Assembly (NCBI GenBank): GCA_963750165.1
Contig: CAVVPN010000010.1
Coordinates: forward strand, 128,001-192,000
Reading direction: 5' to 3'
DNA: 64,000 nt
From: an uncultured Gemmataceae bacterium
GTDB lineage: Bacteria > Planctomycetota > Planctomycetia > Gemmatales > Gemmataceae
The translations under genes and the position numbers were made by a program. The stretch's first letter is position 1, and every line of letters starts with the position of its first letter. Positions 1 through 64,000 of this stretch are shown here, one piece after another. Below the pieces are notes generated by a model. It made no database searches, had not been told where the DNA came from, and saw nothing but the letters and a program-made list of their open reading frames with translations.

Positions 1-2
1 GC

Positions 3-338
3 CAGGGAGCCGCCCGGCCGACGACCGAGTCGGAGACTGTGGCTTACCTCAAGGAACAGTTGACGGCCCGCCTGGAAACCATCCACCGCCTCAACGCCCT
101 GCTAGTGGCGAGTCAGACTGAGGTCGCCACGATTCGGGAGATGGTCGGGCTGATGAGCCTGGATGTTCTCGAACGCGTGGACGGCCACCTGGTGTCCAGT
201 GCGGCGCGGCTGACCGCGGTGGAGACCAGTCTGGCCGAGGCATCGTTCACTCGCCGGTTGAAGAGGCTGCCCGGGGAACTGCGGCGCCTGCCGTCCCGAG
301 TGCGGCACCTGCTCCGGCGCCTCCGGACGGGCCGGTGA
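3..338 (+). CDS. C-terminal part of a coiled-coil protein (probably a glycosyl- or methyltransferase of the polysaccharide locus), truncated by the window edge
   Basis: Frame is open from position 3; heptad-rich helix ending in a basic amphipathic tail (SFTRRLKRLP...) like that of the next gene. Confidence 0.5.
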   Translation, partial: QGAARPTTESETVAYLKEQLTARLETIHRLNALLVASQTEVATIREMVGLMSLDVLERVDGHLVSSAARLTAVETSLAEASFTRRLKRLPGELRRLPSRVRHLLRRLRTGR

Positions 339-384
339 CGTTCGGCGGCGCGGGGAGCGAGACGGAAAGGGAGAGGAACAAGCG

Positions 385-1563
385 GTGTCTGACACAACCC
401 CACGGGAGCGGCCACGCATTAGCGTGGTCACGCCCTCCTACAACCAGGGCCAGTACCTGGAGCAGTGCATCCGCTCAGTGCTGGACCAGGGTTACCCCGA
501 CCTGGAGTATTTCGTCCTGGACGGCGGTTCCACGGACGAGAGCGTGTCCGTGTTGCGCCGCTACCACGACCGCATTACCTTCTGGGTCAGCGAGCGCGAC
601 GGCGGCCAGAGTGCAGCCATCAACCGCGGCTTTCGCCTGGCCACGGGCGATGTGGTGGCCTGGCTGAACGCCGACGACTTCTACCTGCCCGGCGCCTTCA
701 ATCACGTGGCCGCCACTTACTGTCAAGACCGCGCGGCCTCGTTCTACTTCGGCAACGGCTGGCGCGCCAACGCGGCCGGGGAGAAGCTCAGTGACTTCTT
801 CCCGGACGGCCAGGCTCGCTTCCACGCCCCCGCCCTGGTGCTCGGCCTCAACTTCATTCTGCAGCCCGCCACGTTCATCAACCGTCGTCATCTGGAAGCC
901 GCGGGATACCTGGACTCGGAGTTGCAGTACGGCATGGACTCGGACCTGTGGCTACGACTGGCCCGGCTGGCTCCGCCCGTGGTCGTCCCGGCCACCCTGG
1001 CAGCGTCCCGGGAGTATCCCACGACCAAGACCTCCACGGGTTCGTTCCACCGGGCTGAGGAACTGCGACTCATCTCGGAGAAACACAGCGGCCTGCCGCT
1101 GACGCCGGGGGCGCTGCTGTACTACCTGAACACGCTCCAGGGTTTGGCGGTTCAGCGACCGGACGTGTTCCCGCTGGCGTTCCTCATCGAGGTGCAGGTG
1201 CTGTGCAAGGCGGCCCAGCGCCTCCTGGGAGGGATCGGTGCCCGTCCCGACGGCTTCCCGGCCGCCGACGAGTCCGAGTTGGTCCGCTACGCCCGGGACA
1301 TCGAGGACACTCTGACCGCGATGGGTATGGCCACGGAGGCGGATCGGGTGGCACGGCAACAGATCATCGAACAGCTCGCCGCGCGGATAACCGCCGCCGA
1401 GCACGCCCGGGACGCCCGGCAACAGATCATCGAACAGCTCAGTGCCGAACTCGGAGCCGCCCGGCAGGAGGCCGAGGAGTTGCGCCGCCTCACCCTGACC
1501 CGGCGGCTGCTGCGGCTGCCGCGCCGGGCCTACCGGCTGCTGACCCGTGGCCGGGCGGGGTAG
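385..1563 (+). CDS. Glycosyltransferase family 2 with C-terminal coiled coil
   Basis: ISVVTPSYNQG, DGGSTD, WLNADD and D-x-D-L-W motifs. Confidence 0.93.
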   Translation: MSDTTPRERPRISVVTPSYNQGQYLEQCIRSVLDQGYPDLEYFVLDGGSTDESVSVLRRYHDRITFWVSERDGGQSAAINRGFRLATGDVVAWLNADDFYLPGAFNHVAATYCQDRAASFYFGNGWRANAAGEKLSDFFPDGQARFHAPALVLGLNFILQPATFINRRHLEAAGYLDSELQYGMDSDLWLRLARLAPPVVVPATLAASREYPTTKTSTGSFHRAEELRLISEKHSGLPLTPGALLYYLNTLQGLAVQRPDVFPLAFLIEVQVLCKAAQRLLGGIGARPDGFPAADESELVRYARDIEDTLTAMGMATEADRVARQQIIEQLAARITAAEHARDARQQIIEQLSAELGAARQEAEELRRLTLTRRLLRLPRRAYRLLTRGRAG

Positions 1564-1622
1564 GGCAGTGCGACCGCGGGGCGTGCTTGGCAATACCTCG
1601 TAAGTCACAACGTTTCAGGTGA

Positions 1623-4022
1623 GTGCCCATGCGTATCGGAATTGAGATGAGGCAGGTGGTCCTGGGCAAGGCCGGCGGCATCTCCCTGTTGCTCAAGGGG
1701 GTGCTCGAAGCCCTGTTCCGCCTGGATCGGGACAACGAGTACTTCGGCTTCTGCACCGTGTTCAACCGCGGCCTGCTGGAGCGCGGCCCGGAGCGGGGTG
1801 AGATCATGACCCTGCCGGCGTACCACTACATGGCCGAGGTCAATCGCCTGTCCCACCACCTGAACCTGGACGTGCTGTTCCGGGCCTATCCGGTGGAGCA
1901 CGACCTAACCTTCCCGTTGAACAAGCAGATTTTCCTGATCCCGGACATCCAGCACGAGTACTACCCCGAGTTCTTCGACGCCGAGACGCTGCGCTCCCGA
2001 CGGGTGGCGTTCACACAGGCGCTGGCGGGAGCGGGAGCCATCGGCACCATCTCCGAGTACGCCCGACAGACACTGCTCGATCAGGAATGCACTCACTGCC
2101 GGGACATCTTCCTGATGAGCCCGGCCCTGCAGGAAGAGCACCGCCAGGCGTCCCTGGGGGACGTGACCGCGGCAGAGCGCGAACTGGTGCCGGCCAACGA
2201 CTACTTCCTCTACCCGGCCAACCTGTGGCAGCACAAGAACCATCGCCGTGTGCTACAGGCGTTCGCCCGGTTCCTGGAGAAGTCGCGCAAGCCGATGACC
2301 TTCGTCTGCACCGGCCACCCCGGCGGCTGGCCAGCCATCCAGGCGGACTTCCCGAACCTGCCGGTGCGGCACATCGGCTTCGTCCGCGCCCCGCTGATGC
2401 GGTTGCTGCTGAGCCGGGCCCGCGCCCTGGCGTTCTTCTCGCTGTATGAGGGCTTCGGCATGCCGCTGCTCGAAGCCTTCGACGTGGGCACACCGGTCAT
2501 TTGCAGCAACACCACCAGCCTGCCCGAGGTCGGCGGCGACGCCGTGCTCGACTGCGATCCGACCGATCCCGAGGCAATGGCGGACCTGATGGCACGCATC
2601 GCCGAGGACGACCGGCTGCGTATCGAACTGGTCGCTCGCGGCCAGCGGCGACTACGGTTGTACACCTGGGAGCAGTCGGCCCAGAACCTGCGCGGCGCCT
2701 GCGAGCGCGTGGCTGCTCCCGAGGCGGACGGCCCCCGCGTATGCGTCTCGGAACCGCCGCTGGTGTCCATCGTCACGCCGTCATATAACCAGGGCCGCTT
2801 CCTGCGCCGCACCATCGAGAGCGTCCTGAACCAGACTTACCCGCACATCGAGTACCTGGTGATGGACGGCGGCTCGACCGACGAGTCGGTGGAAGTGCTG
2901 CGATCCTACGGCGACCGCTTTCCGTGGGTCTCGGAGCCGGACCGCGGCCAGACGCACGCCATTAACAAGGGTTTCGCCCGGACGCGCGGCGTCATCCGCG
3001 CCTACCTGAACTCCGATGACGTGCTGCTGCCGGACGGCGTCGAGAAGGCGGTGGCGCACTTCCAGAGCCATCCCGGCTGTGACATGGTGTACGGCAACGC
3101 GAACTACATCAACGAACACGACGAGGTCACCGGCACCTACAACACGGCCGAATACTCGTTCGGGCGATTGATGCAGGACTGTTGCGTCTGCCAGCCGGCG
3201 GCCTTCTGGCTGTCGCGGATCGCCCGGCGCGTCGGCACGTTCAACGAGGCGCTGCACTACGTCATGGACTACGACTACTGGCTGCGCATCGACCGGGCGG
3301 GCGGCCGTATCGAACACGTCCACGATGTGTTGGCCTGCTCGCGGCTGTACCCGGAGACCAAGACACTCTCGGGCCGTTACAAGATTTACCAGGAAATCTT
3401 TGAAGTGTGCCGGCGGCACGCGGGCTACGTGGACATCGGCTTCTTCCACGGTTTCTGGCACCACCTGTGCCGCGAGCGTGACCGCGGACTGCCACGGCGG
3501 CTGTGCTGGCTGCCGCGCTTCCAACCCGGCATGGCGTACCTGCACCACAAGTGGTGGAACCGCCACCGCTACTCGGCGAGCAAGGTGCTGGCCGGCGTCG
3601 GCCGACGGCTGCGCCGCCTGGTCAGCCCGCCGCTGGGGCCGTTCACCTCGATCCTGACCCGGCTGCAGCGCCAGGGACCGCTGTCGATGGACCGCGGCCG
3701 CTGGGTCTCGGGCTTCTGGCCGGACAACTGGATCGGCCCCACCCTGCAAGTGGTGCTCAAGGACATGACTCCCGGCCGGCTGCTGCACGTCGCGGGGATG
3801 GCCAACCAGGACATGACTCTGACTGTCCTGGCCGGTGACCGGATCGTGGCCAACTACCCGCTTCGGGGTGAGCGCTACGAGAAGGTGTGCTTCCCGCTGG
3901 CGCCGGAATTCGGCAATCGGTTGTGCCTGAAATTCTCGCGGACCTTCACCGACGCGGCGCAGCGCCGCCTGTCCTTCTTGTTGCAGGACACCAACCTGTT
4001 TTCCGAGCAGGATCTGTATTAA
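1623..4022 (+). CDS. Bifunctional glycosyltransferase (GT4 + GT2)
   Basis: N-terminal HKN...SLYEGFGMPLLEA (GT4); central VSIVTPSYNQG/DGGSTD/LNSDD (GT2). Confidence 0.93.
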   Translation: MPMRIGIEMRQVVLGKAGGISLLLKGVLEALFRLDRDNEYFGFCTVFNRGLLERGPERGEIMTLPAYHYMAEVNRLSHHLNLDVLFRAYPVEHDLTFPLNKQIFLIPDIQHEYYPEFFDAETLRSRRVAFTQALAGAGAIGTISEYARQTLLDQECTHCRDIFLMSPALQEEHRQASLGDVTAAERELVPANDYFLYPANLWQHKNHRRVLQAFARFLEKSRKPMTFVCTGHPGGWPAIQADFPNLPVRHIGFVRAPLMRLLLSRARALAFFSLYEGFGMPLLEAFDVGTPVICSNTTSLPEVGGDAVLDCDPTDPEAMADLMARIAEDDRLRIELVARGQRRLRLYTWEQSAQNLRGACERVAAPEADGPRVCVSEPPLVSIVTPSYNQGRFLRRTIESVLNQTYPHIEYLVMDGGSTDESVEVLRSYGDRFPWVSEPDRGQTHAINKGFARTRGVIRAYLNSDDVLLPDGVEKAVAHFQSHPGCDMVYGNANYINEHDEVTGTYNTAEYSFGRLMQDCCVCQPAAFWLSRIARRVGTFNEALHYVMDYDYWLRIDRAGGRIEHVHDVLACSRLYPETKTLSGRYKIYQEIFEVCRRHAGYVDIGFFHGFWHHLCRERDRGLPRRLCWLPRFQPGMAYLHHKWWNRHRYSASKVLAGVGRRLRRLVSPPLGPFTSILTRLQRQGPLSMDRGRWVSGFWPDNWIGPTLQVVLKDMTPGRLLHVAGMANQDMTLTVLAGDRIVANYPLRGERYEKVCFPLAPEFGNRLCLKFSRTFTDAAQRRLSFLLQDTNLFSEQDLY

Positions 4023-4104
4023 CCAGGCATTGGTTCCGAATCGCAAGAGAACACGAACCCCGTTCCCGTTTCGCGCGAAACGGGAACTTATTGCAGATTG
4101 CGAA

Positions 4105-4174
4105 TGGGTGTAGCGGAAGTCGCCAGACTTCCGAGCAGCACCGGACGGAAGTCTGGCGACTTCCGCTACACCCA
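4105..4174. repeat. Palindromic REP-like element, family A (GTAGCGGAAGTCGCCAGACTTCCG arms)
   Basis: Perfect inverted arms; near-identical copy at 20357-20440. Confidence 0.85.
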
Positions 4175-4361
4175 ACTGCGAACCGCTCGAGCGTTCTGCA
4201 TCCCTCTTGGCGCTCAACATTCATCTTAGCGCCGGGAGGGGTGCAGCGCGCAAGCCGCAAGCGGCAGAAAAGATGGACGCCTCATTTCTCACCTTTGCCT
4301 GGAGTTCATCACTGCCGTAAAATGACGCGACGCTGATCCCGCAGGCGCCGCGAGGTCCACC

Positions 4362-5288
4362 ATGTTCCGCCACCGCCGTTCCCGTACCCCGTGGCTGCTG
4401 CTCGCGCTGCTGCTGGGCGCCGCCGGCTGCGGCAATCCCGGCACGCCCGAACTGGTCTGGGGCAAGCGCGGCATCAACGGCGGCGAACTGGTCAAGCCGC
4501 GGGCCATCGCCATCGACAAGGACGACCACCTCTACCTCGTGGACTGGACCGCGCGCATCCAGGTCTTCGACCGCGATGGCAAGTTCCTGGATCGCGTCTG
4601 GAAAACGCCCGACTTCCGCAACGGCCGGCCCAGCGGCCTGAGCATCGACCGTGACGGCAACCTCCTCGTCAGCGATTCGCACTACCACTGCCTGCGCATC
4701 TACTCCCCCGACGGCGAACTGCTGAAGACCTTCGGCGGCGTCGAGGGCACCGGCCCCGGCCAGTTCAGCTACATCAGCGACGCGGTGCAGGACAGCGACG
4801 GCTACTATTACGTCGCGGAGTTCGGCGAGAACCAGCGCATCAGCAAGCTCGACCCGCGGGGCAAGTTCGTCCGCTGCTGGGGCGCTCCCGGCAGCGAGCC
4901 GGGCCAGTTCGCCCGCATCCGCGCCATGACGCTGGGGCCGGACGGCAACCTGTACCTCGCCGACGCCTGTAACCACCGCATCCAGGTCTTCACGCGCGAC
5001 GGCACCCTGGTGCGGTACTTCGGCGAGCACGGCAAGGAGCCCGGCCAGCTGGCGTACCCTTATGACGTGGCTTTCGGCCCAGGCCCAGACGCGCCGCTGT
5101 ACGTGGTGGAGTACGGCAACCATCGCGTGCAGAAGTTCACGGCGGCAGGCAAGTCGCTCGGCTGCTGGGGCAGCGTCGGCCGTGGGCCCGGCCAGCTGTT
5201 CGCGCCGTGGGCCCTGGCGGTGGACAGCCACGGCCGCGTTCACGTCCTCGACAGCGAAAACGACCGCGTTCAGCGCATTGACTTTTGA
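4362..5288 (+). CDS. NHL-repeat beta-propeller lipoprotein
   Basis: Signal peptide with LLGAAGC lipobox; repeated P.G+A+D..G.LYVAD..NHRIQVF units. Confidence 0.88.
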   Translation: MFRHRRSRTPWLLLALLLGAAGCGNPGTPELVWGKRGINGGELVKPRAIAIDKDDHLYLVDWTARIQVFDRDGKFLDRVWKTPDFRNGRPSGLSIDRDGNLLVSDSHYHCLRIYSPDGELLKTFGGVEGTGPGQFSYISDAVQDSDGYYYVAEFGENQRISKLDPRGKFVRCWGAPGSEPGQFARIRAMTLGPDGNLYLADACNHRIQVFTRDGTLVRYFGEHGKEPGQLAYPYDVAFGPGPDAPLYVVEYGNHRVQKFTAAGKSLGCWGSVGRGPGQLFAPWALAVDSHGRVHVLDSENDRVQRIDF

Positions 5289-5361
5289 CCCGGCGCAGAC
5301 GACCATGTTGTCCTGGGCGCCGCCGAACTCCCGGCCGTCCCGTCCTGGCTGGAACACCACG

Positions 5362-8300
5362 ATGACGCAACTCCTCGCTCTGGCGCAAACGCGGTTGTGG
5401 GCCGGCGGCCTCTGGCTCGGCGCTGCGCTGCTGCTGGCCCTGGCCGTCGGCGTCCTGCGCGCCGCAAGCGCCGCGGTGCCATGCTGCCGCTGACCCTCGG
5501 GGCCGCCGCCGGCCTCGCCGTGCTGGCCGCCGTGCTGGCGCTGTACATCGAGGGCGACACGCAGGCCGGCTCCTACGTGCTGGTCATTGCCCTGGGCCTC
5601 ACCACCCTGACCATCCCCGTCCTGATGATCACACAGAAGTCGTGGCTGTTGGCGCCACAGTTCGCGCTGCTCGGCATCGGGGCGCTGTGGATGCCCGACG
5701 GCGGCAAGCCAGACTGGTCCGTCTGGGTGCTGGCCGGCGTCGGCACCTTGCTCGCGGGCCAACTATTCCTGCTGTTCCTGACGGGCTCCTGGTGGTCGCC
5801 GCTGGCCTACGCCGTGGTCGGCGCCGGTCTGCTCGTCCTGGGCGGCTGGTTGTCCGGGCCGCTTGGCACCGGCCAGGAACACTTCGTCGCCATGCTCAAT
5901 CCGGAGCGCGTCACCGTGTCCGAGCCGTGGTGGCTGCTGTTGCTGTTGCTCATCCCCTGGCTGATCTGGACCAGCTACCGCAGCCTGGCCGGCCTCGGCC
6001 CCGTCCGCGCCACTGTCGCCATCGGCCTCCGCGCCGCGCTGGTGCTGCTGCTGACGCTGGCCCTGGCCAACCTGCAACTCAAGCGCATCGACGAAACGGT
6101 CACGGTCATCTTCCTCTGGGACTGCTCCGAGAGTGTGCCGCAGAAGTTCGCCAGGGGCGACGATCCGCAAATCGAGCGTGCCGACCGGCTCATCAAGTTC
6201 ATCAACCAGGCCGTCGCCAACCGCGGCACCGGCCGCCAGCGCGATCGGGCCGGCCTGATCCTTTTCGGCCGCTGGCCGCTGGCGTTCCTGCCGCCGGCCA
6301 ACGTGCCGTACTTCAGCCTGACGAAGGACCAACTCAAGGACGCACCCATCGACGGCAAACGCACCGACATCGCCGCGGCGTTGAAGCTGGCCCTGGCGTC
6401 GTTCCCCGGCGGAACCGCCCGGCGCATCGTGCTGCTCAGCGACGGCAACGAGAACCTCGGCCGCGCCGAGGAACAGGCCCTCATCTTCAAGAATAACCGT
6501 GTGCAGATCGACGTGGTGCCGCTGGGCGCCGGCGAGCAAAACCCCAATGAAGTGCTCATCGAGCGCGTCGATCCGTCCACCGAGAACGAGAAGGGCATCA
6601 AGCGGACGCTGTACGTCACCCTGCGCAGCTACAACCCCGACACCGTCGTCGGCGAACTCCAGGTCTACAAGACCAGCCTGACGAAATTCAAGGATCCCGA
6701 GACGGGCCAGGAGCAGCAGCTGCTCACCACCACGAAACTCTTCGCCGACCGGAACGAGGACCGGCCGAAGCTGGTGCGCCTGAAGCCGGGCGTCACCGAG
6801 ATCGCGCTGCGCGGCGTGATCGACCCGGAAGAGGGCTCCAGCACGTTCGAGGCGGTGTTCCGGCCGCGGCGGGTCGAGGACGCGCAGGGCAAGGTGCTCA
6901 GTGAGGGGCTGCCCGGCGACCGCGTAGAGAACAACCGGGCCAGCACCAGCGTGGTGGTGCGTGGCAAGAGCCGGGTGCTGCTGATCGAGAACGGTATCGA
7001 GGACGAGAAGACCGGCCAGCACCGCGTCGGCGAGCACAAGCTACTGGTGGATCGGCTGCGTCAGGCCAACAAGGAGCGCGAGCTGATTGTCATGACGGCG
7101 GACCAGGTGCCGCAGGATCTCGGCAAACTGCTGCTGCTGCTGAGCAACGTCGATTGCGTGATCCTGGCCAACGTGCCCGCCGAGAAGCTGAGCGAGGCGC
7201 AGCAGGAGGTGCTGCGCAGCAACACGCACGACCAGGGCTGCGGCATGGTGGTCATCGGCGGCAAGCACGCCTACGGCGCCGGCGGCTGGCAGAATAGCAA
7301 ACTGGAAAAAGCCTGGCCGGTGGTGTGCGATTTGAAGTCGCTCAAGGTCGAGGGCAAGGGCGGCCTGGTGCTGGTCATGCACGCCTCGGAGATCGCCGAG
7401 GGCAACATGTGGCAGAAGAAGATCGCCCGGCTGGCGGTCGAGAAGTTGTCGGCGGTGGACATGGTGGGCATGGTGTACTACGACTTCGCCCGGGGGCCGC
7501 GCTGGCACATCCCGTTCCAGCAGGTCGGCCCCAACCGCGGCCGGCTGCTGAACCTGGTGGATACGATGAACCCCGGCGACATGCCCGACGCCGAGCCGCA
7601 CCTGAAGATGGCCTACGACGAGCTGAGCGACCGCCGTCACGGGCTGGGCACCAAGCACATCATCTTCATCAGCGATGGCGATCACTGGCAGCCGCCGGTG
7701 CAGCTCATCAACAAGATCAAGGCCGCGAAAATCAGTCTCACGGCGATCTGCATCACCTCGCACGGCCAGGCGGCGGTGGACAAGATGAAATCGATCCCGG
7801 CAGCCTCGTACCTGCCGGGCAAGGCCAGCAAGTTCTATTACGTGACCGACCCCAAGCAGCTGCCGGCCATCTACATCAAGGAATCGCGCATCGTCTCGCA
7901 GTCGTTCATCCACGACAAGCCGTTCCAACCGCAGGTGACCGCGGCGGGCCGGGCGACGCGGCCGACCAACAACTTGCCCGAGCCGCTGCCCAAGCTGCAG
8001 GGCTTCGTCCGCACGACGCCGCGCGACTCCAAGCTGGTGGAGGTGACCATCGTGACGCCCAAGCTCGGCGACCTGCAGTTCCCGATTCTGGCGCAGTGGC
8101 AATACGGCCTGGGCACGGTGCTGGCCTTCACCAGTGATGCGCAGACGCGGGAAAAGGGGCCGGTGGGCTGGGACCGCGACTGGGCCAGCGACAAGATGTA
8201 CAAGCAGTTCTGGGACCAGGTGGTCAAGTACGCGCTGCGTCGCGAGGAGCAGGGCGGCATGTTGCGTGTGGTGCCGGAGACGCGCGACAACCGCACGGTC

Positions 8301-9125
8301 CTCGTCGTCTACGCCCGGGACGACAAGGAACCGCTGGTCGATCTGAAGGTGACGGCGCGGGTGACGGCGACGCGGCTGAAGGACAATCAGGATCGCGAAC
8401 TGGAGTTCCGCCAGCGCAAGCCGGGTGAATACGAGGCGGAAATGCGGGCCGAGGAGGTCGGGGCGTACTTCCTCAACGTCCGGGCGACGCGGCGGGTGGG
8501 CGACAAGGAAGTGCTGGTCGGCAGCGTGCGCACGGTGGTGACGGTGCCCTATTCGCCGGAGTTCGGCGAGATGCGGGCCAACCCGGAGTTGCTGGAGGCG
8601 CTGCGGCGCATCACCGGCGGCAAGGCGTATGGCGAGGCGGAGGACACCCTGACGGCGGCGGTGAAGGCGCAGCGAAATCTTCCGCGCGGCGCCCGTGGGA
8701 AGTTTGAGTTTACAATCGATCTGGTTCTGGCTGCTGGTGCTGGCGGGCATCGGCCTGTTCTTCGACGTGGCGGTGCGGCGCATCGCCATCGAGCCGGCGA
8801 AGTGGTCGGCGGCGCTGCGGGCCTACTGGGACCGCCTGGCCGGGCGGCCGGTGTCGGAACCGGTGGTGGCGGCGGAGCGCCTGCAGGCGCGGCCGGCGGC
8901 AGGGGCGGAGCGCCGCTTCGAGGCGACCGGCGATGTGCCGCTAGCGGATGTGCCCAGCGCCACCGGGGACTTGCCGACGCGCCCGGCAGCGCCGCGGCCC
9001 GGGCGCAAGGGCCGGGCGTCGCCCCGGAGGCGCCGCAGGAGGCCGGCGACGCGATGAGCCGCCTGATGCGCGCGAAGAAGCGCGCCTTACAAGACCGCGA
9101 CAAGGACAAGGACAAGAAGGACTGA
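5362..9125 (+). CDS. Large membrane VWA-domain protein with glutamine-amidotransferase-like domain (apparent frameshifts near 5460, 8668, 9010)
   Basis: N-terminal TM helices; MIDAS-like DCSES, TDIAAAL, LLSDGNEN; second VWA (FISDG); QYGLG..LAFTSD; C-terminal TM segment lies in the shifted frame 8695-9057. Confidence 0.8.
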
Positions 9126-9147
9126 AACCCGCGAGGTTGAACACCGC

Positions 9148-9216
9148 GGCGAGCGGCGCGGCGTCAGCCCGCCGGTAACCCTACAGCACCGGCGGGCTGA
9201 CGCCGCGCCGCTCGCC
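9148..9216. repeat. Palindromic REP-like hairpin (GCGAGCGGCGCGGCGTCAGCCCGCCGGT arms)
   Basis: Perfect inverted repeat between the VWA gene and moxR. Confidence 0.8.
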
Positions 9217-9278
9217 CAATCCGCCCCGTTTTCCGGCGAATAACAGAGAAAACCCCAACACAGGAGCCTGCACCAGCG

Positions 9279-10303
9279 ATGTCTACCGCCGCCACCAACC
9301 TGGCCGAACGCGCCAACGAATTCCGCCGCGCTTATGGGATAGTCCACCGAGAGATCGGCAAAGTCATCGTCGGCCACAGTGACATCGTGCATGGTGTGCT
9401 GACGTGCCTGTTCGTCGGCGGCCACGCGCTGCTGGAGGGCGTGCCCGGCCTCGGCAAAACGCTGCTGGTGCGGACGCTCAGCCAGGTGCTGGACCTGAAG
9501 TTCAACCGCATCCAGTTCACGCCGGACCTGATGCCGTCCGACATTTTGGGCACCAACATCATCAATGAGACGCCGGAGGGCAAGCGCGTCTTCAGCTTCC
9601 AGCCGGGGCCGATGTTCGCGCAGATTGTGCTGGCCGACGAGGTCAACCGGGCGACGCCGAAGACACAGTCGGCGATGCTGGAGGCGATGCAGGAGCACAG
9701 CGTCACGGTCGGCGGCACCATCCACCAACTGGAGGAGCCGTTCTTCGTGATGGCGACACAGAACCCCATTGAGCAGGAGGGGACGTACCCGCTGCCGGAG
9801 GCGCAGCTGGACCGCTTCTTCTTCAAGCTGGTGGTGAACTACTCGGGCCGCGAGGAGATGGCGACGATCCTGGAGCGGACGACGACGGGCCACTGGCCGC
9901 AGGCGAACAAGGTGATGGATGGCGAGCAGATCCGCGAGTGGCAGCAGCTGGTGCGTGAGGTGCTGGTGGCGCCGCCGGTGATCGACTACGCGATCCGGCT
10001 GGTGATGGCGACGCACCCGCAGGGCGAGTTCGCGGCGGCGGACACCAACAAATTCATCCGCTGCGGTGCCAGCCCGCGCGGGCGCAGGCGCTGGTGCTGG
10101 CCGCCAAGGTACGGGCGCTGCTGGAGGGCCGCTACAACGTCAGCTTCGAGGATCTCAAGCGCGTGTACCTGCCGGCGCTGCGGCACCGGATATTGCTCAA
10201 CTTCGAGGCGCAGGCGGAAAACATTCCGTCGGACCAGGTGCTGCTTGGTATCCTGAAGGAAGTGAAAGAGAAGGGCCCGGAGCTGGCGGGGGCCAGGGCG
10301 TAA
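9279..10303 (+). CDS. moxR: MoxR family AAA+ ATPase (apparent frameshift near 10080)
   Basis: GVPGLGKT, RIQFTPDLMPSD, LADEVNRA, ATQNPIEQEGTYPLPEAQLDRF; C-terminus continues in ORF 10094-10303. Confidence 0.92.
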
Positions 10304-10322
10304 TGTGAGAATGGAGGTAGCG

Positions 10323-10646
10323 ATGAAGACGACGACAGGGGTTCCGGTCGTGGCCGATCCCGAGGCACTCGCCTACGTCGAGGAATTGAGGCTCCGAAAC
10401 CTGATGGACAGGCTGGTGGAAGTCGCCGCGGACACCTATGACGATTTGCGGTGCATTAAGGTGAGTTTCATGCCCGCCTATGAGGAAGAGGCGCGGGTTT
10501 ACATTGAGCCGGTCCGCCCCGTGGAGCACGAGAAGGATAGGGCCACCGGCATGCGCTTCATCAACTGGGTGACGTCGAACGTCACGCCCGACCAATGGCG
10601 GTATTTCGGGTTTGCGGAACAATACGAGTCCGCCGATGGACGGTAG
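10323..10646 (+). CDS. Small acidic protein, probable antitoxin partner of the downstream HEPN protein
   Basis: GGAGG RBS; overlaps the start of the HEPN gene. Confidence 0.5.
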   Translation: MKTTTGVPVVADPEALAYVEELRLRNLMDRLVEVAADTYDDLRCIKVSFMPAYEEEARVYIEPVRPVEHEKDRATGMRFINWVTSNVTPDQWRYFGFAEQYESADGR

Positions 10647-11052
10647 GGCCTTCCTGGACGTGGCACGCGAACTGGTCCGTGGGTCAACGGCAGCCCACTG
10701 GCGGTCGGCCGTCGGACGTGCCTATTACGCTTTGTTCCTGGAAGGTGGTGAGCTACTGCTTCGGTGGGGGTTCGCCGCGACGTCAAAAGATCGGGAACAC
10801 TTTTTTGTCCGCACGCGCTTGCTATACTCGGCCGACCCTGACCTGAGGCAGGCGGGCCGCGACTTGGACTGGCTGGCGCCGTTGCGAAACAAGGCGGACT
10901 ATGTCCTGTCCGCGGTCGAGTTTCGCAACGCCACGGAAGCCAAAAGGGCCGTGGACAAGGCAGCGGATGCACTTACGAGGCTCGACACGGTGGCCGCCGA
11001 CTCGAACCGCACGGCCGCCGCCATCGCCGACATCAAGGCCCGATGGCCTTGA
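10636..11052 (+). CDS. HEPN-domain protein
   Basis: SAVGRAYYALF and LRNKADY motifs typical of stand-alone HEPN proteins. Confidence 0.75.
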   Translation: MDGRAFLDVARELVRGSTAAHWRSAVGRAYYALFLEGGELLLRWGFAATSKDREHFFVRTRLLYSADPDLRQAGRDLDWLAPLRNKADYVLSAVEFRNATEAKRAVDKAADALTRLDTVAADSNRTAAAIADIKARWP

Positions 11053-11085
11053 TCCCACAACCCACACCCTCATCCCGGCGCACCC

Positions 11086-11976
11086 ATGCCCGACACCCCA
11101 CAACCGCTGCTCGACCCGCAGTTCCTGGTCCGCCTGGAACAGTTGGAGTTGGTGTCGCGTAAAATCTTCCTGGGCCGCATGAAGGGCGAGCGCCGCAGCA
11201 AGCGCAAGGGTCAGAGCGTCGAGTTCGCCGACTACCGCAACTACGTCATCGGCGACGACCTCCGCCACCTCGACTGGAACCTCTTCGCCCGCCTCGAAAA
11301 GCTCTTCATCCGCCTCTTCATGGAGGAGGAGGATTTACATGTTTATATCTTGATCGACAACAGCCTGTCGATGGACTTCGGCAAGCCGACCAAGCTGCAC
11401 TACGCCAAGCAGGTGGCGGCGGCGCTTGGTTTCATCGGCCTGGTCAACCTGGACCGCGTCGTGCTGGAGGCGTTCAACGACAAGCTGACGCAGAGCATGC
11501 CGGCGGCGCGCGGCCGCCGCAGTCTGTGGCGGCTGGTCGATTTCCTGCAAAAACTGGAGCCCGCCGGGCCGAGCGACCTGAAAAAGGCCCTGCGTACCTT
11601 CAGCCTCAAGTGCAGCGGCAAGGGCATCGTCATCCTGCTCAGCGACTTCATGGACAAGCACGGTTACGAGGACGCCCTGCGCTACCTCATCGCCCGCCAG
11701 CTGGACATTTACGCGATCCAGATTCTGTCGCAGGAAGAGATTGAGCCGGAGATCGTCGGCGACCTGCAGTTGACGGACATTGAGGACCAGGACGTGGCGG
11801 AGGTCACGGTCAGCGGGCCGCTGCTGAAGCGCTACAAGCAGAACCTGGCGGCGTACCGGGCGGCCCTGTACGAGTTCTGCGCCCGCCGCGGCGTGGCGTA
11901 CCTGTTCACCAGCAACCAGGTGCCCTTCGAGCGCCTGATTTTCAGCTTTCTGCGGCAGCGCGGGCTGGTCAAGTAA
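11086..11976 (+). CDS. DUF58 family protein
   Basis: G.SVEFADYRNY..GDDLRHLDWN, DNSLSM, LLSDF; MoxR operon context. Confidence 0.92.
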   Translation: MPDTPQPLLDPQFLVRLEQLELVSRKIFLGRMKGERRSKRKGQSVEFADYRNYVIGDDLRHLDWNLFARLEKLFIRLFMEEEDLHVYILIDNSLSMDFGKPTKLHYAKQVAAALGFIGLVNLDRVVLEAFNDKLTQSMPAARGRRSLWRLVDFLQKLEPAGPSDLKKALRTFSLKCSGKGIVILLSDFMDKHGYEDALRYLIARQLDIYAIQILSQEEIEPEIVGDLQLTDIEDQDVAEVTVSGPLLKRYKQNLAAYRAALYEFCARRGVAYLFTSNQVPFERLIFSFLRQRGLVK

Positions 11977-11980
11977 CCAA

Positions 11981-12014
11981 TCTCCCCTCTCCCTCTGAAA
12001 GGGGCGAGGGGAGG
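11981..12014. repeat. CCCCTCTCCC/GGGCGAGGGG palindromic repeat
   Basis: Related, doubled copy at 17494-17567. Confidence 0.65.
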
Positions 12015-12029
12015 AAGAGGACATTCATC

Positions 12030-14435
12030 ATGGCGTTTCGCGCACCTCCCGTCGGCTCCCTGTTCGGGCGGCTGTGGTTCCCGGTCTGCCTGGCCGTGCT
12101 CCTGTTGCTGGCGCTGCCCGCGCTGGTACTGCAACTGCTGCACCTGTTCGGCGCCGCGGGCGAGGTGAACACCTGGCTGAAAAACAACTTCGACCTCAGT
12201 TACCAGAGCCCGCTGCCCGGGATGAAATGGGACGACGCGCGGACCTGGTGGCCGTTGCTGGTGCTGTTACTGCCGCCCATCGGGGTGCTGCTGCTCTACT
12301 TCCTCAAGCTCAAGCGCCGGCCGCTGCAGGTGCCCAGCACGTTCCTGTGGAAGAAGAGCATCGAGGACCTGCACGTCAACGCCCTGTTCCAGTGGCTGCG
12401 GCAGAACGTGGTGTTGCTGCTGCAACTGCTGGTGCTGCTGGTGCTGCTCTATGCCACGCTGGGGCTGCGCTTCCACGGCCAGACCGCGACGGGCAAGCAC
12501 TACATCCTCCTGATCGACAACAGCGCCAGCATGGCCGCGACCGACGTGGCCCCAAGCCGCCTGGAGTGGGCCAGGCAGGAGGCGCTCAAGCTCATCGACG
12601 CCGCCGACGAGGGCCACCAGGGCATGGTCATCGTCTTCAACTCCACGGCGACGACGCTGCAGAGCTACACCACCGACAAGGGCGACCTGCGGCGGGCGGT
12701 CCAGTCCATCAAGCAAACGAGCCGGACGACGCGCATCGAGGACGCACTGACGCTAGCGGACAACCTGGCGAACCAGTACCGCTCTACCGAGGACGCCGTG
12801 TCGCAGCCGGAAGACCAGGAGGCCGAGAAGCGGCGGACCATGTTCAAGCCTGGGCAGGGCACGCCGACGGAGGTGTACCTGTTCACCGACGCAGTTTTTC
12901 AGGAACCGTCGCCCGCGGCCCTGGCGACGCTGAACTCGCTGCTGGCCGGCAACACGAAGGCACTGGGCAACCTGCACGTCCACTTTTTCCAGGCGGGCGC
13001 GAAGGAGAAGGATAGGCCGGTGAACAACGTCGGCATCGTCACCCTGGACGCCGAGCGCGCCGACGCTGGCCAGCAGGACGACAAGAAGGCCCGGCCGAAC
13101 AAGGGCGTCGGCGTCAAGGTGTTCGCCGAGGTCCACAACTTCCGCCCGGAGGAGGCAACGGTGAAGGTGCGGCTGGAGGTGCGGTCGCAGGGCAAGCTGA
13201 TTCACTGGGATGCGCAGCTGGTGAAGCTGGCCGCGCGATCCGCCGGGAAGGCGGAGGGCAAGCCCGGTGAGTCGGGCAGCGGCTGGGCGCGGTTCAAGGT
13301 GGACGATCTCGACATGACCGCCAACCCAGTGGTCCGCGTGTACCTCGACGGCGTGAACGACGACTTCCCGCTGGACGACGAAGCGTGGCTGGTGCTGGCA
13401 CCGCAGCGGCGGGCGCGCGTGCTGGTGGTCACGGCTGGCAACCCGGCGCTGGAAGCGTTCTTCGACAAGGAGGGGCCGACGTCGGAGCTGGCCGAGGTCG
13501 AGTGGCTCAAGCCCGCCGACCTGGACGGCGCCGCCTACCGCCAGAAGGCGGTGGATAAGATCGAGTACGACCTGGTGGTCTTCGATCACTGCGCCCCGAA
13601 GGAGGAGAAGGACCTGCCGCAGGCGCACACGCTGTTCCTCGGCGCGGCGCCGCCGCCGTGGCGGCGCGGCGACCCCTTCGAGGAGAGCAGGAAACAGAAG
13701 AGTATCGTGCCGACCGTCAGCAAGGCCAGCCACCCACTGCTGCGCCTCATCCGGACCATGCGCGACGTGGCGATTGGCGAAGCGTTTGAGTTGCAGTTGG
13801 CCGCCGACCTGAAGGACGAGGACCGCGACCGCGCGAAGAAAGCGCTGGCGCAGCGCGACACGGTGCTGGAGGCGACCGGCAATCGGCCGCTGCTGTTCAG
13901 CGTGCGCCGCGGGCCGTACAAGGACGTGGTGCTGGCGTTCACGCTCTTCAACGACAGGGGCGATCTGCTGACGAACTGGCCGCTACGGCGCAGCTTCCCG
14001 GTGTTCCTGCGCAACGTGCTCATGGAGTTCGGCAACCTGAACGTGGGGGGCAGGACGCTGCAGGCGGGCGAGCCATTTCAGTTCCGCGAACCGGGCGTCG
14101 ATTGGAAGGAAGTGCAGATGCCGGACGGGAAGACGAAGCCGCTGCAGCGCCGTGGCGATCCGAACGACCCGGACCTGGTGTTCGCCGACACGGAGCAGCT
14201 GGGCCTGTACGATCTGGTCGGCGACGGGCCGCGGCGGCGCAGTTTCGCGGTGAACCTGCTCGACCCGCTGGAGAGCGACATCGCGCCGCGCGATCGCTTC
14301 AAGGTCGGCGGTGACACGGTCGCGGCCGAGCCGGAGCGGCGGCAGCCGTATGACCTGTGGAAGTGGTTCGCGCTGGGGGCGCTGATTCTGCTGGTGCTGG
14401 AGTGGTATGTTTATAATCGGCGGGTGTTCGTGTGA
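12030..14435 (+). CDS. BatA/VWA-domain membrane protein
   Basis: LLYFLKLKRR...VPSTFLW (BatA-like), IDNSASM MIDAS, C-terminal TM helix ending LEW. Confidence 0.85.
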   Translation: MAFRAPPVGSLFGRLWFPVCLAVLLLLALPALVLQLLHLFGAAGEVNTWLKNNFDLSYQSPLPGMKWDDARTWWPLLVLLLPPIGVLLLYFLKLKRRPLQVPSTFLWKKSIEDLHVNALFQWLRQNVVLLLQLLVLLVLLYATLGLRFHGQTATGKHYILLIDNSASMAATDVAPSRLEWARQEALKLIDAADEGHQGMVIVFNSTATTLQSYTTDKGDLRRAVQSIKQTSRTTRIEDALTLADNLANQYRSTEDAVSQPEDQEAEKRRTMFKPGQGTPTEVYLFTDAVFQEPSPAALATLNSLLAGNTKALGNLHVHFFQAGAKEKDRPVNNVGIVTLDAERADAGQQDDKKARPNKGVGVKVFAEVHNFRPEEATVKVRLEVRSQGKLIHWDAQLVKLAARSAGKAEGKPGESGSGWARFKVDDLDMTANPVVRVYLDGVNDDFPLDDEAWLVLAPQRRARVLVVTAGNPALEAFFDKEGPTSELAEVEWLKPADLDGAAYRQKAVDKIEYDLVVFDHCAPKEEKDLPQAHTLFLGAAPPPWRRGDPFEESRKQKSIVPTVSKASHPLLRLIRTMRDVAIGEAFELQLAADLKDEDRDRAKKALAQRDTVLEATGNRPLLFSVRRGPYKDVVLAFTLFNDRGDLLTNWPLRRSFPVFLRNVLMEFGNLNVGGRTLQAGEPFQFREPGVDWKEVQMPDGKTKPLQRRGDPNDPDLVFADTEQLGLYDLVGDGPRRRSFAVNLLDPLESDIAPRDRFKVGGDTVAAEPERRQPYDLWKWFALGALILLVLEWYVYNRRVFV

Positions 14436-14446
14436 GGACGGTTACG

Positions 14447-14638
14447 ATGGACGCTGCGAAAAAGAAGGCCTTGGAAACGGCCGGCTGGCGGTTCGGAGAC
14501 GCCGCCGACTTTTTGGAGATGACCGACGAAGAGCGACAACTGCTCGACGCCCGAGTGAAACTGGCCGTTATCCCAAAGACTCAAGCCCTGGACGTGAATC
14601 CGGCGAGCCCGAATTTTGGCACCTCGGCCGTGAAGTAG
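14447..14638 (+). pseudogene. Truncated XRE-family antitoxin-like gene (HTH missing)
   Basis: N-terminus MDAAKKKALETAGWRFGDAADFL resembles the leader of XRE/HTH antitoxins, but no helix-turn-helix follows. Confidence 0.45.
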
Positions 14639-14642
14639 CCGG

Positions 14643-16332
14643 TCACGCCACCTGCACTTCCTCCTCCACGCCCACCGTCTCGCGGAACTTCGGGTCCGAG
14701 ATCAGGCACGGGTGCTTGTACTGCTCCGGCGTCCCGCCCGTGCGCGCCTGCCGCGCCCGGTCCCACTGCTGCCACGTACTCGTCGGCAGCAGTTCCAGCC
14801 GCACCGGGCCGAGCCGCCGGCTGCGGCGCTTCTCGCCATACTCGACGTTCACCACCATCAACTGCCGGTCCAGCGCCTCCGCCAGCCGCACACCTTCGGT
14901 GACATCCGCCAGGTCGCCGCGCTCCACGAACAGGCCGTAGTACGGCGCCACGTCGTCCCAGCACGGCGCCAGGCTGTACGCCGTCAGCGTCAGGTTTAGC
15001 GCCTGCTGCACGTCCTTCATCGCCCCGGCAACGTGGTACTCCGACAGCTTCTCGCCCGTGATGTTCGCGAAGTGCGAGCCCTTGCTCAAGAACTCGATCA
15101 GCGGCGTCTGGTTGTGGAAGCCGGTCACGCGCACCAGGTCGTGGATGTGGTAGCGGTACAGCCCGAACGCGGTCGTCGGCAGGATGAAGTACGCCCGGCC
15201 CTCCTTGAGTTCGTGGGCGCCCACGACGGTCGGCTGCTTGCTGTCCGCCTCCTCCTCGGGGATGAACTCGAAGTAGTGCGTCGTCACGTCCAGGATGCCG
15301 CTCGGCGTGCCGTCTCGCATCGGGATCGTCATGCGGCCCTCGCTGGCCAGCAGCCCGATGTCACGCACCGGCGTGCTACCGTAGTACGTCGGGTAGTGCC
15401 GCAGATACGAGGCGACGCTGCCGCCCATCCAGTTACCGATGATGCAGTCGCTCGGCCAGTAATCCTTCGGGTACAGATGGCCGGTGCGGCGCACGATCTC
15501 CTCCAGTTCGCGCCCGCTCCGGGTGGCGGCGGCGGGTCTTCCACGCCAGCGCGGCGCGGATGTCCGCGGGGATGTCCAGCCGTGGGTTCAGCGTGCCGTC
15601 GTACAGATCGCGGATCAGCGCCTCTTTTTCCTCGTCGCCGGTGCGGGCGAGGTTGACCAGCGTGCTCGGGTTGGCGGCGACGATCATCCCCGGGCGGCGC
15701 GGCAGACTCAGACGCAGCGCCGTGTAATACTTCGCCGTCGCGTCCTTGATGCAGCCGGCCCGCGCCGGCACGCAGTACAAAAAGCGGATGATGCGTTTCT
15801 GCATCGTCGCCGTCAGGCCGGTCACGTTGCCGCACGGGATGCCCGCGTCGGTCATGAACTCGCGCCAGTCACTCGACATCTGCACGATTGGCCGCAGCTT
15901 CACCGCGGGGTGGTCGCGAAACACCTTCAGGCCCCACAGGTTCCAGCCGCGCTTGTAGTCCGCCAGGTACTGCGGCGTCACCGGGATGAACTTGCGCGCC
16001 GCCGTCGTGCCGCTCGTCAACGCAAACATGTGGATATGCGAATCTGTCAACAGCGCCCGGAAGTCGCCGTTGCGCACGCGCTGCAGATAGGGATCGAAAT
16101 ACTCGTAGGCGGCCACCGGCAGCTGGCGGCGGAAGTCCGCGACGGTGCCAATGGCGCCGAAGTGGTGATCGCGGCCGAAGTCGGTGTCGGTCTGGCGGGC
16201 CAGGATGCTACGGAGGAGGGCTTCCTGCACTTCCCGCGGCGACTGGGTCGCGGCCTCGAAGGCCGCCAGCTGCCGGCGCACCGGCCAGGCCACGATCTTG
16301 CCCAGGATTTTACGCAGGAGCCACTTCAACAT
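14643..16332 (-). CDS. GH3-family acyl-acid amido synthetase (apparent frameshift near 15510)
   Basis: LTSGTT.ARKFIP, GLLASEG, YFEFIP, GLYRYHIHDLVRV, GEKLSE motifs split across ORFs 15433-16332 and 14643-15494. Confidence 0.88.
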
Positions 16333-16372
16333 GGATTTGCCCTGTCAGCGGTTGAGGATCAAGGGTGCAAGT

Positions 16373-17464
16373 TCACGCCCGCGTCGTCACCGTGGGGGTG
16401 ACGTGCGCGACGGTCCCGTTGGCATCCCTGTCCACCGCGGACACGGCCGGCTGGGGGGCTCCTGCCGGGGGCGGCCCGGCGGGCGCTGACGCCGCGCCGC
16501 CGCCCAGGTGCTTCAGGAAGAACGCCAGCACGCGGCGCTGGTACTCCTCCGGGGCCTGGTGGAAGGCCTGGTTGTGCTTGGCCCCGTCCACCATCCACAG
16601 ATCCTTCGGCCCGCGCACCCGCCCGAACAAATCCTGGGCCATCTCTGGCTTGATGTAGGTGTCGGCGCCGCCGTGGATCATCAGCAGCGGCCGGTCGCCC
16701 AGCTGGCGCATCGCGTGTTCCAGGTGTGCGAAACGTAGGCCGCGCGCACGCCGAATCCGCCGCAGCCCCGCCTTCGCGTACAGGCCGTAGAACCACGACG
16801 GCAGCGCCCGCTGCAGCCAGATACGCTTGTTGTAAATCTGAATCCAGCGCTTCATGTACGGCAGCATCGTCGTGTGCGTCGCGAACACGCCGTCGGTCAC
16901 AAAGCAGCGCAACGCCGGGTCGCGCGCCGCGGCGATCAGGCCGGCGCTGCCACCTTTGCTGATGCCGAAGAAGCCCACGCCCTGCGGATCGCGATCCGGC
17001 CGTCGCTGCAAATACGCGAGGGCCGCGCTGAAGTCGCGCAGCTCGTACTCGGTGACCCACTGCAGCGGGTCGTAGCCGGGTTGCTTGTCGCTGTCGCCCT
17101 GACCGCGCGGCTCGAACGTGAACACGTCGAAGCCGTGCGCCCGCAGGAAGTCCGTGTACGGCACGCATGCCCAGCGGTTCGAGCCGAACTCCAGGCCGAA
17201 CAGGATCACGCCCAGCCGGCGCGGTTGCGTCGTTTTCAGGTAACAACCGCGCAACGTCAAGCCGTCGTCGGTGCGCAGTGTCACGTCTTCCGCGTCCGCG
17301 ACCGGCTGGCCGCGCGGGATGATGAACAGCGGCTTCTCCTCGAAGATGCGCACCACGTAGTGCAGATAGCGAATCCGCACGTACCAGTACAGCGTCGTGA
17401 ACGCCAGCGCCGCCAGCAAAGCGATGCCGGCTAACACCCCGAGCGTGAGCCAAAGCCACTCCAC
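16373..17464 (-). CDS. Membrane-anchored alpha/beta hydrolase
   Basis: N-terminal TM helix; GISKGG nucleophile elbow, HGGADTYI (Asp), AKHNQ (His). Confidence 0.85.
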   Translation of the reverse strand: MEWLWLTLGVLAGIALLAALAFTTLYWYVRIRYLHYVVRIFEEKPLFIIPRGQPVADAEDVTLRTDDGLTLRGCYLKTTQPRRLGVILFGLEFGSNRWACVPYTDFLRAHGFDVFTFEPRGQGDSDKQPGYDPLQWVTEYELRDFSAALAYLQRRPDRDPQGVGFFGISKGGSAGLIAAARDPALRCFVTDGVFATHTTMLPYMKRWIQIYNKRIWLQRALPSWFYGLYAKAGLRRIRRARGLRFAHLEHAMRQLGDRPLLMIHGGADTYIKPEMAQDLFGRVRGPKDLWMVDGAKHNQAFHQAPEEYQRRVLAFFLKHLGGGAASAPAGPPPAGAPQPAVSAVDRDANGTVAHVTPTVTTRA

Positions 17465-17493
17465 GGTGTCACTCCTTGGGACTGTCTGCTCTC

Positions 17494-17567
17494 TTCCCCC
17501 CCTCGCCCCTTTCAGGGGGAGAGGGGTCGGGGGTTCCTCTTGCTCCCCCTGAAGGGGGCGAGGGGAG
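17494..17567. repeat. Double CCCCTCGCCCC/GGGAGAGGGG palindromic repeat
   Basis: Two inverted units between fabF and the hydrolase gene. Confidence 0.65.
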
Positions 17568-17579
17568 ATAGTTTGCGCC

Positions 17580-18878
17580 TCAATCCACAAAGCGACTCAC
17601 GATCAACGACACATTCTGCCCACCGAAACCGAAGCTGTTGCTCAGCACGTGCCGCACCGTCTTCTCGCGGGCCGTGTTCGGCACGTAGTCCAGGTCGCAG
17701 TCTGGGTCCGGCACCTCATAGTTGATGGTCGGCGGCAGCACACCGCGGCGCAGCACCATCACGCTGGTGATTAGCTCCACTGCGCCCGCGGCCGCGATCA
17801 AATGGCCCAGCATACTCTTGCTGCTGCTCACCGGCACCTGGTAGGCGCCGTCGCCAAACACATTCTTGATCGCCAGCGATTCCACGCGGTCGTTCACCTG
17901 CGTGCTGGTGCCGTGCGCGTTGATGTAGCCGATCGCGCCCGAATTCAGCCCGGCGTCCTTCAGCGCGTACTCCATGCAGGCGATGGCGCCGCGGCCGTCC
18001 GGGTGGCTGTCGGTCACGCGGAAGGCGTCGCCGGTCGAGCCGTAGCCCGTCATCTCGGCGTAAATGGTCGCGCCGCGCTTGCGGGCGTGGCCCAGTTCCT
18101 CCAGCACCAACATGCCGGCACCCTCGCCGAGCACGAAGCCGTCACGGCGGGCGTCGAAGGGCCGCGACGCCTTCGCCGGGGCCTCGTTGTGCGTCGAGAG
18201 GGCCGTCAGCAGGTTGAAACCGGTGACGCCGAACGGATGGATCATGCTGTGCGAACCGCCCGAGAGCATCAGGTCCGCCTCGCCTTGACGGATCATCTCG
18301 GTCGCCTCGCCCAGCGCCTGACTGCTGGCGGCGCACGCGGTCAGACAGTTGTAATTCGGCCCCTCCAACTCGAAGTACGCCGCCAGGTGCCCGGGCGTCG
18401 TGTGCAACTCCTGCTCGAACTCGCGGTTGGCGTGGAAGTCGTGCAGGGCGCCGCGCGTGAACTTCGCGGTATCCACGGCGCGCTGCTCGGGCAGGTAGCT
18501 CTCGGAGATCAGCGATACCAGATGCTGAAAGTCCTGGATGCCTTCGCCGGAGCCGAGGTAAACGCCGAAGCGGCCGCGGTCCACGGCGGCGCGATCCTCC
18601 GGCAGCAGGCCGGCGTCGGCGAGCGCCTGCTGCGCCGCGGCGGCGGCGAAGCGACTGTTGGCCCCGGAATTCTGCCAGCGCTCCGGCGCCTTGACGTAGT
18701 GGCCGAGGTCGAAGTCCTTGACCTGGGCCGCGAACTTCGTCGGGAAGCGGCTGGCGTCGAACAGCGTGATCGGCCCAACGCCGCTGCGGCCCTCCAGCTG
18801 GCGGCGGTACAGATCCTCGACCGAGTGGCCCAGCGGCGTGATCGCGCCCATTCCGGTGATGACGACACGACGTTTCAT
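17580..18878 (-). CDS. fabF: Beta-ketoacyl-ACP synthase II (active KS)
   Basis: TACAAS (Cys), NAHGTST (His), KSMLGHL (His), SNSFGFGG. Confidence 0.93.
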   Translation of the reverse strand: MKRRVVITGMGAITPLGHSVEDLYRRQLEGRSGVGPITLFDASRFPTKFAAQVKDFDLGHYVKAPERWQNSGANSRFAAAAAQQALADAGLLPEDRAAVDRGRFGVYLGSGEGIQDFQHLVSLISESYLPEQRAVDTAKFTRGALHDFHANREFEQELHTTPGHLAAYFELEGPNYNCLTACAASSQALGEATEMIRQGEADLMLSGGSHSMIHPFGVTGFNLLTALSTHNEAPAKASRPFDARRDGFVLGEGAGMLVLEELGHARKRGATIYAEMTGYGSTGDAFRVTDSHPDGRGAIACMEYALKDAGLNSGAIGYINAHGTSTQVNDRVESLAIKNVFGDGAYQVPVSSSKSMLGHLIAAAGAVELITSVMVLRRGVLPPTINYEVPDPDCDLDYVPNTAREKTVRHVLSNSFGFGGQNVSLIVSRFVD

Positions 18879-18888
18879 GGCAACCTCA

Positions 18889-18975
18889 AAAATGGCAAAT
18901 TGCGAATGGCAGATGGCAAATTGAAAACCAACAGATGGGGATGTCTTTCCATTTGCCATTTGCCATTTGCCATTA
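18889..18975. repeat. Heptamer (AAATGGC/GCCATTT) tandem arrays forming an inverted repeat
   Basis: AAATGGC-like units followed by (CCATTTG)n. Confidence 0.75.
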
Positions 18976-20253
18976 TTTGTCCTCCCACTTCCGCAGCACC
19001 ACCGCCGCACACTGCCCCATCTCGGTGAAGCCGACCTTGAGCACGCACGGCCGGCGCAGCGGCCGCGTCTGCGTGCCGACCGCCACTGGACACGCGGGGT
19101 CCGGCTCCTCATAGTTCAGCGACGCCGGCACCTGGCCGTGCGCCAGCCCCAGCAGGCTCGCCGCCAACTCGTTCAGGCCGCTGCCGGCGCCGAGGTTGCC
19201 GAAGTAGCTCTTCGGCGCGAACACCGGCACCGCGTTCGGCCCGAATACCTCCTGCAATCCCCGCGCCTCCCACACGTCCGCGTCGCGCGTGCTCAGGCCG
19301 TGGGCGTTCACATGGTCGATGTCCTCCGGCGCCACGCCCGCCTCGCCGCAGGCGGCGCGGATCGCCCGCGCCAGGCCGGTGCCGTCCTTCTTGCGGTCGA
19401 ACGCGGCGCCGAAGCCCAGCACCTCGGCGTAAATGCGGGCGCCGCGGCGACGGGCGTGTTCCAGCTCCTCCAGCACCACCACCGTCGCCCCCTCGCCCAG
19501 CGTGGTGCCGTCGCGCAGGCGGTCGAAGGGCCGCATGGCTTTTTCCGGCGCCTCGTTGCGGCGTGACAGCGGCGCGAACAGGCACTGCCGCACCATGCTC
19601 AACGGGTTCATCTTGCTGTCGGCGCCGCCCACCAGGAAGAAGTCGGCCTGGTCGCGCTGGACGATCCGCTTGGCCTCGCCCAGCGCCAGCAGGCTGGCTG
19701 CCTCGCTCTCGGTGACGGTGTTGTTCGGCCCCTGAGCGTTGTGCAGGATCGAGATGTGACAGGCCAGCATGTTCGGCAGATACTTGAGCATCCACAGCGG
19801 CGTGATGTTCGGCAGGCCCTGGTCGCCCCACTTTTCCAGGTCCACGACACCGGGGTGGCCGGCCACGCTGAGTTGTGCCGCCGGCCCCAGTTCCTCCAGC
19901 TCGGTGGCCAGCAGACCGGCGCCGAACTCGACGCCAAAGCGCGTCGGGTCGAGGCGCTCCTTATCCACCTGGCCATCGTCGAGCGCCAGCTGTGCCGCGG
20001 CCACGGCCAGCTGGATGCCGCGCGCCATGACGCGCAGTTGCTTGCCAGCCTTTTTGTCGATGAAGCGGCGGGCGTCGAAGCCGGCGATCTCGGCGCCGAT
20101 GCGCGTTGGCAACGGGCTGGTGTCGAAATGGGTGATAAGCCGCACGGCGCTCTTGCCGGCCAGCAGCCCTTGCCAGTATGCCTCGGCGCCGGTGCCCAGC
20201 GGGTTCACCACGCCCACGCCGGTCAGGACAGTGCGACGGGATGTGTGTGCCAT
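18973..20253 (-). CDS. KS-fold protein lacking the catalytic Cys (chain-length-factor-like)
   Basis: Aligns with the neighbouring KS, but TACAAS is ESEAAS and KSMLGHL is KSYFGNL. Confidence 0.85.
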   Translation of the reverse strand: MAHTSRRTVLTGVGVVNPLGTGAEAYWQGLLAGKSAVRLITHFDTSPLPTRIGAEIAGFDARRFIDKKAGKQLRVMARGIQLAVAAAQLALDDGQVDKERLDPTRFGVEFGAGLLATELEELGPAAQLSVAGHPGVVDLEKWGDQGLPNITPLWMLKYLPNMLACHISILHNAQGPNNTVTESEAASLLALGEAKRIVQRDQADFFLVGGADSKMNPLSMVRQCLFAPLSRRNEAPEKAMRPFDRLRDGTTLGEGATVVVLEELEHARRRGARIYAEVLGFGAAFDRKKDGTGLARAIRAACGEAGVAPEDIDHVNAHGLSTRDADVWEARGLQEVFGPNAVPVFAPKSYFGNLGAGSGLNELAASLLGLAHGQVPASLNYEEPDPACPVAVGTQTRPLRRPCVLKVGFTEMGQCAAVVLRKWEDK

Positions 20254-20356
20254 GACGAACCTGCGGCCGGTGCGGCGTGCCGACGCGCGCCCGCTCTGCC
20301 GCCCTCCCTGGGACGACGTGTCCGAACCGATTGCAACAATCCCAACCCTGGGCGCG

Positions 20357-20440
20357 TGGCCCCTGGGGGTAGCGGCAGTCGCCAGACTTCCGAGCAGCGC
20401 CGGACAGAAGTCTGACGACTGCCGCTACCCCCAGGGGCCA
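20357..20440. repeat. Palindromic REP-like element, family A (second copy)
   Basis: GTAGCGGCAGTCGCCAGACTTCCGAGCAGC...; homologous to 4105-4174. Confidence 0.85.
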
Positions 20441-20446
20441 ACCGTT

Positions 20447-20961
20447 CTAGTCCTGCCTCGCTTCCCTGCCGGCGTGGTTCGGCAGGAACCGGGCGAGCAG
20501 ATGGCTCAACTCACCGGTGAAGACGAAGTTCTTGTCGCCAAAGAGCTGCTGCGAGCGCGACCGGTCCAGATGGGCGAAGAAGATTTCCGCCTCGCCGACC
20601 AGGGCCGGCGGCCGGCCCGTCTCGGGCTCGCCGGCGAACACGCGCCCGAGCACCGAGGCGCCCTCGGGCGCAGGTGCAACAGCTCCACCTCGTAGATGAC
20701 CTGCTCGCCCGCCAGCACCTCGCGGGTGAAGTGAGCGCGCGGAATCTTGGCGAGCACGACCTTTTCCTGAAATGCGGTGGCTTCGCCGACCAGGATACCA
20801 CCAGTCTGCGCCAGCCCTTCGAGCATCAGCGCCGCGGGCAGCACCGGATAGCCGGGGAAGTGGTCCGCAAACAGGTCCTCCGTGACGCTCAGGTTCTTGA
20901 CCGCCCGCGCGGACTTGCCACTGGTGAACTCCAGGAAGCGGTCAATCCAGATCCAGCGCAT
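20447..20961 (-). CDS. fabZ: FabZ/FabA-like hydroxyacyl-ACP dehydratase (apparent frameshift near 20665)
   Basis: DHFPGYPVLPAALMLEGLAQ catalytic His/Glu motif. Confidence 0.85.
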
Positions 20962-20977
20962 GCGCGTCTCCGAAGAG

Positions 20978-21067
20978 GATTGCAGATTTTCGATTGCAGA
21001 TTGCCGATTGAAAGACCGGAACTCTTCTGTCTTTCAATCGGCAATCTGCAATCGAAAATCTGCAATC
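20978..21067. repeat. Perfect long inverted repeat built from GATTGCA-type heptamers
   Basis: GATTGCAGATTTTCGATTGCAGATTGCCGATTGAAAGAC and its exact reverse complement. Confidence 0.85.
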
Positions 21068-21455
21068 AGCTAGCCAACTTTCCCTGGATGTAGCGCGTAA
21101 TCATCTCGACCGTGAACAGGTCGCTGATGGCGCTCAGTTCGGGGTTCCGCTCGAACTTGCTGAGGTCTGCGAACGGCATACGGGCCCGCAGTTCCGCCAG
21201 GCCCTTGGCGGTCACCTTGCCGTTCTGCACGAATTCGGGGTCGCCCTGGAAGATCGACTCGGGGAACAGCTCGCCACGCGGAATCTTGATGCCGAACTCG
21301 CGTTCCAGGCGGAACACAATGTCCAGGAAGTCAATGGACTCGGCGCCCAGGTCGCCCTGCAGGGTGGCCTTGGGACTGATCTCGTCCTCATCAACGTTCA
21401 GCGCCTCGACCAGCGTGGCGGAGACCTTCGAGTAAATTTCTTCCTGACTAGGCAT
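21066..21455 (-). CDS. acpP: Acyl carrier protein (extended, 129 aa)
   Basis: DLGAESIDFLDI phosphopantetheine-Ser motif, with an unusual insertion. Confidence 0.88.
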   Translation of the reverse strand: MPSQEEIYSKVSATLVEALNVDEDEISPKATLQGDLGAESIDFLDIVFRLEREFGIKIPRGELFPESIFQGDPEFVQNGKVTAKGLAELRARMPFADLSKFERNPELSAISDLFTVEMITRYIQGKLAS

Positions 21456-21508
21456 GGGTCAAACCTCCTCAAGGGAAAGTAGATAATTTTGGGCTGTCCG
21501 GGCGTTCG

Positions 21509-22267
21509 TCACACGGCTACCGCCCCCAGACTCAGGCCGCCGTCCACGGTCAGAATCTGTCCAGTGACGTAGGCAGCATCGGCACTGGCCAGAAACACCG
21601 CCACGCGGGCGATGTCGTCCGGCTGTCCCAGGCGGCGCATGGGGATCATCTTCTTGATGAGATCACCCGCCTTGTTGCGTACCGCCTCACTCATGTCCGT
21701 CTCGATAAAACCGGGAGCGATGGCATTCACGGTCACGCCCCGGCTGGCCAGTTCCGCGGCCAGGGCACGGGTGAACGAATTAATGGCGCCCTTGCTGGCG
21801 GCATAGTTCGTCTGGCCCGGGTTGACATAATCAGCGGCGACGCTGGACACGTTGATAATGCGGCCCTTGCGGGCCTTCATCATCGAGTAAGCGACTGCCT
21901 TGCAAAAGTTGAAGGCGCCGCCCAGGTTGGTGTCGAGCACGCTCTTCCACGCCTCCGGTTCCATGCGAACGAACAGGTCGTCCTTGATGATGCCGGCGTT
22001 GTTCACCAGAATGCCGATCGGTCCCCACTCGGCCTCGACGGTCTGCACGCACTGCTCGACCTCGGCGGCGTTGGTCACGTCCACCTGAAACGCCCTGCCA
22101 ACCTGTCCCGCCGCGGCGAGTTCCACAGCAAGACTATCGGCGGCCTCCTTGCTGCCGCGGTAGACAAACGCCACCCGGGCCCCTTCCGCCGCGAACGCCT
22201 TGACGATGGCCCGGCCGATCCCACGGCTGCCGCCGGTCACCAGCGCGACCTGATCCGTCAATCGCAT
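21509..22267 (-). CDS. fabG: 3-oxoacyl-ACP reductase
   Basis: TGGSRGIG, NNAGI, YAASK, VNAIAPGFIETDM. Confidence 0.92.
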   Translation of the reverse strand: MRLTDQVALVTGGSRGIGRAIVKAFAAEGARVAFVYRGSKEAADSLAVELAAAGQVGRAFQVDVTNAAEVEQCVQTVEAEWGPIGILVNNAGIIKDDLFVRMEPEAWKSVLDTNLGGAFNFCKAVAYSMMKARKGRIINVSSVAADYVNPGQTNYAASKGAINSFTRALAAELASRGVTVNAIAPGFIETDMSEAVRNKAGDLIKKMIPMRRLGQPDDIARVAVFLASADAAYVTGQILTVDGGLSLGAVAV

Positions 22268-22323
22268 GTGCTTCCCCTCTTTCGTGGCGCAGGCGTCCCG
22301 CCTGTGCTTCTCCCCACGGCCGG

Positions 22324-22824
22324 TTAGCCGGTCACGCCATTCAGCGCCCCACTGAGGAGCAAATACTGTGCCCGCAGACGCGCCACCAGTTGGTCGTCGA
22401 TCGGCCGGAGTTTCGGGTCGCGGTCGGCCAGGTTATAGCGAGCGACGGTCAGTTTCGCGGACACCGTGGCAACACCATCCTGTTCGCCCTTGCCCTTGAG
22501 CACGACCAGCGGTTGATCCGGCCCTGCGGGGGGCTCGGCAATCTCGACGGTCAACAGCAGCCGTCGCCCCGGCTCCATGAGGTTGGCGAACTTCACATTG
22601 CGCGCCTTGCGCAGGACAATGACGCTATGCCGGTAGTCGTCGCTCAGGCGGAGCAACCAGGCTCCGGCCTCAACGAGCGTCTGGAGCATGAGGACACCGG
22701 GCATGACCGGGAACGTCGGAAAGTGGTCCGCCAGATACTCCTCGCCCAGGGTCAGCGCCTTGACCATTCGTATCTGGCGACCGGGGTCAAGCCCAAGGAG
22801 CCGATCCACCAGCTGATAGCGCAT
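22324..22824 (-). CDS. FabZ-like hot-dog protein (catalytic Glu replaced by Gln)
   Basis: DHFPTFPVMPGVLMLQTL; likely start MRYQLVDR at 22824. Confidence 0.8.
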   Translation of the reverse strand: MRYQLVDRLLGLDPGRQIRMVKALTLGEEYLADHFPTFPVMPGVLMLQTLVEAGAWLLRLSDDYRHSVIVLRKARNVKFANLMEPGRRLLLTVEIAEPPAGPDQPLVVLKGKGEQDGVATVSAKLTVARYNLADRDPKLRPIDDQLVARLRAQYLLLSGALNGVTG

Positions 22825-23192
22825 TTGTCGATCTCGGTGCCTAACTATGCATCTGCCAACCACTTTGAGCGGTGGCATAAAAAGGGAAGTATAGCGGCCC
22901 CCCCCCCCACCGGCAACCCCGAATGCGCCTTCGTAGTCAGCACAATCGTCAAGGTCGCTAGTTCCATCCCGGTCATCCCTTGCGGCAAACGCGACGCCAG
23001 GGCGCGGTTTGAAACATTTCACGTTTCTATTATTTCCCCGGCGGTGAAGGTTTCGCAATGGGGAATAAATGCAAAGGCTCGGCAAACTGCGGAATGGGGT
23101 TAGTTTAGACATTTTGGCTGGTTTGTTCAAGAGATTCGCTTTGTGTCGTAGGTGCCACTTTCTCCGGTTGGTCCTGGAGCAAGGGTGCCGAA

Positions 23193-23241
23193 TCTCGACG
23201 TATGAAAAAGTTGGCCCCCTTGGCCCCCTTGGCCCCCTTGC
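23193..23241. repeat. 9-bp triple tandem (TTGGCCCCC)x3 element
   Basis: Homologous inverted copy at 35963-36011. Confidence 0.7.
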
Positions 23242-23349
23242 TGTGGCAATCGCCGCCGTTTGGTGTCGCGCCTTGCCAACGGCGCAGCAATGTTTAAAAT
23301 GACGGTTTTGCCGGTTGGGCAATCGGCTCGATCATCCGAGGAGGAACGC

Positions 23350-23436
23350 ATGGGCAGTCGTCGTCGTGGTACGGGTCGGCGCAAGGTGGGGCGCAAGAAA
23401 CGGCGGATGCGGGCCAAGATCCGCCACCGCAAGTAA
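23350..23436 (+). CDS. 28-aa Arg/Lys-rich peptide MGSRRRGTGRRKVGRKKRRMRAKIRHRK (bS22/AURKAIP1-like small ribosomal protein candidate)
   Basis: GAGGAGG RBS just upstream, ATG...TAA; below the ORF-track size cut-off. Confidence 0.65.
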   Translation: MGSRRRGTGRRKVGRKKRRMRAKIRHRK

Positions 23437-23464
23437 CCGCGTGGCAACTTTCTAGCCACCCAAG

Positions 23465-24208
23465 TCACATGGTCCGGCCGCCGTCCACGACGATCACCTG
23501 ACCGGTGATAAGCGTGGTGCCGGCCGCCAGGAAGTAGATGGTGTCGGCGATGTCGTCGGGCGTGGCGGCGCGGCGCATGGGCGTGATGGTCAGCGAGCGC
23601 TCGACGTGCTCCCTGTGGCCGGCGAGCCAGCGGGTGAGCACTGGCCCGGGCGCGACCGCGTTGACGCGCACCTGCGGGGCAAAGGCACGGGCCAGGGATT
23701 TGGTCAGACAGTTGACCGCCGCCTTGCTGGCTGCGTAGGGGATGGAGCTGCCGTGGCCCTGCAGCCCGGCGACGCTGGTGACGTTGACGATGGCGCCGCC
23801 GCGCTGCTGCAACAGCGGCATGGCGGCGCGCGAGCAGAAGAAGGTGCCCTTCAGGTTCACCCCCAGAATCTCATCCCAGATCTCGGCCGTGAGGGCGTCG
23901 AGGTTGGTGTGGTCGATGAAGTGCGTGGTGCCGGCGTTGTTGACGAGTGCGTCGAGACCGCCCAGTTCTGTGCGGCAGCGGCGCACCAGTTCGGCGGCCA
24001 TGGCCTCATCGGCGACGCTACCCTGGCAGACGATGCCAGGCACGCCGTGCTTCTTGACCTCGGCCAGCGTCTCGTTGGCTTCTTTTTCCGAGCGCGAATA
24101 ATTGACGGCGACCGCCCAACCCTCACGGGCGAAGCGGAGGGCGGCGGCGCGGCCGATGCCGGTCGCTGAGCCGGTTACCAGGGCGACCCGCGGCGTCGGG
24201 CTGCTCAT
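23465..24208 (-). CDS. SDR family oxidoreductase
   Basis: TGSATGIG, NNAG, YAASK. Confidence 0.9.
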   Translation of the reverse strand: MSSPTPRVALVTGSATGIGRAAALRFAREGWAVAVNYSRSEKEANETLAEVKKHGVPGIVCQGSVADEAMAAELVRRCRTELGGLDALVNNAGTTHFIDHTNLDALTAEIWDEILGVNLKGTFFCSRAAMPLLQQRGGAIVNVTSVAGLQGHGSSIPYAASKAAVNCLTKSLARAFAPQVRVNAVAPGPVLTRWLAGHREHVERSLTITPMRRAATPDDIADTIYFLAAGTTLITGQVIVVDGGRTM

Positions 24209-24236
24209 GGGGTTCTCCTTGGCTGAGGTTTTGATA

Positions 24237-24334
24237 TTCACCGCGGAGCACGCGGAGAGCGCAGAGGAAAGACAAGGAATTGGTCACCCATTTTTTTGTT
24301 TTCCCTCTGCGCTCTCCGCGTGCTCCGCGGTGAA
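24237..24334. repeat. Palindromic REP-like element, family B (TTCACCGCGGAGCACGCGGAGAGCGCAGAG arms)
   Basis: Inverted arms; related copy at 35073-35172. Confidence 0.8.
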
Positions 24335-24365
24335 ATCCTCTTTCTTTCTACGAGGTGATGCGACC

Positions 24366-27300
24366 ATGCGAAAGGGTTGGATGGCGGCGGTGCTGCTGGC
24401 GCTGGTGCCGCAGCTGGCGGCGGCACAGGACGAGGCGCGGCTGCTGCGTTTCCCGGCGATTCACGGCGACCAGGTGGTGTTCACCTACGCGGGCGACCTG
24501 TACACGGTGCCGGCGAAGGGCGGCGTGGCGCGGCGGTTGACGAGCCATGAGGGCTTCGAGATGTTCGCCCACTTTTCGCCGGACGGCAAGACGCTGGCGT
24601 TCACCGGCCAGTACGACGGCAACACAGAGGTGTATACGATGCCGGCGGAGGGCGGCGTGCCCAAACGGCTGACCTACACCGCGACGCTCGGCCGCGACGA
24701 CGTGTCCGACCGCATGGGGCCGAACAACATCGTCATGGGCTGGACGCCGGACGGCAAACACATCATCTTTCGCTCGCGCATGAAGGAGCCGAACGACTTC
24801 ATCGGTCAGCTGTTCCTGGTGCCGGCCAAGGGCGGGTTGCCGCAGCAATTGCCGCTGCCGCGTGGCGGCTTTTGCTCGTACTCGCCGGACGGCAAGCGGC
24901 TGGCGTACAACCGCATTTTTCGCGAGTTTCGCACCTGGAAGCGCTACCGCGGCGGCATGGCCGACAACATCTGGATTTATGACTTCGACAGGAAGACTAC
25001 CACCAACATCACGAACAATGAAGCGTGCGACACCTTTCCGATGTGGCACGGCAACAAGATTTACTTCCTCTCCGACCGCGACGCGAATCAGCGTTTCAAC
25101 CTGTACTCGTATGACCTCGGCAGCAAGGCGACCAAACAGCTGACGCACTTCAAGGACTTCGACATTAAATACCCATCGCTGGGCGACAAGGCAATTGTGT
25201 TTGAAAACGCCGGGTACATCTATCGCTTCGACCTGGAGAAGCAAAAGGAAGCGAAGGTGCCGGTGCGCATTCTGGAGGACTTCGCGGCGGCCCGCGGCGG
25301 GTTCAAGGACGTGAGCAAGAACGTCGCCAGTTACGAGATTTCGCCGGACGGCAAGCGGGCGTTGTTCAGCGCCCGCGGCGACCTGTTCACGGTGCCGGCC
25401 AAGACCGGTCAGACGCGCAATTTGACGAACACTCCGGGCGTTCACGACCGCAACCCGAAATGGTCGCCGGATGGCAAGCACATCGCCTTCGTCTCGGACG
25501 CCAGCGGCGAGGACGAGATTTACCTCATCACGCCGGACGGCAAGGGCAAGCCGCAGCAGCTTACCAACGAGGGCGATACCTACAAGTATGAGATTGCGTG
25601 GTCGCCGGACGGCAAGAAGATCGCCTGGGCCGACAAGAAACTGCGGCTGAAATACGTGGACGTGCAGACCAAGGTGGTCACACAGGCGGACCAGGCGAAA
25701 GCGTGGGAGATTCATCAATACGTCTGGTCGCCGGACAGCAAATGGATTGCGTACAGCAAGCCGGAGCGCACGAGCCAGCAGCAGATTCACCTGTACTCGG
25801 TGGAGCAGAACAAGACGTTCCCGGCGACAGACCGCATGTTCTACGCCGGCGACCCGGCGTTCAGCAGCGACGGCAAATATTTGTACTTCATCTCCAGCCG
25901 CGACTTCAGCCCCACCTTCAGCCGCGTCGAGTGGAACTACGCCTACACCGAGATGGCCCGCGTGTACCTGATGACGTTGGCGAAGGACACACCGAACCCG
26001 CTGGCACCGAAGGACGATGAGGCGGCCACGGAGGCCAAGGAAAAGAAGGACAGCAAGGACGACAAGAAAAAGCCGGCAGCGGTGGCGGTCAAGATCGACG
26101 TGGACGGTTTGCAGGACCGCGTGTTGCAGTTGCCAGTGCCGGTGGCGAATTACACCGCCCTCCAGACGGCCGGCAGCAATGCGTATTATTTACGCTGGAC
26201 CGGCAAGGAGAAGCCGGCTCTGTACGTCTTCGACCTGGCGGCGAAGAAGGAGACGTCGCTCGGGGCTGTGGGCGGCTATGAGATTTCTGCCGACCACAAG
26301 AAGATGTTGATTTCCAGGGACAAGAACTATTACATCATTGACCTGCCGAAAGCCTCGATCACCGTCGGCGAACCGCTGAACCTGTCCGGCCTGCAAGTGC
26401 AGCTGGATCGGCAACAGGAGTGGCAGCAAATCTTCCGCGAATCCTGGCGGCAGATGCGTGACTTCTTCTACGCTCCGAACATGCACGGCGTGGACTGGGT
26501 GGCGGTGCGCAAGCAATACGAACCACTGGTCAAGCACGTCAACCACCGCGCCGACCTGACGTATGTCATCGGTGAGATGATCAGCGAATTGGATTGCAGT
26601 CACGCTTACGTCGGCGGCGGCGACTACCCGAAACCGCAGCGCATTCCCCTCGGTCTGCTCGGCGCCGAGTTCAAGCAGGATCCGAAAACCAAATATTATC
26701 GAATCACCAGGATTTTGAAAGGCGCCAACTGGGACAAGAACCTGCGGTCGCCGCTGACGGAGATCGGCGTCAATGTGAACGAAGGCGATTACGTACTCGC
26801 CCTCAACGGCAAGCCGGCCAACGAACTGGTGAACATTTACGAGGCGCTGGTCAACACCGCCGGCAAGCCGGTAACACTCAAGGTCAGCAAAATGCCCGCC
26901 GAGCAGGGCAGCCGCGAGGTAACGGTGACGCCGATCAGCGACGAGCACCCGCTGTATTATTACAACTGGGTGCAGGACAATATCAAAAAGGTGAGCGAGG
27001 CCACCAAGGGCGAGGTCGGTTACATCCACATCCCGGACATGCAAGCGACGGGCCTGAACGAGTTCGTCAAGCACTTCTATCCGCAGATGCGCAAGAAGGC
27101 GCTAATCCTCGACCTGCGCGGCAACGGCGGCGGCAACGTGTCGCCGCAGATCGTCGAGCGACTGCGGCGCGAGATCGCGCTGGTGAACGTGGCCCGCAAC
27201 GCCGCCCCGACGCCGAACCCGGGCGACCTGCACCTGGGGCCGAAGGTGTGCTTGCTCAACGAATTTTCCGCGTCGGACGGCGATCTGTTCCCGTACCGCT

Positions 27301-27608
27301 TCAAGAAGTACAAACTCGGCAAGCTGATCGGCAAGCGCAGCTGGGGCGGCATCGTCGGCATCCGCGGCTCGCTGCCGTTCCTGGACGGCGGCACGCTCAA
27401 CAAGCCGGAGTCCGCATCCTACAGCACTGACGGCCGGTGGGTCATCGAGAATCACGGCGTGGACCCGGACATTGTGGTCGATAACGACCCGGCCCGCGAG
27501 TTCGCCGGGACGGACGACCAGCTCAACCGGGCCATCGCGGTGATCCTGGAGGAGTTGCGGAACAACCCGAATCCGCTGCCGCCGGTGCCGCCTTATCCGA
27601 AGCGCTGA
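24366..27608 (+). CDS. Tricorn protease homolog (S41 peptidase, PD40 propellers + PDZ)
   Basis: Signal peptide, repeated SPDGK blades, SHAY, DLRGNGGG, SASDGD catalytic region. Confidence 0.93.
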   Translation: MRKGWMAAVLLALVPQLAAAQDEARLLRFPAIHGDQVVFTYAGDLYTVPAKGGVARRLTSHEGFEMFAHFSPDGKTLAFTGQYDGNTEVYTMPAEGGVPKRLTYTATLGRDDVSDRMGPNNIVMGWTPDGKHIIFRSRMKEPNDFIGQLFLVPAKGGLPQQLPLPRGGFCSYSPDGKRLAYNRIFREFRTWKRYRGGMADNIWIYDFDRKTTTNITNNEACDTFPMWHGNKIYFLSDRDANQRFNLYSYDLGSKATKQLTHFKDFDIKYPSLGDKAIVFENAGYIYRFDLEKQKEAKVPVRILEDFAAARGGFKDVSKNVASYEISPDGKRALFSARGDLFTVPAKTGQTRNLTNTPGVHDRNPKWSPDGKHIAFVSDASGEDEIYLITPDGKGKPQQLTNEGDTYKYEIAWSPDGKKIAWADKKLRLKYVDVQTKVVTQADQAKAWEIHQYVWSPDSKWIAYSKPERTSQQQIHLYSVEQNKTFPATDRMFYAGDPAFSSDGKYLYFISSRDFSPTFSRVEWNYAYTEMARVYLMTLAKDTPNPLAPKDDEAATEAKEKKDSKDDKKKPAAVAVKIDVDGLQDRVLQLPVPVANYTALQTAGSNAYYLRWTGKEKPALYVFDLAAKKETSLGAVGGYEISADHKKMLISRDKNYYIIDLPKASITVGEPLNLSGLQVQLDRQQEWQQIFRESWRQMRDFFYAPNMHGVDWVAVRKQYEPLVKHVNHRADLTYVIGEMISELDCSHAYVGGGDYPKPQRIPLGLLGAEFKQDPKTKYYRITRILKGANWDKNLRSPLTEIGVNVNEGDYVLALNGKPANELVNIYEALVNTAGKPVTLKVSKMPAEQGSREVTVTPISDEHPLYYYNWVQDNIKKVSEATKGEVGYIHIPDMQATGLNEFVKHFYPQMRKKALILDLRGNGGGNVSPQIVERLRREIALVNVARNAAPTPNPGDLHLGPKVCLLNEFSASDGDLFPYRFKKYKLGKLIGKRSWGGIVGIRGSLPFLDGGTLNKPESASYSTDGRWVIENHGVDPDIVVDNDPAREFAGTDDQLNRAIAVILEELRNNPNPLPPVPPYPKR

Positions 27609-27619
27609 GCGGCCTGACC

Positions 27620-27674
27620 GTGGGACAGGCTTCCAGCCTGTCAGCAGGAATGACAGGCTGGAAGCCTGTCCCAC
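27620..27674. repeat. Palindromic REP-like element (GTGGGACAGGCTTCCAGCCTGTC arms)
   Basis: Perfect inverted repeat after the protease stop; may also act as a terminator. Confidence 0.8.
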
Positions 27675-27701
27675 GTCAGCGTGTCGCACAGAGGATTCAT
27701 C

Positions 27702-28736
27702 ATGCAACCGCCGGAGCATTCGCCGCGCGATTTGACGGACCGCGTCTTCCGCAAGACGCTGGAGAACGTCGAAAACCTGGCAGAGTTCTTGCAGGAAGCG
27801 TTACCTCAGCACGCCGCCGCCTTCGATTGCGCCAAGGCCCGGTTGCTGACCCGTGAGTTCGTGTCCGGCGACTGGCGCAGCCGCGAAGCGGACCTTCTCT
27901 TCGAGATTCCTTACCGCACTGCCGGCGGCACGGGCACAGCCCTGGTGTGCTTGCTGATCGAGCACCAGACGCGCACCGACCCGCTGATGCCGTTCCGCAC
28001 GCTGCACCTGATGGTGTCCTTCTGGGACCGGCAGTGGCGTGACTGGCATCAGGCGCCCGGGCCGGGGACGGAACTGCGGCTCATGCCGGTGATTCCCATC
28101 GTGCTGTACACCAAACCGACGCCGTGGGGCAGCGCACGGCGACTGACCGACCTGCTCGCCGAGCCGGCCGCCTTTCACCCTTTCGCCCCGCAATTCGAGC
28201 CGCTATTCTGGAACCTGTCGGAGCACACGCCGGACGAACTGTTGGGCCGTGGCGGCGGCTGGCGTAACCTGCTCGCGGTCGTCCGTGCCGTGAAGGCGAC
28301 CCCGGCCGAGTTCCGCCGTGTCGTCGCTGAAGCAGTGCGCCACCTGGGCGGTATCCTGGAGAAGGACCGGCCCCGCTGGCAGGAGTTGGTTGAGGCGCTG
28401 CTCATCTGGTCGTATGCCAACCGCAAGGAAGCGGAATACCCCGCCCTGCAGGCGGAGGCCGCGGCGCAACTGAGCGATACCCTTCACAGACAGGAGTTTC
28501 TCAAGATGTCCGTGCAAACTGGCGAAACGATTTACGGTCGCGGGGTGCGGGAAGGCCGCGCCGAGGGGCAGCTGCTGTCCCTGCGCGACGTGTTGCAGGA
28601 ACTACTGGCCAAGCGGTTCGGCGCACTGTCGGAGGCGGTGAAGCAGCGGATCGACACTGCGACGGACCCGGACCGCCTCCGTCGCGCGGTGGTCGATGCG
28701 GATCAGCTGAAATCCCTCGACGAACTGGTGCTGTGA
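27702..28736 (+). CDS. Rpn/YhgA-like recombination-promoting nuclease (putative transposase)
   Basis: D..FR..L, READLLF, LLIEHQT, PIVLY, C-terminal GRAEG/KRFG tail. Confidence 0.85.
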   Translation: MQPPEHSPRDLTDRVFRKTLENVENLAEFLQEALPQHAAAFDCAKARLLTREFVSGDWRSREADLLFEIPYRTAGGTGTALVCLLIEHQTRTDPLMPFRTLHLMVSFWDRQWRDWHQAPGPGTELRLMPVIPIVLYTKPTPWGSARRLTDLLAEPAAFHPFAPQFEPLFWNLSEHTPDELLGRGGGWRNLLAVVRAVKATPAEFRRVVAEAVRHLGGILEKDRPRWQELVEALLIWSYANRKEAEYPALQAEAAAQLSDTLHRQEFLKMSVQTGETIYGRGVREGRAEGQLLSLRDVLQELLAKRFGALSEAVKQRIDTATDPDRLRRAVVDADQLKSLDELVL

Positions 28737-28746
28737 GGGCGTGCCC

Positions 28747-29446
28747 ATGACCGAGGTGGAATGGCTGGCTCAAACCAACCTGGAGCCGCTGCTGTATTAC
28801 CTCGGCCGTCCTCAAAAAGCAAAGCGCCTTCGGGTGAATCGGCGACGGTTACGGTTGTTCGCCTGCGCCTGTGCCAGGCGAGTATGGCCCTTATTGGAGG
28901 GCGACCCTGTGGCCCTTGAACGGGTGGAACTCGCGGAACAAGTCGGAGCAGGTTTACTCGGCAAGAAGGCACTACCCGTCGTGCCCATCGAGTTTGCAGG
29001 CCCCCCCCCTCAGGGATACAGTCAGCCGAGGAAATTGCTGGGAGATTCGGCGCGTCATCTGCTGGAACGACCCCCTTCGGGCCGCCGATCAGACGGCCCG
29101 CAGCGCGCTGCGGGCCCTGGAGCGAATCGATCCCGAACGGGGCAAGGAAGTGTCCGCCGAGCAGGTGGCCATCCTCCGTTGCATCTTCGGCAACCCCTTC
29201 CGCCGAACACCCATTGAGCCAACTTGGCTGACCTGGAACGGCGGCGCGATTCTTCAACTAGCCCAGGTGATCCTGGACGAGCGCAGGCTACCGGAAGGCC
29301 GCCTGGAAGTTGACCGCCTCGCAATCCTCGCCGACGCCCTGGAAGAAGCCGGTTGCACCGACGCCGCTATCCTCACCCACCTCCGCGGCCCCGGCCCGCA
29401 TGTCCGCGGCTGCTGGGTGCTCGACCTGCTGCTCGGCAAGGAGTGA
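28747..29446 (+). CDS. Gemmataceae-type expanded hypothetical protein family (apparent frameshift at the C-run near 29005)
   Basis: MTEVEWL...RLRLFACAC and LRCIFGNPFR...ILADALEEAGC...GPHVRGCWVLDLLLGK halves lie in adjacent frames. Confidence 0.75.
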
Positions 29447-29550
29447 ACCCGGATAACGAGAAGCATGGGAAACGACGGTGGGAATTCATCGCTGTTTTCG
29501 GCTATAATGACTCGCTGGCGGTAAATCGCCCTTGGTGAAAGGACAGCGCC

Positions 29551-29964
29551 ATGAACTTTCCAGGCAACGTCATCAACGGAACCATCGTCCTCGATCCCCC
29601 GGCCGTCCTGGCGGACGGCACCCGCGTTGAGGTCGTGGTCCGGGAACCGGGCCAGTCCGAAGATACGCAACTTCGGCGGCGGTTTCAGCAGCTCGTTCAC
29701 GCATGGAAAGACGCCAAGGTCTTCATCTCGTCCGGGACCGAAATCGCGCTGAACCCGGCGTATCAACAAATCATTGGCATGGGTAAGGAAGCGCTGCCCC
29801 TGATCCTGGAAGAACTCCAGTGCGAGCCAGACCATTGGTTCTGGGCGCTCAAGGCCATCACGGGAGAGGATCCAGTAGCCTCGGGCGACCGCGGCAACCT
29901 GCCGAAGATGACTGAGGCCTGGTTGGGCTGGGCACGGACGCACGGGTATCTGCCATGTCCTTGA
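29551..29964 (+). CDS. Hypothetical protein with AbrB/AF2212-like N-terminal beta region (antitoxin-like)
   Basis: G.V.NGTIVLD.P..L.DGTRVEV N-terminus; overlaps the next gene. Confidence 0.5.
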   Translation: MNFPGNVINGTIVLDPPAVLADGTRVEVVVREPGQSEDTQLRRRFQQLVHAWKDAKVFISSGTEIALNPAYQQIIGMGKEALPLILEELQCEPDHWFWALKAITGEDPVASGDRGNLPKMTEAWLGWARTHGYLPCP

Positions 29965-30395
29965 ACCTCGTCTTCCCTTACCTCGCCGAGGAAGGCTATA
30001 CAGAGACCAGCCCGGCCACCAAGCAATACAACTGCATCGCCTGGGCGGCGGGACGAACGGACGCCTGGTGGTGGCCCGACGCCATGTCGGTCCATTACTG
30101 GCCGGAAGCAGTAGCTCGAGAGGAGAGCCTGGAGGCATTCGTTCAAGCGTTCGCTTTGCTGGGGTTCACCGTCGCCGCGGACGGTCTGCACGAGCTTGGC
30201 TTTGAAAGAGTGGCCCTGTACACACGAGACGGGAAGCCCACGCATGCCGCTCGCCAACAAATCGATGCCACCTGGACCAGCAAGCTCGGCGAATGGCTGG
30301 ACGTTAGCCACACCCTGCGGGGACTCGAAGGGCCGGTGTACGGGCAGGTAACGGCCTATTTGAAACGGCCCCTTGCCTCTCCCGCTGCGACGTAA
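29955..30395 (+). CDS. Small papain-like Cys-His protein (DUF7689-like)
   Basis: YNCIAWA, THAARQ, WTSKLG motifs. Confidence 0.55.
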   Translation: MSLNLVFPYLAEEGYTETSPATKQYNCIAWAAGRTDAWWWPDAMSVHYWPEAVAREESLEAFVQAFALLGFTVAADGLHELGFERVALYTRDGKPTHAARQQIDATWTSKLGEWLDVSHTLRGLEGPVYGQVTAYLKRPLASPAAT

Positions 30396-30509
30396 CCGCA
30401 TCACGCTGTCTCGCAATCACTGTTTAAGGTTGAGCCACCTGGCGTCCCGCTTCGTTTCCCTGCGTGCGTAGAATGGAGTATCCGCCCCGCAATCCCCGAA
30501 GGACGCACT

Positions 30510-33832
<3,323 letters not shown>

Positions 33833-33883
33833 CCCGTCCCGCGGAACTTTAGCAAAAAATCCGCCAACCCGAGGGAGTTCGGT

Positions 33884-35058
33884 ATGGCGCGGCGTCTCCT
33901 GTTGGGTGTGCTGGTGCTGGCGTGCGGCCTGACCGGGAACGGCTGCGCGGGCGACACCGGCAACACGGCGCCGGCGGCCGCGCTCCGCGGCGCGGACGAC
34001 CCGCTGCAGAAGCCCACCACCTCCCGCGCCCTGCGCGACGAACCCGAACCCGTCCAGGTCGCTCAGGCCACGCCAGCGCCAACGCCGACCCCGCCCCGGC
34101 CCCGGCCGAAGGGCACCCCGCGCCTGAGCGTTCGCGCCTGGGTCAACAACAAGCCGATCTTCGACGAGGAGGTGATGTTCGTGGTCTTCACCAAACACGG
34201 CCCCCAAGTCATGAGCGCCGGGCGCGGGGGAACGAACTGGTGCCCAGGCTGTTCAAGGAGGAACTGGACAACCTCATCGAGCGCGAACTCATCTACCAGG
34301 ACGCCCTGCACAAGTTGGAGAAGAACCAGAAAACCCTGGACAAGCTCAAGGTCGCCGCCAACAAGGAATTCGACAAGCGGCTCAGCCACATGGTCAAGGC
34401 CTTCCGCTGCGCCAGCCTGGAGGAGTTCAAGGACCTGCTGACGAAACAGGGCACCTCCGTGGAGAACCTGCGGCGCAGCGCCGAGCGCGAGTTCATCTCC
34501 ACCGAGTACGTGCGCAGCCTGATTGGCATGCGGATCGTGACGATCAGTCACCAGGACGTGTGCGACTACTACGAGCAGCACCTCAACGAGTTCCAGACGG
34601 TGGACACCGTGAAGTGGCAAAACATCTTCATCCTCGTCGGTCCCAACCACCCGACCGCGGCGGACGCGCGCCGCTTCGCCGAGGAGTTGGTGGCACGGGC
34701 TCGCCACGGCGAGGACTTTGACAAGCTGCTGCCCTTCGACGACGGCGACAGCTATCGCTATCGCAAGGGCGAGGGCCTCGGCCGGCACCAGGGCAAGATC
34801 AGCCCGCCCGAGGTCGAGCCGTACCTGTTCAAGATGAAGGATGGTGAGATCGGGCCGCTGGTGGAGCTGGCGACCGGCGTTCACATCTTCCGTCTGCTCA
34901 AGCGCGAGTACGCCGGCGTGCGGCCGTTCGACGAGAAGGTGCAGCAAGAGATTCTCATCCGTCTGCGCAACGAGATGGCTGGCCGTGAGTATCGCCGCAT
35001 CATTCGCGACCTCAAGGCCCGCTCGGTAGTTGAATTTGAGAAGGACGCCGTGCCGTGA
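33884..35058 (+). CDS. SurA/PpiC-type peptidyl-prolyl isomerase lipoprotein (apparent frameshift near 34225)
   Basis: Signal peptide with Cys; A.VN..PI, GEDF, GEIGPLV...GVHI; typical neighbour of mfd. Confidence 0.75.
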
Positions 35059-35072
35059 TGGTGAAAAGAGAT

Positions 35073-35172
35073 TTCACCACGTAGACCGCAGAGAGCGCAG
35101 GAGAAAAGACCGAAGAATTGTTGATCAACTCTTCGGTCTTTTCTCTGCGCTCTCTGCGGTCTCTGTGGTGAA
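35073..35172. repeat. Palindromic REP-like element, family B, between convergent genes
   Basis: Long inverted repeat; probable bidirectional terminator function. Confidence 0.8.
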
Positions 35173-35187
35173 TATATTTTGATTGGT

Positions 35188-35643
35188 TCACGACCGCGGC
35201 GGGACTGGCGTCGTCGGGGCGGCGGTCACCGGCTGCGGGGTGGTGCTGGCAATGGCCGAGTCGATGCGGCCGGCCAGGTTTTGCAGTTCCTTGCCCAGCT
35301 GCACCAGCTGCTGGTGCAGGTTGTCGCGCTCGCCGGTGCGGGCCACCGTCTGCCGCCGCAACTCATCGCGCTCGCGCGTCGCCGCCTGGAGCTGCTCCAG
35401 CTGCTGCGCCACCTGCTGGCCCAGCGCGGCGGTCTCCTCTTCCGCCGCGGTCAATTTCTTGCGGGCCAGGTCACGCTGGCCGACCACGACACGGTAGTCT
35501 TCCTCCAGCTTGGCGTTGCGGGCCTCCAGGTCGCGGACGCGGGCACTGCCGGCGGGGGCCTGCTTCTGAGAACAGCCCCAGAAACTCAACGTGACGAGCA
35601 GCAGGACGATGGCGAGCGCCTTGTTGGCACTGGCACGGTTCAT
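35188..35643 (-). CDS. Coiled-coil lipoprotein
   Basis: Signal peptide with FWGC lipobox, heptad repeats, GAGGAG RBS. Confidence 0.7.
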   Translation of the reverse strand: MNRASANKALAIVLLLVTLSFWGCSQKQAPAGSARVRDLEARNAKLEEDYRVVVGQRDLARKKLTAAEEETAALGQQVAQQLEQLQAATRERDELRRQTVARTGERDNLHQQLVQLGKELQNLAGRIDSAIASTTPQPVTAAPTTPVPPRS

Positions 35644-35962
35644 GGATGTCTCCTCATGCTTCAGGCGGCCCGGCCGCCGAGGGGTGCGAGATCGTGCTAG
35701 GTTATGGAGGACCGACGACCCGCCTGGCTCACGGGACCGCTCCCGTTTGCCTGGTTCGCCGGTCTCTGCTGACCGACAAACTTTCTTTCGACCGCCGGCA
35801 CACCCAATCTTTATCCAACTTCACCAACTTTCTTCCTCTGCAACCGTTTCCCGAGCGCCCGCGGTTGCCGACTGGCGCAAGGGAGCCAGGACGGTCACGG
35901 CAAGCCGGTGCCATCGGGCGACAGCAATCGGTGCCGTTGCAAGCCGATGCGTGCCCGTCCGC

Positions 35963-36011
35963 GCAAGGGAGCCAAGGGAGCCAAGAGAGCCAACTTTTTC
36001 ACACATCGAGA
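35963..36011. repeat. 9-bp triple tandem (AAGGGAGCC)x3 element
   Basis: Reverse-complement homolog of 23193-23241. Confidence 0.7.
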
Positions 36012-36094
36012 AAGGCCACCGGTGACGCTCCCGGCTCGCCGGCTGCCAGAACCGTCCAGGCGCAGCGGGATCAGGTCTACGATTGGCGCGCCGA

Positions 36095-36251
36095 CTTCAA
36101 CCTGGGCCGCCAGCTCGCGCGCGGCCTGACGGTCGGGGCCGACGCGCGGTCGGTGGCGCTGGCCGTTCTCGTAGTAACAGAGATACCAGACGCGGCTTCG
36201 GAGGTAGGCCAGGACTTTGCCGACGCGGAATGAGTTGGTCTTCTTGGACAC
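36095..36251 (-). pseudogene. N-terminal remnant of a tyrosine integrase
   Basis: VSKKTNSFRVGKV...WYLCYYENGQRHRPRVG...ARELAAQV resembles an arm-binding domain; lies just 3' of the tRNA; no catalytic domain. Confidence 0.55.
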
Positions 36252-36369
36252 GGTGACCTCAAAGAATCCCCCGCCACAAAGGGCGCCACAAACGGGAATC
36301 TCTGAGGAAGCCTCAGAAAGGCAAAAGCCGATGTGCCAACCACTTATGGCACATCGGCAGACAGGCCAG

Positions 36370-36454
36370 CGGAGAGGGCGGGATTCGAACCCGCGGTGAG
36401 TTGCCCCACACGGCATTTCCAGTGCCGCACCTTCGGCCGCTCGGTCACCTCTCC
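36370..36454 (-). tRNA. tRNA-Ser(GGA)
   Basis: GGAGAGG acceptor stem, CGGCA-CTGGAAA-TGCCG anticodon arm, long variable arm, GGTTCGAATCC T-loop; CCA not encoded. Confidence 0.96.
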
Positions 36455-36472
36455 GAATCGATTTAACCAGCT

Positions 36473-36478
36473 ATTATA
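36473..36478 (-). promoter_or_regulatory. Candidate -10 box (TATAAT) upstream of tRNA-Ser
   Basis: Exact TATAAT on the minus strand 18 nt upstream of the tRNA 5' end; no -35 at canonical spacing. Confidence 0.4.
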
Positions 36479-36513
36479 CCGTAATTTCCGTCGTCTCTCC
36501 CTTGTCGGCGATT

Positions 36514-36699
36514 TGTCAAAACCACCGTTTGTCAAAAAAAATGTCAAAAACCGGGAGGCTGTTTCGCCGCCAGGATGCGGCAGTCTGTCAAAACCCTGTC
36601 GAATTTAGGGTATCCTGCCGGGCGGCGGCGGTCAAGCGGTTGGCGGGAAGTTGGGGAATGTCAGCGTCTGGCTGGGCCGTTTTGACAAAAGTTTTGACA
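36514..36699. repeat. TGTCAAAA octamer cluster (4 direct + 2 inverted), integrase arm-type-site-like
   Basis: Direct copies at 36514, 36530, 36542, 36586; inverted at 36680, 36692. Confidence 0.6.
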
Positions 36700-36720
36700 A
36701 GGGTGACCCTTACTCCTCCA

Positions 36721-36858
36721 GCCCGGAAGTTCCGGACCGCCGGGCTAATCTGCTACGTCTGGGGGCGGTTGACGATCCGCAACCGGGCGGGCTTGAAGGT
36801 CGCAACGTGCGAGTGCTATCGGGCCTGGGCGCGACTTGACGCCCTGCTTCCGCTTTGA
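36721..36858 (+). pseudogene. C-terminal remnant of a Crp/Fnr-family regulator
   Basis: ARKFRTAGLICYVWGRLTIRNRAGLKVATCECY resembles the Crp HTH tail (GLI.Y.RG.ITI.DR.GL...CECY). Confidence 0.6.
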
Positions 36859-37311
36859 GCCGGTCTGGTTGGTGGTCTTGGTCGATGGTATGACAGGCCG
36901 CTGGTGTCTATCGTTCCAGACCAACAGATCCAGAGTTTTCTGAACTGTTTTTCTCCACGCCGCGTCGATTCCTGGATTAGATACACAAAATATTGCAGAT
37001 AAACAACTTATAGAATCGACACTTTAGGCACTCCTGGGTGAGATTAGGCGGGTTTTGGCCCCCTCGGGCGAAAAAACAGTGACAAAACAGTGACGCGCTT
37101 TGGGACGCCTTACTAGGCAAAAACCTAGACAACGGGCACCTGCCAGGAGACTACCTCCCCTGCGACTTCCTGCCCTTCTTCTTCGGTTCCTGGTCGTCCA
37201 ACATCTCGGTGAAGGTCTTCTCCCGCTGCGGCCACTCCCCAGCGTGCCGTCCGGGTGGCGGTAGAAGGCGTCCTTCTGCTCAGGGGCTGGGCCGCAGCTG
37301 CTGTGGGCTTA

Positions 37312-38236
37312 GAAGCGGACTCAAAACCCGGCCGGGCTCCTAGATCAGCTGTGGTTGTCTGCAGCTGTTCCCGGAGGCCCGGCCATGGACCCTGTGGTGT
37401 TCGAGACGTTGTGGCGCGCCGTTGCCCTGTACCTGCCCGCCCGCGCCCCCTCCCCCAAGGGAGGCCGCCCGCGCGTCCCCGACCGCGACTGCCTGCGCGG
37501 CATCCTCTTCGTGCTCCGCGAGGGCATCCGCTGGCGCTCCTTGCCCCAGGAGATGGGCTGCGGCTCGGGCAGCACCTGTTACCGCCACTTCCGCCAGTGG
37601 ACCGCCCTGGGCCTGTGGCCCCAAGTCCACACGCACCTGGTGGCCGCCCTGGGCCGGCGCGGCTTGCGCAACTTGGAGCGGGCGGTCGTGGACAGCGCCT
37701 CGGCCCGCGCCCAGGCCGGCGGCCCGCACACCGGCCCCAACCCGACCGACCGGGCCAAGGCCGGCTGCAAAAGGCATTTGCTGACCGACGCTTGCGGCAT
37801 CCCGCTGGTGGTCTGGATCGGGCCGGCCAACCGCCGCGACGAGCAGGCGGTGCCGGCGCTGCTGTGGCTCTTGTGGGCGGTGCTCGGCGGCGCCGGCGCC
37901 CGCCGCCGCGTGGGGGCGCTGCAGGGCGACCGGGGCTACGGCTTCCCCTGGACGATCGTGCTGGTGTTGGCGTGGGGCCTCCGCGCGCTGCTGGCCCCGC
38001 GCGCACGCCGCACGGCAGCGGCTTGGGGCGCACGCGCTTTGTCATTGAGCGCACCCATAGCTGGTTCGGGCGCTTCCGGCGCCTGCGCGATGTTACGAGC
38101 GGGAGCCGGCGCACTTCCTGGCGCTGCAGCAGTTGGCGGCCTGCGTCATCTGCGCCCGGCGGCTCCGCCAAGGTCGGCAGCCCGGCGAAGAGTTCCAGCC
38201 CTTCGCCCAGGCCGCCTAGGGTTTTGAGTCCGCTTC
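37312..38236 (+). mobile_element. IS5-family (IS1031-like) insertion sequence
   Basis: Terminal inverted repeats GAAGCGGACTCAAAACCC / GGGTTTTGAGTCCGCTTC flanked by a TTA duplication. Confidence 0.9.
37385..38219 (+). CDS. IS5-family transposase (apparent frameshift near 38005)
   Basis: GGRPR, G..WR.LP, VDS, GCKRHLLTD, GDRGY, then IERTHSWF..FRRL in the shifted frame. Confidence 0.88.
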
Positions 38237-38239
38237 TTA

Positions 38240-38440
38240 GCGCCAAGGTGGTCATCACGGCCGAACGAGGACACGGCGCTGGTCGTCGATATGGTGCCAG
38301 GCCAGGCGGGCGACGCGCCGCTGCTGGTGCCGATGCTCGGCTGTACCCTAGAGCGCGTGCCGGTGATCGACGAGTAGGTCGGTGACAAGGCATTTGACGG
38401 CGACGACTTGCGGTGTCAGTGCCTAGAGCGGGGCGTGAAC
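38240..38440 (+). pseudogene. Decayed IS5/IS427-like transposase fragment interrupted by the IS above
   Basis: Removing the IS rejoins LGRSCCGL|SAKVV; followed by PGQAGD and an in-frame stop before GDKAFDGD. Confidence 0.6.
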
Positions 38441-38669
38441 CGATACAATCCTCACTGTCCAGTGGCTTCCCCCGACCCCACCGGCAACGCTGCTTGTCTT
38501 TGAATACGCGGGAAGATAAACTGATCTGAGTGATTGGAATCAGCCGATTGAGGGTTCAAACCCATCGGAGGACGCCAAGGCCATCATCACCGCGCCCAGA
38601 TCTCTTCAGTACTGGACGAACGAACACAAAAGGTCGGTAATCGGCGCGGAAGCGATCACGGAGCAAGTC

Positions 38670-40817
38670 ATGCCAAAAGGTGATGCGGGCGAGTCCCCAC
38701 CTGCACCGCCGAAGTACGCGATGACCATCTCGCGGCTGACAGTCGATAAACTCGGCATCAAACTTTACGACCGCGTTTCCGCCGCCATCGCCGAGGTGGT
38801 GGCGAACAGTTACGATGCGGACGCTACTGAGGTCACCGTGTCCGCCCCGATGGGCGAGCTGCTGGCAACCAAGCATGGTGGAGTTCTTCGGGACAAAGGG
38901 TACGTAATCGAAGTTCAGGACAACGGCATCGGCATGACCGCCGATGAGGTCAACCAATTCTTCCTCGCCGTTGGTCGGGAGCGCCGACTCGATCCCAAGC
39001 GAGGCGGGGCAACCAAGATCTATAAGCGCCTGGTGATGGGTCGCAAAGGCGTGGGGAAGCTCGCGCCCCTCGGCATTTGCCAGCGGATCGAGGTGATCAC
39101 GGCCGGAGGCAGCGAAGTCAAGGTCGATAAGGAGAAGGGGTACGTCACTTCGCACATAATCCTGAACCGGAAGGACATGCTGGCGGACACGGACTCCAAC
39201 TATGTCCCCGACATTGGAAGGTTTGACGGCACGCTGCGCCCCGAGAAGGGCACGATCATCAGGATGCGGATGTTCGATCACCGGATCGTGCCGGAGCTGG
39301 ACGACTTCGAGCGGCAGTTGTCGCAACGGTTCGGCGTTCAGTCGCCGAACTGGAAACTGGTGCTTCGGGACAACCAGAAGACGGCTGCCGATCCGGACGC
39401 GACGCGGACGGTCGGCGAACTGAACATCGAGCTTCGCCTCGGGACGCGGATAGAGTTTCGCGAAGAACTAACTCCGAAGAACAAGAGCTACTCGCCACCC
39501 AAGTATTTGGCATTCGACGAAGGTGGGAAGGCGATGAAGGATCTGAAGGGCTCGTTCGAGTTCGAGGGCAAAGAATACCCTGTTACCGGCTGGGTTGGCT
39601 ACTCGAAGGTGCCGTACCGCGATCAGCAGATGGCGGGGGTTCGCATTTACTGTCGGGGAAAGCTCGCTGCGCAAACGCTGATTTTCGGCCGCAAGGCCGG
39701 CTTCACCGGCGAATACGACATCCGGTCATACTTTGTCGGCATGCTTAACGCCGACTGGCTCGATGACGAGGAAGACCTCATCCTCACGAGCCGTCAGGAC
39801 ATCCTGTGGTCGGAACCGCTGGCCAGGGCATTCGAGGAGTGGGGGCAGGGAGTTGTCAAGAAGGTCGGGACGATCACCCGCGAACCGGTCAGACAGGCTG
39901 CGTGGGACTTGTTCGTCGAGGAAACAAATGTCGAGGAAGAGGTAGAAGAAACGTACCCCGCTGATGAGCAGAGAGACATCCGCGAGAAGACAATAGAGAT
40001 CGCCAAGATGATGGTGAAGGCGGCTCGTCCTGATGAGTTACAAGATGAAGCGCGTCGGCGGTCGATGGTCGATCTGGCACTACTTGTGGGACCGCACATC
40101 ACGCTAGAGGAAAAACTGATCGAAGCGGCTGAGAACGACGACAACACGCTGGAGGTCGTTGCGGACATCCTTCGCACAGCCAGAGTTGCGGAGTTGACGT
40201 CATTCGGGCGCATTGCCGACGACCGGGTCAAGGTAATCAAAAAAGTCGAGAAGATGAAGGACGACGAGGACACCCTTGACGATGCGTTTCAGGCGCTGAT
40301 CGAGGAGTCCCCGTGGCTGATCAACCCGGAGTGGTCGCCAATTACTACCAACACGGGACTGGAGAAGCTGAAGGGGGAGTTCGTAAAGTTCTATCGCAGC
40401 GAAACCGGCGAACGCATTTCACTGTACAAGATGGACGGCTCTGACAAAGAAAAACGCGCCGAATTGGTGATCACTAACCAAGACCGAGTGATCGAGGTCA
40501 TCCTTATAAAGAGGCCCGGCGATCCACTCAAGAATGCGGAGATGGACCGACTTGTGACGTACCACGACTCGATGGATGCCTTCTTGCACAAAAAGGGTGA
40601 AGAAGACTATTTGAAAGGGTTCGAGAAGTTCCACATCACACTCGTCTGCGACTCATTGGCTCTCAAGGGGGCGCAAAAGGTGGCATTCGATGGGCTGCAA
40701 GCAAGCGGCGCGCTGACGCGGGTGGAGTGGGCCAAATTCCTCCAGCGGACGCGGAAGATGCACGAAGCCTTTCTTCAAGAAGCAGAGAGGCAAAGAAGCA
40801 ATGCCGCGAAGCGATAG
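38670..40817 (+). CDS. GHKL (MORC/HATPase_c_3) ATPase with a degenerate C-terminal PD-(D/E)XK-like domain
   Basis: EVVANSYDADA, DNGIGM, GRKGVGK, GT motifs; PWLI...RAELV...VILIKRP tail. Confidence 0.85.
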   Translation: MPKGDAGESPPAPPKYAMTISRLTVDKLGIKLYDRVSAAIAEVVANSYDADATEVTVSAPMGELLATKHGGVLRDKGYVIEVQDNGIGMTADEVNQFFLAVGRERRLDPKRGGATKIYKRLVMGRKGVGKLAPLGICQRIEVITAGGSEVKVDKEKGYVTSHIILNRKDMLADTDSNYVPDIGRFDGTLRPEKGTIIRMRMFDHRIVPELDDFERQLSQRFGVQSPNWKLVLRDNQKTAADPDATRTVGELNIELRLGTRIEFREELTPKNKSYSPPKYLAFDEGGKAMKDLKGSFEFEGKEYPVTGWVGYSKVPYRDQQMAGVRIYCRGKLAAQTLIFGRKAGFTGEYDIRSYFVGMLNADWLDDEEDLILTSRQDILWSEPLARAFEEWGQGVVKKVGTITREPVRQAAWDLFVEETNVEEEVEETYPADEQRDIREKTIEIAKMMVKAARPDELQDEARRRSMVDLALLVGPHITLEEKLIEAAENDDNTLEVVADILRTARVAELTSFGRIADDRVKVIKKVEKMKDDEDTLDDAFQALIEESPWLINPEWSPITTNTGLEKLKGEFVKFYRSETGERISLYKMDGSDKEKRAELVITNQDRVIEVILIKRPGDPLKNAEMDRLVTYHDSMDAFLHKKGEEDYLKGFEKFHITLVCDSLALKGAQKVAFDGLQASGALTRVEWAKFLQRTRKMHEAFLQEAERQRSNAAKR

Positions 40818-41947
40818 CCCGATCAGACTGAATGCCGTGGACATCTTCAGTGGCGCAGGCGGATTGACAACCGGCTTGAAAAAAGCTGGTTTTCGCGTCG
40901 TTGCCGGCGTGGAGATCGAGTCCCATGCTGTCTCCACGTTCAAGGTGAACCACCCGGACACCCATGTCTTCAAACAAGATGTTACGACAGTGCGCGGCTC
41001 CGACTTGGTCGAGCAGGCTGGCGGCGAAGACATCCACCTGCTCGCGGGATGCCCGCCCTGCCAAGGCTTCACGAGTTTGACCTCGAAGTACAAGCGGGGC
41101 GACCCCAGAAACGAGTTGATCGGGGAACTGGCGCGGCTAGTCGAGGAGGCCCGTCCCCATGCGGTCATGATGGAGAATGTTCCCGGTCTTACTCAAAAAG
41201 GCGTAAAGCTGTTCGACGCTTTCCTGAAGATCATCGAAGCGGCGGGCTACGTCCCTGAATACGAGGTGCTCCAAGTCGCGGACTACGGAGTTCCCCAAAG
41301 TCGCAGGCGGCTCGTATTGCTGGCAGGAAGGGGGTTCAAGATCGCTCTCCCGCCCGCAACGCATTCGCGCACCGGTGAGGGCCGGCTAGCGAAGTGGACG
41401 ACGGTTCGCAGTGCGATCGGGGACATGCCAACGCCGATCACGATGGCGGAAGTCAGGCGATCTACGAGCCCCGACATGCACTCCTGGCACGTGGTCCGGG
41501 AGTTGTGTCCGCGGAATCAAAGTCGCCTCCGGCATGCAAAGCCGGGGGATCACTGGAAGAAAATTCCAAAACGGCTTCGCCCACCGTGCCATCAGGACAA
41601 AAAGGCTGGGTTCAGCAATGTGTACGGGCGGATGAGCTGGGACGAAGTGTCGCCGACGATTACCGCCGGCTGCACGACACTCAGTAAGGGGCGGTTCGGG
41701 CATCCGGCAGAGGACCGCACGCTTTCCGCGCGCGAGGCTGCCATTTTACAGACTTTCCCGAGGGACTATGTGTTTGACTCTCCTTATATGGAATACGTCT
41801 GCGCGATGATCGGAAACGCCTTGCCGTGTGATTTCGCCGAGGTGCTCGCGAAGACTTGCGGTGAGGCGATCCGGGCGCACTTACTGCGCGGTTGCCGATG
41901 CCAAAGCCGCCGGGAAGCCCTCCTCCAGAAAGCCCCGGAAGAAGTAA
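40801..41947 (+). CDS. dcm: DNA (cytosine-5)-methyltransferase (as assembled, reads through into the ATPase to 43581)
   Basis: FSGAGG, GCPPCQGF, ENV, QSRRR, R.LS.REAA.LQTFP, IGNA. Confidence 0.92.
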
Positions 41948-42018
41948 ATGCCACCGGTTCAACGCCATCACACCAAGTACACAGCCAGAAGCAGGCTGAT
42001 CTGATCTGGAATGCCATC

Positions 42019-43581
42019 ATGGAATTCACAGTCCTGAAACGCGGTGCAAGGTTGCCGAAGAATGCCCGTGGCAAGGCATTTCTGATTCCGGACGACTGGG
42101 CCGACCGCGGGAAGTACAAGACGCAGTACCAGCTTACTATTTGCGACCACGGCGGCATGGCTCACACGATTGGCGATGTCAAGATCGGCGAATTCGGAAT
42201 GTCTGAAGGTCAAGCCCGCCCTTCGATCACAAGTCCCTTTGAGAAGCTTGACAAGAAGTTCTTCTCGCTCGGCCAGGACGGCACCTATTACGAGCGATTG
42301 ACGGAACTTGGAGCGGCGACAAGGAAGACGGTATTGTCCGCACTGCGGGATGTCGCCGCGGACAAGCAGCTCTTCGCAGGGGCATTGAAGGAAGATGTCA
42401 CCACCGAATCTCTTCTCAGTGCAGTTACGGCGGTTACGGTTCAGGGCCAATTCAGTAGGCTGGCGGTTGGCGGCGCGAGACTTACCGACTATCAGTTTAA
42501 GTACACAGCCCCCACCTTTGACAATCCCGAGGCGGATCTCATCCAACTATCGTTCGATGTAAAACATTCGTCAAATCCGCCATCGAATATCCATGTCTTG
42601 ATCGGCAAGAATGGGGTCGGCAAAACGCGGTTGCTGCACTACATGACGCTCGCGCTCATGGCGAAGGAACCTGACCCTGTCAATCGTGGGGTCTTTGAGC
42701 GGACAGACGGTGTGGCGGGCACGGCCCTGTTTGCGAACTTGGTGTCCGTTGCATTCAGCGCATTCGATCCATTCGAGCCTTTACCTGACCGCCAGGCTGA
42801 CGATGAGGGAATGCAGTACACCTATGTCGGCCTCAAGAACAGAAGCAAGGCCGGCGGGGCGCTCAAGAACCTAGACATGCTCACCACGGAGTTTGTGAAG
42901 GGCTTCCAAAAGTGCATTTCGGGACCAAAGGTCGATAGGTGGCGGACCGCTCTGCAGACGCTTGAGTCGGACTCAAATTTCAGGGACCACGGAGTCGTTC
43001 GGCTTGCGGAGGGGCTATCCGAAGAGGATGAAGACGAGGACGCCGATCCTGACCTGGACCAAGCCGGCCGGGCGGCTCTGCTGTTTGGCAAGTTGAGTAC
43101 CGGTCACAAGATGGTACTACTGACTGTCACGAGGCTCGTGGAAACCGTTGAAGAGCGGACGCTGGTGCTCATCGACGAGCCGGAGTCCCACCTGCATCCG
43201 CCGCTGTTGTCTGCATTCATTCGGGCACTTTCGGACCTGCTGATCGACAGGAATGGCGTAGCGATCATGGCCACACACTCGCCCGTCGTTCTTCAAGAAG
43301 TGCCTGCCAACTGCGTCTGGGTTCTGAGGCGGAAGGGGCAGATTGTCCGTCCCGTGCACTTGAAAACAGAAAGCTTCGGTGAGAACGTTGGGCTGCTGAC
43401 AAAGGAAGTGTTTCGGCTGGATGTCACCAGCTCAGGCTTCCACAAACTGTTGCAGGAAGCGGTGGACGAGAACCCGGACTACGATGCCATATTGAACAAG
43501 TTCTCAAACCGGTTGGGAGGAGAGGCAAAGGCAATTCTTGCCGCCCTGATTGCAACAACGGACGAGGGGGAGGCGAAGTAG
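42019..43581 (+). CDS. ABC/AAA_21 ATPase, Septu PtuA-like
   Basis: GKNGVGKT Walker A, LSTGHK signature, LIDEPESHLHP Walker B/D-loop, ATHSP. Confidence 0.85.
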   Translation: MEFTVLKRGARLPKNARGKAFLIPDDWADRGKYKTQYQLTICDHGGMAHTIGDVKIGEFGMSEGQARPSITSPFEKLDKKFFSLGQDGTYYERLTELGAATRKTVLSALRDVAADKQLFAGALKEDVTTESLLSAVTAVTVQGQFSRLAVGGARLTDYQFKYTAPTFDNPEADLIQLSFDVKHSSNPPSNIHVLIGKNGVGKTRLLHYMTLALMAKEPDPVNRGVFERTDGVAGTALFANLVSVAFSAFDPFEPLPDRQADDEGMQYTYVGLKNRSKAGGALKNLDMLTTEFVKGFQKCISGPKVDRWRTALQTLESDSNFRDHGVVRLAEGLSEEDEDEDADPDLDQAGRAALLFGKLSTGHKMVLLTVTRLVETVEERTLVLIDEPESHLHPPLLSAFIRALSDLLIDRNGVAIMATHSPVVLQEVPANCVWVLRRKGQIVRPVHLKTESFGENVGLLTKEVFRLDVTSSGFHKLLQEAVDENPDYDAILNKFSNRLGGEAKAILAALIATTDEGEAK

Positions 43582-43584
43582 ACC

Positions 43585-44439
43585 ATGCAACCTCTCACGC
43601 CCATTACCGCCACGGCTGAGGAAGTGTTCCTGGCATGTATTAGCAAAATCAAGAAAGCGGTCCTGAAGCAGAAGCTAACGGCAATCAAGGGTGACATTGT
43701 TAACTTTGACGTTGCCTATGTAGCCGCAGGCAAGAAGCCTCCCGGAACACCTGTTTCGTTCTTTTCGCTTTCTGCCCACAGAAAAGTGGGAGCGGTCACA
43801 AAAAAGGAGATGGAGAGGGTATATGATGGGCGTATGGTCGGTGGACCTGGGCGGAAATACTACGACGAGATCCTTGATCTATGTGACGACGACATCTGCC
43901 CGCTTTGCGGTCTGCGTCTTGTCGAGACGCTGGATCATTACTTACCTAAGTCTCGATATCCCGCCCTTGCCGTTGCGCCAAACAACCTTCTTCCAGCATG
44001 CTACCCGTGCAACATCAAAAAGCGCACTGCGGTTCCGAAATGCGTTAGCAAGCAGTGCATTCACCCATACTACGACAACATTGATGCCGAAGTGTGGCTT
44101 ACGGCGTCCATCGAAAAGCCTCAGACGCCCGTCGTGGTCCTCTTCGATGTTGCCCCTCCCGCTTCCTGGGACACGGTTACTAAAAAGCGCGTCAAACACC
44201 ATTTCAAAGAACTGGCGCTCGGTCGCTTGTACTCGATCGTCGCGGGCGGAGACATTGTCGGCAACAAGCACGAGTTCACGAGGCTCCGGAACACTGCCGC
44301 TGGTGCCGCGGCCGTCAAGAAGTATCTGCTGGAGCAAGAAGCCACTCGACGAGCGGCGCGACGAAACTCGTGGCAAGCCGCGCTCTACAAAGCCCTAGCC
44401 ACCGATGCATGGTTTTGCGACACGGGCTGCCTTGGTTAG
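43585..44439 (+). CDS. HNH endonuclease, Septu PtuB-like
   Basis: CPLCG...TLDHYLPKSRYP...NLLPACYPCN, IHPYYD. Confidence 0.87.
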   Translation: MQPLTPITATAEEVFLACISKIKKAVLKQKLTAIKGDIVNFDVAYVAAGKKPPGTPVSFFSLSAHRKVGAVTKKEMERVYDGRMVGGPGRKYYDEILDLCDDDICPLCGLRLVETLDHYLPKSRYPALAVAPNNLLPACYPCNIKKRTAVPKCVSKQCIHPYYDNIDAEVWLTASIEKPQTPVVVLFDVAPPASWDTVTKKRVKHHFKELALGRLYSIVAGGDIVGNKHEFTRLRNTAAGAAAVKKYLLEQEATRRAARRNSWQAALYKALATDAWFCDTGCLG

Positions 44440-44713
44440 TGCCAACCAAAACGCCTTCCGCCTACCCCAGGCGCCGGCCGACAAGATCAGCGGGATCGGC
44501 AGCGCCTGGATGCATCTGCCGAAACGGCACGTCAACATGGTCACGGTGAACAGGGGGCTGGAGAAGACTGCGGCCCTAAAGGAGTCGCGTCTGGTCACCG
44601 CCTCGGTGCAGGCCTGCAGCAGGAGCAAGGTGGTAAGTACCCGTAACATCACCCGATCATATCCGATTGTCTACCGATATTTTCACCCGATCGTATCTGA
44701 ATACGTTGAACCG

Positions 44714-46108
44714 TTACCTCCCTCGCCCCTCAACCGCCCTGGCCGCGTTACTCGCCGTGCGCAGCGCGTATTTCTCCCCCTCTTCCTGCGCCTTGCCGCT
44801 TTCCTGCATCAGGCGGGCCGCGGTCTCCTCGACGCTCCATCCCCAATCGATCGCCAACACACAGAAGGTGAAATCCGCCTTGCTTCGGTCCGGCCGCCCT
44901 TCCTTCCAGGCCTTCGGGTGTTCCAGGCATTGCCGATAACTCGGCCAGCCGCAGGCGTCGAGTGGCCTGGGACGGGGAATCACAGTCGCGGTGAATTTCT
45001 CCTGTGGCGCGACCAGGCCGAGGGCGTCTAGTTCGGCCTGGGTCACCACCCTGCCCGGGCTTGTGGAAACCGTCTCGACGCGCGGGAACGCCGGCGTGTA
45101 CTTCTCCTTGAAATTCATGCTGCCGCTGACGCGCACGGCGCCCGATGCGGTCAGGTCGGCCCCTGCCCCTTTCCGCAACCGCCGGGCGAAATCGGCGTCT
45201 CCGTCGGCTACGGCAATCCAGGCCTGGAAGCTGCCGGGACTGGTGCGCAGCACCAGGAACGACACCGGCCGCAACCGCACCGCCCCGTCCTCGCCAAGGT
45301 CGTCGAGTTGGATCAGCGTGGCGCCGGCGGACCGCGGGCGCACGATGACGTTGTGCCGCCGTGCGGCGGCTTCCCGGAGGATGGCGGGCATGTCGGATCG
45401 CAGCTGGTCGAGCGGGCGGTTTCCTCGGAAGCCGACCTTCTCGCCGGCGGCATCGGTGAACGTCAGGTCAAACCGCCCGGCGCCGACGCTGGCGAAGGCG
45501 TCGAGCATCTCCCGCGCCAGCGCCCCGGCCCGTGTTTCTTCTTCTTCCGGTGACTGCGGCAATGGTTCGTGACCGATTCCGGCCGCCTGATCCTCCGCGG
45601 AACCGCAGGAGCGGCCGCCGCCGTCAGCGTCCCGGGGACTTGTATCGCTGACTGCAAGGCCCCACCAATCGAGGGTCGGCGACATACCGTGCTTTTCGCG
45701 GTATTCCTGGAGGATGAGCAGGAACTGCTCATGCAGCACGTCGCGGCTGTCTCCGCGAGCGGTGGGATCATACTCGGTGGATTTGTCGAGCGGGTACACC
45801 CAGGGTTTTCCCGGCTCATGCGACCGCCACGTCCAGCCGAGTTCCTTAAACTGGTCGGTCAGTTCACGGCCAGGGTCCGGGTCCACGCCCTCCGGCGCCG
45901 TGAACACCACCTGCACCTGGGCGAAGCGGCGGTCGCGGCGGAAGCGGGCATAACGGCCGTTGCCGATGTCGATGATGTCCTCGCTGATGACCTGGGGCAA
46001 GCGCCTGGTCCACCGGCGTCGGCGCGGCTGCACCGGCTCGCCGGTATCAGGCGGCGTCAGGTCATCGGCCTCCCCTTCCCCGGCCATCTCGGGCGCCGCG
46101 TCGTTCAC
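44714..46108 (-). CDS. RepB'-type (AEP) DNA primase with extra N-terminal domain
   Basis: LIQLDDL, RTSPGSFQAW, GAD...RVSG..NFK, C-terminal DRSKADF...Y..RT helical bundle. Confidence 0.78.
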   Translation of the reverse strand: MNDAAPEMAGEGEADDLTPPDTGEPVQPRRRRWTRRLPQVISEDIIDIGNGRYARFRRDRRFAQVQVVFTAPEGVDPDPGRELTDQFKELGWTWRSHEPGKPWVYPLDKSTEYDPTARGDSRDVLHEQFLLILQEYREKHGMSPTLDWWGLAVSDTSPRDADGGGRSCGSAEDQAAGIGHEPLPQSPEEEETRAGALAREMLDAFASVGAGRFDLTFTDAAGEKVGFRGNRPLDQLRSDMPAILREAAARRHNVIVRPRSAGATLIQLDDLGEDGAVRLRPVSFLVLRTSPGSFQAWIAVADGDADFARRLRKGAGADLTASGAVRVSGSMNFKEKYTPAFPRVETVSTSPGRVVTQAELDALGLVAPQEKFTATVIPRPRPLDACGWPSYRQCLEHPKAWKEGRPDRSKADFTFCVLAIDWGWSVEETAARLMQESGKAQEEGEKYALRTASNAARAVEGRGR

Positions 46109-46157
46109 GGGACGTCAGGATGCGACACCAGTGGGGAGGATTTCGTGTTGTGCGGGA

Positions 46158-46364
46158 TCACGGTTTCTTGCCCTTTGATAGCTTTTTCGGTTGGGTGGGG
46201 AGTGGGCCTGGCTCTTCGAGTGCCGGCAGCGCGGCCTCCGAAGGCGCGGGGGTGAGGTCCAGGAACTCAAGGTAGATGTCCTTGAAGACGGCCCCGGCTT
46301 CGGGGTGCAATGCTGCCAGCGGCGTTGACAGTTTTGGCGGCGCCAGGACCATTCTCGCAACCAT
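46158..46364 (-). CDS. Small hypothetical protein
   Basis: ORF between co-oriented genes; N-terminal part duplicated at 47077-47133. Confidence 0.3.
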   Translation of the reverse strand: MVARMVLAPPKLSTPLAALHPEAGAVFKDIYLEFLDLTPAPSEAALPALEEPGPLPTQPKKLSKGKKP

Positions 46365-46386
46365 GTCGCGAGTTCTGGCTGGTCAC

Positions 46387-46863
46387 TTACACGCCGAGGG
46401 AAAAGAAACTTTTCTGCTCCAACCCCCTCTCCTGGCGGATCAGGTTGGCGGCCTCGAAGGCCAATTGCTCGGCCTCGTCGCGGTACTGCCGCGCCGCGGC
46501 CGGGTTGATGCGCTTGTACCAGAGTTTGTTCTCGCCGTCGAAGCGGTAACCGTGCTCCTCCTTCAAAAGCCTGCGGACTTCCTCCTGCGGTTTCTCGTCG
46601 AACTGGATCGTCATGCGCCGGTTCGTCTGGTCTTCGCGGAGGTGGACGCCCGCCTCCACGTCGGTCCAGATGCCGACGATGCGCGTGCTCCAGGAGGCCC
46701 TGCCGTCCTGGGGCGCTTCGCCGACAGGCGTGGCTTCCGCGGCCGCGGCGGCGGTCGGCGGCGTTTCGTTGCCGCTCAGGCCCTCCGATGCCGGGTGATC
46801 CGTCTGGGGTTGTGCGAGGTTTTCCGCGTCCTGATCAGGTTGCGCTTTCTTCGGCCGTACCAT
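46387..46863 (-). CDS. Hypothetical plasmid protein
   Basis: GAGGAAGGA RBS; domain resembling the primase N-terminal extension. Confidence 0.6.
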   Translation of the reverse strand: MVRPKKAQPDQDAENLAQPQTDHPASEGLSGNETPPTAAAAAEATPVGEAPQDGRASWSTRIVGIWTDVEAGVHLREDQTNRRMTIQFDEKPQEEVRRLLKEEHGYRFDGENKLWYKRINPAAARQYRDEAEQLAFEAANLIRQERGLEQKSFFSLGV

Positions 46864-47699
46864 AAGCATTCCTTCCTCGGTTGTTGGTGGGAAGGCCGGT
46901 ATAGCGCGGCGGCGTGGTGAAGTAAAGGAGATGTTTGCGGCCGGCAAGTCAACATTCCCGCGCAGACACGCCTCGCTACGCTCGGACAGCATTTCCGAGC
47001 GTCCTGCCCCCAGCAGGACTCCTCGGTGCTGTCTGTGCAGAAATGCCCTCGGCCCGGCAAGCGCGGGTTCCTCGGACCGGCATCAGGGTGCAATTCTGCC
47101 AACGGTGTTGACAGTTTTGGCGGCGCCAGGACCGTCCGCTCAAACAGGCGCCGTCCTGCTGTCGCTACGAAGCAACCGAACGTTATCCCAGCCGCACCGG
47201 GCGTGGGGACCGGCGGCCGCGGCAACTCCCGGGGAGCCCGGCCGGCGGTGTCGGGGAGGTAACTGGTGCACGGGCCACCCAGGGCCGGCGAGCCGGTGGT
47301 GGCATCGCGCCACTGTGTGCCACAGGAATGCCCACCGAAGCGCGAAGGCGGCGCTGGGTAGGGTGGGAGTGCCCCCTACCCTCTTTGCTGTTCCTGGACC
47401 AATTCTGAAGGAATGGAAGGGGTCCCCGCCGCTACTTACCCTGGCGGCCGGTAAGTTGGCCAACTGAGTGGCCAACCGACTCGGCTCCTCTTCCTTTCCC
47501 TGCCGAGCCCGCGCCGCGTTAGCGGCGCCCCGCCCAGATGGGTTGCGCGGCGGCGTGAGCCGCGCTCATTTTTAGGCTTGCCAGAGGGGGTTGCAGGGGG
47601 AGATGAGCAAATCATCTCCCCCTTCCTAAACGATATTTGCAGTCCGCCAGGACTGCTCAGTCTCCATTTGCGTAGCAAATGGCTTCGTGTCAACGCAGG

Positions 47700-47969
47700 T
47701 TATCCACAGGTGGCGCCTGTGTGTTATAGATGAGTTAATTACTTGTGTTAAAGGGCCGAACTCGACGTGCAAGCCCTTGTAGAAGCTGGAACATTTCATA
47801 GCACTTCCGTGTAAATACACGAAAGGTTCTGGGCAAATGCACGATGGTTTTCGTGTAAAAGCACGATAACGGCTTGCGCCGTGTGATCGCACGAAACGGC
47901 CATTTTTCGGGTGAAAACACGATGCTTGACATTTCTGTGTGAAAGCACGAATATGGGTGAAAACACGAA
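47700..47969. promoter_or_regulatory. Plasmid replication origin: DnaA box, AT-rich segment and 7 iterons
   Basis: TTATCCACA at 47700-47708; YGKGTRAAARCACGAW-type repeats at 47808, 47830, 47852, 47880, 47908, 47936, 47954, directly upstream of repA. Confidence 0.82.
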
Positions 47970-47980
47970 ACGGCCGACCG

Positions 47981-49024
47981 ATGGACACCCCCCCGACGCG
48001 CTCCCCCCTCCTGCCCGAACGCCACCCGATCCAGGACTTCTTCATCTGCGACGTGGCCGACGCCATCCCCAAGGACGACATGGGCTCGATGGAGCACCCG
48101 ATCTTCTCCCTGGCCACCAAGCCCGACATGGGCGTCCGGGAGTACGAGCACAACGGCGTGCGCCTCGCCGTCCTGCCCAGCGTCCTGGGGCTGGCCACCA
48201 TCCACGACAAGGACATCCTCATCTACTGCATCAGCCAACTCGTCGCCAAGCTGAACGCCGGCGTGCCGCTGCAGCAGACGCTGCACCTCAAGGCCTACGA
48301 CCTGCTGGTGGCCACCAACCGCAACACCGACGGCCGCGGCTACGAGCAGCTGAAGGGCGCCCTGGACCGCCTGAGCGGCACCCGCATCCGCACCAACATC
48401 CGGACGGGGGACCAGGAGGTCACCGAGGGCTTCGGCCTGATCGACGGCTGGAAGATCGTCCGGCAGACGAACGGCGGCCGCATGACGGAGCTGCGCATCA
48501 CCCTCTCGGAGTGGGTCTTCAACGCCGTCACCGCCCGCGAGGTCCTGACGCTGCACCGCGACTACTTCCGGCTGCGCAAGCCCCTGGAGCGCCGCATGTA
48601 CGAGCTGGCCCGCAAGCACTGCGGCAAGCAGGACGAGTGGGCCATCTCCCTGGAACTGCTCAAGAAGAAGTGCGGCTCGGCCTCGGACGAGTACGAGTTC
48701 CGGCGGCTGGTCGGCATGATCTGCGACGAGGACGCGCGCCACCACCACATGCCGGATTACGCCGTCGCGTTTGACGGCGCCAACGTGCGGTTCGTGAACC
48801 GCAGCGCCCTGCGCCTCCTCCCCGCCCCGCCAGCGGCCTACCCCGTGCTCGACCCGGAAACCTACCACGACGCCAGGACCGTGGCCCCCGGCTATGACGT
48901 GTACTACTTGGAGCAGCAGTGGCGGTCCTTCTGGGTCGAGAGCGGCAGGCCGGAACTGACCAACCCGGACGCGGCCTTCCTCGGCTTCTGCAAGATCCGC
49001 CACGGCAAACAGCCAAACCCGTAA
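47981..49024 (+). CDS. repA: Plasmid replication initiator protein A (RPA family)
   Basis: LLPERHP..DFFICD...KDD..SMEHPIFSL, GLATIHDKDILIYCISQL, YFRLRKPLERRMYELARKHCG. Confidence 0.9.
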   Translation: MDTPPTRSPLLPERHPIQDFFICDVADAIPKDDMGSMEHPIFSLATKPDMGVREYEHNGVRLAVLPSVLGLATIHDKDILIYCISQLVAKLNAGVPLQQTLHLKAYDLLVATNRNTDGRGYEQLKGALDRLSGTRIRTNIRTGDQEVTEGFGLIDGWKIVRQTNGGRMTELRITLSEWVFNAVTAREVLTLHRDYFRLRKPLERRMYELARKHCGKQDEWAISLELLKKKCGSASDEYEFRRLVGMICDEDARHHHMPDYAVAFDGANVRFVNRSALRLLPAPPAAYPVLDPETYHDARTVAPGYDVYYLEQQWRSFWVESGRPELTNPDAAFLGFCKIRHGKQPNP

Positions 49025-49113
49025 GTGGCTTGCCTGTGGCGTAAGGAATTTGCCCGTCGTCCGCTCAAGGGGTGGGCGGAATTGGCGAAAACGGACCATG
49101 CTCCGCGAGTCCC

Positions 49114-49368
49114 TCAATCGGGTTTCGCCGCCTCTCCGGCCGGCGTCAACTCCCGCTCGATCAGGGCGCGGACCTTGTCCTGGATGGTCACGCCCTCGAC
49201 GACGCACCGGCCCTTGAACGCCGTGTGCAGCGGCGCCGGGAGGTTCAGGGTCAGCCGCTTCTGCGGCCCTCCTTCGCCTCGCACCCACTGGTCCGGAAGG
49301 GCCGGCAACTCCTCCTTGGCCGCCCGCGGCCGCACGCTGAAATCTACCGTCTTTTTCTTGCCCGTCAT
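49114..49368 (-). CDS. parG: ParG-like ribbon-helix-helix partition protein
   Basis: KRLTLNLPAPLHTAFKGRC...TIQDKVRALIEREL; overlaps the parA stop. Confidence 0.78.
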   Translation of the reverse strand: MTGKKKTVDFSVRPRAAKEELPALPDQWVRGEGGPQKRLTLNLPAPLHTAFKGRCVVEGVTIQDKVRALIERELTPAGEAAKPD

Positions 49369-49991
49369 GACGCCAGCTTCTGCACCTCCCTGGCCAGGGA
49401 TTGAATCTCCTTGCTCGCCGCGCTGTCCGCGTCGAGTTCCAGCACCGTGCGCCCGTGGGCGCTTTCGGCGAAGGCCACCCGCTGGCAGACGGTCGTCTGG
49501 AGCACCGGCTGCGGGTACTGCTTGAGGGCCTTGGCCACGTCGCGGCCGATGGCGGTGTTGGCGATCTTGCGGTTGATGACGAACGCCGCCCTGAGCTGGG
49601 GCTTGTAGGTGGCGCACTCCTGCAGCAGCTTGACCGTCTCCTCGGCCGCCCAAACATCGAACTGGCTGGGCAGGACCGGGATCAGGACGGCGTCGCTGGC
49701 CATGACGGCGCTTTTGGCCACCTCGTACACCCGCGGCGGGCCGTCAATGAGGACCACATCGAAGTCCCTGGCCATCTTGGCGAGTTCCAGGTGGAGGATG
49801 GGCTTGCTCATGCCGATGACGGCGAACGGCGTGTCCTGGCCGCGGGCGGCGACCCAGTCGAGGGCGGACCCCTGGGGGTCGGCGTCCACGACCAGCACGC
49901 GTAGTTTGCGGGCGGCGAGGGCGGCCGCCAGGTTGACCGATAAGGTCGTCTTGCCGACGCCGCCCTTCTGATTGATGACCGAGATAATCAA
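49365..49991 (-). CDS. parA: ParA (type Ib) partition ATPase
   Basis: NQKGGVGKTT, DADPQGS, IDGPP; TTG start. Confidence 0.92.
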   Translation of the reverse strand: MIISVINQKGGVGKTTLSVNLAAALAARKLRVLVVDADPQGSALDWVAARGQDTPFAVIGMSKPILHLELAKMARDFDVVLIDGPPRVYEVAKSAVMASDAVLIPVLPSQFDVWAAEETVKLLQECATYKPQLRAAFVINRKIANTAIGRDVAKALKQYPQPVLQTTVCQRVAFAESAHGRTVLELDADSAASKEIQSLAREVQKLAS

Positions 49992-50039
49992 GCACTGCCC
50001 TTTCGTTGCGTTGCACTGGCCGTTCCCTGGCGCGTCGGC

Positions 50040-50400
50040 AGTTTGCCGCTTTTCCGGGAAGGCGGAAAACCGCTTCCCCGCCGACCCGCCTTCCTGCATA
50101 AATGGTTTTGCGGCGATGTCAAGCAGGTTGTAACCGGGCGAAGCGGCAAAGCGTAAAGGCGGAAAGCCGCCGAAGCGTTTCGGCACTTCGGCGGGTAAGC
50201 GTGGTTGATGTTAAGCGTTCTGGCGCGTCGGCGGAAAAGCGTATTGCCGCCGACGCGCCGAAGAGGGAAAGCGGTGAGGCTGTTCGGCGTGGAGGCGGCA
50301 AACCGCTCAGGCGGCAACGCGCCGAAATACAGAGGCGGTAAGGCGACCTGGCGGAAAGGCGGCACTGTGGTAACGCGGCAACACTGCTATCCGCCGATGT
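50040..50400. repeat. Degenerate ~8-bp periodic GCGG(A/C)AA(A/G) repeats upstream of parA (centromere/operator candidate)
   Basis: e.g. AAGCGGCAAAGCGTAAAGGCGGAAAGCCGCCGAAGCG and many similar units. Confidence 0.55.
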
Positions 50401-50707
50401 GATTCCCCGCCAAGGCGTGTCCCCGCCGACACAGTTAAGCGGCTGACTGAATCCGGGGCTTTCCCGGGGAAATCCCCTTGGGTTGACACAGTCAAAGATT
50501 CCGAAGCGAAGCCTTCGGGAAGACGCCTGCCCTTCTACTGGCTTTACCACACCTGCGAGACTTCGTGCCCGCCAGCGTGTGCCCTGGGGGCGATTTGGGG
50601 GGTAGGGATGGGGGGCCGACCGAGGCATCCGTATCGGGACGATGGCATCCTTCAACCGCGGGAGAGGGGAGAGCGGAGCCTCCCACCAGGCAGGGCGGGA
50701 CCGCCCA

Positions 50708-51820
50708 TCAGTGGCCGGACATAGCCGGGGCTGAAGGCACGACTCCGGTGTTGGCGCGGCGGCGCACCCGCCGGATCGTCCGGCCGTTCACACCGGCCTG
50801 GAGGCTGATTTCGTCGGCCGGAAGCCGCTCCGCCTCGGCCGCGATCCACTTTACCGCCGCTTGCGTCAGGCGGAAAGCCGGGTGAATGCCTTCGGGCAGC
50901 GGGGCGAACGTGTGGCCGCAGGCCGTGCAGCGAAAGCGGCTGCGGGTCAGGGCCAGGCGGACAGGGCGGCCGTGTCGCGGATGGTCCCACACACGGGTCG
51001 TCCTGCCGCCGTGGCCGGCCAGCCGGGTGGCGTCCGGCGCAGGCCGCGCGCAGCCCGGGCAGCTGACGGGTTCGTGGCGGAACCGGGCATGCACCAGGTA
51101 GCCGCCGGTGCCGGAGGACACGCGCTCCACCGTCCACCCCGGTCGGGCAAGCAAGTGGTCTCCCAGGCCGCCGCGGAAGAAGTCAGGCGCCGCCGCCGCG
51201 AGCAAAGCATCGTCCGATTCCCCGTGCAACCGCTGAAGCCAGCCCAAAGCGAGGGGAATTCTTTGATCCGGCCAGCGGGAAAAGCCCGATCCGTCGATGC
51301 TGTCGCAGCCGAGTTGGTAAGCGTGTCGGAACCGTTTCCTGGTGTTGCACCTTCCGAAGTGCGACCATTTCCCGCGCTGCTTCGCCTCTCGTGCGACCGC
51401 GGCGGCGTGCGGACCGAGTTTCCACTCCGTGCTGCCGCCGATGAAGAGGGCGTCGAGGTCGTCCCAGGAAACGGCGAGGCGTTCGAGCCCGTCCTGGGCG
51501 ACGAGGGCGACGGGCAGGCCGAGGGCGCGGATCACCGGCGACCAGACGGCGAACCGCCGCAAGGTGGCCGCCGCGTCCCCGACAACATCGGGGCAGGCCA
51601 CGAACCGGCACCCCGGGTGGCCAGCGATCCGGCCGAGCATCCGGCAGAACCGGGCCGCGTCGAATCCGGTGAAGGCGGCGTTGTCCGCCGCCCAGGGAAC
51701 GCCGGCCGTCAGCAGCGGGTCCACGCGGTTGCCGGCCCCGGGCACGACCAGCGCCCCGAGGTAAGGCGAGCCGAGGTGGCGGCGCAGGGTGGCGGTGGCT
51801 CCAGAGACGAACAGGCGCAT
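50708..51820 (-). CDS. TGT/DpdA-like TIM-barrel transglycosylase fused to an ISL3-type Zn-ribbon/HTH
   Basis: Ordered motifs DNAAF, PDV, QDG, FIGG, HFGR, DSIDG; C-terminal CPGC...RVWDHP..GRPV.L...RFRCTACGHTF. Confidence 0.65.
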   Translation of the reverse strand: MRLFVSGATATLRRHLGSPYLGALVVPGAGNRVDPLLTAGVPWAADNAAFTGFDAARFCRMLGRIAGHPGCRFVACPDVVGDAAATLRRFAVWSPVIRALGLPVALVAQDGLERLAVSWDDLDALFIGGSTEWKLGPHAAAVAREAKQRGKWSHFGRCNTRKRFRHAYQLGCDSIDGSGFSRWPDQRIPLALGWLQRLHGESDDALLAAAAPDFFRGGLGDHLLARPGWTVERVSSGTGGYLVHARFRHEPVSCPGCARPAPDATRLAGHGGRTTRVWDHPRHGRPVRLALTRSRFRCTACGHTFAPLPEGIHPAFRLTQAAVKWIAAEAERLPADEISLQAGVNGRTIRRVRRRANTGVVPSAPAMSGH

Positions 51821-51941
51821 GGGGACGGGAGGAGTGACAAACCAGGTGGAAAATGCCACGCGGCGACAGACTTCGCAACCGGAAATGTCCACGCGCCGGC
51901 CGCCGTTGCGGCGATGGCGATGCGTTGCACGTGTTCGGTGG

Positions 51942-52154
51942 TTATGAGTACCTCCTGTTACTGTTGAACGCCGCAGCCCGCCACGCCTCCATGGCGCGCT
52001 GGTACGTCTCGCCGAGCGCCCGTATCTCCGCCGTCTGCCTGTCGGGCTGGTAGCGGTAGTCACCGGCCTTCCTGCCGTAAGCGCGCCTCAGCGCCTCACC
52101 GAAGCGCTGGTCGGCTTCCTGGGCGAGAAGGTAGAGGGTGAGTAAGCGAGTCAT
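51942..52154 (-). CDS. Small hypothetical protein
   Basis: RBS GAGGAGG; overlaps the upstream stop codon. Confidence 0.55.
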   Translation of the reverse strand: MTRLLTLYLLAQEADQRFGEALRRAYGRKAGDYRYQPDRQTAEIRALGETYQRAMEAWRAAAFNSNRRYS

Positions 52155-52399
52155 GGTGCTTCCTCCTCTGGGTTGCCGTGCTCGGCGTCGAAGTGCATCC
52201 TGGCGAGCCGCAGGGATTGATCGACGTAGGCTTCCGCCTCGCCGCCGTCCTCCGCTGCGTAATGCGCGGCCAGGTGCAGCAGGTCAGCGATCAGGTCGGT
52301 GATCTCGACCGTGCTGGCCTCGAAGTCCTCGCCCTTGGCCGAGACGTAGGCTTCCAGGGTTTCGGCCGCGCGAGCGGAACGGATCGTGTTGTTGGTCAT
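52151..52399 (-). CDS. Small acidic hypothetical protein
   Basis: RBS GGAGGA; N..R..RA...L...TDLIADLLH motif. Confidence 0.6.
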   Translation of the reverse strand: MTNNTIRSARAAETLEAYVSAKGEDFEASTVEITDLIADLLHLAAHYAAEDGGEAEAYVDQSLRLARMHFDAEHGNPEEEAP

Positions 52400-52935
52400 A
52401 CTGTCCTCCCGGTCGCTGCGGCGACGGCGTCTCGACAAGCGCGGGCGGCTTCGGCGAGGTCGCCCTGTTCCCAGCGGTCCACCACCATTCGGCAGGCGGC
52501 AAGGAGGGACGCCGCGGCGTCCCGGAGCCGGGCCGGTGCATCGAGGTGCCGCAACACGCCATCCTCCTCCGGGGTATCCACCCGCCATTCGTCCCAGTAA
52601 TAACCTTCATCGCATTCCTCGACGGGGGCGTCCGCAACGGCCTGGCGGGCTTTCGCCAGGGCCTCGTGCGGTGATTCCGCGTCCACCTCGCACCGGGCGA
52701 AGAAGGGGCGGTCACACCAGGCGGTGACGAGGTATGTGGTCGTGGTTCTCACGGCGGCGGCCATCACCTGCATCGCGGCAAGAGTCGGCGGCACCGGGTC
52801 GGTCCCCTCGGGCAGCCAGAAGTGGCGGCTCGTCACGAGGTCATCACCGTGGGCGTCACGGATGATGGCGATGTCCTCGGTGCCGTCGCGGTCGAAATGT
52901 AGCGACCAGGGCGTGTTGAGTTGAAGATGTGTCAT
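52396..52935 (-). CDS. Hypothetical protein
   Basis: RBS AAGGAG; translationally coupled within the operon. Confidence 0.6.
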   Translation of the reverse strand: MTHLQLNTPWSLHFDRDGTEDIAIIRDAHGDDLVTSRHFWLPEGTDPVPPTLAAMQVMAAAVRTTTTYLVTAWCDRPFFARCEVDAESPHEALAKARQAVADAPVEECDEGYYWDEWRVDTPEEDGVLRHLDAPARLRDAAASLLAACRMVVDRWEQGDLAEAARACRDAVAAATGRTV

Positions 52936-52949
52936 GATGGTCTCCTTTC

Positions 52950-53228
52950 TCAATAGTCCAGGGGGAGAAGAATCGTGGTCACGGAGCGGTCGGCTTCGGT
53001 GATGATCCAGAATCGCTGCACGCCGTTGCCGTAGGCCGACAGCAGGCGGCCGCCTTCCTTCAGCGAGCGGTTGTTTTCGTGAACGTCCTCCGCAGGAATG
53101 TCGCCCCAGTCGCCACGGGCGTGGCGGCTCAGGGCTTCGTGAATTGCCTTGCTGTCCAACTGGGAAGCGGCGTTGGCCGTGATGACGACCCGCCCGAGCG
53201 GGAAGGTGAATCGAACCGTCCTGGTCAT
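52950..53228 (-). CDS. Conserved plasmid-related protein
   Basis: FPLGRVVIT...RHARGDWG...N...G.RLLSAY...WIITEADRSVTTILLP.DY. Confidence 0.75.
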   Translation of the reverse strand: MTRTVRFTFPLGRVVITANAASQLDSKAIHEALSRHARGDWGDIPAEDVHENNRSLKEGGRLLSAYGNGVQRFWIITEADRSVTTILLPLDY

Positions 53229-53292
53229 AACAAACTCCTTGTTTTGGTGGTTGAAAAAAGCCGGCGGGCGAGGGTACCCGCCGGCATCCAAT

Positions 53293-53553
53293 TCAGGCGG
53301 CTGCCTGTTCGGACTGCTTGCGGGCCTTGCGGTCGGCTTCAAGCTGGTGCAGAACCCAGGTGTGGGCCAGGTCGAGCAGTTTCGCGGCCGGCAACAGGTC
53401 CTCGAAGCCCAGGTTGTCGGTCTCGCGCCAGCCCTCGTCGGCCTTGTAGCCGCGGGTGAGTTTGACGGAGTACCAGTTGCCCTTGTCGGAGAGGTTCCTC
53501 CAGACGGTGGCTTGCAGGCTGCCGATACGAAGTTTGTGTGCGGGTGATGACAT
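53293..53553 (-). CDS. Small putative ssDNA-binding protein
   Basis: P..K.RIG.LQATVWRN...YSVKL.R.YK...W..T...DL motif; RBS AAGGAG. Confidence 0.6.
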   Translation of the reverse strand: MSSPAHKLRIGSLQATVWRNLSDKGNWYSVKLTRGYKADEGWRETDNLGFEDLLPAAKLLDLAHTWVLHQLEADRKARKQSEQAAA

Positions 53554-53608
53554 GATGTTCTCCTTCTCGTTTGCAGGCCCGACCATCGGGCCTTTCGTGG
53601 ACGCGCCC

Positions 53609-53712
53609 GAACCCGGCTCAGGCCTCCGGAGCAAGCGGAAAATTGGAGGGGCCGCGCAGCGGAGGAACCGATTTTCTGCTTGGCGCAGCGCACGCCGGAG
53701 GACGCCGGGTTC
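53609..53712 (+). other. Branched stem-loop in the oriT-candidate intergenic region
   Basis: Nested pairings GAACCCGGC/GCCGGGTTC, CCTCCGG/CCGGAGG, AAGCGGAAAATTGG/CCGATTTTCTGCTT. Confidence 0.6.
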
Positions 53713-54151
53713 AGCTTCCACAAGAAAGGCCAGGGGGTGGGTTGCCGGAACGAAGGGGGGCATCAGGACAGCGTCCCTGCACCGCAGGCTTCTCGGCGGC
53801 CGGCAGCGCTTCCGTCGGGCCGAAGACACGGGCAGTGCTGGGGTGGCAAAGGAGGACCCGGGCTCCGGACACACACGAGTCGCAGGCAGGCGGGAACGTC
53901 GCCATCCGGTAGGGAACTGTCGCAGAGCCCAACTGTCCGGCGTGGCCGCTGACGGGCAGCAGGGAAGCGGGCAGGGGTGAAGCGTCCGGCAGGCGCGGGA
54001 AAGGCGGGGGCAGGGCTGACAGGGGGGTGACACCGCGTTGGCATTGGCCGTGCGGCGCCTGGCCGGGGGTGCAGTTCTGGGAGACAGGAAACGCAACCGG
54101 GAGTAACGTCACGGTTGATTTTTTGCCAGCATTGAGTGCATATACTGGCGC

Positions 54152-56839
54152 ATGCTCCGCATCACCCCGCAAGACAGTGCCCAGGGCGCCAAGCGCTATT
54201 ACGCCAGCGCCGACTATTACAGCGAAGGCCAGGAGATCATCGGCTCCTGGGGCGGCAAGGGCGCCCGGCTTCTGGCGCTGGAGGGGGTCGTTGACCGGGA
54301 AGCGTTCGAGCGCTTGTGCGACAACCTCAACCCGCGGAACGGTGAGCAACTGACCGCCCGCACACGCGCCGACCGCACGGTGGGCTACGACTTCACCTTC
54401 TCGGTGCCGAAGTCGGTGTCGCTGCTCTACGCCCTGAGCGGCGACCGGGAGATCCTCGACGCCTTCCGCTCGGCCGTGGACGAGACGATGCAGGGCATTG
54501 AGGCCGAGATGAAGACGCGGGTGCGCAAGGGCGGCAAGGACGGCGAGCGCGTCACGGGCAATCTGGTGTGGAGTGAGTTCATCCATACGACCTCGCGGCC
54601 GGTGGCGGGGGTGCCCGACCCGCAGCTGCACGCCCACTGTTTCGTCTTCAACACGACATGGGACGACCAGGAGCGGCAGTGGAAGGCCGGCCAGTTCCGC
54701 GACCTGAAGGCGTCGGCGCCGCTTTACCAGGCGATGTTCCGGGTGCGGCTGGCGGGCAAACTGCAGGACCTGGGCTTCGGCGTCGAGCGCAAGCGCGATG
54801 ATTTTGAGCTGGCGGGCGTGCCGGCCGGCGTGCTGAAACGCTTCTCGCGGCGGACGGAGCAGATCGAGGAGAAGGCGAAGCAGCTGGGGATCACCGACCC
54901 GAACCGCAAGGCCGAGCTGGGCGCCGCGACGCGCGAGAAGAAGACCAACGAGTTGAGTTGGAATGAGCTGCGCAAGGACTGGGACAGTCGGCTGACTCAG
55001 GCCGAGCGGCAGTCGCTGGCGGCGGTGCACCGGCGGGAGACGCCCTGGGCCCGCCCGGTGCAGGGCGAGGGGCAGGCGGTGGATTTCGCGCTGGGCCACT
55101 GCTTCGAGCGCGAGTCGGTGGTGGCGGAGCGGAAACTCCTCACCGAGGCGTTGAAACGTGGCCTGGGCGCGGTGACGGTGGAGGGCGTGCAGAAGGAACT
55201 GGCCCGGCGCCCCCTGATCCGGGGCGAGCAGGATAGCCGCGGTATGGCGACGACCCGGGAGGCCGTGGCGGAGGAGTCGCGGCTCCTGGCCTTCGCCCGC
55301 CAGGGGCGGGGGCGTTACCGGCCGCTGGGCGACCCCGGCCGGCCGGTGTCACGGGAGTGGCTCAATGACGGGCAGAAGGCGGCGGTGCGGCACGTGCTGG
55401 GCTCGCGCGACCGCGTGACCATCGTGCGCGGGGTGGCCGGCACCGGCAAGACGACCCTGGAGCAGGAGATCGGCGAGGCGCTCGCCAGCGCCGGCAAGCA
55501 GGTGGTGGCCCTGGCGCCGACGGCGGAGGCGAGTCGCGGCGTCCTGCGCCAGGAGGCGAAGTTTGCCGATGCCGACACGGTGGCCCGGTTCCTGCGCGAC
55601 CGGTCAATGCAGGAGCGGGCCCGCCGCGGCGTCATCCTGGTCGATGAGGCGTCGCTGCTCTCGACCAAAGACATGTTGCGGCTCTTTGACGCGGCCGGCC
55701 AACTGGAAGCCCGGGTGGTGCTGGTGGGCGACCGAAGACAGCACCGCAGCGTCGCCGCCGGCGAGCCGCTGCGGTTGCTGGAGCAGAAGGCCGGGCTGCC
55801 CGTGGCCGAGGTCAAGGACATCCTCCGCCAGTCGGGGGACTACAAGAAGGCGTCCCGGCTGCTGAGCGAGGGCAGGACGGCGGAAGGCTTCGCCGAACTG
55901 GACCGGCTGGGCTGGGTGCGGGAGGTGCCCGACGGCGAGCGCTACCAGGCCCTGGCCGGCGCTTACCTGGCGGCGACCGCCGAGCGGAAACGCAACGGCG
56001 AGCCCAAGACGGCGCTGGTCATCAGCCCGACCCACGCCGAGGCGGCGCGGATCACCCACGCCATCCGCGACACGCTGAAGTCCCAGGAGAAGCTCGGCAA
56101 GGAGAGGACGTTCGACGTGTGGCTGCCGGGGCACCTGACCGACGCGCAGAAGGCCGACGCCACGAACCTGGAGGCCGGGGACCTGCTCGTCTTCCACCAG
56201 AACGCCCCGGGCCGCAGGAACGGCGCGCGGCTGGTCCTGGGCGACGGGACGCGGGCGCCGGTGGAATATGCGTCGCGCTTCGAGGTCTACCGCCCGGCCC
56301 GACTGGTGCTGGCCGTGGGCGACCGGATTCGGCTGACCGCCAACGGCAAGACGCGGGACGGGCGCTACCGGCTGCACAACGGGTCGCTGTACACCGTGGC
56401 GGGGTTCACGAAGCAGGGAGACATTGTCATCGACGGCGGCCGGGTGATCGCCAAGGACTGGGGCCACCTGGCGCTGGGCTACGCCGTCACCTCGCACGCC
56501 AGCCAGGGTAAGACGGTGGACCGGGTGTTCGTCGGCCAGGCGGCGCAGTCGTTCCCGGCGTCGAACCGCCGGCAGTTCTACGTGAGCCTGTCGCGGGGCA
56601 AGGAGCAGGCGCTGGTGTTCACCGACTCGAAAGCGGGGCTGCTCCAGGCGGTGAGCCGGGCCGACGAACCGCTGTCGGCAACGGAACTGGCCGCGAGCCG
56701 GCGCCCGCCGCCGCTGCGGCAGCGTCTGCAACGCCATCTGAGTTACCTGCGGCGTCAGGCCGCCTTCCGGCAAGCGCACGAGCCGCGGCGGCCGGAGCTA
56801 ACCCGGGCACAGGTGCAGGAGCGGGGTTATGACCGATGA
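54152..56839 (+). CDS. trwC: MOBF (TrwC/TraI) relaxase-helicase
   Basis: YY...DYY, DFTFSVPKSVS, H.TSR...DPQLHAH, GVAGTGKT, DEA, GD.RQ, YAVTSHASQGKTVD. Confidence 0.94.
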   Translation: MLRITPQDSAQGAKRYYASADYYSEGQEIIGSWGGKGARLLALEGVVDREAFERLCDNLNPRNGEQLTARTRADRTVGYDFTFSVPKSVSLLYALSGDREILDAFRSAVDETMQGIEAEMKTRVRKGGKDGERVTGNLVWSEFIHTTSRPVAGVPDPQLHAHCFVFNTTWDDQERQWKAGQFRDLKASAPLYQAMFRVRLAGKLQDLGFGVERKRDDFELAGVPAGVLKRFSRRTEQIEEKAKQLGITDPNRKAELGAATREKKTNELSWNELRKDWDSRLTQAERQSLAAVHRRETPWARPVQGEGQAVDFALGHCFERESVVAERKLLTEALKRGLGAVTVEGVQKELARRPLIRGEQDSRGMATTREAVAEESRLLAFARQGRGRYRPLGDPGRPVSREWLNDGQKAAVRHVLGSRDRVTIVRGVAGTGKTTLEQEIGEALASAGKQVVALAPTAEASRGVLRQEAKFADADTVARFLRDRSMQERARRGVILVDEASLLSTKDMLRLFDAAGQLEARVVLVGDRRQHRSVAAGEPLRLLEQKAGLPVAEVKDILRQSGDYKKASRLLSEGRTAEGFAELDRLGWVREVPDGERYQALAGAYLAATAERKRNGEPKTALVISPTHAEAARITHAIRDTLKSQEKLGKERTFDVWLPGHLTDAQKADATNLEAGDLLVFHQNAPGRRNGARLVLGDGTRAPVEYASRFEVYRPARLVLAVGDRIRLTANGKTRDGRYRLHNGSLYTVAGFTKQGDIVIDGGRVIAKDWGHLALGYAVTSHASQGKTVDRVFVGQAAQSFPASNRRQFYVSLSRGKEQALVFTDSKAGLLQAVSRADEPLSATELAASRRPPPLRQRLQRHLSYLRRQAAFRQAHEPRRPELTRAQVQERGYDR

Positions 56840-57335
56840 CGTGCTGGATTTCGTGAGGAAGAAGCCGGCGCCGGACGGCCTCGCCGGGCGACTGCCGCCG
56901 GCCGGGCGGCCGGACGAGGCGGAGGAGGCGGCCTGCGCCGCCTTCGGCTACCTGCGCGGCCTGCACGAGAAGGCCCTGGCGGTGGAGTTCCGCCGGCGCG
57001 ACGGCGACCGCGAGTGGCTGCCCTACAGCTGCCTGGTGTCCTGGCGGCACAACCCGAGCGCCGGGCTGCTCCTGAAATTCACGGGGGATGTCGTGACGCT
57101 GGTGTTCATCCGCGGCAGCAACCTCGACGCGCCGGTGAACCAGGGCGGCGTCAACCTGACCGACCGCGGGCTGCAGCGGCACCGGGTCACCTACGTCCGC
57201 GAGATGAGTGAGGACGAACTGCGGCAGGCGGGCGAGGGGGAGCCGACCATCGACGGCATCGACATCGCGGAGTTCGAGAGCGGCGAGGAGCTGCGCGCCT
57301 GGGTGAAGCAGCACGCCCCGGCGTTCGAGCGCTGA
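56829..57335 (+). CDS. Hypothetical protein coupled to the relaxase
   Basis: Overlaps the relaxase stop; good coding bias. Confidence 0.65.
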   Translation: MTDDVLDFVRKKPAPDGLAGRLPPAGRPDEAEEAACAAFGYLRGLHEKALAVEFRRRDGDREWLPYSCLVSWRHNPSAGLLLKFTGDVVTLVFIRGSNLDAPVNQGGVNLTDRGLQRHRVTYVREMSEDELRQAGEGEPTIDGIDIAEFESGEELRAWVKQHAPAFER

Positions 57336-57374
57336 GGAAGACGACTCGCGACAGCGAGGCCGCAGGGCGGGAAT

Positions 57375-57701
57375 TCAGCGTGGCCGGTCGTGTTCCTGCT
57401 CGATGGCGTCGATGGCCGCGCGGACGCGCTGCTCGGTGAGTTCCCAGCCTTCGTGCGGCAGGCCGCCGATGATGCGAAATTTGAGCCGTTGGTACACTTG
57501 CTGTGCCCGGTCGTCGTCGCCGAGCACGTCTGCGGCCAGGGCGAGGGCGAGTTGGGCGGGGCCGCTGCCGCCGTAGCCCCACTCGAACAACTCGGAGTGG
57601 TTGCGCAAGTCGTTCCGCGGGTGCAGCGAGGAGACCTCGCCGTCCTCCTCGACATCGATGGCGCAGCCGTGTTCCGTTCGCCTTCCGTGGTACACCTTCA
57701 T
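57375..57701 (-). CDS. DUF6166-like protein
   Basis: NHS..FEWGYGGSGPAQLALAL motif. Confidence 0.75.
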   Translation of the reverse strand: MKVYHGRRTEHGCAIDVEEDGEVSSLHPRNDLRNHSELFEWGYGGSGPAQLALALAADVLGDDDRAQQVYQRLKFRIIGGLPHEGWELTEQRVRAAIDAIEQEHDRPR

Positions 57702-57879
57702 TCGCAAACGCTCAAGCCGGCGGTGGCGTTCAGGGCTGTTCTCGGTCCCGCCCTTCCGTCTGCCATGACTTCCTTCTGTGGTTGTGGAAGTCCGGTTTAG
57801 TGCCTGGAATGGATATTGTAAAGAGAAATTGTCATACAAATGGTTGCGCCGCCGGGAAGGTTGGGTTAGCATTCCCGGA

Positions 57880-58317
57880 ATGACCGACACTCCCAATCAC
57901 GAAACCACCCCGGAGGAATGGTGGGACCGGGGCCTCACCAGCGCCGGCAGGCGCGACATCCTGAAGGCCGCCCGCCTGCGCTTGCCCTCGGCCGTTCGCT
58001 GGCGTCACCTCGGCCCCGAGGCCCGCGCCGCCGTTGAGGCCCTGCGTCCTGCCGAGGCCCCGCAGAAGGACCAGCCTCCCCCGCTCTCCCCCAAGGAGGC
58101 CCTGACGCAGCTGCGGATCGAGAACAGTTTACTTCGAGCCGCATTGTGGTTGAGCTCCCGCGCCTTGAAAGATTACTCCGACGCGATCCACCGCAAGGCA
58201 GACCAGGAAGGCATGGTGCAGTTGACGGTCCCGGAGTCCTTGAAGGCCAGGACAGGTGCGGCACTCGCGAAGGCAAACCAGATGCTCAAGGACCAGGACC
58301 AGGGGATACGGCTGTGA
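57880..58317 (+). CDS. Hypothetical protein
   Basis: First of four co-oriented, mostly overlapping ORFs. Confidence 0.55.
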   Translation: MTDTPNHETTPEEWWDRGLTSAGRRDILKAARLRLPSAVRWRHLGPEARAAVEALRPAEAPQKDQPPPLSPKEALTQLRIENSLLRAALWLSSRALKDYSDAIHRKADQEGMVQLTVPESLKARTGAALAKANQMLKDQDQGIRL

Positions 58318-58556
58318 CCTGGACCGGCCGCACCCAGCCCATCAACGTGGGCGACACCGTCCGTTACTCGGCCGACTGGTTGCGCTCAACCGGGAACATC
58401 ACCGGCGACCTGCCCTTCGCGAAGGGCACCGTCACCGCCCTCCAGGTCCTCAGCCCGGACGTCACCCTGGCGACCATCGACTGGCAGAACCCGGACATTC
58501 CCGGTAAGGTCAACGTCCGCAATCTTGAACGAATCAACGAACGCACACGCTCATGA
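58314..58556 (+). CDS. Small SH3/KOW-like hypothetical protein
   Basis: GTGA overlap; INVGDTVRY...GTV...NL beta-rich pattern. Confidence 0.5.
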   Translation: MTWTGRTQPINVGDTVRYSADWLRSTGNITGDLPFAKGTVTALQVLSPDVTLATIDWQNPDIPGKVNVRNLERINERTRS

Positions 58557-58972
58557 CCCTCACCATCCACTCCAACGGCAGCAAGTGGTACGGCGAGGCC
58601 CCCGATCCGGTTGAGGTGCTGCTCGATGCGCTGGGCAAACACACCCTGGACCCCTCCTTCGAGGACTATGGCAATTTCGTCTTTCAGGAGGAAGGCCGGT
58701 GGTGGGTCTTCGGCAACTTTCTGGAGCGCAGCCATGTGTTCAGAATCTCGACCGAAGATCACGCCGAGGTCGCCGAGGTGGAGGCTGCCATCCGGGCGAA
58801 GCAGGCCACGCCTGTCTATCAGGCCGCCAGGGAAGACTGGCAACGGCGTAAGCAGGGACGAGAGGCGGTCACGCGGACCTGGTGCAAAGGGCCAGTGGGA
58901 GAGCATACCTCCCGATTGTCAGATAAACGCGACGGCCCTGACAAGAACCCGACGCAGGGAATGCTGTTCTGA
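58553..58972 (+). CDS. Hypothetical protein ending in QGMLF
   Basis: ATGA overlap; clamp-binding-like C-terminus. Confidence 0.6.
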   Translation: MTLTIHSNGSKWYGEAPDPVEVLLDALGKHTLDPSFEDYGNFVFQEEGRWWVFGNFLERSHVFRISTEDHAEVAEVEAAIRAKQATPVYQAAREDWQRRKQGREAVTRTWCKGPVGEHTSRLSDKRDGPDKNPTQGMLF

Positions 58973-59009
58973 TGACTTGCTGTCCCTTCCTCATGCTTGA
59001 AGACCGGTT

Positions 59010-59807
59010 GTGAATCCCCTCGCCACCCTCCAACACATCCAGTCCGGCCTGGCAGACACGCCGCCGGTTGACCTGATCGGCGGGCTCATGCCCCTATCCC
59101 GCGCCGATGCCGTCACCTGGGCGCGCCGGCTGGCGGTGTGGGAGGAGCACCGCGGCGCGGTGTCCGGCCAGGCCGTCGCCGTCGCCCGCACCGTGTCCCG
59201 AAGGGCGATGCGGGAGTTCGGGCTTTCGTTCGACGCCGAGGGGCGCATTGTCGAACGCAAACCCACGCCGCCCCAATGGAAAGACGAATTGATCCACGCC
59301 TTCCCGATGCGGATCGGGGAGGAGACCGTGGAAGTCAGGTACACGCGAAATCCCGGCATCCACTGGATTTCATTTGTCGGCCAGGAATTACCGCCGCCTG
59401 GGGAGGGCGAGCCGCCACGCTCCATCATGAACCGCCACAAGCCACACCCCCTGAGCGATTCTGGCTGGTGGTCGCAGGCCATGTTCCCGGATGCCGTCGA
59501 AGCCGTGGGTGGCGCGGAGGCGTTCGCCGCGCTTCTGGTCCAGGCGAAGCTGGCCGGGCGTGAGAAGGAGTTCATGGAGCAGTTCGAGGGCAGGCACCCG
59601 GATGTGAAGCGGAAGAAGGGCGGCAAGCGGCCGGTGCAGCGTGCGTCCGCCGAGTCAATGCCCGTGCTGGGCGAACACACCGCGGCGGTGGCAGAGGAGC
59701 GTCAGGCCCGGGAACCCCAGGTGGAGGCACCACAGGCTGCGGAGCGGCCTGAAAAGGCGGGGGAGCCGGAGGCGACAAAAAAGGCAGTCCAGGGGCTGCT
59801 GTTCTAG
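59010..59807 (+). CDS. Hypothetical protein ending in QGLLF
   Basis: P.S.SG..S motif; disordered tail with clamp-binding-like C-terminus. Confidence 0.6.
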   Translation: MNPLATLQHIQSGLADTPPVDLIGGLMPLSRADAVTWARRLAVWEEHRGAVSGQAVAVARTVSRRAMREFGLSFDAEGRIVERKPTPPQWKDELIHAFPMRIGEETVEVRYTRNPGIHWISFVGQELPPPGEGEPPRSIMNRHKPHPLSDSGWWSQAMFPDAVEAVGGAEAFAALLVQAKLAGREKEFMEQFEGRHPDVKRKKGGKRPVQRASAESMPVLGEHTAAVAEERQAREPQVEAPQAAERPEKAGEPEATKKAVQGLLF

Positions 59808-60898
59808 CGACCCCGCCCTTCTTCTTCCTGCCGCTCGATCTCGGCCCAGAGAGGATAGTCGCGCTCGAATGCAACCTGTTCCTTCGCCGCCTTGTTCCGC
59901 TCCCTGACCCCTCTGGCTGCCGCGAGTTGCTCGGCGCTCCGCGGCTCATACTTTTCCAGAGCACCCCAAACGAGGCTGTAGTGTGGGGCCGGGACGACCT
60001 GGCCGCCCATCAACTCCAACTTCCGCGTCGGATGGGGTTCGGTCAGCAGGTCGCCGAACAGGTCTTCGTGCCGGGTTGACCGCTTCACGGTGCCGTCATC
60101 CAGCTTCCGTAAATAGACGCTGTTCTCGGTCAGCCGTTGCCCGCCGCGATACACTTTGTAGGCCGTGGCGACGGGTTCGTAATTGCCGGTGCGGTGGTAG
60201 TCGCTGTCGATGAGGCGCAAAACCATCCAGGGCGTCCACCCGCCGCCGAGGACACCGAGGGCCAGGAGGTAGGCTTCCTGGTATTCCGCGTTTTGCTTGT
60301 CGGCGATCTCCTGCCGGCGGCGGTGGTTGTCGCGATCCTGGTCGGTGGGTTCAGGTCCAGGTGGCGGTGCCACGGCCGGCGGATCACCCCGCCGCTTCGC
60401 CTTGAGTCGTTCGTGTCTGGCCTCTCGTTTCCTGCCCTCGGTGAGGGCGGCGTCAATCAATGGCCTATTCAATCTGACCGCCTCACGCAGCAACTCGCCC
60501 GCTTGCTCGCCCTGGTCCTCGGCCTCCTCCTTCAACATAGCCTCCAGGTCGGTCCAGCGCACGGCCAGGTGGCGGAGCGACTCGGCCTCCTGCTGCGTCT
60601 CCGCAGGCGTTGCCGGGCGGCTGAGAATTCGGACGCCCGACTGGCAGCTGCGGATCAACCCGGCCGGGGAGGGCCACTGGCCGATCACTTTCACCAGGGG
60701 AGCGCGGGGGTTGGCGGTCGCGTAGTAGGTGACGGTATTCGCGGGCTTGGTCATCCGCAAACGATACGCCCGGTCGAGGGACGGCGCAAGGCCCTTGATC
60801 CGCTGAAGTTCTGCCGCTGTAAGGGGTTTCAGTCTGGAGGTCAAGAGCAGAACCGTAGCGATGAACGTCGTTCGGTTCAAGAAGAAAGGGAGATCCAC
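59804..60898 (-). CDS. Hypothetical protein (true start may be the ATG at 60754)
   Basis: Long ORF with consistent coding bias; tail ERQEEEGRGR. Confidence 0.6.
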   Translation of the reverse strand: MDLPFFLNRTTFIATVLLLTSRLKPLTAAELQRIKGLAPSLDRAYRLRMTKPANTVTYYATANPRAPLVKVIGQWPSPAGLIRSCQSGVRILSRPATPAETQQEAESLRHLAVRWTDLEAMLKEEAEDQGEQAGELLREAVRLNRPLIDAALTEGRKREARHERLKAKRRGDPPAVAPPPGPEPTDQDRDNHRRRQEIADKQNAEYQEAYLLALGVLGGGWTPWMVLRLIDSDYHRTGNYEPVATAYKVYRGGQRLTENSVYLRKLDDGTVKRSTRHEDLFGDLLTEPHPTRKLELMGGQVVPAPHYSLVWGALEKYEPRSAEQLAAARGVRERNKAAKEQVAFERDYPLWAEIERQEEEGRGR

Positions 60899-61038
60899 GG
60901 AAAAGACGACGGAAACGGGGTGAAATAGGCGTTCACATTGAACAAAAATTCAGAAAATCCGTCAGCCAGAGGCTTGACGCAGGTTCAGCACGACCGGAAA
61001 ATGGACCCCAAAAGTAAAAGCCCTCCGTGGAGAACGCC

Positions 61039-61530
61039 ATGACCCGCGAAGAGTTTTCAAAGTTCATGGACTACATCAGCAACGGCGTTGGCATTGCGTC
61101 CCCGAAGTCGCGGGAACCGTACTGGGACTTCCTTGAGGAGATGCCGTTCCCGCTGGCTGACGCCGTGGCCAAGCAGGTCGTCATGGAGTACGAGTTGCCC
61201 ACGTTCCCGCCGGTCGCATTGATCCTGCGGAAAGCCCGGGAGATCGAGTTCGGCGAGCCGATGAGCTGGTCCGAGGCGTGGCATAAGGTGAGGAGCGTCA
61301 TCAAGACGTTTTCAGCCCATCGCATGAAGGAGGGCCTCGACACGCTTCCTCCTGCGGCTCGGCAAGCGGTCGAGCGGTTGGGCTGGAAGGAAATGTGCGA
61401 CGGCAACGCGGCGGACTTCATGGAGCCATTCAAACAGATCTATGAAGAGCTTTCCAGGAAGGAGATGGCGAACGCAAAGATGCCGGAGACGATCCGCAGC
61501 GCGGCAGCGAAAGGCGTGGGGAAAAAGTAA
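61039..61530 (+). CDS. Phage G39P-like replicative helicase loader/inhibitor
   Basis: MTREEF...YW..L...FPPVA...EAW..V...A.E.LGW..MC...F.Q.Y pattern. Confidence 0.6.
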   Translation: MTREEFSKFMDYISNGVGIASPKSREPYWDFLEEMPFPLADAVAKQVVMEYELPTFPPVALILRKAREIEFGEPMSWSEAWHKVRSVIKTFSAHRMKEGLDTLPPAARQAVERLGWKEMCDGNAADFMEPFKQIYEELSRKEMANAKMPETIRSAAAKGVGKK

Positions 61531-61563
61531 ACCTTCTCCTCCCGCTCGCGGTGGAGGTGGCTC

Positions 61564-62190
61564 ATGCTTCTGGACTTGACGGAATTCGAGAGCCAGATCG
61601 AAGAGGACATGGCGATTGGGCTGCAAAAGCACCTGCCCGACCCCCTGAGCATTCGGCCGCAGGTGAAGGTCAACACCGGCTTCATGACCTTCCACATTGA
61701 CCTCGTCGTGATAAACCGCTACGGGGCACGAATCGGTATTGAGTGCGACGGAAAAGAATTCCATCAAGATGCCGTTCGGGACAAGTGCAGGGATGCTTTA
61801 ATTCTGGGCACCAGAGCCGTTGAGGCGATTTATCGCTTTCGCTGGCATCAGATTTATTTCCATCGTGACGACTGCTATTATTTCATCACGAGACGCGACC
61901 CGAGCGTTTTCACTGAAGCAGGCCGGAGTTACATGGACCTGATTGCGTCAGCAGAAATCAAGCAGGTGCTCAAAGACGAAGCGATGGAAGAGCGTGCCAA
62001 ATCAATTCCCGACTGGACGCCCTGGGTTTTCTACAAAAAAGGCGACAAGCAGATTCGTTCCGTACTGGATCGTCGGTCTTTGAAATCTGGCCGATCCGTT
62101 TACGACAAAATCCTTGCCGTCGCAAATTGCAACAGGGCGCTTTCCTTCGATGAACTGGTCGAATTGATCCGCAATCGGTGGCGTCATTGA
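61564..62190 (+). CDS. Vsr/DUF559-like restriction-fold endonuclease
   Basis: ES.IE...Q...FHIDLVV...IGIECDGKEFH...D..RD. Confidence 0.7.
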   Translation: MLLDLTEFESQIEEDMAIGLQKHLPDPLSIRPQVKVNTGFMTFHIDLVVINRYGARIGIECDGKEFHQDAVRDKCRDALILGTRAVEAIYRFRWHQIYFHRDDCYYFITRRDPSVFTEAGRSYMDLIASAEIKQVLKDEAMEERAKSIPDWTPWVFYKKGDKQIRSVLDRRSLKSGRSVYDKILAVANCNRALSFDELVELIRNRWRH

Positions 62191-62234
62191 ATTGGCCGAC
62201 CCCCCGTAGCGGCATGGTGAAAGGATGAAATGCC

Positions 62235-62642
62235 ATGAAACTTTCCGACTCCATCGCGCGTGCAATTACTCTATCGACGGCAATTTATGGGCGCAGGCCA
62301 AAACCGACAGAGGAATCATCGGAAGAAATCCGGTTCATCTGCGCTGCGGATATTCCTCAAAAAGAACCACCCCCGGAACATCACGAACTCAAGGCATTTC
62401 TCAACGGCCTTCCCGCCGCGACCATCTACATGATGACGGTAATCATGTACTTGGGGCGCGGAGAGGGAGAAGTGGACGTTCATAATCTGCTTGGAGAATA
62501 CGAGGAGATCAGTGACAAGTTCAAGAAGCTTGGCTCGGCGGTGTTTCAGATGATGAGTAAATCCGTGCTTGCAGAATACCTGGAGAAAGGTCTTGCGCTT
62601 CTTTCGGAATCCGGATTGGATGTTGACCGATTGCTTGAATAG
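62235..62642 (+). CDS. DUF3775-like protein
   Basis: ELKAFL..L...MYLGRG...K..LAEYL.KGL. Confidence 0.6.
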   Translation: MKLSDSIARAITLSTAIYGRRPKPTEESSEEIRFICAADIPQKEPPPEHHELKAFLNGLPAATIYMMTVIMYLGRGEGEVDVHNLLGEYEEISDKFKKLGSAVFQMMSKSVLAEYLEKGLALLSESGLDVDRLLE

Positions 62643-62705
62643 TGAGGTAGGGGCACTGGTTACTGGTTTTGATTGAACGCCGTAATGACACGAAACGGAG
62701 AACGA

Positions 62706-62897
62706 ATGAGTGTGCCTGTACGCAGTGAAATTCGCTCGGGGTTGCGCGTGCAAATCGTGGAGAAGCAGAATCAACCCACTGGCGCATTGACGGAGGGCAT
62801 CGTGGCCCGCATCCTCACCAAAAGTCCCACACACCCGCACGGCATCAAGGTGATGCTGGACAACGGCATAGTCGGGCGCGTGCAGGCGATTGTTTGA
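62706..62897 (+). CDS. ywbE: YwbE family protein
   Basis: R..I..G..V.IV.K..Q.TG.LTEGIV..ILTKS..HPHGIKV.L..G.VGRV. Confidence 0.85.
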   Translation: MSVPVRSEIRSGLRVQIVEKQNQPTGALTEGIVARILTKSPTHPHGIKVMLDNGIVGRVQAIV

Positions 62898-63022
62898 GGT
62901 GGGTCCGCTCAACTGAAATCCGCCTCGGATGGTCGGCATCTTGACGGTGGCTTGGCGGCGCGGGAGGATGGGAATTGTCCCCTATGGCGGCATTCGGGCT
63001 CTCCCAGGTTCATTGTGCTAGC

Positions 63023-64000
63023 ATGAGTAAGCGCAACCGAAACTACCGCAGCGGCGATCGGGCAGAAGACCTTGGGATCTTCCTGTTGAAAGCGTTCTGC
63101 GCCGTGGCACCGATCCCCAGGCAGGAGGATTTCGGGTTGGCGGACGCCGTGGCCACACTTCTTCGGTCCGAGGGAAAGTTCTGGTACGCTGAGGACTCCT
63201 TTCTGGTGCAATTCAAATCCAGGACCGAAAAAAATTTGCCGCTGAAGGGGCCAGTCTTCGTACGGTGGCTCGCCCAGGATCTCTCGATTCTCGTCGGTCG
63301 GGTGAACCTCTTGACGGATTCGGTCGAGTTGTTCACGGCCGGTACAGCCCTGTTCGACCGCCGCGTGAATGAGGCCAAGGGTCTCTTGCTTTGGCTGAAA
63401 AGTGGTAAAGAGGGGCTTCACGACGAAATTTTACACCTGAAGTTGTTAAAGCCGATCCTGAAGTTGTCGGTAGCTGAGACAGAGAACTCAGGCTTCACTG
63501 ATCGAACCTACGGCATCCTAAAGGAGTGGCTCCGGCTAGAGCGATGGAACCGGCGTTACTTCCGTGCGGGCGTGGCACGCGAGATACTGTGGGAGACAAA
63601 CGAGATGCCCGAGGCGGGCGGGATAGTCCACACCTGGACCCCTGCCCACGGCCGGGAGGCCCTGGAAGACATCGAACCGCTAGTGCAGCTGCTCGGCGTG
63701 CATTCCCGACACCATCCCGAGTTATGGACCAGGCTACACGAGGTCGAAGCGACGCTTCGCGGTACAAATGACCTCGGCATGCCGGCTGGAATGTGGCCTT
63801 TCCTGCAATTGAGCGAAGATTCGTCCCGTCTGGCCGAAATCCTCAATCAGCACCCGACGGCGGATGTAGTCGCGACAATCCAGGTTCGGAGCTGGGATGC
63901 GCAAGGCGCCAACTTCTGGATTCATCTTCGTGGACAGAACAACGTGGGTAATTCGCACCGATACGAGGGAACATGGGAAGAGTTGAAGCAGAAGGGGTTT
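63023..64000 (+). CDS. PD-(D/E)XK (DUF4365-like) nuclease-domain protein, truncated by the window edge
   Basis: Open frame from ATG 63023 to the end (absent from the ORF track); G..AE...EDFGLAD...FLVQFKS motif. Confidence 0.7.
   Translation, partial: MSKRNRNYRSGDRAEDLGIFLLKAFCAVAPIPRQEDFGLADAVATLLRSEGKFWYAEDSFLVQFKSRTEKNLPLKGPVFVRWLAQDLSILVGRVNLLTDSVELFTAGTALFDRRVNEAKGLLLWLKSGKEGLHDEILHLKLLKPILKLSVAETENSGFTDRTYGILKEWLRLERWNRRYFRAGVAREILWETNEMPEAGGIVHTWTPAHGREALEDIEPLVQLLGVHSRHHPELWTRLHEVEATLRGTNDLGMPAGMWPFLQLSEDSSRLAEILNQHPTADVVATIQVRSWDAQGANFWIHLRGQNNVGNSHRYEGTWEELKQKGF

Follow-up and report, generated by a model that had tools for sequence, protein, structure and literature searches.

A MORC-like restriction-enzyme homologue with degenerate catalytic residues, encoded with a methyltransferase and a Septu-like ATPase-HNH pair in a Gemmataceae bacterium

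Why are a MORC-like GHKL ATPase, a C5 cytosine methyltransferase and a Septu-like nuclease pair encoded in one block? The window, a 64,000-nt stretch from an uncultured Gemmataceae bacterium, carries four such genes, which the initial annotation read as a methylation-coupled Septu variant with the methylase/MORC module as possible guard or self-marker and the PtuAB-like pair as effector. The significance of such embedding, including that in restriction-modification (RM) operons, is described in one preprint as remaining to be explored (bioRxiv 10.1101/2024.01.29.577857).

Layout of the locus and its carrier element

The open reading frames, together with Pfam and PADLOC profiles, bear out the four co-oriented modules originally described (Table 1). 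The coordinates likewise agree with the reported spacing: dcm starts inside the GHKL gene, overlapping it by 17 nt, and the HNH gene begins 3 nt past the end of the ATPase gene (43581 to 43585). The block is less GC-rich than its surroundings, as had been noted (0.573, compared with 0.660 in the left flank, 0.673 in the right flank and 0.665 in the genome), and 1 of 1662 non-overlapping 5.77-kb segments of the genome has a GC content as low or lower. A promoter and terminator scan yielded sites no more numerous than those in shuffled sequences.

Table 1. Positions of the locus features and of the neighbouring carrier genes in the window.
Feature	Position	Strand	Description
GHKL gene	38670..40817	+	715 aa; Pfam HATPase_c_3, E 2e-15; GHKL (MORC/MutL-like) ATPase, S5, helical region and C-terminal PD-(D/E)xK restriction fold
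Degenerate nuclease motif II-III	40461..40511	+	Inside GHKL gene
C5 cytosine methyltransferase (dcm)	40801..41947	+	DNA_methylase, residues 11-354, E 1.4e-53
Apparent dcm-ATPase linker	41884..42018	+	True dcm tail and 71-nt spacer; most likely an assembly artefact
PtuA-like ABC ATPase	42019..43581	+	520 aa; PADLOC PDC-M01A / PtuA1
HNH nuclease, PtuB-like	43585..44439	+	284 aa; PADLOC PDC-M01B
Carrier element	44714..56839	.	Context outside the defence system
RepB-primase-like gene	44714-46108	-	Pfam, below cut-off
RPA replication initiator	47939-49024	+	Pfam
ParA	49365-50186	-	Pfam
TrwC relaxase	54152-56839	+	Pfam

The block had been placed at the left end of a mobile element. The RepB-like, RPA, ParA and TrwC genes to its right support the element but do not establish the block as its left end. 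A sister element on another contig of the same genome (C1; 83-94% protein identity), in which a CBASS occupies the corresponding slot, shows similarity from 44714 on, to the right of the block. A search from the tRNA region gave long direct repeats only within a genome-wide repeat family, and no integrase for the element was seen in the listed open reading frames.

In the window assembly, dcm and the ATPase gene form one 926-aa frame (40801-43581) that is open throughout, on which the initial annotation had not remarked. Taken at face value, the frame would mean that this strain produces a methylase-ATPase fusion protein, a reading that we rejected as highly improbable. A second assembly encodes separate 381-aa dcm and 520-aa ATPase proteins (P0124, on a 5796-nt Logan contig); the two assemblies are identical up to dcm residue 361 and across the whole ATPase, with the first difference at residue 362. 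The true dcm tail was recovered in the +1 frame past ~41884, its stop ending at 41947, and the nearest dcm relative (84%) is likewise 381 aa long with a matching basic tail. No fused protein was found among the best 120 matches of 509-1621 aa or among 150 matches to the ATPase N-terminal domain, and frameshifts also break mfd and a PPIase gene in the window. The single frame is almost certainly a one-base assembly error, the second assembly and all homologues having two genes.

The catalytic motifs of the dcm protein, GCPPCQ (PC) and ENV, are intact, and the protein scores above the cut-off for TIGR00675. It also matches DruM2, the methylase profile of Druantia type II, at E 5e-89, on par with an RM methylase profile; in Druantia type II the methylase accompanies DruE, DruF and DruG, and no Dru profile appeared among the matches listed for the GHKL, ATPase and HNH proteins (the best 25 for two of them).

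The Septu-like identity proposed for the downstream pair is upheld by PADLOC profiles and by the PtuA fold. The ATPase matches two profiles from their first position, PDC-M01A at E 5e-193 and PtuA1 at E 3e-179, and the HNH protein matches PDC-M01B (E 1e-89) and, below the cut-off, Pfam HNH (E 0.011); all three PADLOC matches are full-length. As in Septu type I and PDC-M01, an ABC ATPase gene is followed after 3 nt by an HNH gene, and the catalytic motifs of both are intact: Walker A, Walker B, D-loop and H-loop in the ATPase and CxxC / DH / N / CxxCN in the HNH protein. The signature serine of the ATPase is replaced by threonine in 9/9 linked proteins. The best fold match of the model (residues 147-520) is retron-Eco7 PtuA (Z 15.2, rmsd 6.4, 301 aligned residues), and PtuA chains from retrons and stand-alone systems head both the Foldseek and the VIA-align lists (Z 15.2, 14.6 and 13.2), although ABC transporters trail by no more than 1-2 Z, so the margin in favour of PtuA is small. 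Sequence searches against solved structures gave weak PtuA matches for the ATPase; neither the GHKL nor the HNH protein had a match.

Compared with Septu type I, the window pair exhibits certain differences. It sits inside an RM operon, its ATPase is 18% identical to retron-Eco7 PtuA in the structural alignment and scores 42 bits against the NCBIfam PtuA cut-off of 500, and an extra ~150-aa domain precedes the ATPase core. This domain has no match in solved PtuA, and its best Atlas match (score 0.76) is an unnamed cluster, so that it falls into none of the named families. It is N-terminal among 150 relatives, and one 505-aa protein has the domain without the ATPase core.

The GHKL protein and its nuclease site

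The GHKL protein gives a full-length match to the NCBIfam BbrUII/HgiDII profile (residues 16-706, E 2e-64) at 218 bits, under a cut-off of 550 that homologues with an intact nuclease site also miss (234 and 259 bits). As in these enzymes and in the paraMORC RM operons outlined in PMC2292703 and PMC2441816, the GHKL gene is coupled to a C5 methylase, and vsr occurs in relatives. The window protein differs from them in its score, in its degenerate nuclease site and in the ATPase-HNH pair inserted in its operon. In the structural model, the ATPase part best matches MORC3 (Z 16.1), and the fold of residues ~515-705 resembles those of N.BspD6I (Z 9.5) and SduA (Z 7.8).

All seven ATPase residues (E42, N46, D84, G86, G88, K126 and G129) are intact in the window protein and invariant across the 14 members of its clade. 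In the nuclease domain, E537 (motif I), D598 (motif II), and E612 and K614 (motif III) are invariant in 105/105 homologues outside the clade. Within the clade, D598 is lost in 14/14 members (11 Q, 2 H, 1 E), E612 is altered in 5/14 (D, L), E537 is also changed (D), and K614 is kept throughout. The window has E at 598 and L at 612 and keeps K614; an independently assembled copy (P0125) shows the same residues. These counts exclude that copy and P0246, which ends before the nuclease motif. Family-conserved positions lost in the clade number 17, of which 10 lie beyond residue 530, in the nuclease domain, compared with 2/10 in the intact sister clade, and clade-specific conserved residues also concentrate there (18/44, compared with 9/40 in the sister clade).

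A nuclease still active through a rearranged site, with Q, H or E at motif II, would make the locus an ordinary RM system that happens to enclose another one. The retention of K614 in 14/14, E612 in 9/14 and Q598 in 11/14 members would suit such a site, and the model places motif II in a loop of low confidence (pLDDT < 50 for residues 588-595). We regard this reading as very unlikely. The replacements vary and extend to E612 and E537, a pattern of relaxed selection, and neither acidic consensus residue remains in the window. In B. cereus Shedu, replacing the equivalent Asp of motif II or Glu of motif III with Ala abolishes defence, according to a preprint (bioRxiv 10.1101/2023.08.10.552793).

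Shedu type I-D (GHKL-Shedu, VcSduA) likewise joins a GHKL ATPase to a C-terminal PD-(D/E)xK domain. SduA_C (DUF4263), however, has no match in the window protein at E 0.1, and the nuclease motifs are degenerate; weak SduA_C matches occur in the clade and in intact relatives, the intact homologues reaching E 3e-6 to 3e-3 with 3/7 at or above the cut-off. VcSduA is a single gene that requires both its ATPase and its nuclease and is described as standing alone in defence (PMC12137116), whereas the window protein has lost the nuclease residues and has a methylase and an ATPase-HNH pair attached.

Judged from its sequence and modelled fold, the GHKL protein is itself the "missing" restriction-enzyme homologue, with degenerate catalytic residues, and members of the clade have probably lost DNA cutting and kept the ATP motor. 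The initial annotation had seen neither a vsr nor a separate restriction enzyme in the locus. The former holds, vsr being absent from the locus and not found in the 93%-complete genome (tblastn, PF03852); the latter needs amending for the C-terminal restriction-endonuclease fold of the GHKL protein.

Conservation and co-inheritance of the cassette

The GHKL-dcm-ptuA-ptuB order, suggested earlier as a signature to search for in other genomes, was found at L059 and L070 (GHKL-dcm-ATPase-HNH-vsr) and partly at L060, where the window order holds as far as the contig end. The order at L061, L062 and L072 is GHKL-dcm-vsr; at L059 and L070 the ATPase-HNH pair is inserted between dcm and vsr. Among 38 loci read as DNA, the ATPase gene directly follows dcm in 4/4 degenerate loci (window, L059, L060, L070) and in 0/34 loci with an intact nuclease, which are without ATPase or HNH; neither a nuclease-dead member without the pair nor an intact member with it was seen. 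Locus counts leave out L029, L073 and L074 (motif unmatched or gene partial), L030-L033 (weak GHKL-only matches) and L063 (dcm at the contig start, then vsr, with no ATPase in 10 kb).

For most clade members linkage was judged by a proxy, a GHKL homologue and a top ATPase match sharing the same longest-contig size. Linkage by this measure occurs in 7/13 degenerate and 1/105 intact homologues, with 0.5 matches expected by chance; the lone intact match pairs a Logan-only with a JGI-only record, and 5/13 degenerate homologues are unlinked to an ATPase by any test. One apparent exception, a clade dcm (P0135) and an intact GHKL (P0311) each with a 5002-nt contig, is probably a coincidence, since one member of the P0135 cluster lies on a degenerate locus's contig of 96522 nt.

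Matching clades are seen for GHKL, dcm and the ATPase. In a 40-row tree, the nuclease-dead GHKL proteins make up a monophyletic clade (99/97) that lies within the intact relatives; the linked ATPases fall into one group of 12 tips among 123, of which 11 are linked (0.975), and dcm has a corresponding clade of 21 tips (0.972). Pairwise identities across seven loci correlate most closely between GHKL and ATPase (Spearman 0.98; Mantel 1 of 5040), compared with 0.70 for GHKL-dcm and 0.69 for dcm-ATPase. Because operon neighbours co-diverge without touching, these trees show co-inheritance and not coupling, and the correlation, resting on a single origin, amounts to one evolutionary event. The clade is, on these sequences, a stable, old composite and not casual stacking, and the loss of the nuclease site in exactly this clade supplies a reason for coupling that the initial annotation had not seen. 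Conserved order and matching clades favour the composite proposed there; the coupling of GHKL/dcm to ATPase-HNH is putative, read from this evolutionary record.

Both halves also occur alone, which makes the modules modular. The 34 intact loci are without the pair, and 10/10 plasmid ATPase-HNH loci are without dcm or GHKL; independent occurrence in relatives, half of what had been named earlier as grounds for ordinary defence-island stacking (the other half being independent protection), is thus found. In addition, the nuclease is intact in 24 Nocardia homologues that are without an adjacent dcm (in one of them a dcm lies ~6 kb off). The cassette is rare and patchy, as indicated by low counts across genome samples: 1/401 phylum-wide (the window's own genome), 5/252 in the family, 4/401 in the class and 3/251 in a second order, with 3/267 for the ATPase. 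No relative of the L059 GHKL protein was found in viral contigs.

A stand-alone Septu-like pair may simply have landed in, and since travelled with, an RM operon whose restriction site decayed once, with the GHKL ATPase kept as a MutL-like Dcm/Vsr helper or as a non-cutting, phage-blocking DNA binder. The separate occurrence of both modules and the single origin, which cannot separate coincidence from coupling, are compatible with this account, as is the vsr retained at L059 and L070. Septu is described as often embedded in other systems and working outside them (bioRxiv 10.1101/2024.01.29.577857), and Iyer et al. liken such GHKL proteins to MutL in very-short-patch repair (PMC2292703). The strict association of dead nuclease and pair in the 38 loci argues against it, and so do the intact GHKL ATPase of the window, in whose genome no vsr was found, and the greater loss of conserved residues by the linked ATPases: 28 positions, compared with 0-9 in 18 other clades, a contrast inflated by the lower divergence of those controls (0.69-0.97 identity, compared with 0.62). 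Independence of the pair is rather unlikely, if the strongest of the competing accounts.

One of two Trp in the N-terminal motif of the ATPase is missing in 8/9 linked proteins, and both are present in 111/111 others. Position 31 of the ATPase, where the loss of an aromatic residue looked "reciprocal", was considered as a sign of coupling and dropped: the free ATPase G602, just outside the linked group and with no GHKL found in its genome, already carries F-to-G in the N-terminal motif, and the position is variable in distant relatives (F in 56/92 matched).

Possible working of the system

The reading that we prefer, with a probability of roughly 0.4, makes the methylase-partnered enzyme with its dead nuclease a sensor of foreign DNA that sets off the PtuAB-like pair. 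An ancestral RM operon of GHKL-nuclease, dcm and vsr would have gained the Septu-like pair at the junction of the last two genes. The restriction enzyme of the resulting lineage lost its cutting residues and would have kept an ATP-driven clamp, giving one four-gene defence system (five genes with vsr in relatives). Dcm, whose catalytic motifs are present, would mark host DNA with 5mC; the GHKL protein may engage unmarked DNA or signal its presence and then recruit or release the PtuAB-like complex, whose HNH subunit would damage invader DNA or, as in abortive infection, a host target. Protein contact and methylation gating are putative features of this scheme. The GHKL family need not read methylation, as the Nocardia homologues without adjacent dcm and the stand-alone VcSduA indicate.

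The same evolutionary evidence (residue loss, matching clades and co-divergence) also speaks for a guard or decoy, in which the disarmed GHKL protein, alone or together with Dcm, would bind the pair and keep it inactive until a phage anti-restriction protein or DNA mimic attacked this bait and freed the nuclease, methylation being secondary. PrrC, a single ABC-HEPN protein, is released when Stp attacks EcoprrI, an active type I enzyme. The window shares with this precedent an ABC-ATPase-based nuclease embedded in an RM operon (bioRxiv 10.1101/2024.01.29.577857) and differs in its GHKL-type host enzyme with a broken site and its two-gene effector. In the retron-Septu hybrids retron-Eco7 (Ec78) and Ec83, a PtuAB effector likewise follows an unrelated, possibly controlling module, and the retron-Eco7 partner is described as holding PtuAB as a toxin (PMC12640716); the upstream module of the window is instead a disarmed RM pair with putative control, and no reverse transcriptase profile matched the three open reading frames of the block. 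The ATPase also tracks GHKL more closely than dcm (0.98, compared with 0.69). We nevertheless consider a guard unlikely. A bait has no obvious need for an invariant GHKL ATPase site or for unchanged methylase recognition over 20-40% divergence, the catalytic and target-recognition segments of Dcm matching those of the intact sister clade, and free ATPase-HNH relatives persist with no visible antitoxin gene of such a kind.

Taking sensor and bait together, the odds are slightly better than even that a restriction enzyme was turned into a sensor, a nuclease-dead MORC-like clamp that reads methylation or serves as anti-restriction bait and directly switches on a Septu-type ATPase-HNH pair. The parts of the system are all of known kinds; the composite is a variant not previously known, and annotation tools would label it "RM type II + Septu", missing what matters about it. 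The clade bears on how PtuAB is activated outside retrons, on the functional ties of RM-embedded systems, and on the possible rewiring of a restriction enzyme as a sensor that acts upstream, for which the intact GHKL-dcm-vsr sister clade and the dead nuclease with its inserted effector form a natural before-and-after pair. Eukaryotic MORCs act without a nuclease of their own. If the sensor reading is true, the locus would represent a Septu gated by RM, doing with an RM pair what retron-Septu does with a retron, and its intact sister clade would still be available for comparison. It would also provide a prokaryotic MORC-like ATPase working without its own nuclease, and a bacterial system in which to follow how a MORC-nuclease becomes a MORC reader that has no nuclease.

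Gene boundaries and genomic setting

The four genes of the cassette lie on one strand, and their coordinates bear out the overlap between GHKL and dcm (17 nt) and the 3-nt gap between the ATPase and HNH genes described in the initial annotation. The names of homologues point to a planctomycete as the probable host. The block is also poorer in GC than its flanks (0.573 vs 0.660 and 0.673), as had been claimed, and 1 of 1662 equal-sized genome windows is as low or lower. In line with the initial annotation, vsr was not found in the locus, nor in the 93%-complete genome. The observation as a whole was confirmed in part, and in the window's assembly dcm and the ATPase gene form a single 926-aa frame.

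Matches to PtuA1 and to PDC-M01A, the PADLOC profile of PtuA-like ATPases, start exactly at residue 407 of this frame. Taken at face value, the frame would be a true fusion, which is very improbable. A second assembly of the cassette, a 5796-nt Logan contig, encodes a separate methylase (381 aa) and ATPase (520 aa) in the protein collection; this contig is itself error-bearing, with its GHKL protein cut to 578 aa, and may derive from the same sample. The Logan methylase equals the window methylase through residue 361, and its tail is present in the window's +1 frame with a stop at 41947. The nearest methylase relative (84%) is likewise 381 aa long. No dcm-ATPase fusion was found among the best 120 matches of 509-1621 aa, and a methylase is absent from all 150 matches to the ATPase N-terminal domain. 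Indel errors in the window's assembly are also suggested upstream, where frameshifts split both mfd and a PPIase gene. The fusion is almost certainly an assembly artefact.

Coordinates of the cassette genes and of neighbouring or related features (window positions unless a contig or locus is named)
Feature	Position	Strand
mfd, split over two frames	30510-33832	+
PPIC-type PPIase, split over two frames	33884-35058	+
Short palindromic repeats (two)	35050-35185; 35950-36035	
tRNA-Ser(GGA)	36369-36454	-
Tract with tRNA-Ser(GGA) and short frame	35895-36454	-
IS5-family transposase fragment (DUF4096)	37355-38227	+
GHKL protein, 715 aa	38670-40817	+
C5 methyltransferase (dcm), frame start	40801	+
ATPase N-terminal domain	42019-42480	+
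ABC ATPase, end	43581	+
HNH protein, 284 aa	43585-44439	+
451-aa frame	50708-52063	-
Four-gene CBASS, contig C1 of the same genome	~244100-248700 (L081:8124-12680)	+
Defence genes upstream of a five-gene cassette	L059:236-6727	
GHKL-nuclease cluster, archaeal (Cenarchaeum) contig	L025:7749-15719	

The cassette adjoins a RepB-like/RPA/ParA/TrwC element. A sister RepB/RPA/TrwC element on contig C1 of the same genome (83-94% protein identity) carries a CBASS with patatin effector, cyclase, E1-E2 and JAB genes in the equivalent slot, which marks the slot as a defence-cargo site; a Ppl-like ATPase gene lies across repB from this CBASS. In the related locus L059, the cassette is part of a defence island, where DrmB and genes of the ThiF-family and TCAD9/kinase-like kinds lie upstream of it, and in L070 it sits among housekeeping genes. 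These differing surroundings indicate that the cassette moves as a unit between contexts. Immediately upstream of the window cassette is the IS5-family fragment. The tRNA-Ser(GGA) gene is followed by a short frame, which we take to resemble an integrase start, and the region is possibly the scar of an older insertion. The two palindromic repeats have many genome copies and are REP/BIME-like. The 451-aa frame combines an unannotated N-terminal part with an ISL3 zinc-ribbon.

The GHKL protein and its nuclease domain

Residues 16-706 of the GHKL protein match the NCBIfam BbrUII/HgiDII restriction family (E 2e-64, below cut-off). PADLOC adds matches to two profiles of type II REases. In the predicted structure (mean pLDDT 81), the N-terminal 400 residues resemble MORC3, MutL and SMCHD1 (Z 14-16). 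The part spanning residues ~515-705 resembles N.BspD6I (Z 9.5, rmsd 3.6, 152 aligned) and, with lower scores, SduA (Z 7.8) and FokI (Z 7.3).

Among 120 listed homologues, 119 were aligned, and 118 of them plus the window protein were counted. Glu537, Asp598, Glu612 and Lys614 are invariant in the 105/105 proteins outside a degenerate group of 14. Within this group, Asp598 is replaced by Gln (11), His (2) or, in the window, Glu (1); Glu612 becomes Asp in four proteins and Leu in the window, and Glu537 is Asp in 3/14. Retained activity through such a variant site is very unlikely. In the Shedu system, substituting alanine for the motif II Asp or for the motif III Glu abolishes defence (bioRxiv 10.1101/2023.08.10.552793). 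The ATPase residues Glu42, Asn46, Asp84, Gly86, Gly88, Lys126 and Gly129 are invariant in 14/14 proteins of the group.

In a 40-row tree (the window and its 39 best homologues), the degenerate group and the truncated P0246 join in a single clade (99/97) that has long stems and branches from within the intact proteins. Conserved positions lost in this clade fall within the nuclease domain in 10/17 cases (2/10 in the sister clade), and this domain holds 18/44 of its clade-specific conserved residues vs 9/40 in the sister clade. The GHKL protein is probably the restriction enzyme of the locus in a disarmed form, a loss of activity that we infer from sequence.

An intact GHKL-nuclease homologue (~38% identity) is present in 24 Nocardia species without an adjacent methylase (L001-L018, L021-L024, L026, L028) and is a conserved stand-alone, Shedu-like gene. 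On the Cenarchaeum contig, two complete GHKL-nuclease genes and a third, fragmentary one are clustered with dcm sequences.

Linkage and co-divergence with the ATPase-HNH pair

L059 has the order GHKL-dcm-ATPase-HNH-vsr, with 63, 75, 56 and 45% identity to the window for the first four proteins. L070, from genome G466, holds the same five genes with the ATPase frameshifted, and L060 reads GHKL-dcm-ATPase up to the contig end. The GHKL-dcm-ptuA-ptuB order proposed for the window is conserved in L059 and L070, and in L060 as far as it extends; the ATPase follows dcm in 4/4 degenerate loci read as DNA. An ATPase or HNH match (E 1e-3) was found in 0/34 intact-motif loci, which comprise the 24 Nocardia loci and 10 with dcm, three of these being ~5-kb contigs that end shortly past vsr, and L061 and L062 being near copies. 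Locus L072, from the intact sister clade, has the order GHKL-dcm-vsr, and HNH was not found in its genome or in two further intact-type genomes. Set against L072, the five-gene order suggests that the pair entered the operon between dcm and vsr; vsr may later have been lost in the window's lineage.

By a proxy of linkage, longest contigs of equal size, 7/13 degenerate homologues agree with one of the top ATPase matches vs 1/105 intact ones (0.5 expected by chance), 53 of the 105 lying on contigs of at least 8 kb. The ATPase list comprised the 120 closest proteins of at least 509 aa, so the proxy misses distant partners among degenerate and intact homologues alike. Beside the seven, P0269 is linked by DNA (L070), and neither proxy nor DNA ties 5/13 to the ATPase.

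The ATPases linked to degenerate loci fall in one 12-tip group among 123 (FastTree 0.975), 11 being linked and P0034 left unassigned by linkage. In a 36-row IQ-TREE analysis, a 97/96 branch sets them apart, and one short free-ATPase fragment falls on their side of it. The methylases also group in a matching clade (21 tips), and those of the intact clade are its sister group. Pairwise identities over seven loci, with one pair chosen where 8614-nt contigs gave ambiguous pairing, give a Spearman coefficient of 0.98 for GHKL-ATPase (Mantel 1 of 5040), 0.70 for GHKL-dcm and 0.69 for dcm-ATPase. Identities down to 62% (GHKL) and 55% (ATPase) indicate that the union is old. At this level, the co-divergence is joint inheritance, as any operon gives, and no proof of protein contact.

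The ATPase carries a ~150-aa N-terminal domain beyond the PtuA structural match. Its W-x-D-W motif is present in 111/111 unlinked relatives, and one of the two Trp residues is lost in 8/9 linked ATPases. The linked clade has lost 28 conserved positions vs 0-9 in 18 control clades, themselves less diverged. A free ATPase in genome G602, placed just outside the linked group beside an unrelated gene, shares with the linked ATPases an F-to-G change in the N-terminal motif, no GHKL match was found in that genome, and the position varies in distant relatives; this weighs against over-reading the remodelling. The ATPase, the HNH protein and the methylase all retain their catalytic motifs, and the recognition segment of the methylase does not differ from its counterpart in the intact sister clade. 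A search with the N-terminal domain returned 1141 cluster representatives (E 0.001) and no named family; in P0412 the domain is fused to a different C-terminal part and the ATPase core is absent, as a movable sensor would be.

Candidate function and relation to known systems

The halves also occur alone. All 10 plasmid ATPase loci examined (of 33 matches) contain an HNH gene and 0/10 a dcm or GHKL match, which makes the pair a widespread stand-alone PDC-M01/Septu-like system; the GHKL-dcm-vsr operon is an RM module of known kind. Separate occurrence in relatives, which the initial annotation held would count against coupling if each half also protected independently, is thus seen in 10/10 plasmid pairs and 34/34 intact loci. 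Independent embedding of the pair with chance decay of the nuclease is less favoured yet retains some probability, because all the evidence stems from a single origin.

In the best reading (probability about 0.4), the disarmed enzyme and methylase would sense self and non-self, and the PtuAB-like pair would act as their outsourced effector. A guard or decoy role, with identical parts and a different trigger, is rather unlikely. Functional coupling of one kind or the other is somewhat favoured. The initial proposal of a methylation-coupled Septu variant, with the MORC/methylase module as guard or self-marker, is therefore sharpened and partly supported: the four-gene union is conserved, and the coupling itself is what we infer.

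Several published systems are related. MORC/paraMORC genes are described alongside those for C5 methylases and vsr, in some cases also with HNH nucleases (Iyer et al., PMC2292703); R.HgiDII is among the GHKL-fused type II enzymes (PMC2441816), and VcSduA is a tested GHKL-nuclease that requires both activities (PMC12137116). Septu is embedded in Hma, with PrrC in EcoprrI cited, in a text that leaves PDC-M01 unnamed (Payne et al., bioRxiv 10.1101/2024.01.29.577857). PDC-M01 calls overlap Septu calls (PMC11811056), PtuAB is kept as the toxin of retron-Eco7 (PMC12640716), and a sensor role has been proposed for inactive REase domains of BREX type 3 (PMC12839542). A search of the openly accessible literature, mostly by listed records, found no account of a GHKL enzyme that is nuclease-dead and has a Septu pair embedded beside it. 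The cassette combines known kinds of parts and has an unusual, testable signature.

Follow-up and report, generated by a model that had tools for sequence, protein, structure and literature searches.

What does the gene lying between the partition genes and the relaxase of a planctomycete mobile element encode: a DNA-modifying enzyme with its own DNA-binding module, or a chance read-through into an IS remnant? The gene is part of a 64,000-nt stretch of DNA from an uncultured Gemmataceae bacterium (hereafter, the window). From the sequence alone, the original prediction was a compact tRNA-guanine transglycosylase (TGT)/DpdA-like enzyme fused to an ISL3 zinc ribbon and HTH, using host precursors and shielding a mobilisable element from restriction. 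DNA modification with 7-deazaguanines has been described in phages and in bacterial Dpd islands. DpdA1 to DpdA4 and bDpdA have been defined (PMC10516641), and TGT in other systems has been described (PMC12839542).

The fused gene

Translation gave one open 370-aa frame on the minus strand (51820-50708). All motifs of the original prediction were recognized, in the TGT order: DNAAF (46–50), PDV (77–79), QDG (109–111), FIGG (126–129), HFGR (154–157) and DSIDG (173–177). They were followed by a CxxC at 254/257 and a second at 298/301. The AlphaFold model of the fused protein, obtained from 37 fused homologues, had a mean pLDDT of 89.8 and a pTM of 0.62. It consisted of a barrel (residues 1–198), a low-confidence linker (205–209) and a second compact module. 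A 451-aa frame from 52063 was rejected as the gene start, the extension not being common to homologues, and overlapping plus-strand ORFs were rejected for lack of conservation.

Table 1 Features of the fused gene and of the surrounding element, in window positions.
Feature	Position	Strand	Basis and remarks
repA	47939..49024	+	PF10134, E 2e-89
parG	49114..49368	-	PF09274, over cut-off
parA	49365..49991	-	Pfam AAA_31/CbiA
Degenerate direct/inverted repeats before parA	50040..50430	.	Families D1-D3, I1-I2; probable partition site
Fused gene, 370 aa, ATG at 51820	50708..51820	-	Start matches aligned fusions
ISL3 N-terminal module, aa 223-356: Cys4 zinc ribbon + HTH, no DDE	50753..51154	-	Pfam, NCBIfam, ISL3 profile
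Linker, aa 201-222, variable, FFRGG partly conserved	51155..51220	-	Alignment; pLDDT <50 at 205-209
Minimal TGT/DpdA-like TIM barrel, aa 1-200	51221..51820	-	PHROG 15826, E 1e-57; model, fold search, DpdA1 profile
Promoter-like element TTGCGA-N17-CATTTT, ~30 nt before ATG	51850..51878	-	Pattern from fused genes; putative function
Five small co-oriented ORFs, putative oriT side to fused gene	51942..53586	-	No Pfam family over cut-off
Presumed oriT gap upstream of relaxase	53587..54151	.	Position only
MOBF (TrwC) relaxase-helicase	54152..56839	+	PF08751, E 1e-71

A minimal barrel of the TGT/DpdA superfamily

In the model, eight barrel strands lie within residues 2–176, with the DNAAF-to-DSIDG motifs at the ends of strands 3–8, and the barrel ends about 20 residues past D176. 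A fold search against 48,161 chains placed TGT (Z 13.9), archaeal TGT (13.6), Cap10 (13.5) and DpdA (7ui4, 13.0) within the top 17, with an rmsd of 3.0–3.5 over 190–195 aligned residues. The top match was pyruvate kinase (Z 15.2) and the TGT/DpdA relatives were mixed with other barrels, so that the fold alone cannot decide the family. Viral structure matches included several annotated queuine tRNA-ribosyltransferases, and proteins of phiST and nt-1 appeared among the BFVD fold matches to the barrel.

At the sequence level, a search of solved structures gave chance-level matches only, and the barrel had no Pfam, NCBIfam or PADLOC family match. Residues 12–199 matched positions 13–201 of 212 of PHROG 15826 (function not annotated; E 1e-57). 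Single sequences compared with the barrel profile were not significant (Sonali gp87 2.4%, HVTV-1 gp69 0.2%, host TGT 0.1%); the kinship with TGT/DpdA was settled only by a deeper profile–profile test. By hhalign, the 499-sequence barrel profile matched a 121-sequence DpdA1 profile (seed Sonali gp87) at 93.1%, with an E of 3.3e-7 over 145 columns. 9g DpdA is recovered by this DpdA1 profile at E 5e-67, as is Rosebush gp2 at E 2e-65. Control profiles stayed low (pyruvate kinase 1.2%, PdxJ 1.1%, four reversed profiles ≤0.5%). The bacterial TGT profile reached 0.4% against the barrel, which is not significant, and DpdA1 against TGT itself reached only 5.9%. Of the check proposed with the original prediction, HHpred or Foldseek against TGT/DpdA, the profile–profile part pointed to DpdA1, and the Foldseek part was unspecific: the whole model against the PDB gave generic TIM barrels, with no TGT among the matches listed.

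The aspartates D46, D78 and D176, plus G128-G129, K134, H154, R157 and R163, were 99–100% conserved in the 499 sequences, and position 50 was F or Y in 97% of them. In the profile alignment, which is not a superposition, D46, F50, D78, G128-G129, H154 and D176 align to DpdA1 motifs. Their equivalents in S. Montevideo DpdA are D95 (acid/base), F99, D130, G206-G207 and D256 (nucleophile), and mutation of D95 or D256 abolishes exchange (PMC10164549). By analogy with D95, D130 and D256, D46 is the putative acid/base, D78 would read the base and D176 would be the nucleophile. Together, the TIM-barrel model, the DpdA1 profile and the aligned aspartates agree with the predicted enzyme type, and residues 1–200 are, as far as such comparisons go, a TGT/DpdA-superfamily enzyme barrel with its active-site residues kept.

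An invariant Gln occupies position 109, and the host TGT has the same residue, in contrast to the His of DpdA1 and of S. Montevideo DpdA (His181). This TGT-type residue favors a different substrate: the base exchanged by the barrel could be one in RNA (tRNA) or in free deoxynucleotides, not in polymeric DNA, its small size reflecting a small substrate. In the same direction point the lack of the insertion with which DpdA cradles DNA (PMC10164549) and the position of the barrel in phages phiG7 and R29Z, between clamp and DNA polymerase genes and beside a separate DpdA1. However, the nearest tested profile is the DNA-acting DpdA1 and not TGT, the barrel also lacks TGT's anticodon-stem insertions (PMC10164549), the host has its own tgt, and a fused module of DNA-binding type is retained under selection. 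We consider an RNA or nucleotide substrate unlikely.

Distribution of the barrel family

The barrel profile found 3,522 clusters at 50% identity. The median length in the family was 212 aa; the top 150 matches included 147 new proteins, 122 of them no longer than 235 aa. Most members lack the ISL3 module, indicating that it is not needed for the basic activity of the family. Among 50,697 phage records, 27 were matched, and several actinophage copies are annotated in GenBank as “DpdA-like tRNA-guanine transglycosylase”. The barrel was found in one of 401 genomes of the phylum. Among 252 genomes of the taxonomic family, four had full fusions, and nine more had barrel-only or broken copies. Relatives with names came from Gemmataceae and other Planctomycetota records. 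Taken alone, the barrel is not new: it represents a large phage/plasmid family, some phage copies of which already bear the name DpdA-like.

In the phages Sonali and R29Z, and as two ORFs in phiG7, the barrel accompanies a DpdA1 and que genes, which hints at a different job. In phiG7 (L400:6932-7524, split) and R29Z (L401:4767-5351) it immediately precedes the DNA polymerase gene, on the border of a DpdA1/preQ0 cluster. Other barrel fusions were with QueC (P0257), a serine recombinase (P0389) and a SprT-like domain (P0259). P0390 (1670 aa), a phage portal-like protein that also has an ART-PolyVal domain, contains the barrel within it, which suggests that the barrel is delivered with the virion.

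Link to 7-deazaguanine supply

Loci were fetched for 79 genome and 80 viral matches (best 80 of 148 and of 581) and dereplicated to 107 at 80% identity. A VUT/YhhQ gene, for a preQ0/preQ1 transporter, was found within 5 kb in 46 of the 107 loci, in all 46 co-oriented with the barrel and in 40 within 100 nt of the match. All four VUT genes tested in Pfam passed the Vut_1 cut-off. Small profiles for QueC, QueD, QueE, FolE and QueF, with seeds from four loci (three Pfam-confirmed), matched in 16 of the 107 loci. Overall, 57 had a VUT or que gene within 5 kb. A transporter with a TGT is also the layout of queuosine salvage, which counts for the RNA or nucleotide substrate.

At the 11 planctomycete element loci, including the window, we found no VUT, que or DpdA1 genes, and window positions 36000-64000 were free of que and VUT genes. 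The absence of que genes had been part of the original prediction. The host genome (93% complete) encoded tgt, queC and queF above the Pfam cut-off, and folE, queD and queE by small profiles; VUT was not found in it. Host supply of the precursor is plausible, since the host carries a de novo preQ0/preQ1 pathway. A second QueC-like gene was located at G000:C4:851747-852352. Phage DpdA1 can use host preQ0, and phages having only DpdA were proposed to use a host or imported precursor, some with YhhQ (PMC6884629); the yhhQ of CAjan is described in PMC7544227. Bacterial DpdA needs the DpdB ATPase (PMC10164549), and no such partner adjoins the fused gene. A Pfam scan of the neighbours gave no dpdB, dpdC or restriction genes next to it, and the protein had no PADLOC match.

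The barrel may also work in the opposite sense, removing or transferring deazaguanine. It would then reverse Dpd-type marks of the host, leave abasic sites, or handle a protein-linked base as Cap10 does. The fold score of Cap10 (type IV CBASS), level with TGT and DpdA, speaks for this, as do the barrel-QueC fusion and the copy inside the portal/ART polyvalent protein; Cap10 keeps the same active-site geometry (10.1101/2025.04.06.647259). Yet the precursor importer coupled to the barrel in 46 of 107 loci would suit an enzyme that uses up a free base, and no recurrent CD-NTase or similar partner was seen among the neighbour clusters. We regard removal or transfer as improbable.

The ISL3 module

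The C-terminal part matched ISL3 transposase N-termini in several searches. Residues 251–301 matched Pfam Zn_ribbon_ISL3 just above the cut-off (25.7 vs 25.5 bits), residues 309–352 matched HTH_Tnp_ISL3 below the cut-off, and residues 243–356 corresponded to positions 2–111 of 370 in NCBIfam transpos_ISL3. Atlas clusters matched by the module carry the same zinc ribbon and HTH families. When six fused loci were compared in every frame with a profile built from 13 full-length ISL3 transposases, all six matched through profile positions 6–138 of 397 and no further, signifying that no DDE remnant is present there; the predicted ISL3 N-terminus without a DDE core was thus recovered. No inverted-repeat pair flanked the module in 49900-54300, a search that short imperfect IS ends could escape. 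Modelled alone, the module had a pLDDT of 93.4, with generic HTH matches only (best Z 4.4) and no Foldseek match at E 0.001. It was not found in the viral contigs searched with the same query.

In an ISL3 subgroup (loci L365, L366, L367, L370 and L371, from four genomes of the taxonomic family) the transposase frame breaks at one shared A-run immediately following IDELSLKK and the DDE part continues in a different frame, which looks like a programmed frameshift.

Conservation and origin of the fusion

Among the best 120 of 663 matches, 43 covered at least 70% of the fused protein, with 48–70% identity apart from the protein itself and one 98% variant. A match to the C-terminal module was seen in 44 of 270 proteins, and 38 spanned most of it. 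In all 37 aligned fusions D46, F50, D78, Q109, G128, G129, H154, D176 and the four cysteines were invariant, and all 37 ended 9–84 residues after T348, the HTH landmark. The identities of the barrel and ISL3 halves correlated (r 0.80), a value reached in none of 5000 permutations. Mean identity among the fusions was 37% for the ISL3 module vs 68% for the barrel. The dN/dS was 0.09–0.21 for the barrel and 0.17–0.47 for the ISL3 module (six distinct coding sequences; 14 of 15 pairs computable each). Most pairs were near saturation, the closest giving 0.09 and 0.17, respectively. Both modules are, judging from these ratios, under purifying selection.

In the barrel tree (183 of 499 sequences), the 44 fused-labelled sequences, including one truncated and one frameshifted, fell inside one clade of 60 (support 0.976), which also contains 16 unfused proteins. 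In the C-module tree, 37 fused sequences stood apart from 18 ISL3 N-termini with a support of 0, so that a single capture is not proven from this side. The simplest reading of the trees would be one ISL3-module capture with later losses. Among 649–2000-aa proteins (8000 candidates scored), a search for a full barrel-ISL3 transposase fusion gave three matches, none of them ISL3. The 98%-identical protein, P0002, leaves the frame after about residue 253, inside the ISL3 module. An assembly artefact as the source of the fusion was rejected by its recurrence, the invariant cysteines and the purifying selection on the ISL3 part.

A fusion unique to this assembly, made by chance read-through, had been named as the case against the original prediction. 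The near-complete module in 38 of 270 proteins, the co-divergence and the selection contradict it. More broadly, the C-terminal part could be a functionless IS remnant, read through by chance, on an ordinary mini-DpdA. This draws on the unfused barrels of similar elements (G583, G500), on the frame lost within the module of P0002, and on an unfused subclade nested among fused proteins in the barrel tree. It is opposed by the four cysteines kept in 37 of 37 fusions, the module's dN/dS of 0.17–0.47 wherever it could be computed (14 of 15 pairs), with 0.17 for the pair showing least saturation, the co-divergence of the halves, and the narrow range of protein ends. The functionless-remnant reading is, on this comparative evidence, largely refuted and appears very improbable.

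The mobile element

The fused gene sits between parA-parG-repA and the MOBF relaxase, on the strand opposite to the latter (Table 1); the relaxase bears out the mobilisable element of the original prediction. The same layout, with the gene between the upstream side of the relaxase and parA, was found in three of five fused elements (window, G635:C503 and G443:C7). Of the remaining two, one had the gene at the relaxase's tail and the other had no relaxase within 20 kb. In conjugative elements, anti-defence genes are enriched beyond oriT, on the side facing away from the relaxase (PMC11541004). The fused gene has a like position in those three of five elements, on the far side of the presumed oriT. 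Two of the five small ORFs are common to related elements. The gene arrays of related elements include ArdC-like, ParB-like and DNA methylase genes, and the window's own array had no match to these. What we take to be a DarB-like methylase-helicase lies just beyond the window end.

A sister element (G000:C1:248692-282514), about 90% identical in the rep/par and relaxase regions, lacks the fused gene, and unfused barrels occur on similar elements (G583, G500). The copies in G520 and G507 are interrupted by other mobile elements. Together with the frame loss in P0002, these interruptions and the sister element show that the gene is dispensable. On the sister element, a ParB-like gene stands in place of the fusion.

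A TTGCGN-N17-CATTTT-type element was found upstream of six of six distinct fused genes, the same six that defined the pattern, and also before one held-out broken copy (L389). The pattern had 78 matches in the 9.6-Mb host genome, and a generic sigma-70 scan gave nothing at the upstream element of the fused gene. As an alternative to protection, the ISL3 module may bind a single sequence on the mobile element, for which its own promoter, the partition repeats and oriT are candidates. The barrel would there write a local deazaguanine regulating transcription or transfer, or the module would merely autoregulate the gene, and anti-restriction across the whole element would not be its purpose. The N-terminal domain of a transposase is expected to be sequence-specific. 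The conserved upstream element contains a short direct repeat in six of six genes, a 76%-similar 21-mer (D12) occurs near the relaxase start, and the ISL3 module varies faster than the barrel. But the spacing within the upstream element is that of an ordinary promoter, and the neighbours on related elements are anti-restriction and methylase genes. A site-directed mark or switch is unlikely, although it is the foremost of the alternatives.

Proposed role

We give an even chance to the reading that the protein is a two-module DNA guanine transglycosylase, tethered to the element and protecting it from restriction. This draws on the domain composition, the kept catalytic residues, purifying selection in both halves, the family's coupling to deazaguanine supply, the pathway in the host and the location on a mobile element. 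By DpdA chemistry, D176 would attack the sugar and release guanine, with D46 as acid/base, and a host-made 7-deazaguanine (preQ0 or preQ1) would go in where guanine left. The captured ISL3 module would act as a flexible DNA tether, raising activity on, or bias towards, the element's own DNA. The barrel itself would lack the large insertion, zinc site and tail that form the DNA surface of DpdA. Modified guanines could then guard the element against restriction while it transfers by conjugation or afterwards, and the tether would limit the cost to the resident host. A more specific version is doubtful: a self-targeting single-chain deazaguanine writer, in which a transposase end-binding domain, domesticated once in planctomycete MOBF elements, tethers the 200-aa enzyme, hypermodifying the element in cis from a host tRNA precursor and largely sparing the chromosome.

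In favor of this role, the DpdA of phage 9g, acting on its own in E. coli, introduced dPreQ0 into plasmid DNA; against it, among phages with a singleton DpdA, Orion had no modified G and 7-11 had 0.02% (PMC6884629). Several further results count against the two-module transglycosylase: the fold search was not TGT-specific, the TGT profile reached 0.4%, Gln109 is of the TGT type, most of the family does without the ISL3 module, three phages have the barrel besides DpdA1, the gene is dispensable, and two of the five fused elements lack the shared layout. Gln109, the co-occurrence with DpdA1 and the broken copies (G520, G507, P0002) keep the rival explanations in play.

Relation to known systems

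With phage DpdA1 (9g, CAjan, Rosebush) the fused protein shares a homologous barrel, the motif order, the catalytic aspartates and a home on mobile elements. The differences are in size (296–385 aa in three DpdA1 proteins vs ~200 aa for this barrel), in Gln instead of His at strand 5, in the ISL3 fusion and in the MOBF element; moreover, the barrel co-occurs with DpdA1 in three phages. Similarity to DpdA1 is below BLAST level, with the family HMM, run on an 8-sequence set, giving E 0.005 against 9g and E 1e-5 against Rosebush. The barrel does not cluster with DpdA1: a DpdA1 HMM scored 215 bits for 9g and 210 for Rosebush, and 2.8 for the barrel. The actinophage proteins of PHROG 15826 (Phegasus, Majeke, Bhagsy, Aoka, Sonali gp81) belong to the same family, with 44–53% identity over most of the barrel. 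They are stand-alone, ~205 aa and often VUT-coupled, whereas the fused clade has the ISL3 module and no VUT.

The bacterial Dpd system (DpdA, DpdB, DpdC) has the TIM barrel and catalytic triad in common with the fused protein (Z 13.0 to 7ui4). Unlike it, bacterial DpdA has Ins8 and a CXCX2CX22H zinc site (as defined in PMC10164549). DpdA4/DUF6610 (HVTV-1 gp69) was the nearest Pfam-labelled Atlas cluster (score 0.90), and its SIDG motif aligns; however, PF20314 was found in none of 72 members (gp69 itself 190.8 bits), and the family HMM against gp69 gave E 0.47. From bacterial tRNA TGT (PF01702) the fused protein differs in having no Pfam or NCBIfam TGT match and in the 0.4% profile result. ISL3 transposases have the same zinc ribbon and HTH at the N-terminus; here these are C-terminal and selected, with no DDE and no IS ends found. 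The barrel is, on sequence criteria, an annotated minimal family set apart from DpdA1, DpdA4, bDpdA and TGT.

In the literature searched, we found no report of 7-deazaguanine counter-defence on mobilisable elements, of a DNA-binding module joined to a DpdA-like enzyme, or of a function test for the barrel family, which may be named elsewhere. The text and readable supplements of PMC11541004 had no deazaguanine, queuine, DpdA or ISL3 term, and PMC5512222 had no queuine or deaza term. The names of six carrier phages did not occur in the supplements of either PMC6884629 or PMC10516641, in both of which control names were found; the PMC10516641 table, without Rosebush and Orion, is not a full list. 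What is new, as read from sequence comparison, is that planctomycete MOBF elements carry a DpdA-like barrel in a selected fusion with the DNA-binding module of a transposase.

The fusion is a clear case of transposase-domain domestication, and the fused form lends itself to asking how a barrel of this size locates DNA, with the module and without it. A function for one member would bear on thousands of phage and plasmid genes. If the self-targeting version is true, 7-deazaguanine counter-defence would extend from phages to conjugatively mobilised elements, and nature would offer a pattern for small DNA base-swapping tools that can be retargeted. For site-directed DNA labelling, a 200-aa DNA transglycosylase whose tether can be exchanged could be useful.

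Other features of the window

At the left edge of the mobile region there are a tRNA-Ser(GGA) gene (36369-36454) and an IS4/5-family transposase (37355-38227). In the search for the element's ends, the tRNA-Ser had no att repeat, and three tyrosine integrases and one resolvase fragment went unmatched on the contig. A defence cargo follows (38670-44439), with an ATPase/REase-like gene, a 926-aa ORF and an HNH (PDC-M01B) gene. The 926-aa ORF joins a C5 methylase to a PtuA/PDC-M01A ATPase, a join that may be an assembly frameshift. An mfd-like gene (30510-33832), recognized in the translation by eye, runs across two frames, which suggests indel errors in this assembly. The RepB-primase-like gene at 44714-46108 had a weak Pfam match and is common to the sister element. 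On the same contig, outside the window, we found an array of 16 tRNA genes (G000:C10:88560-90125).
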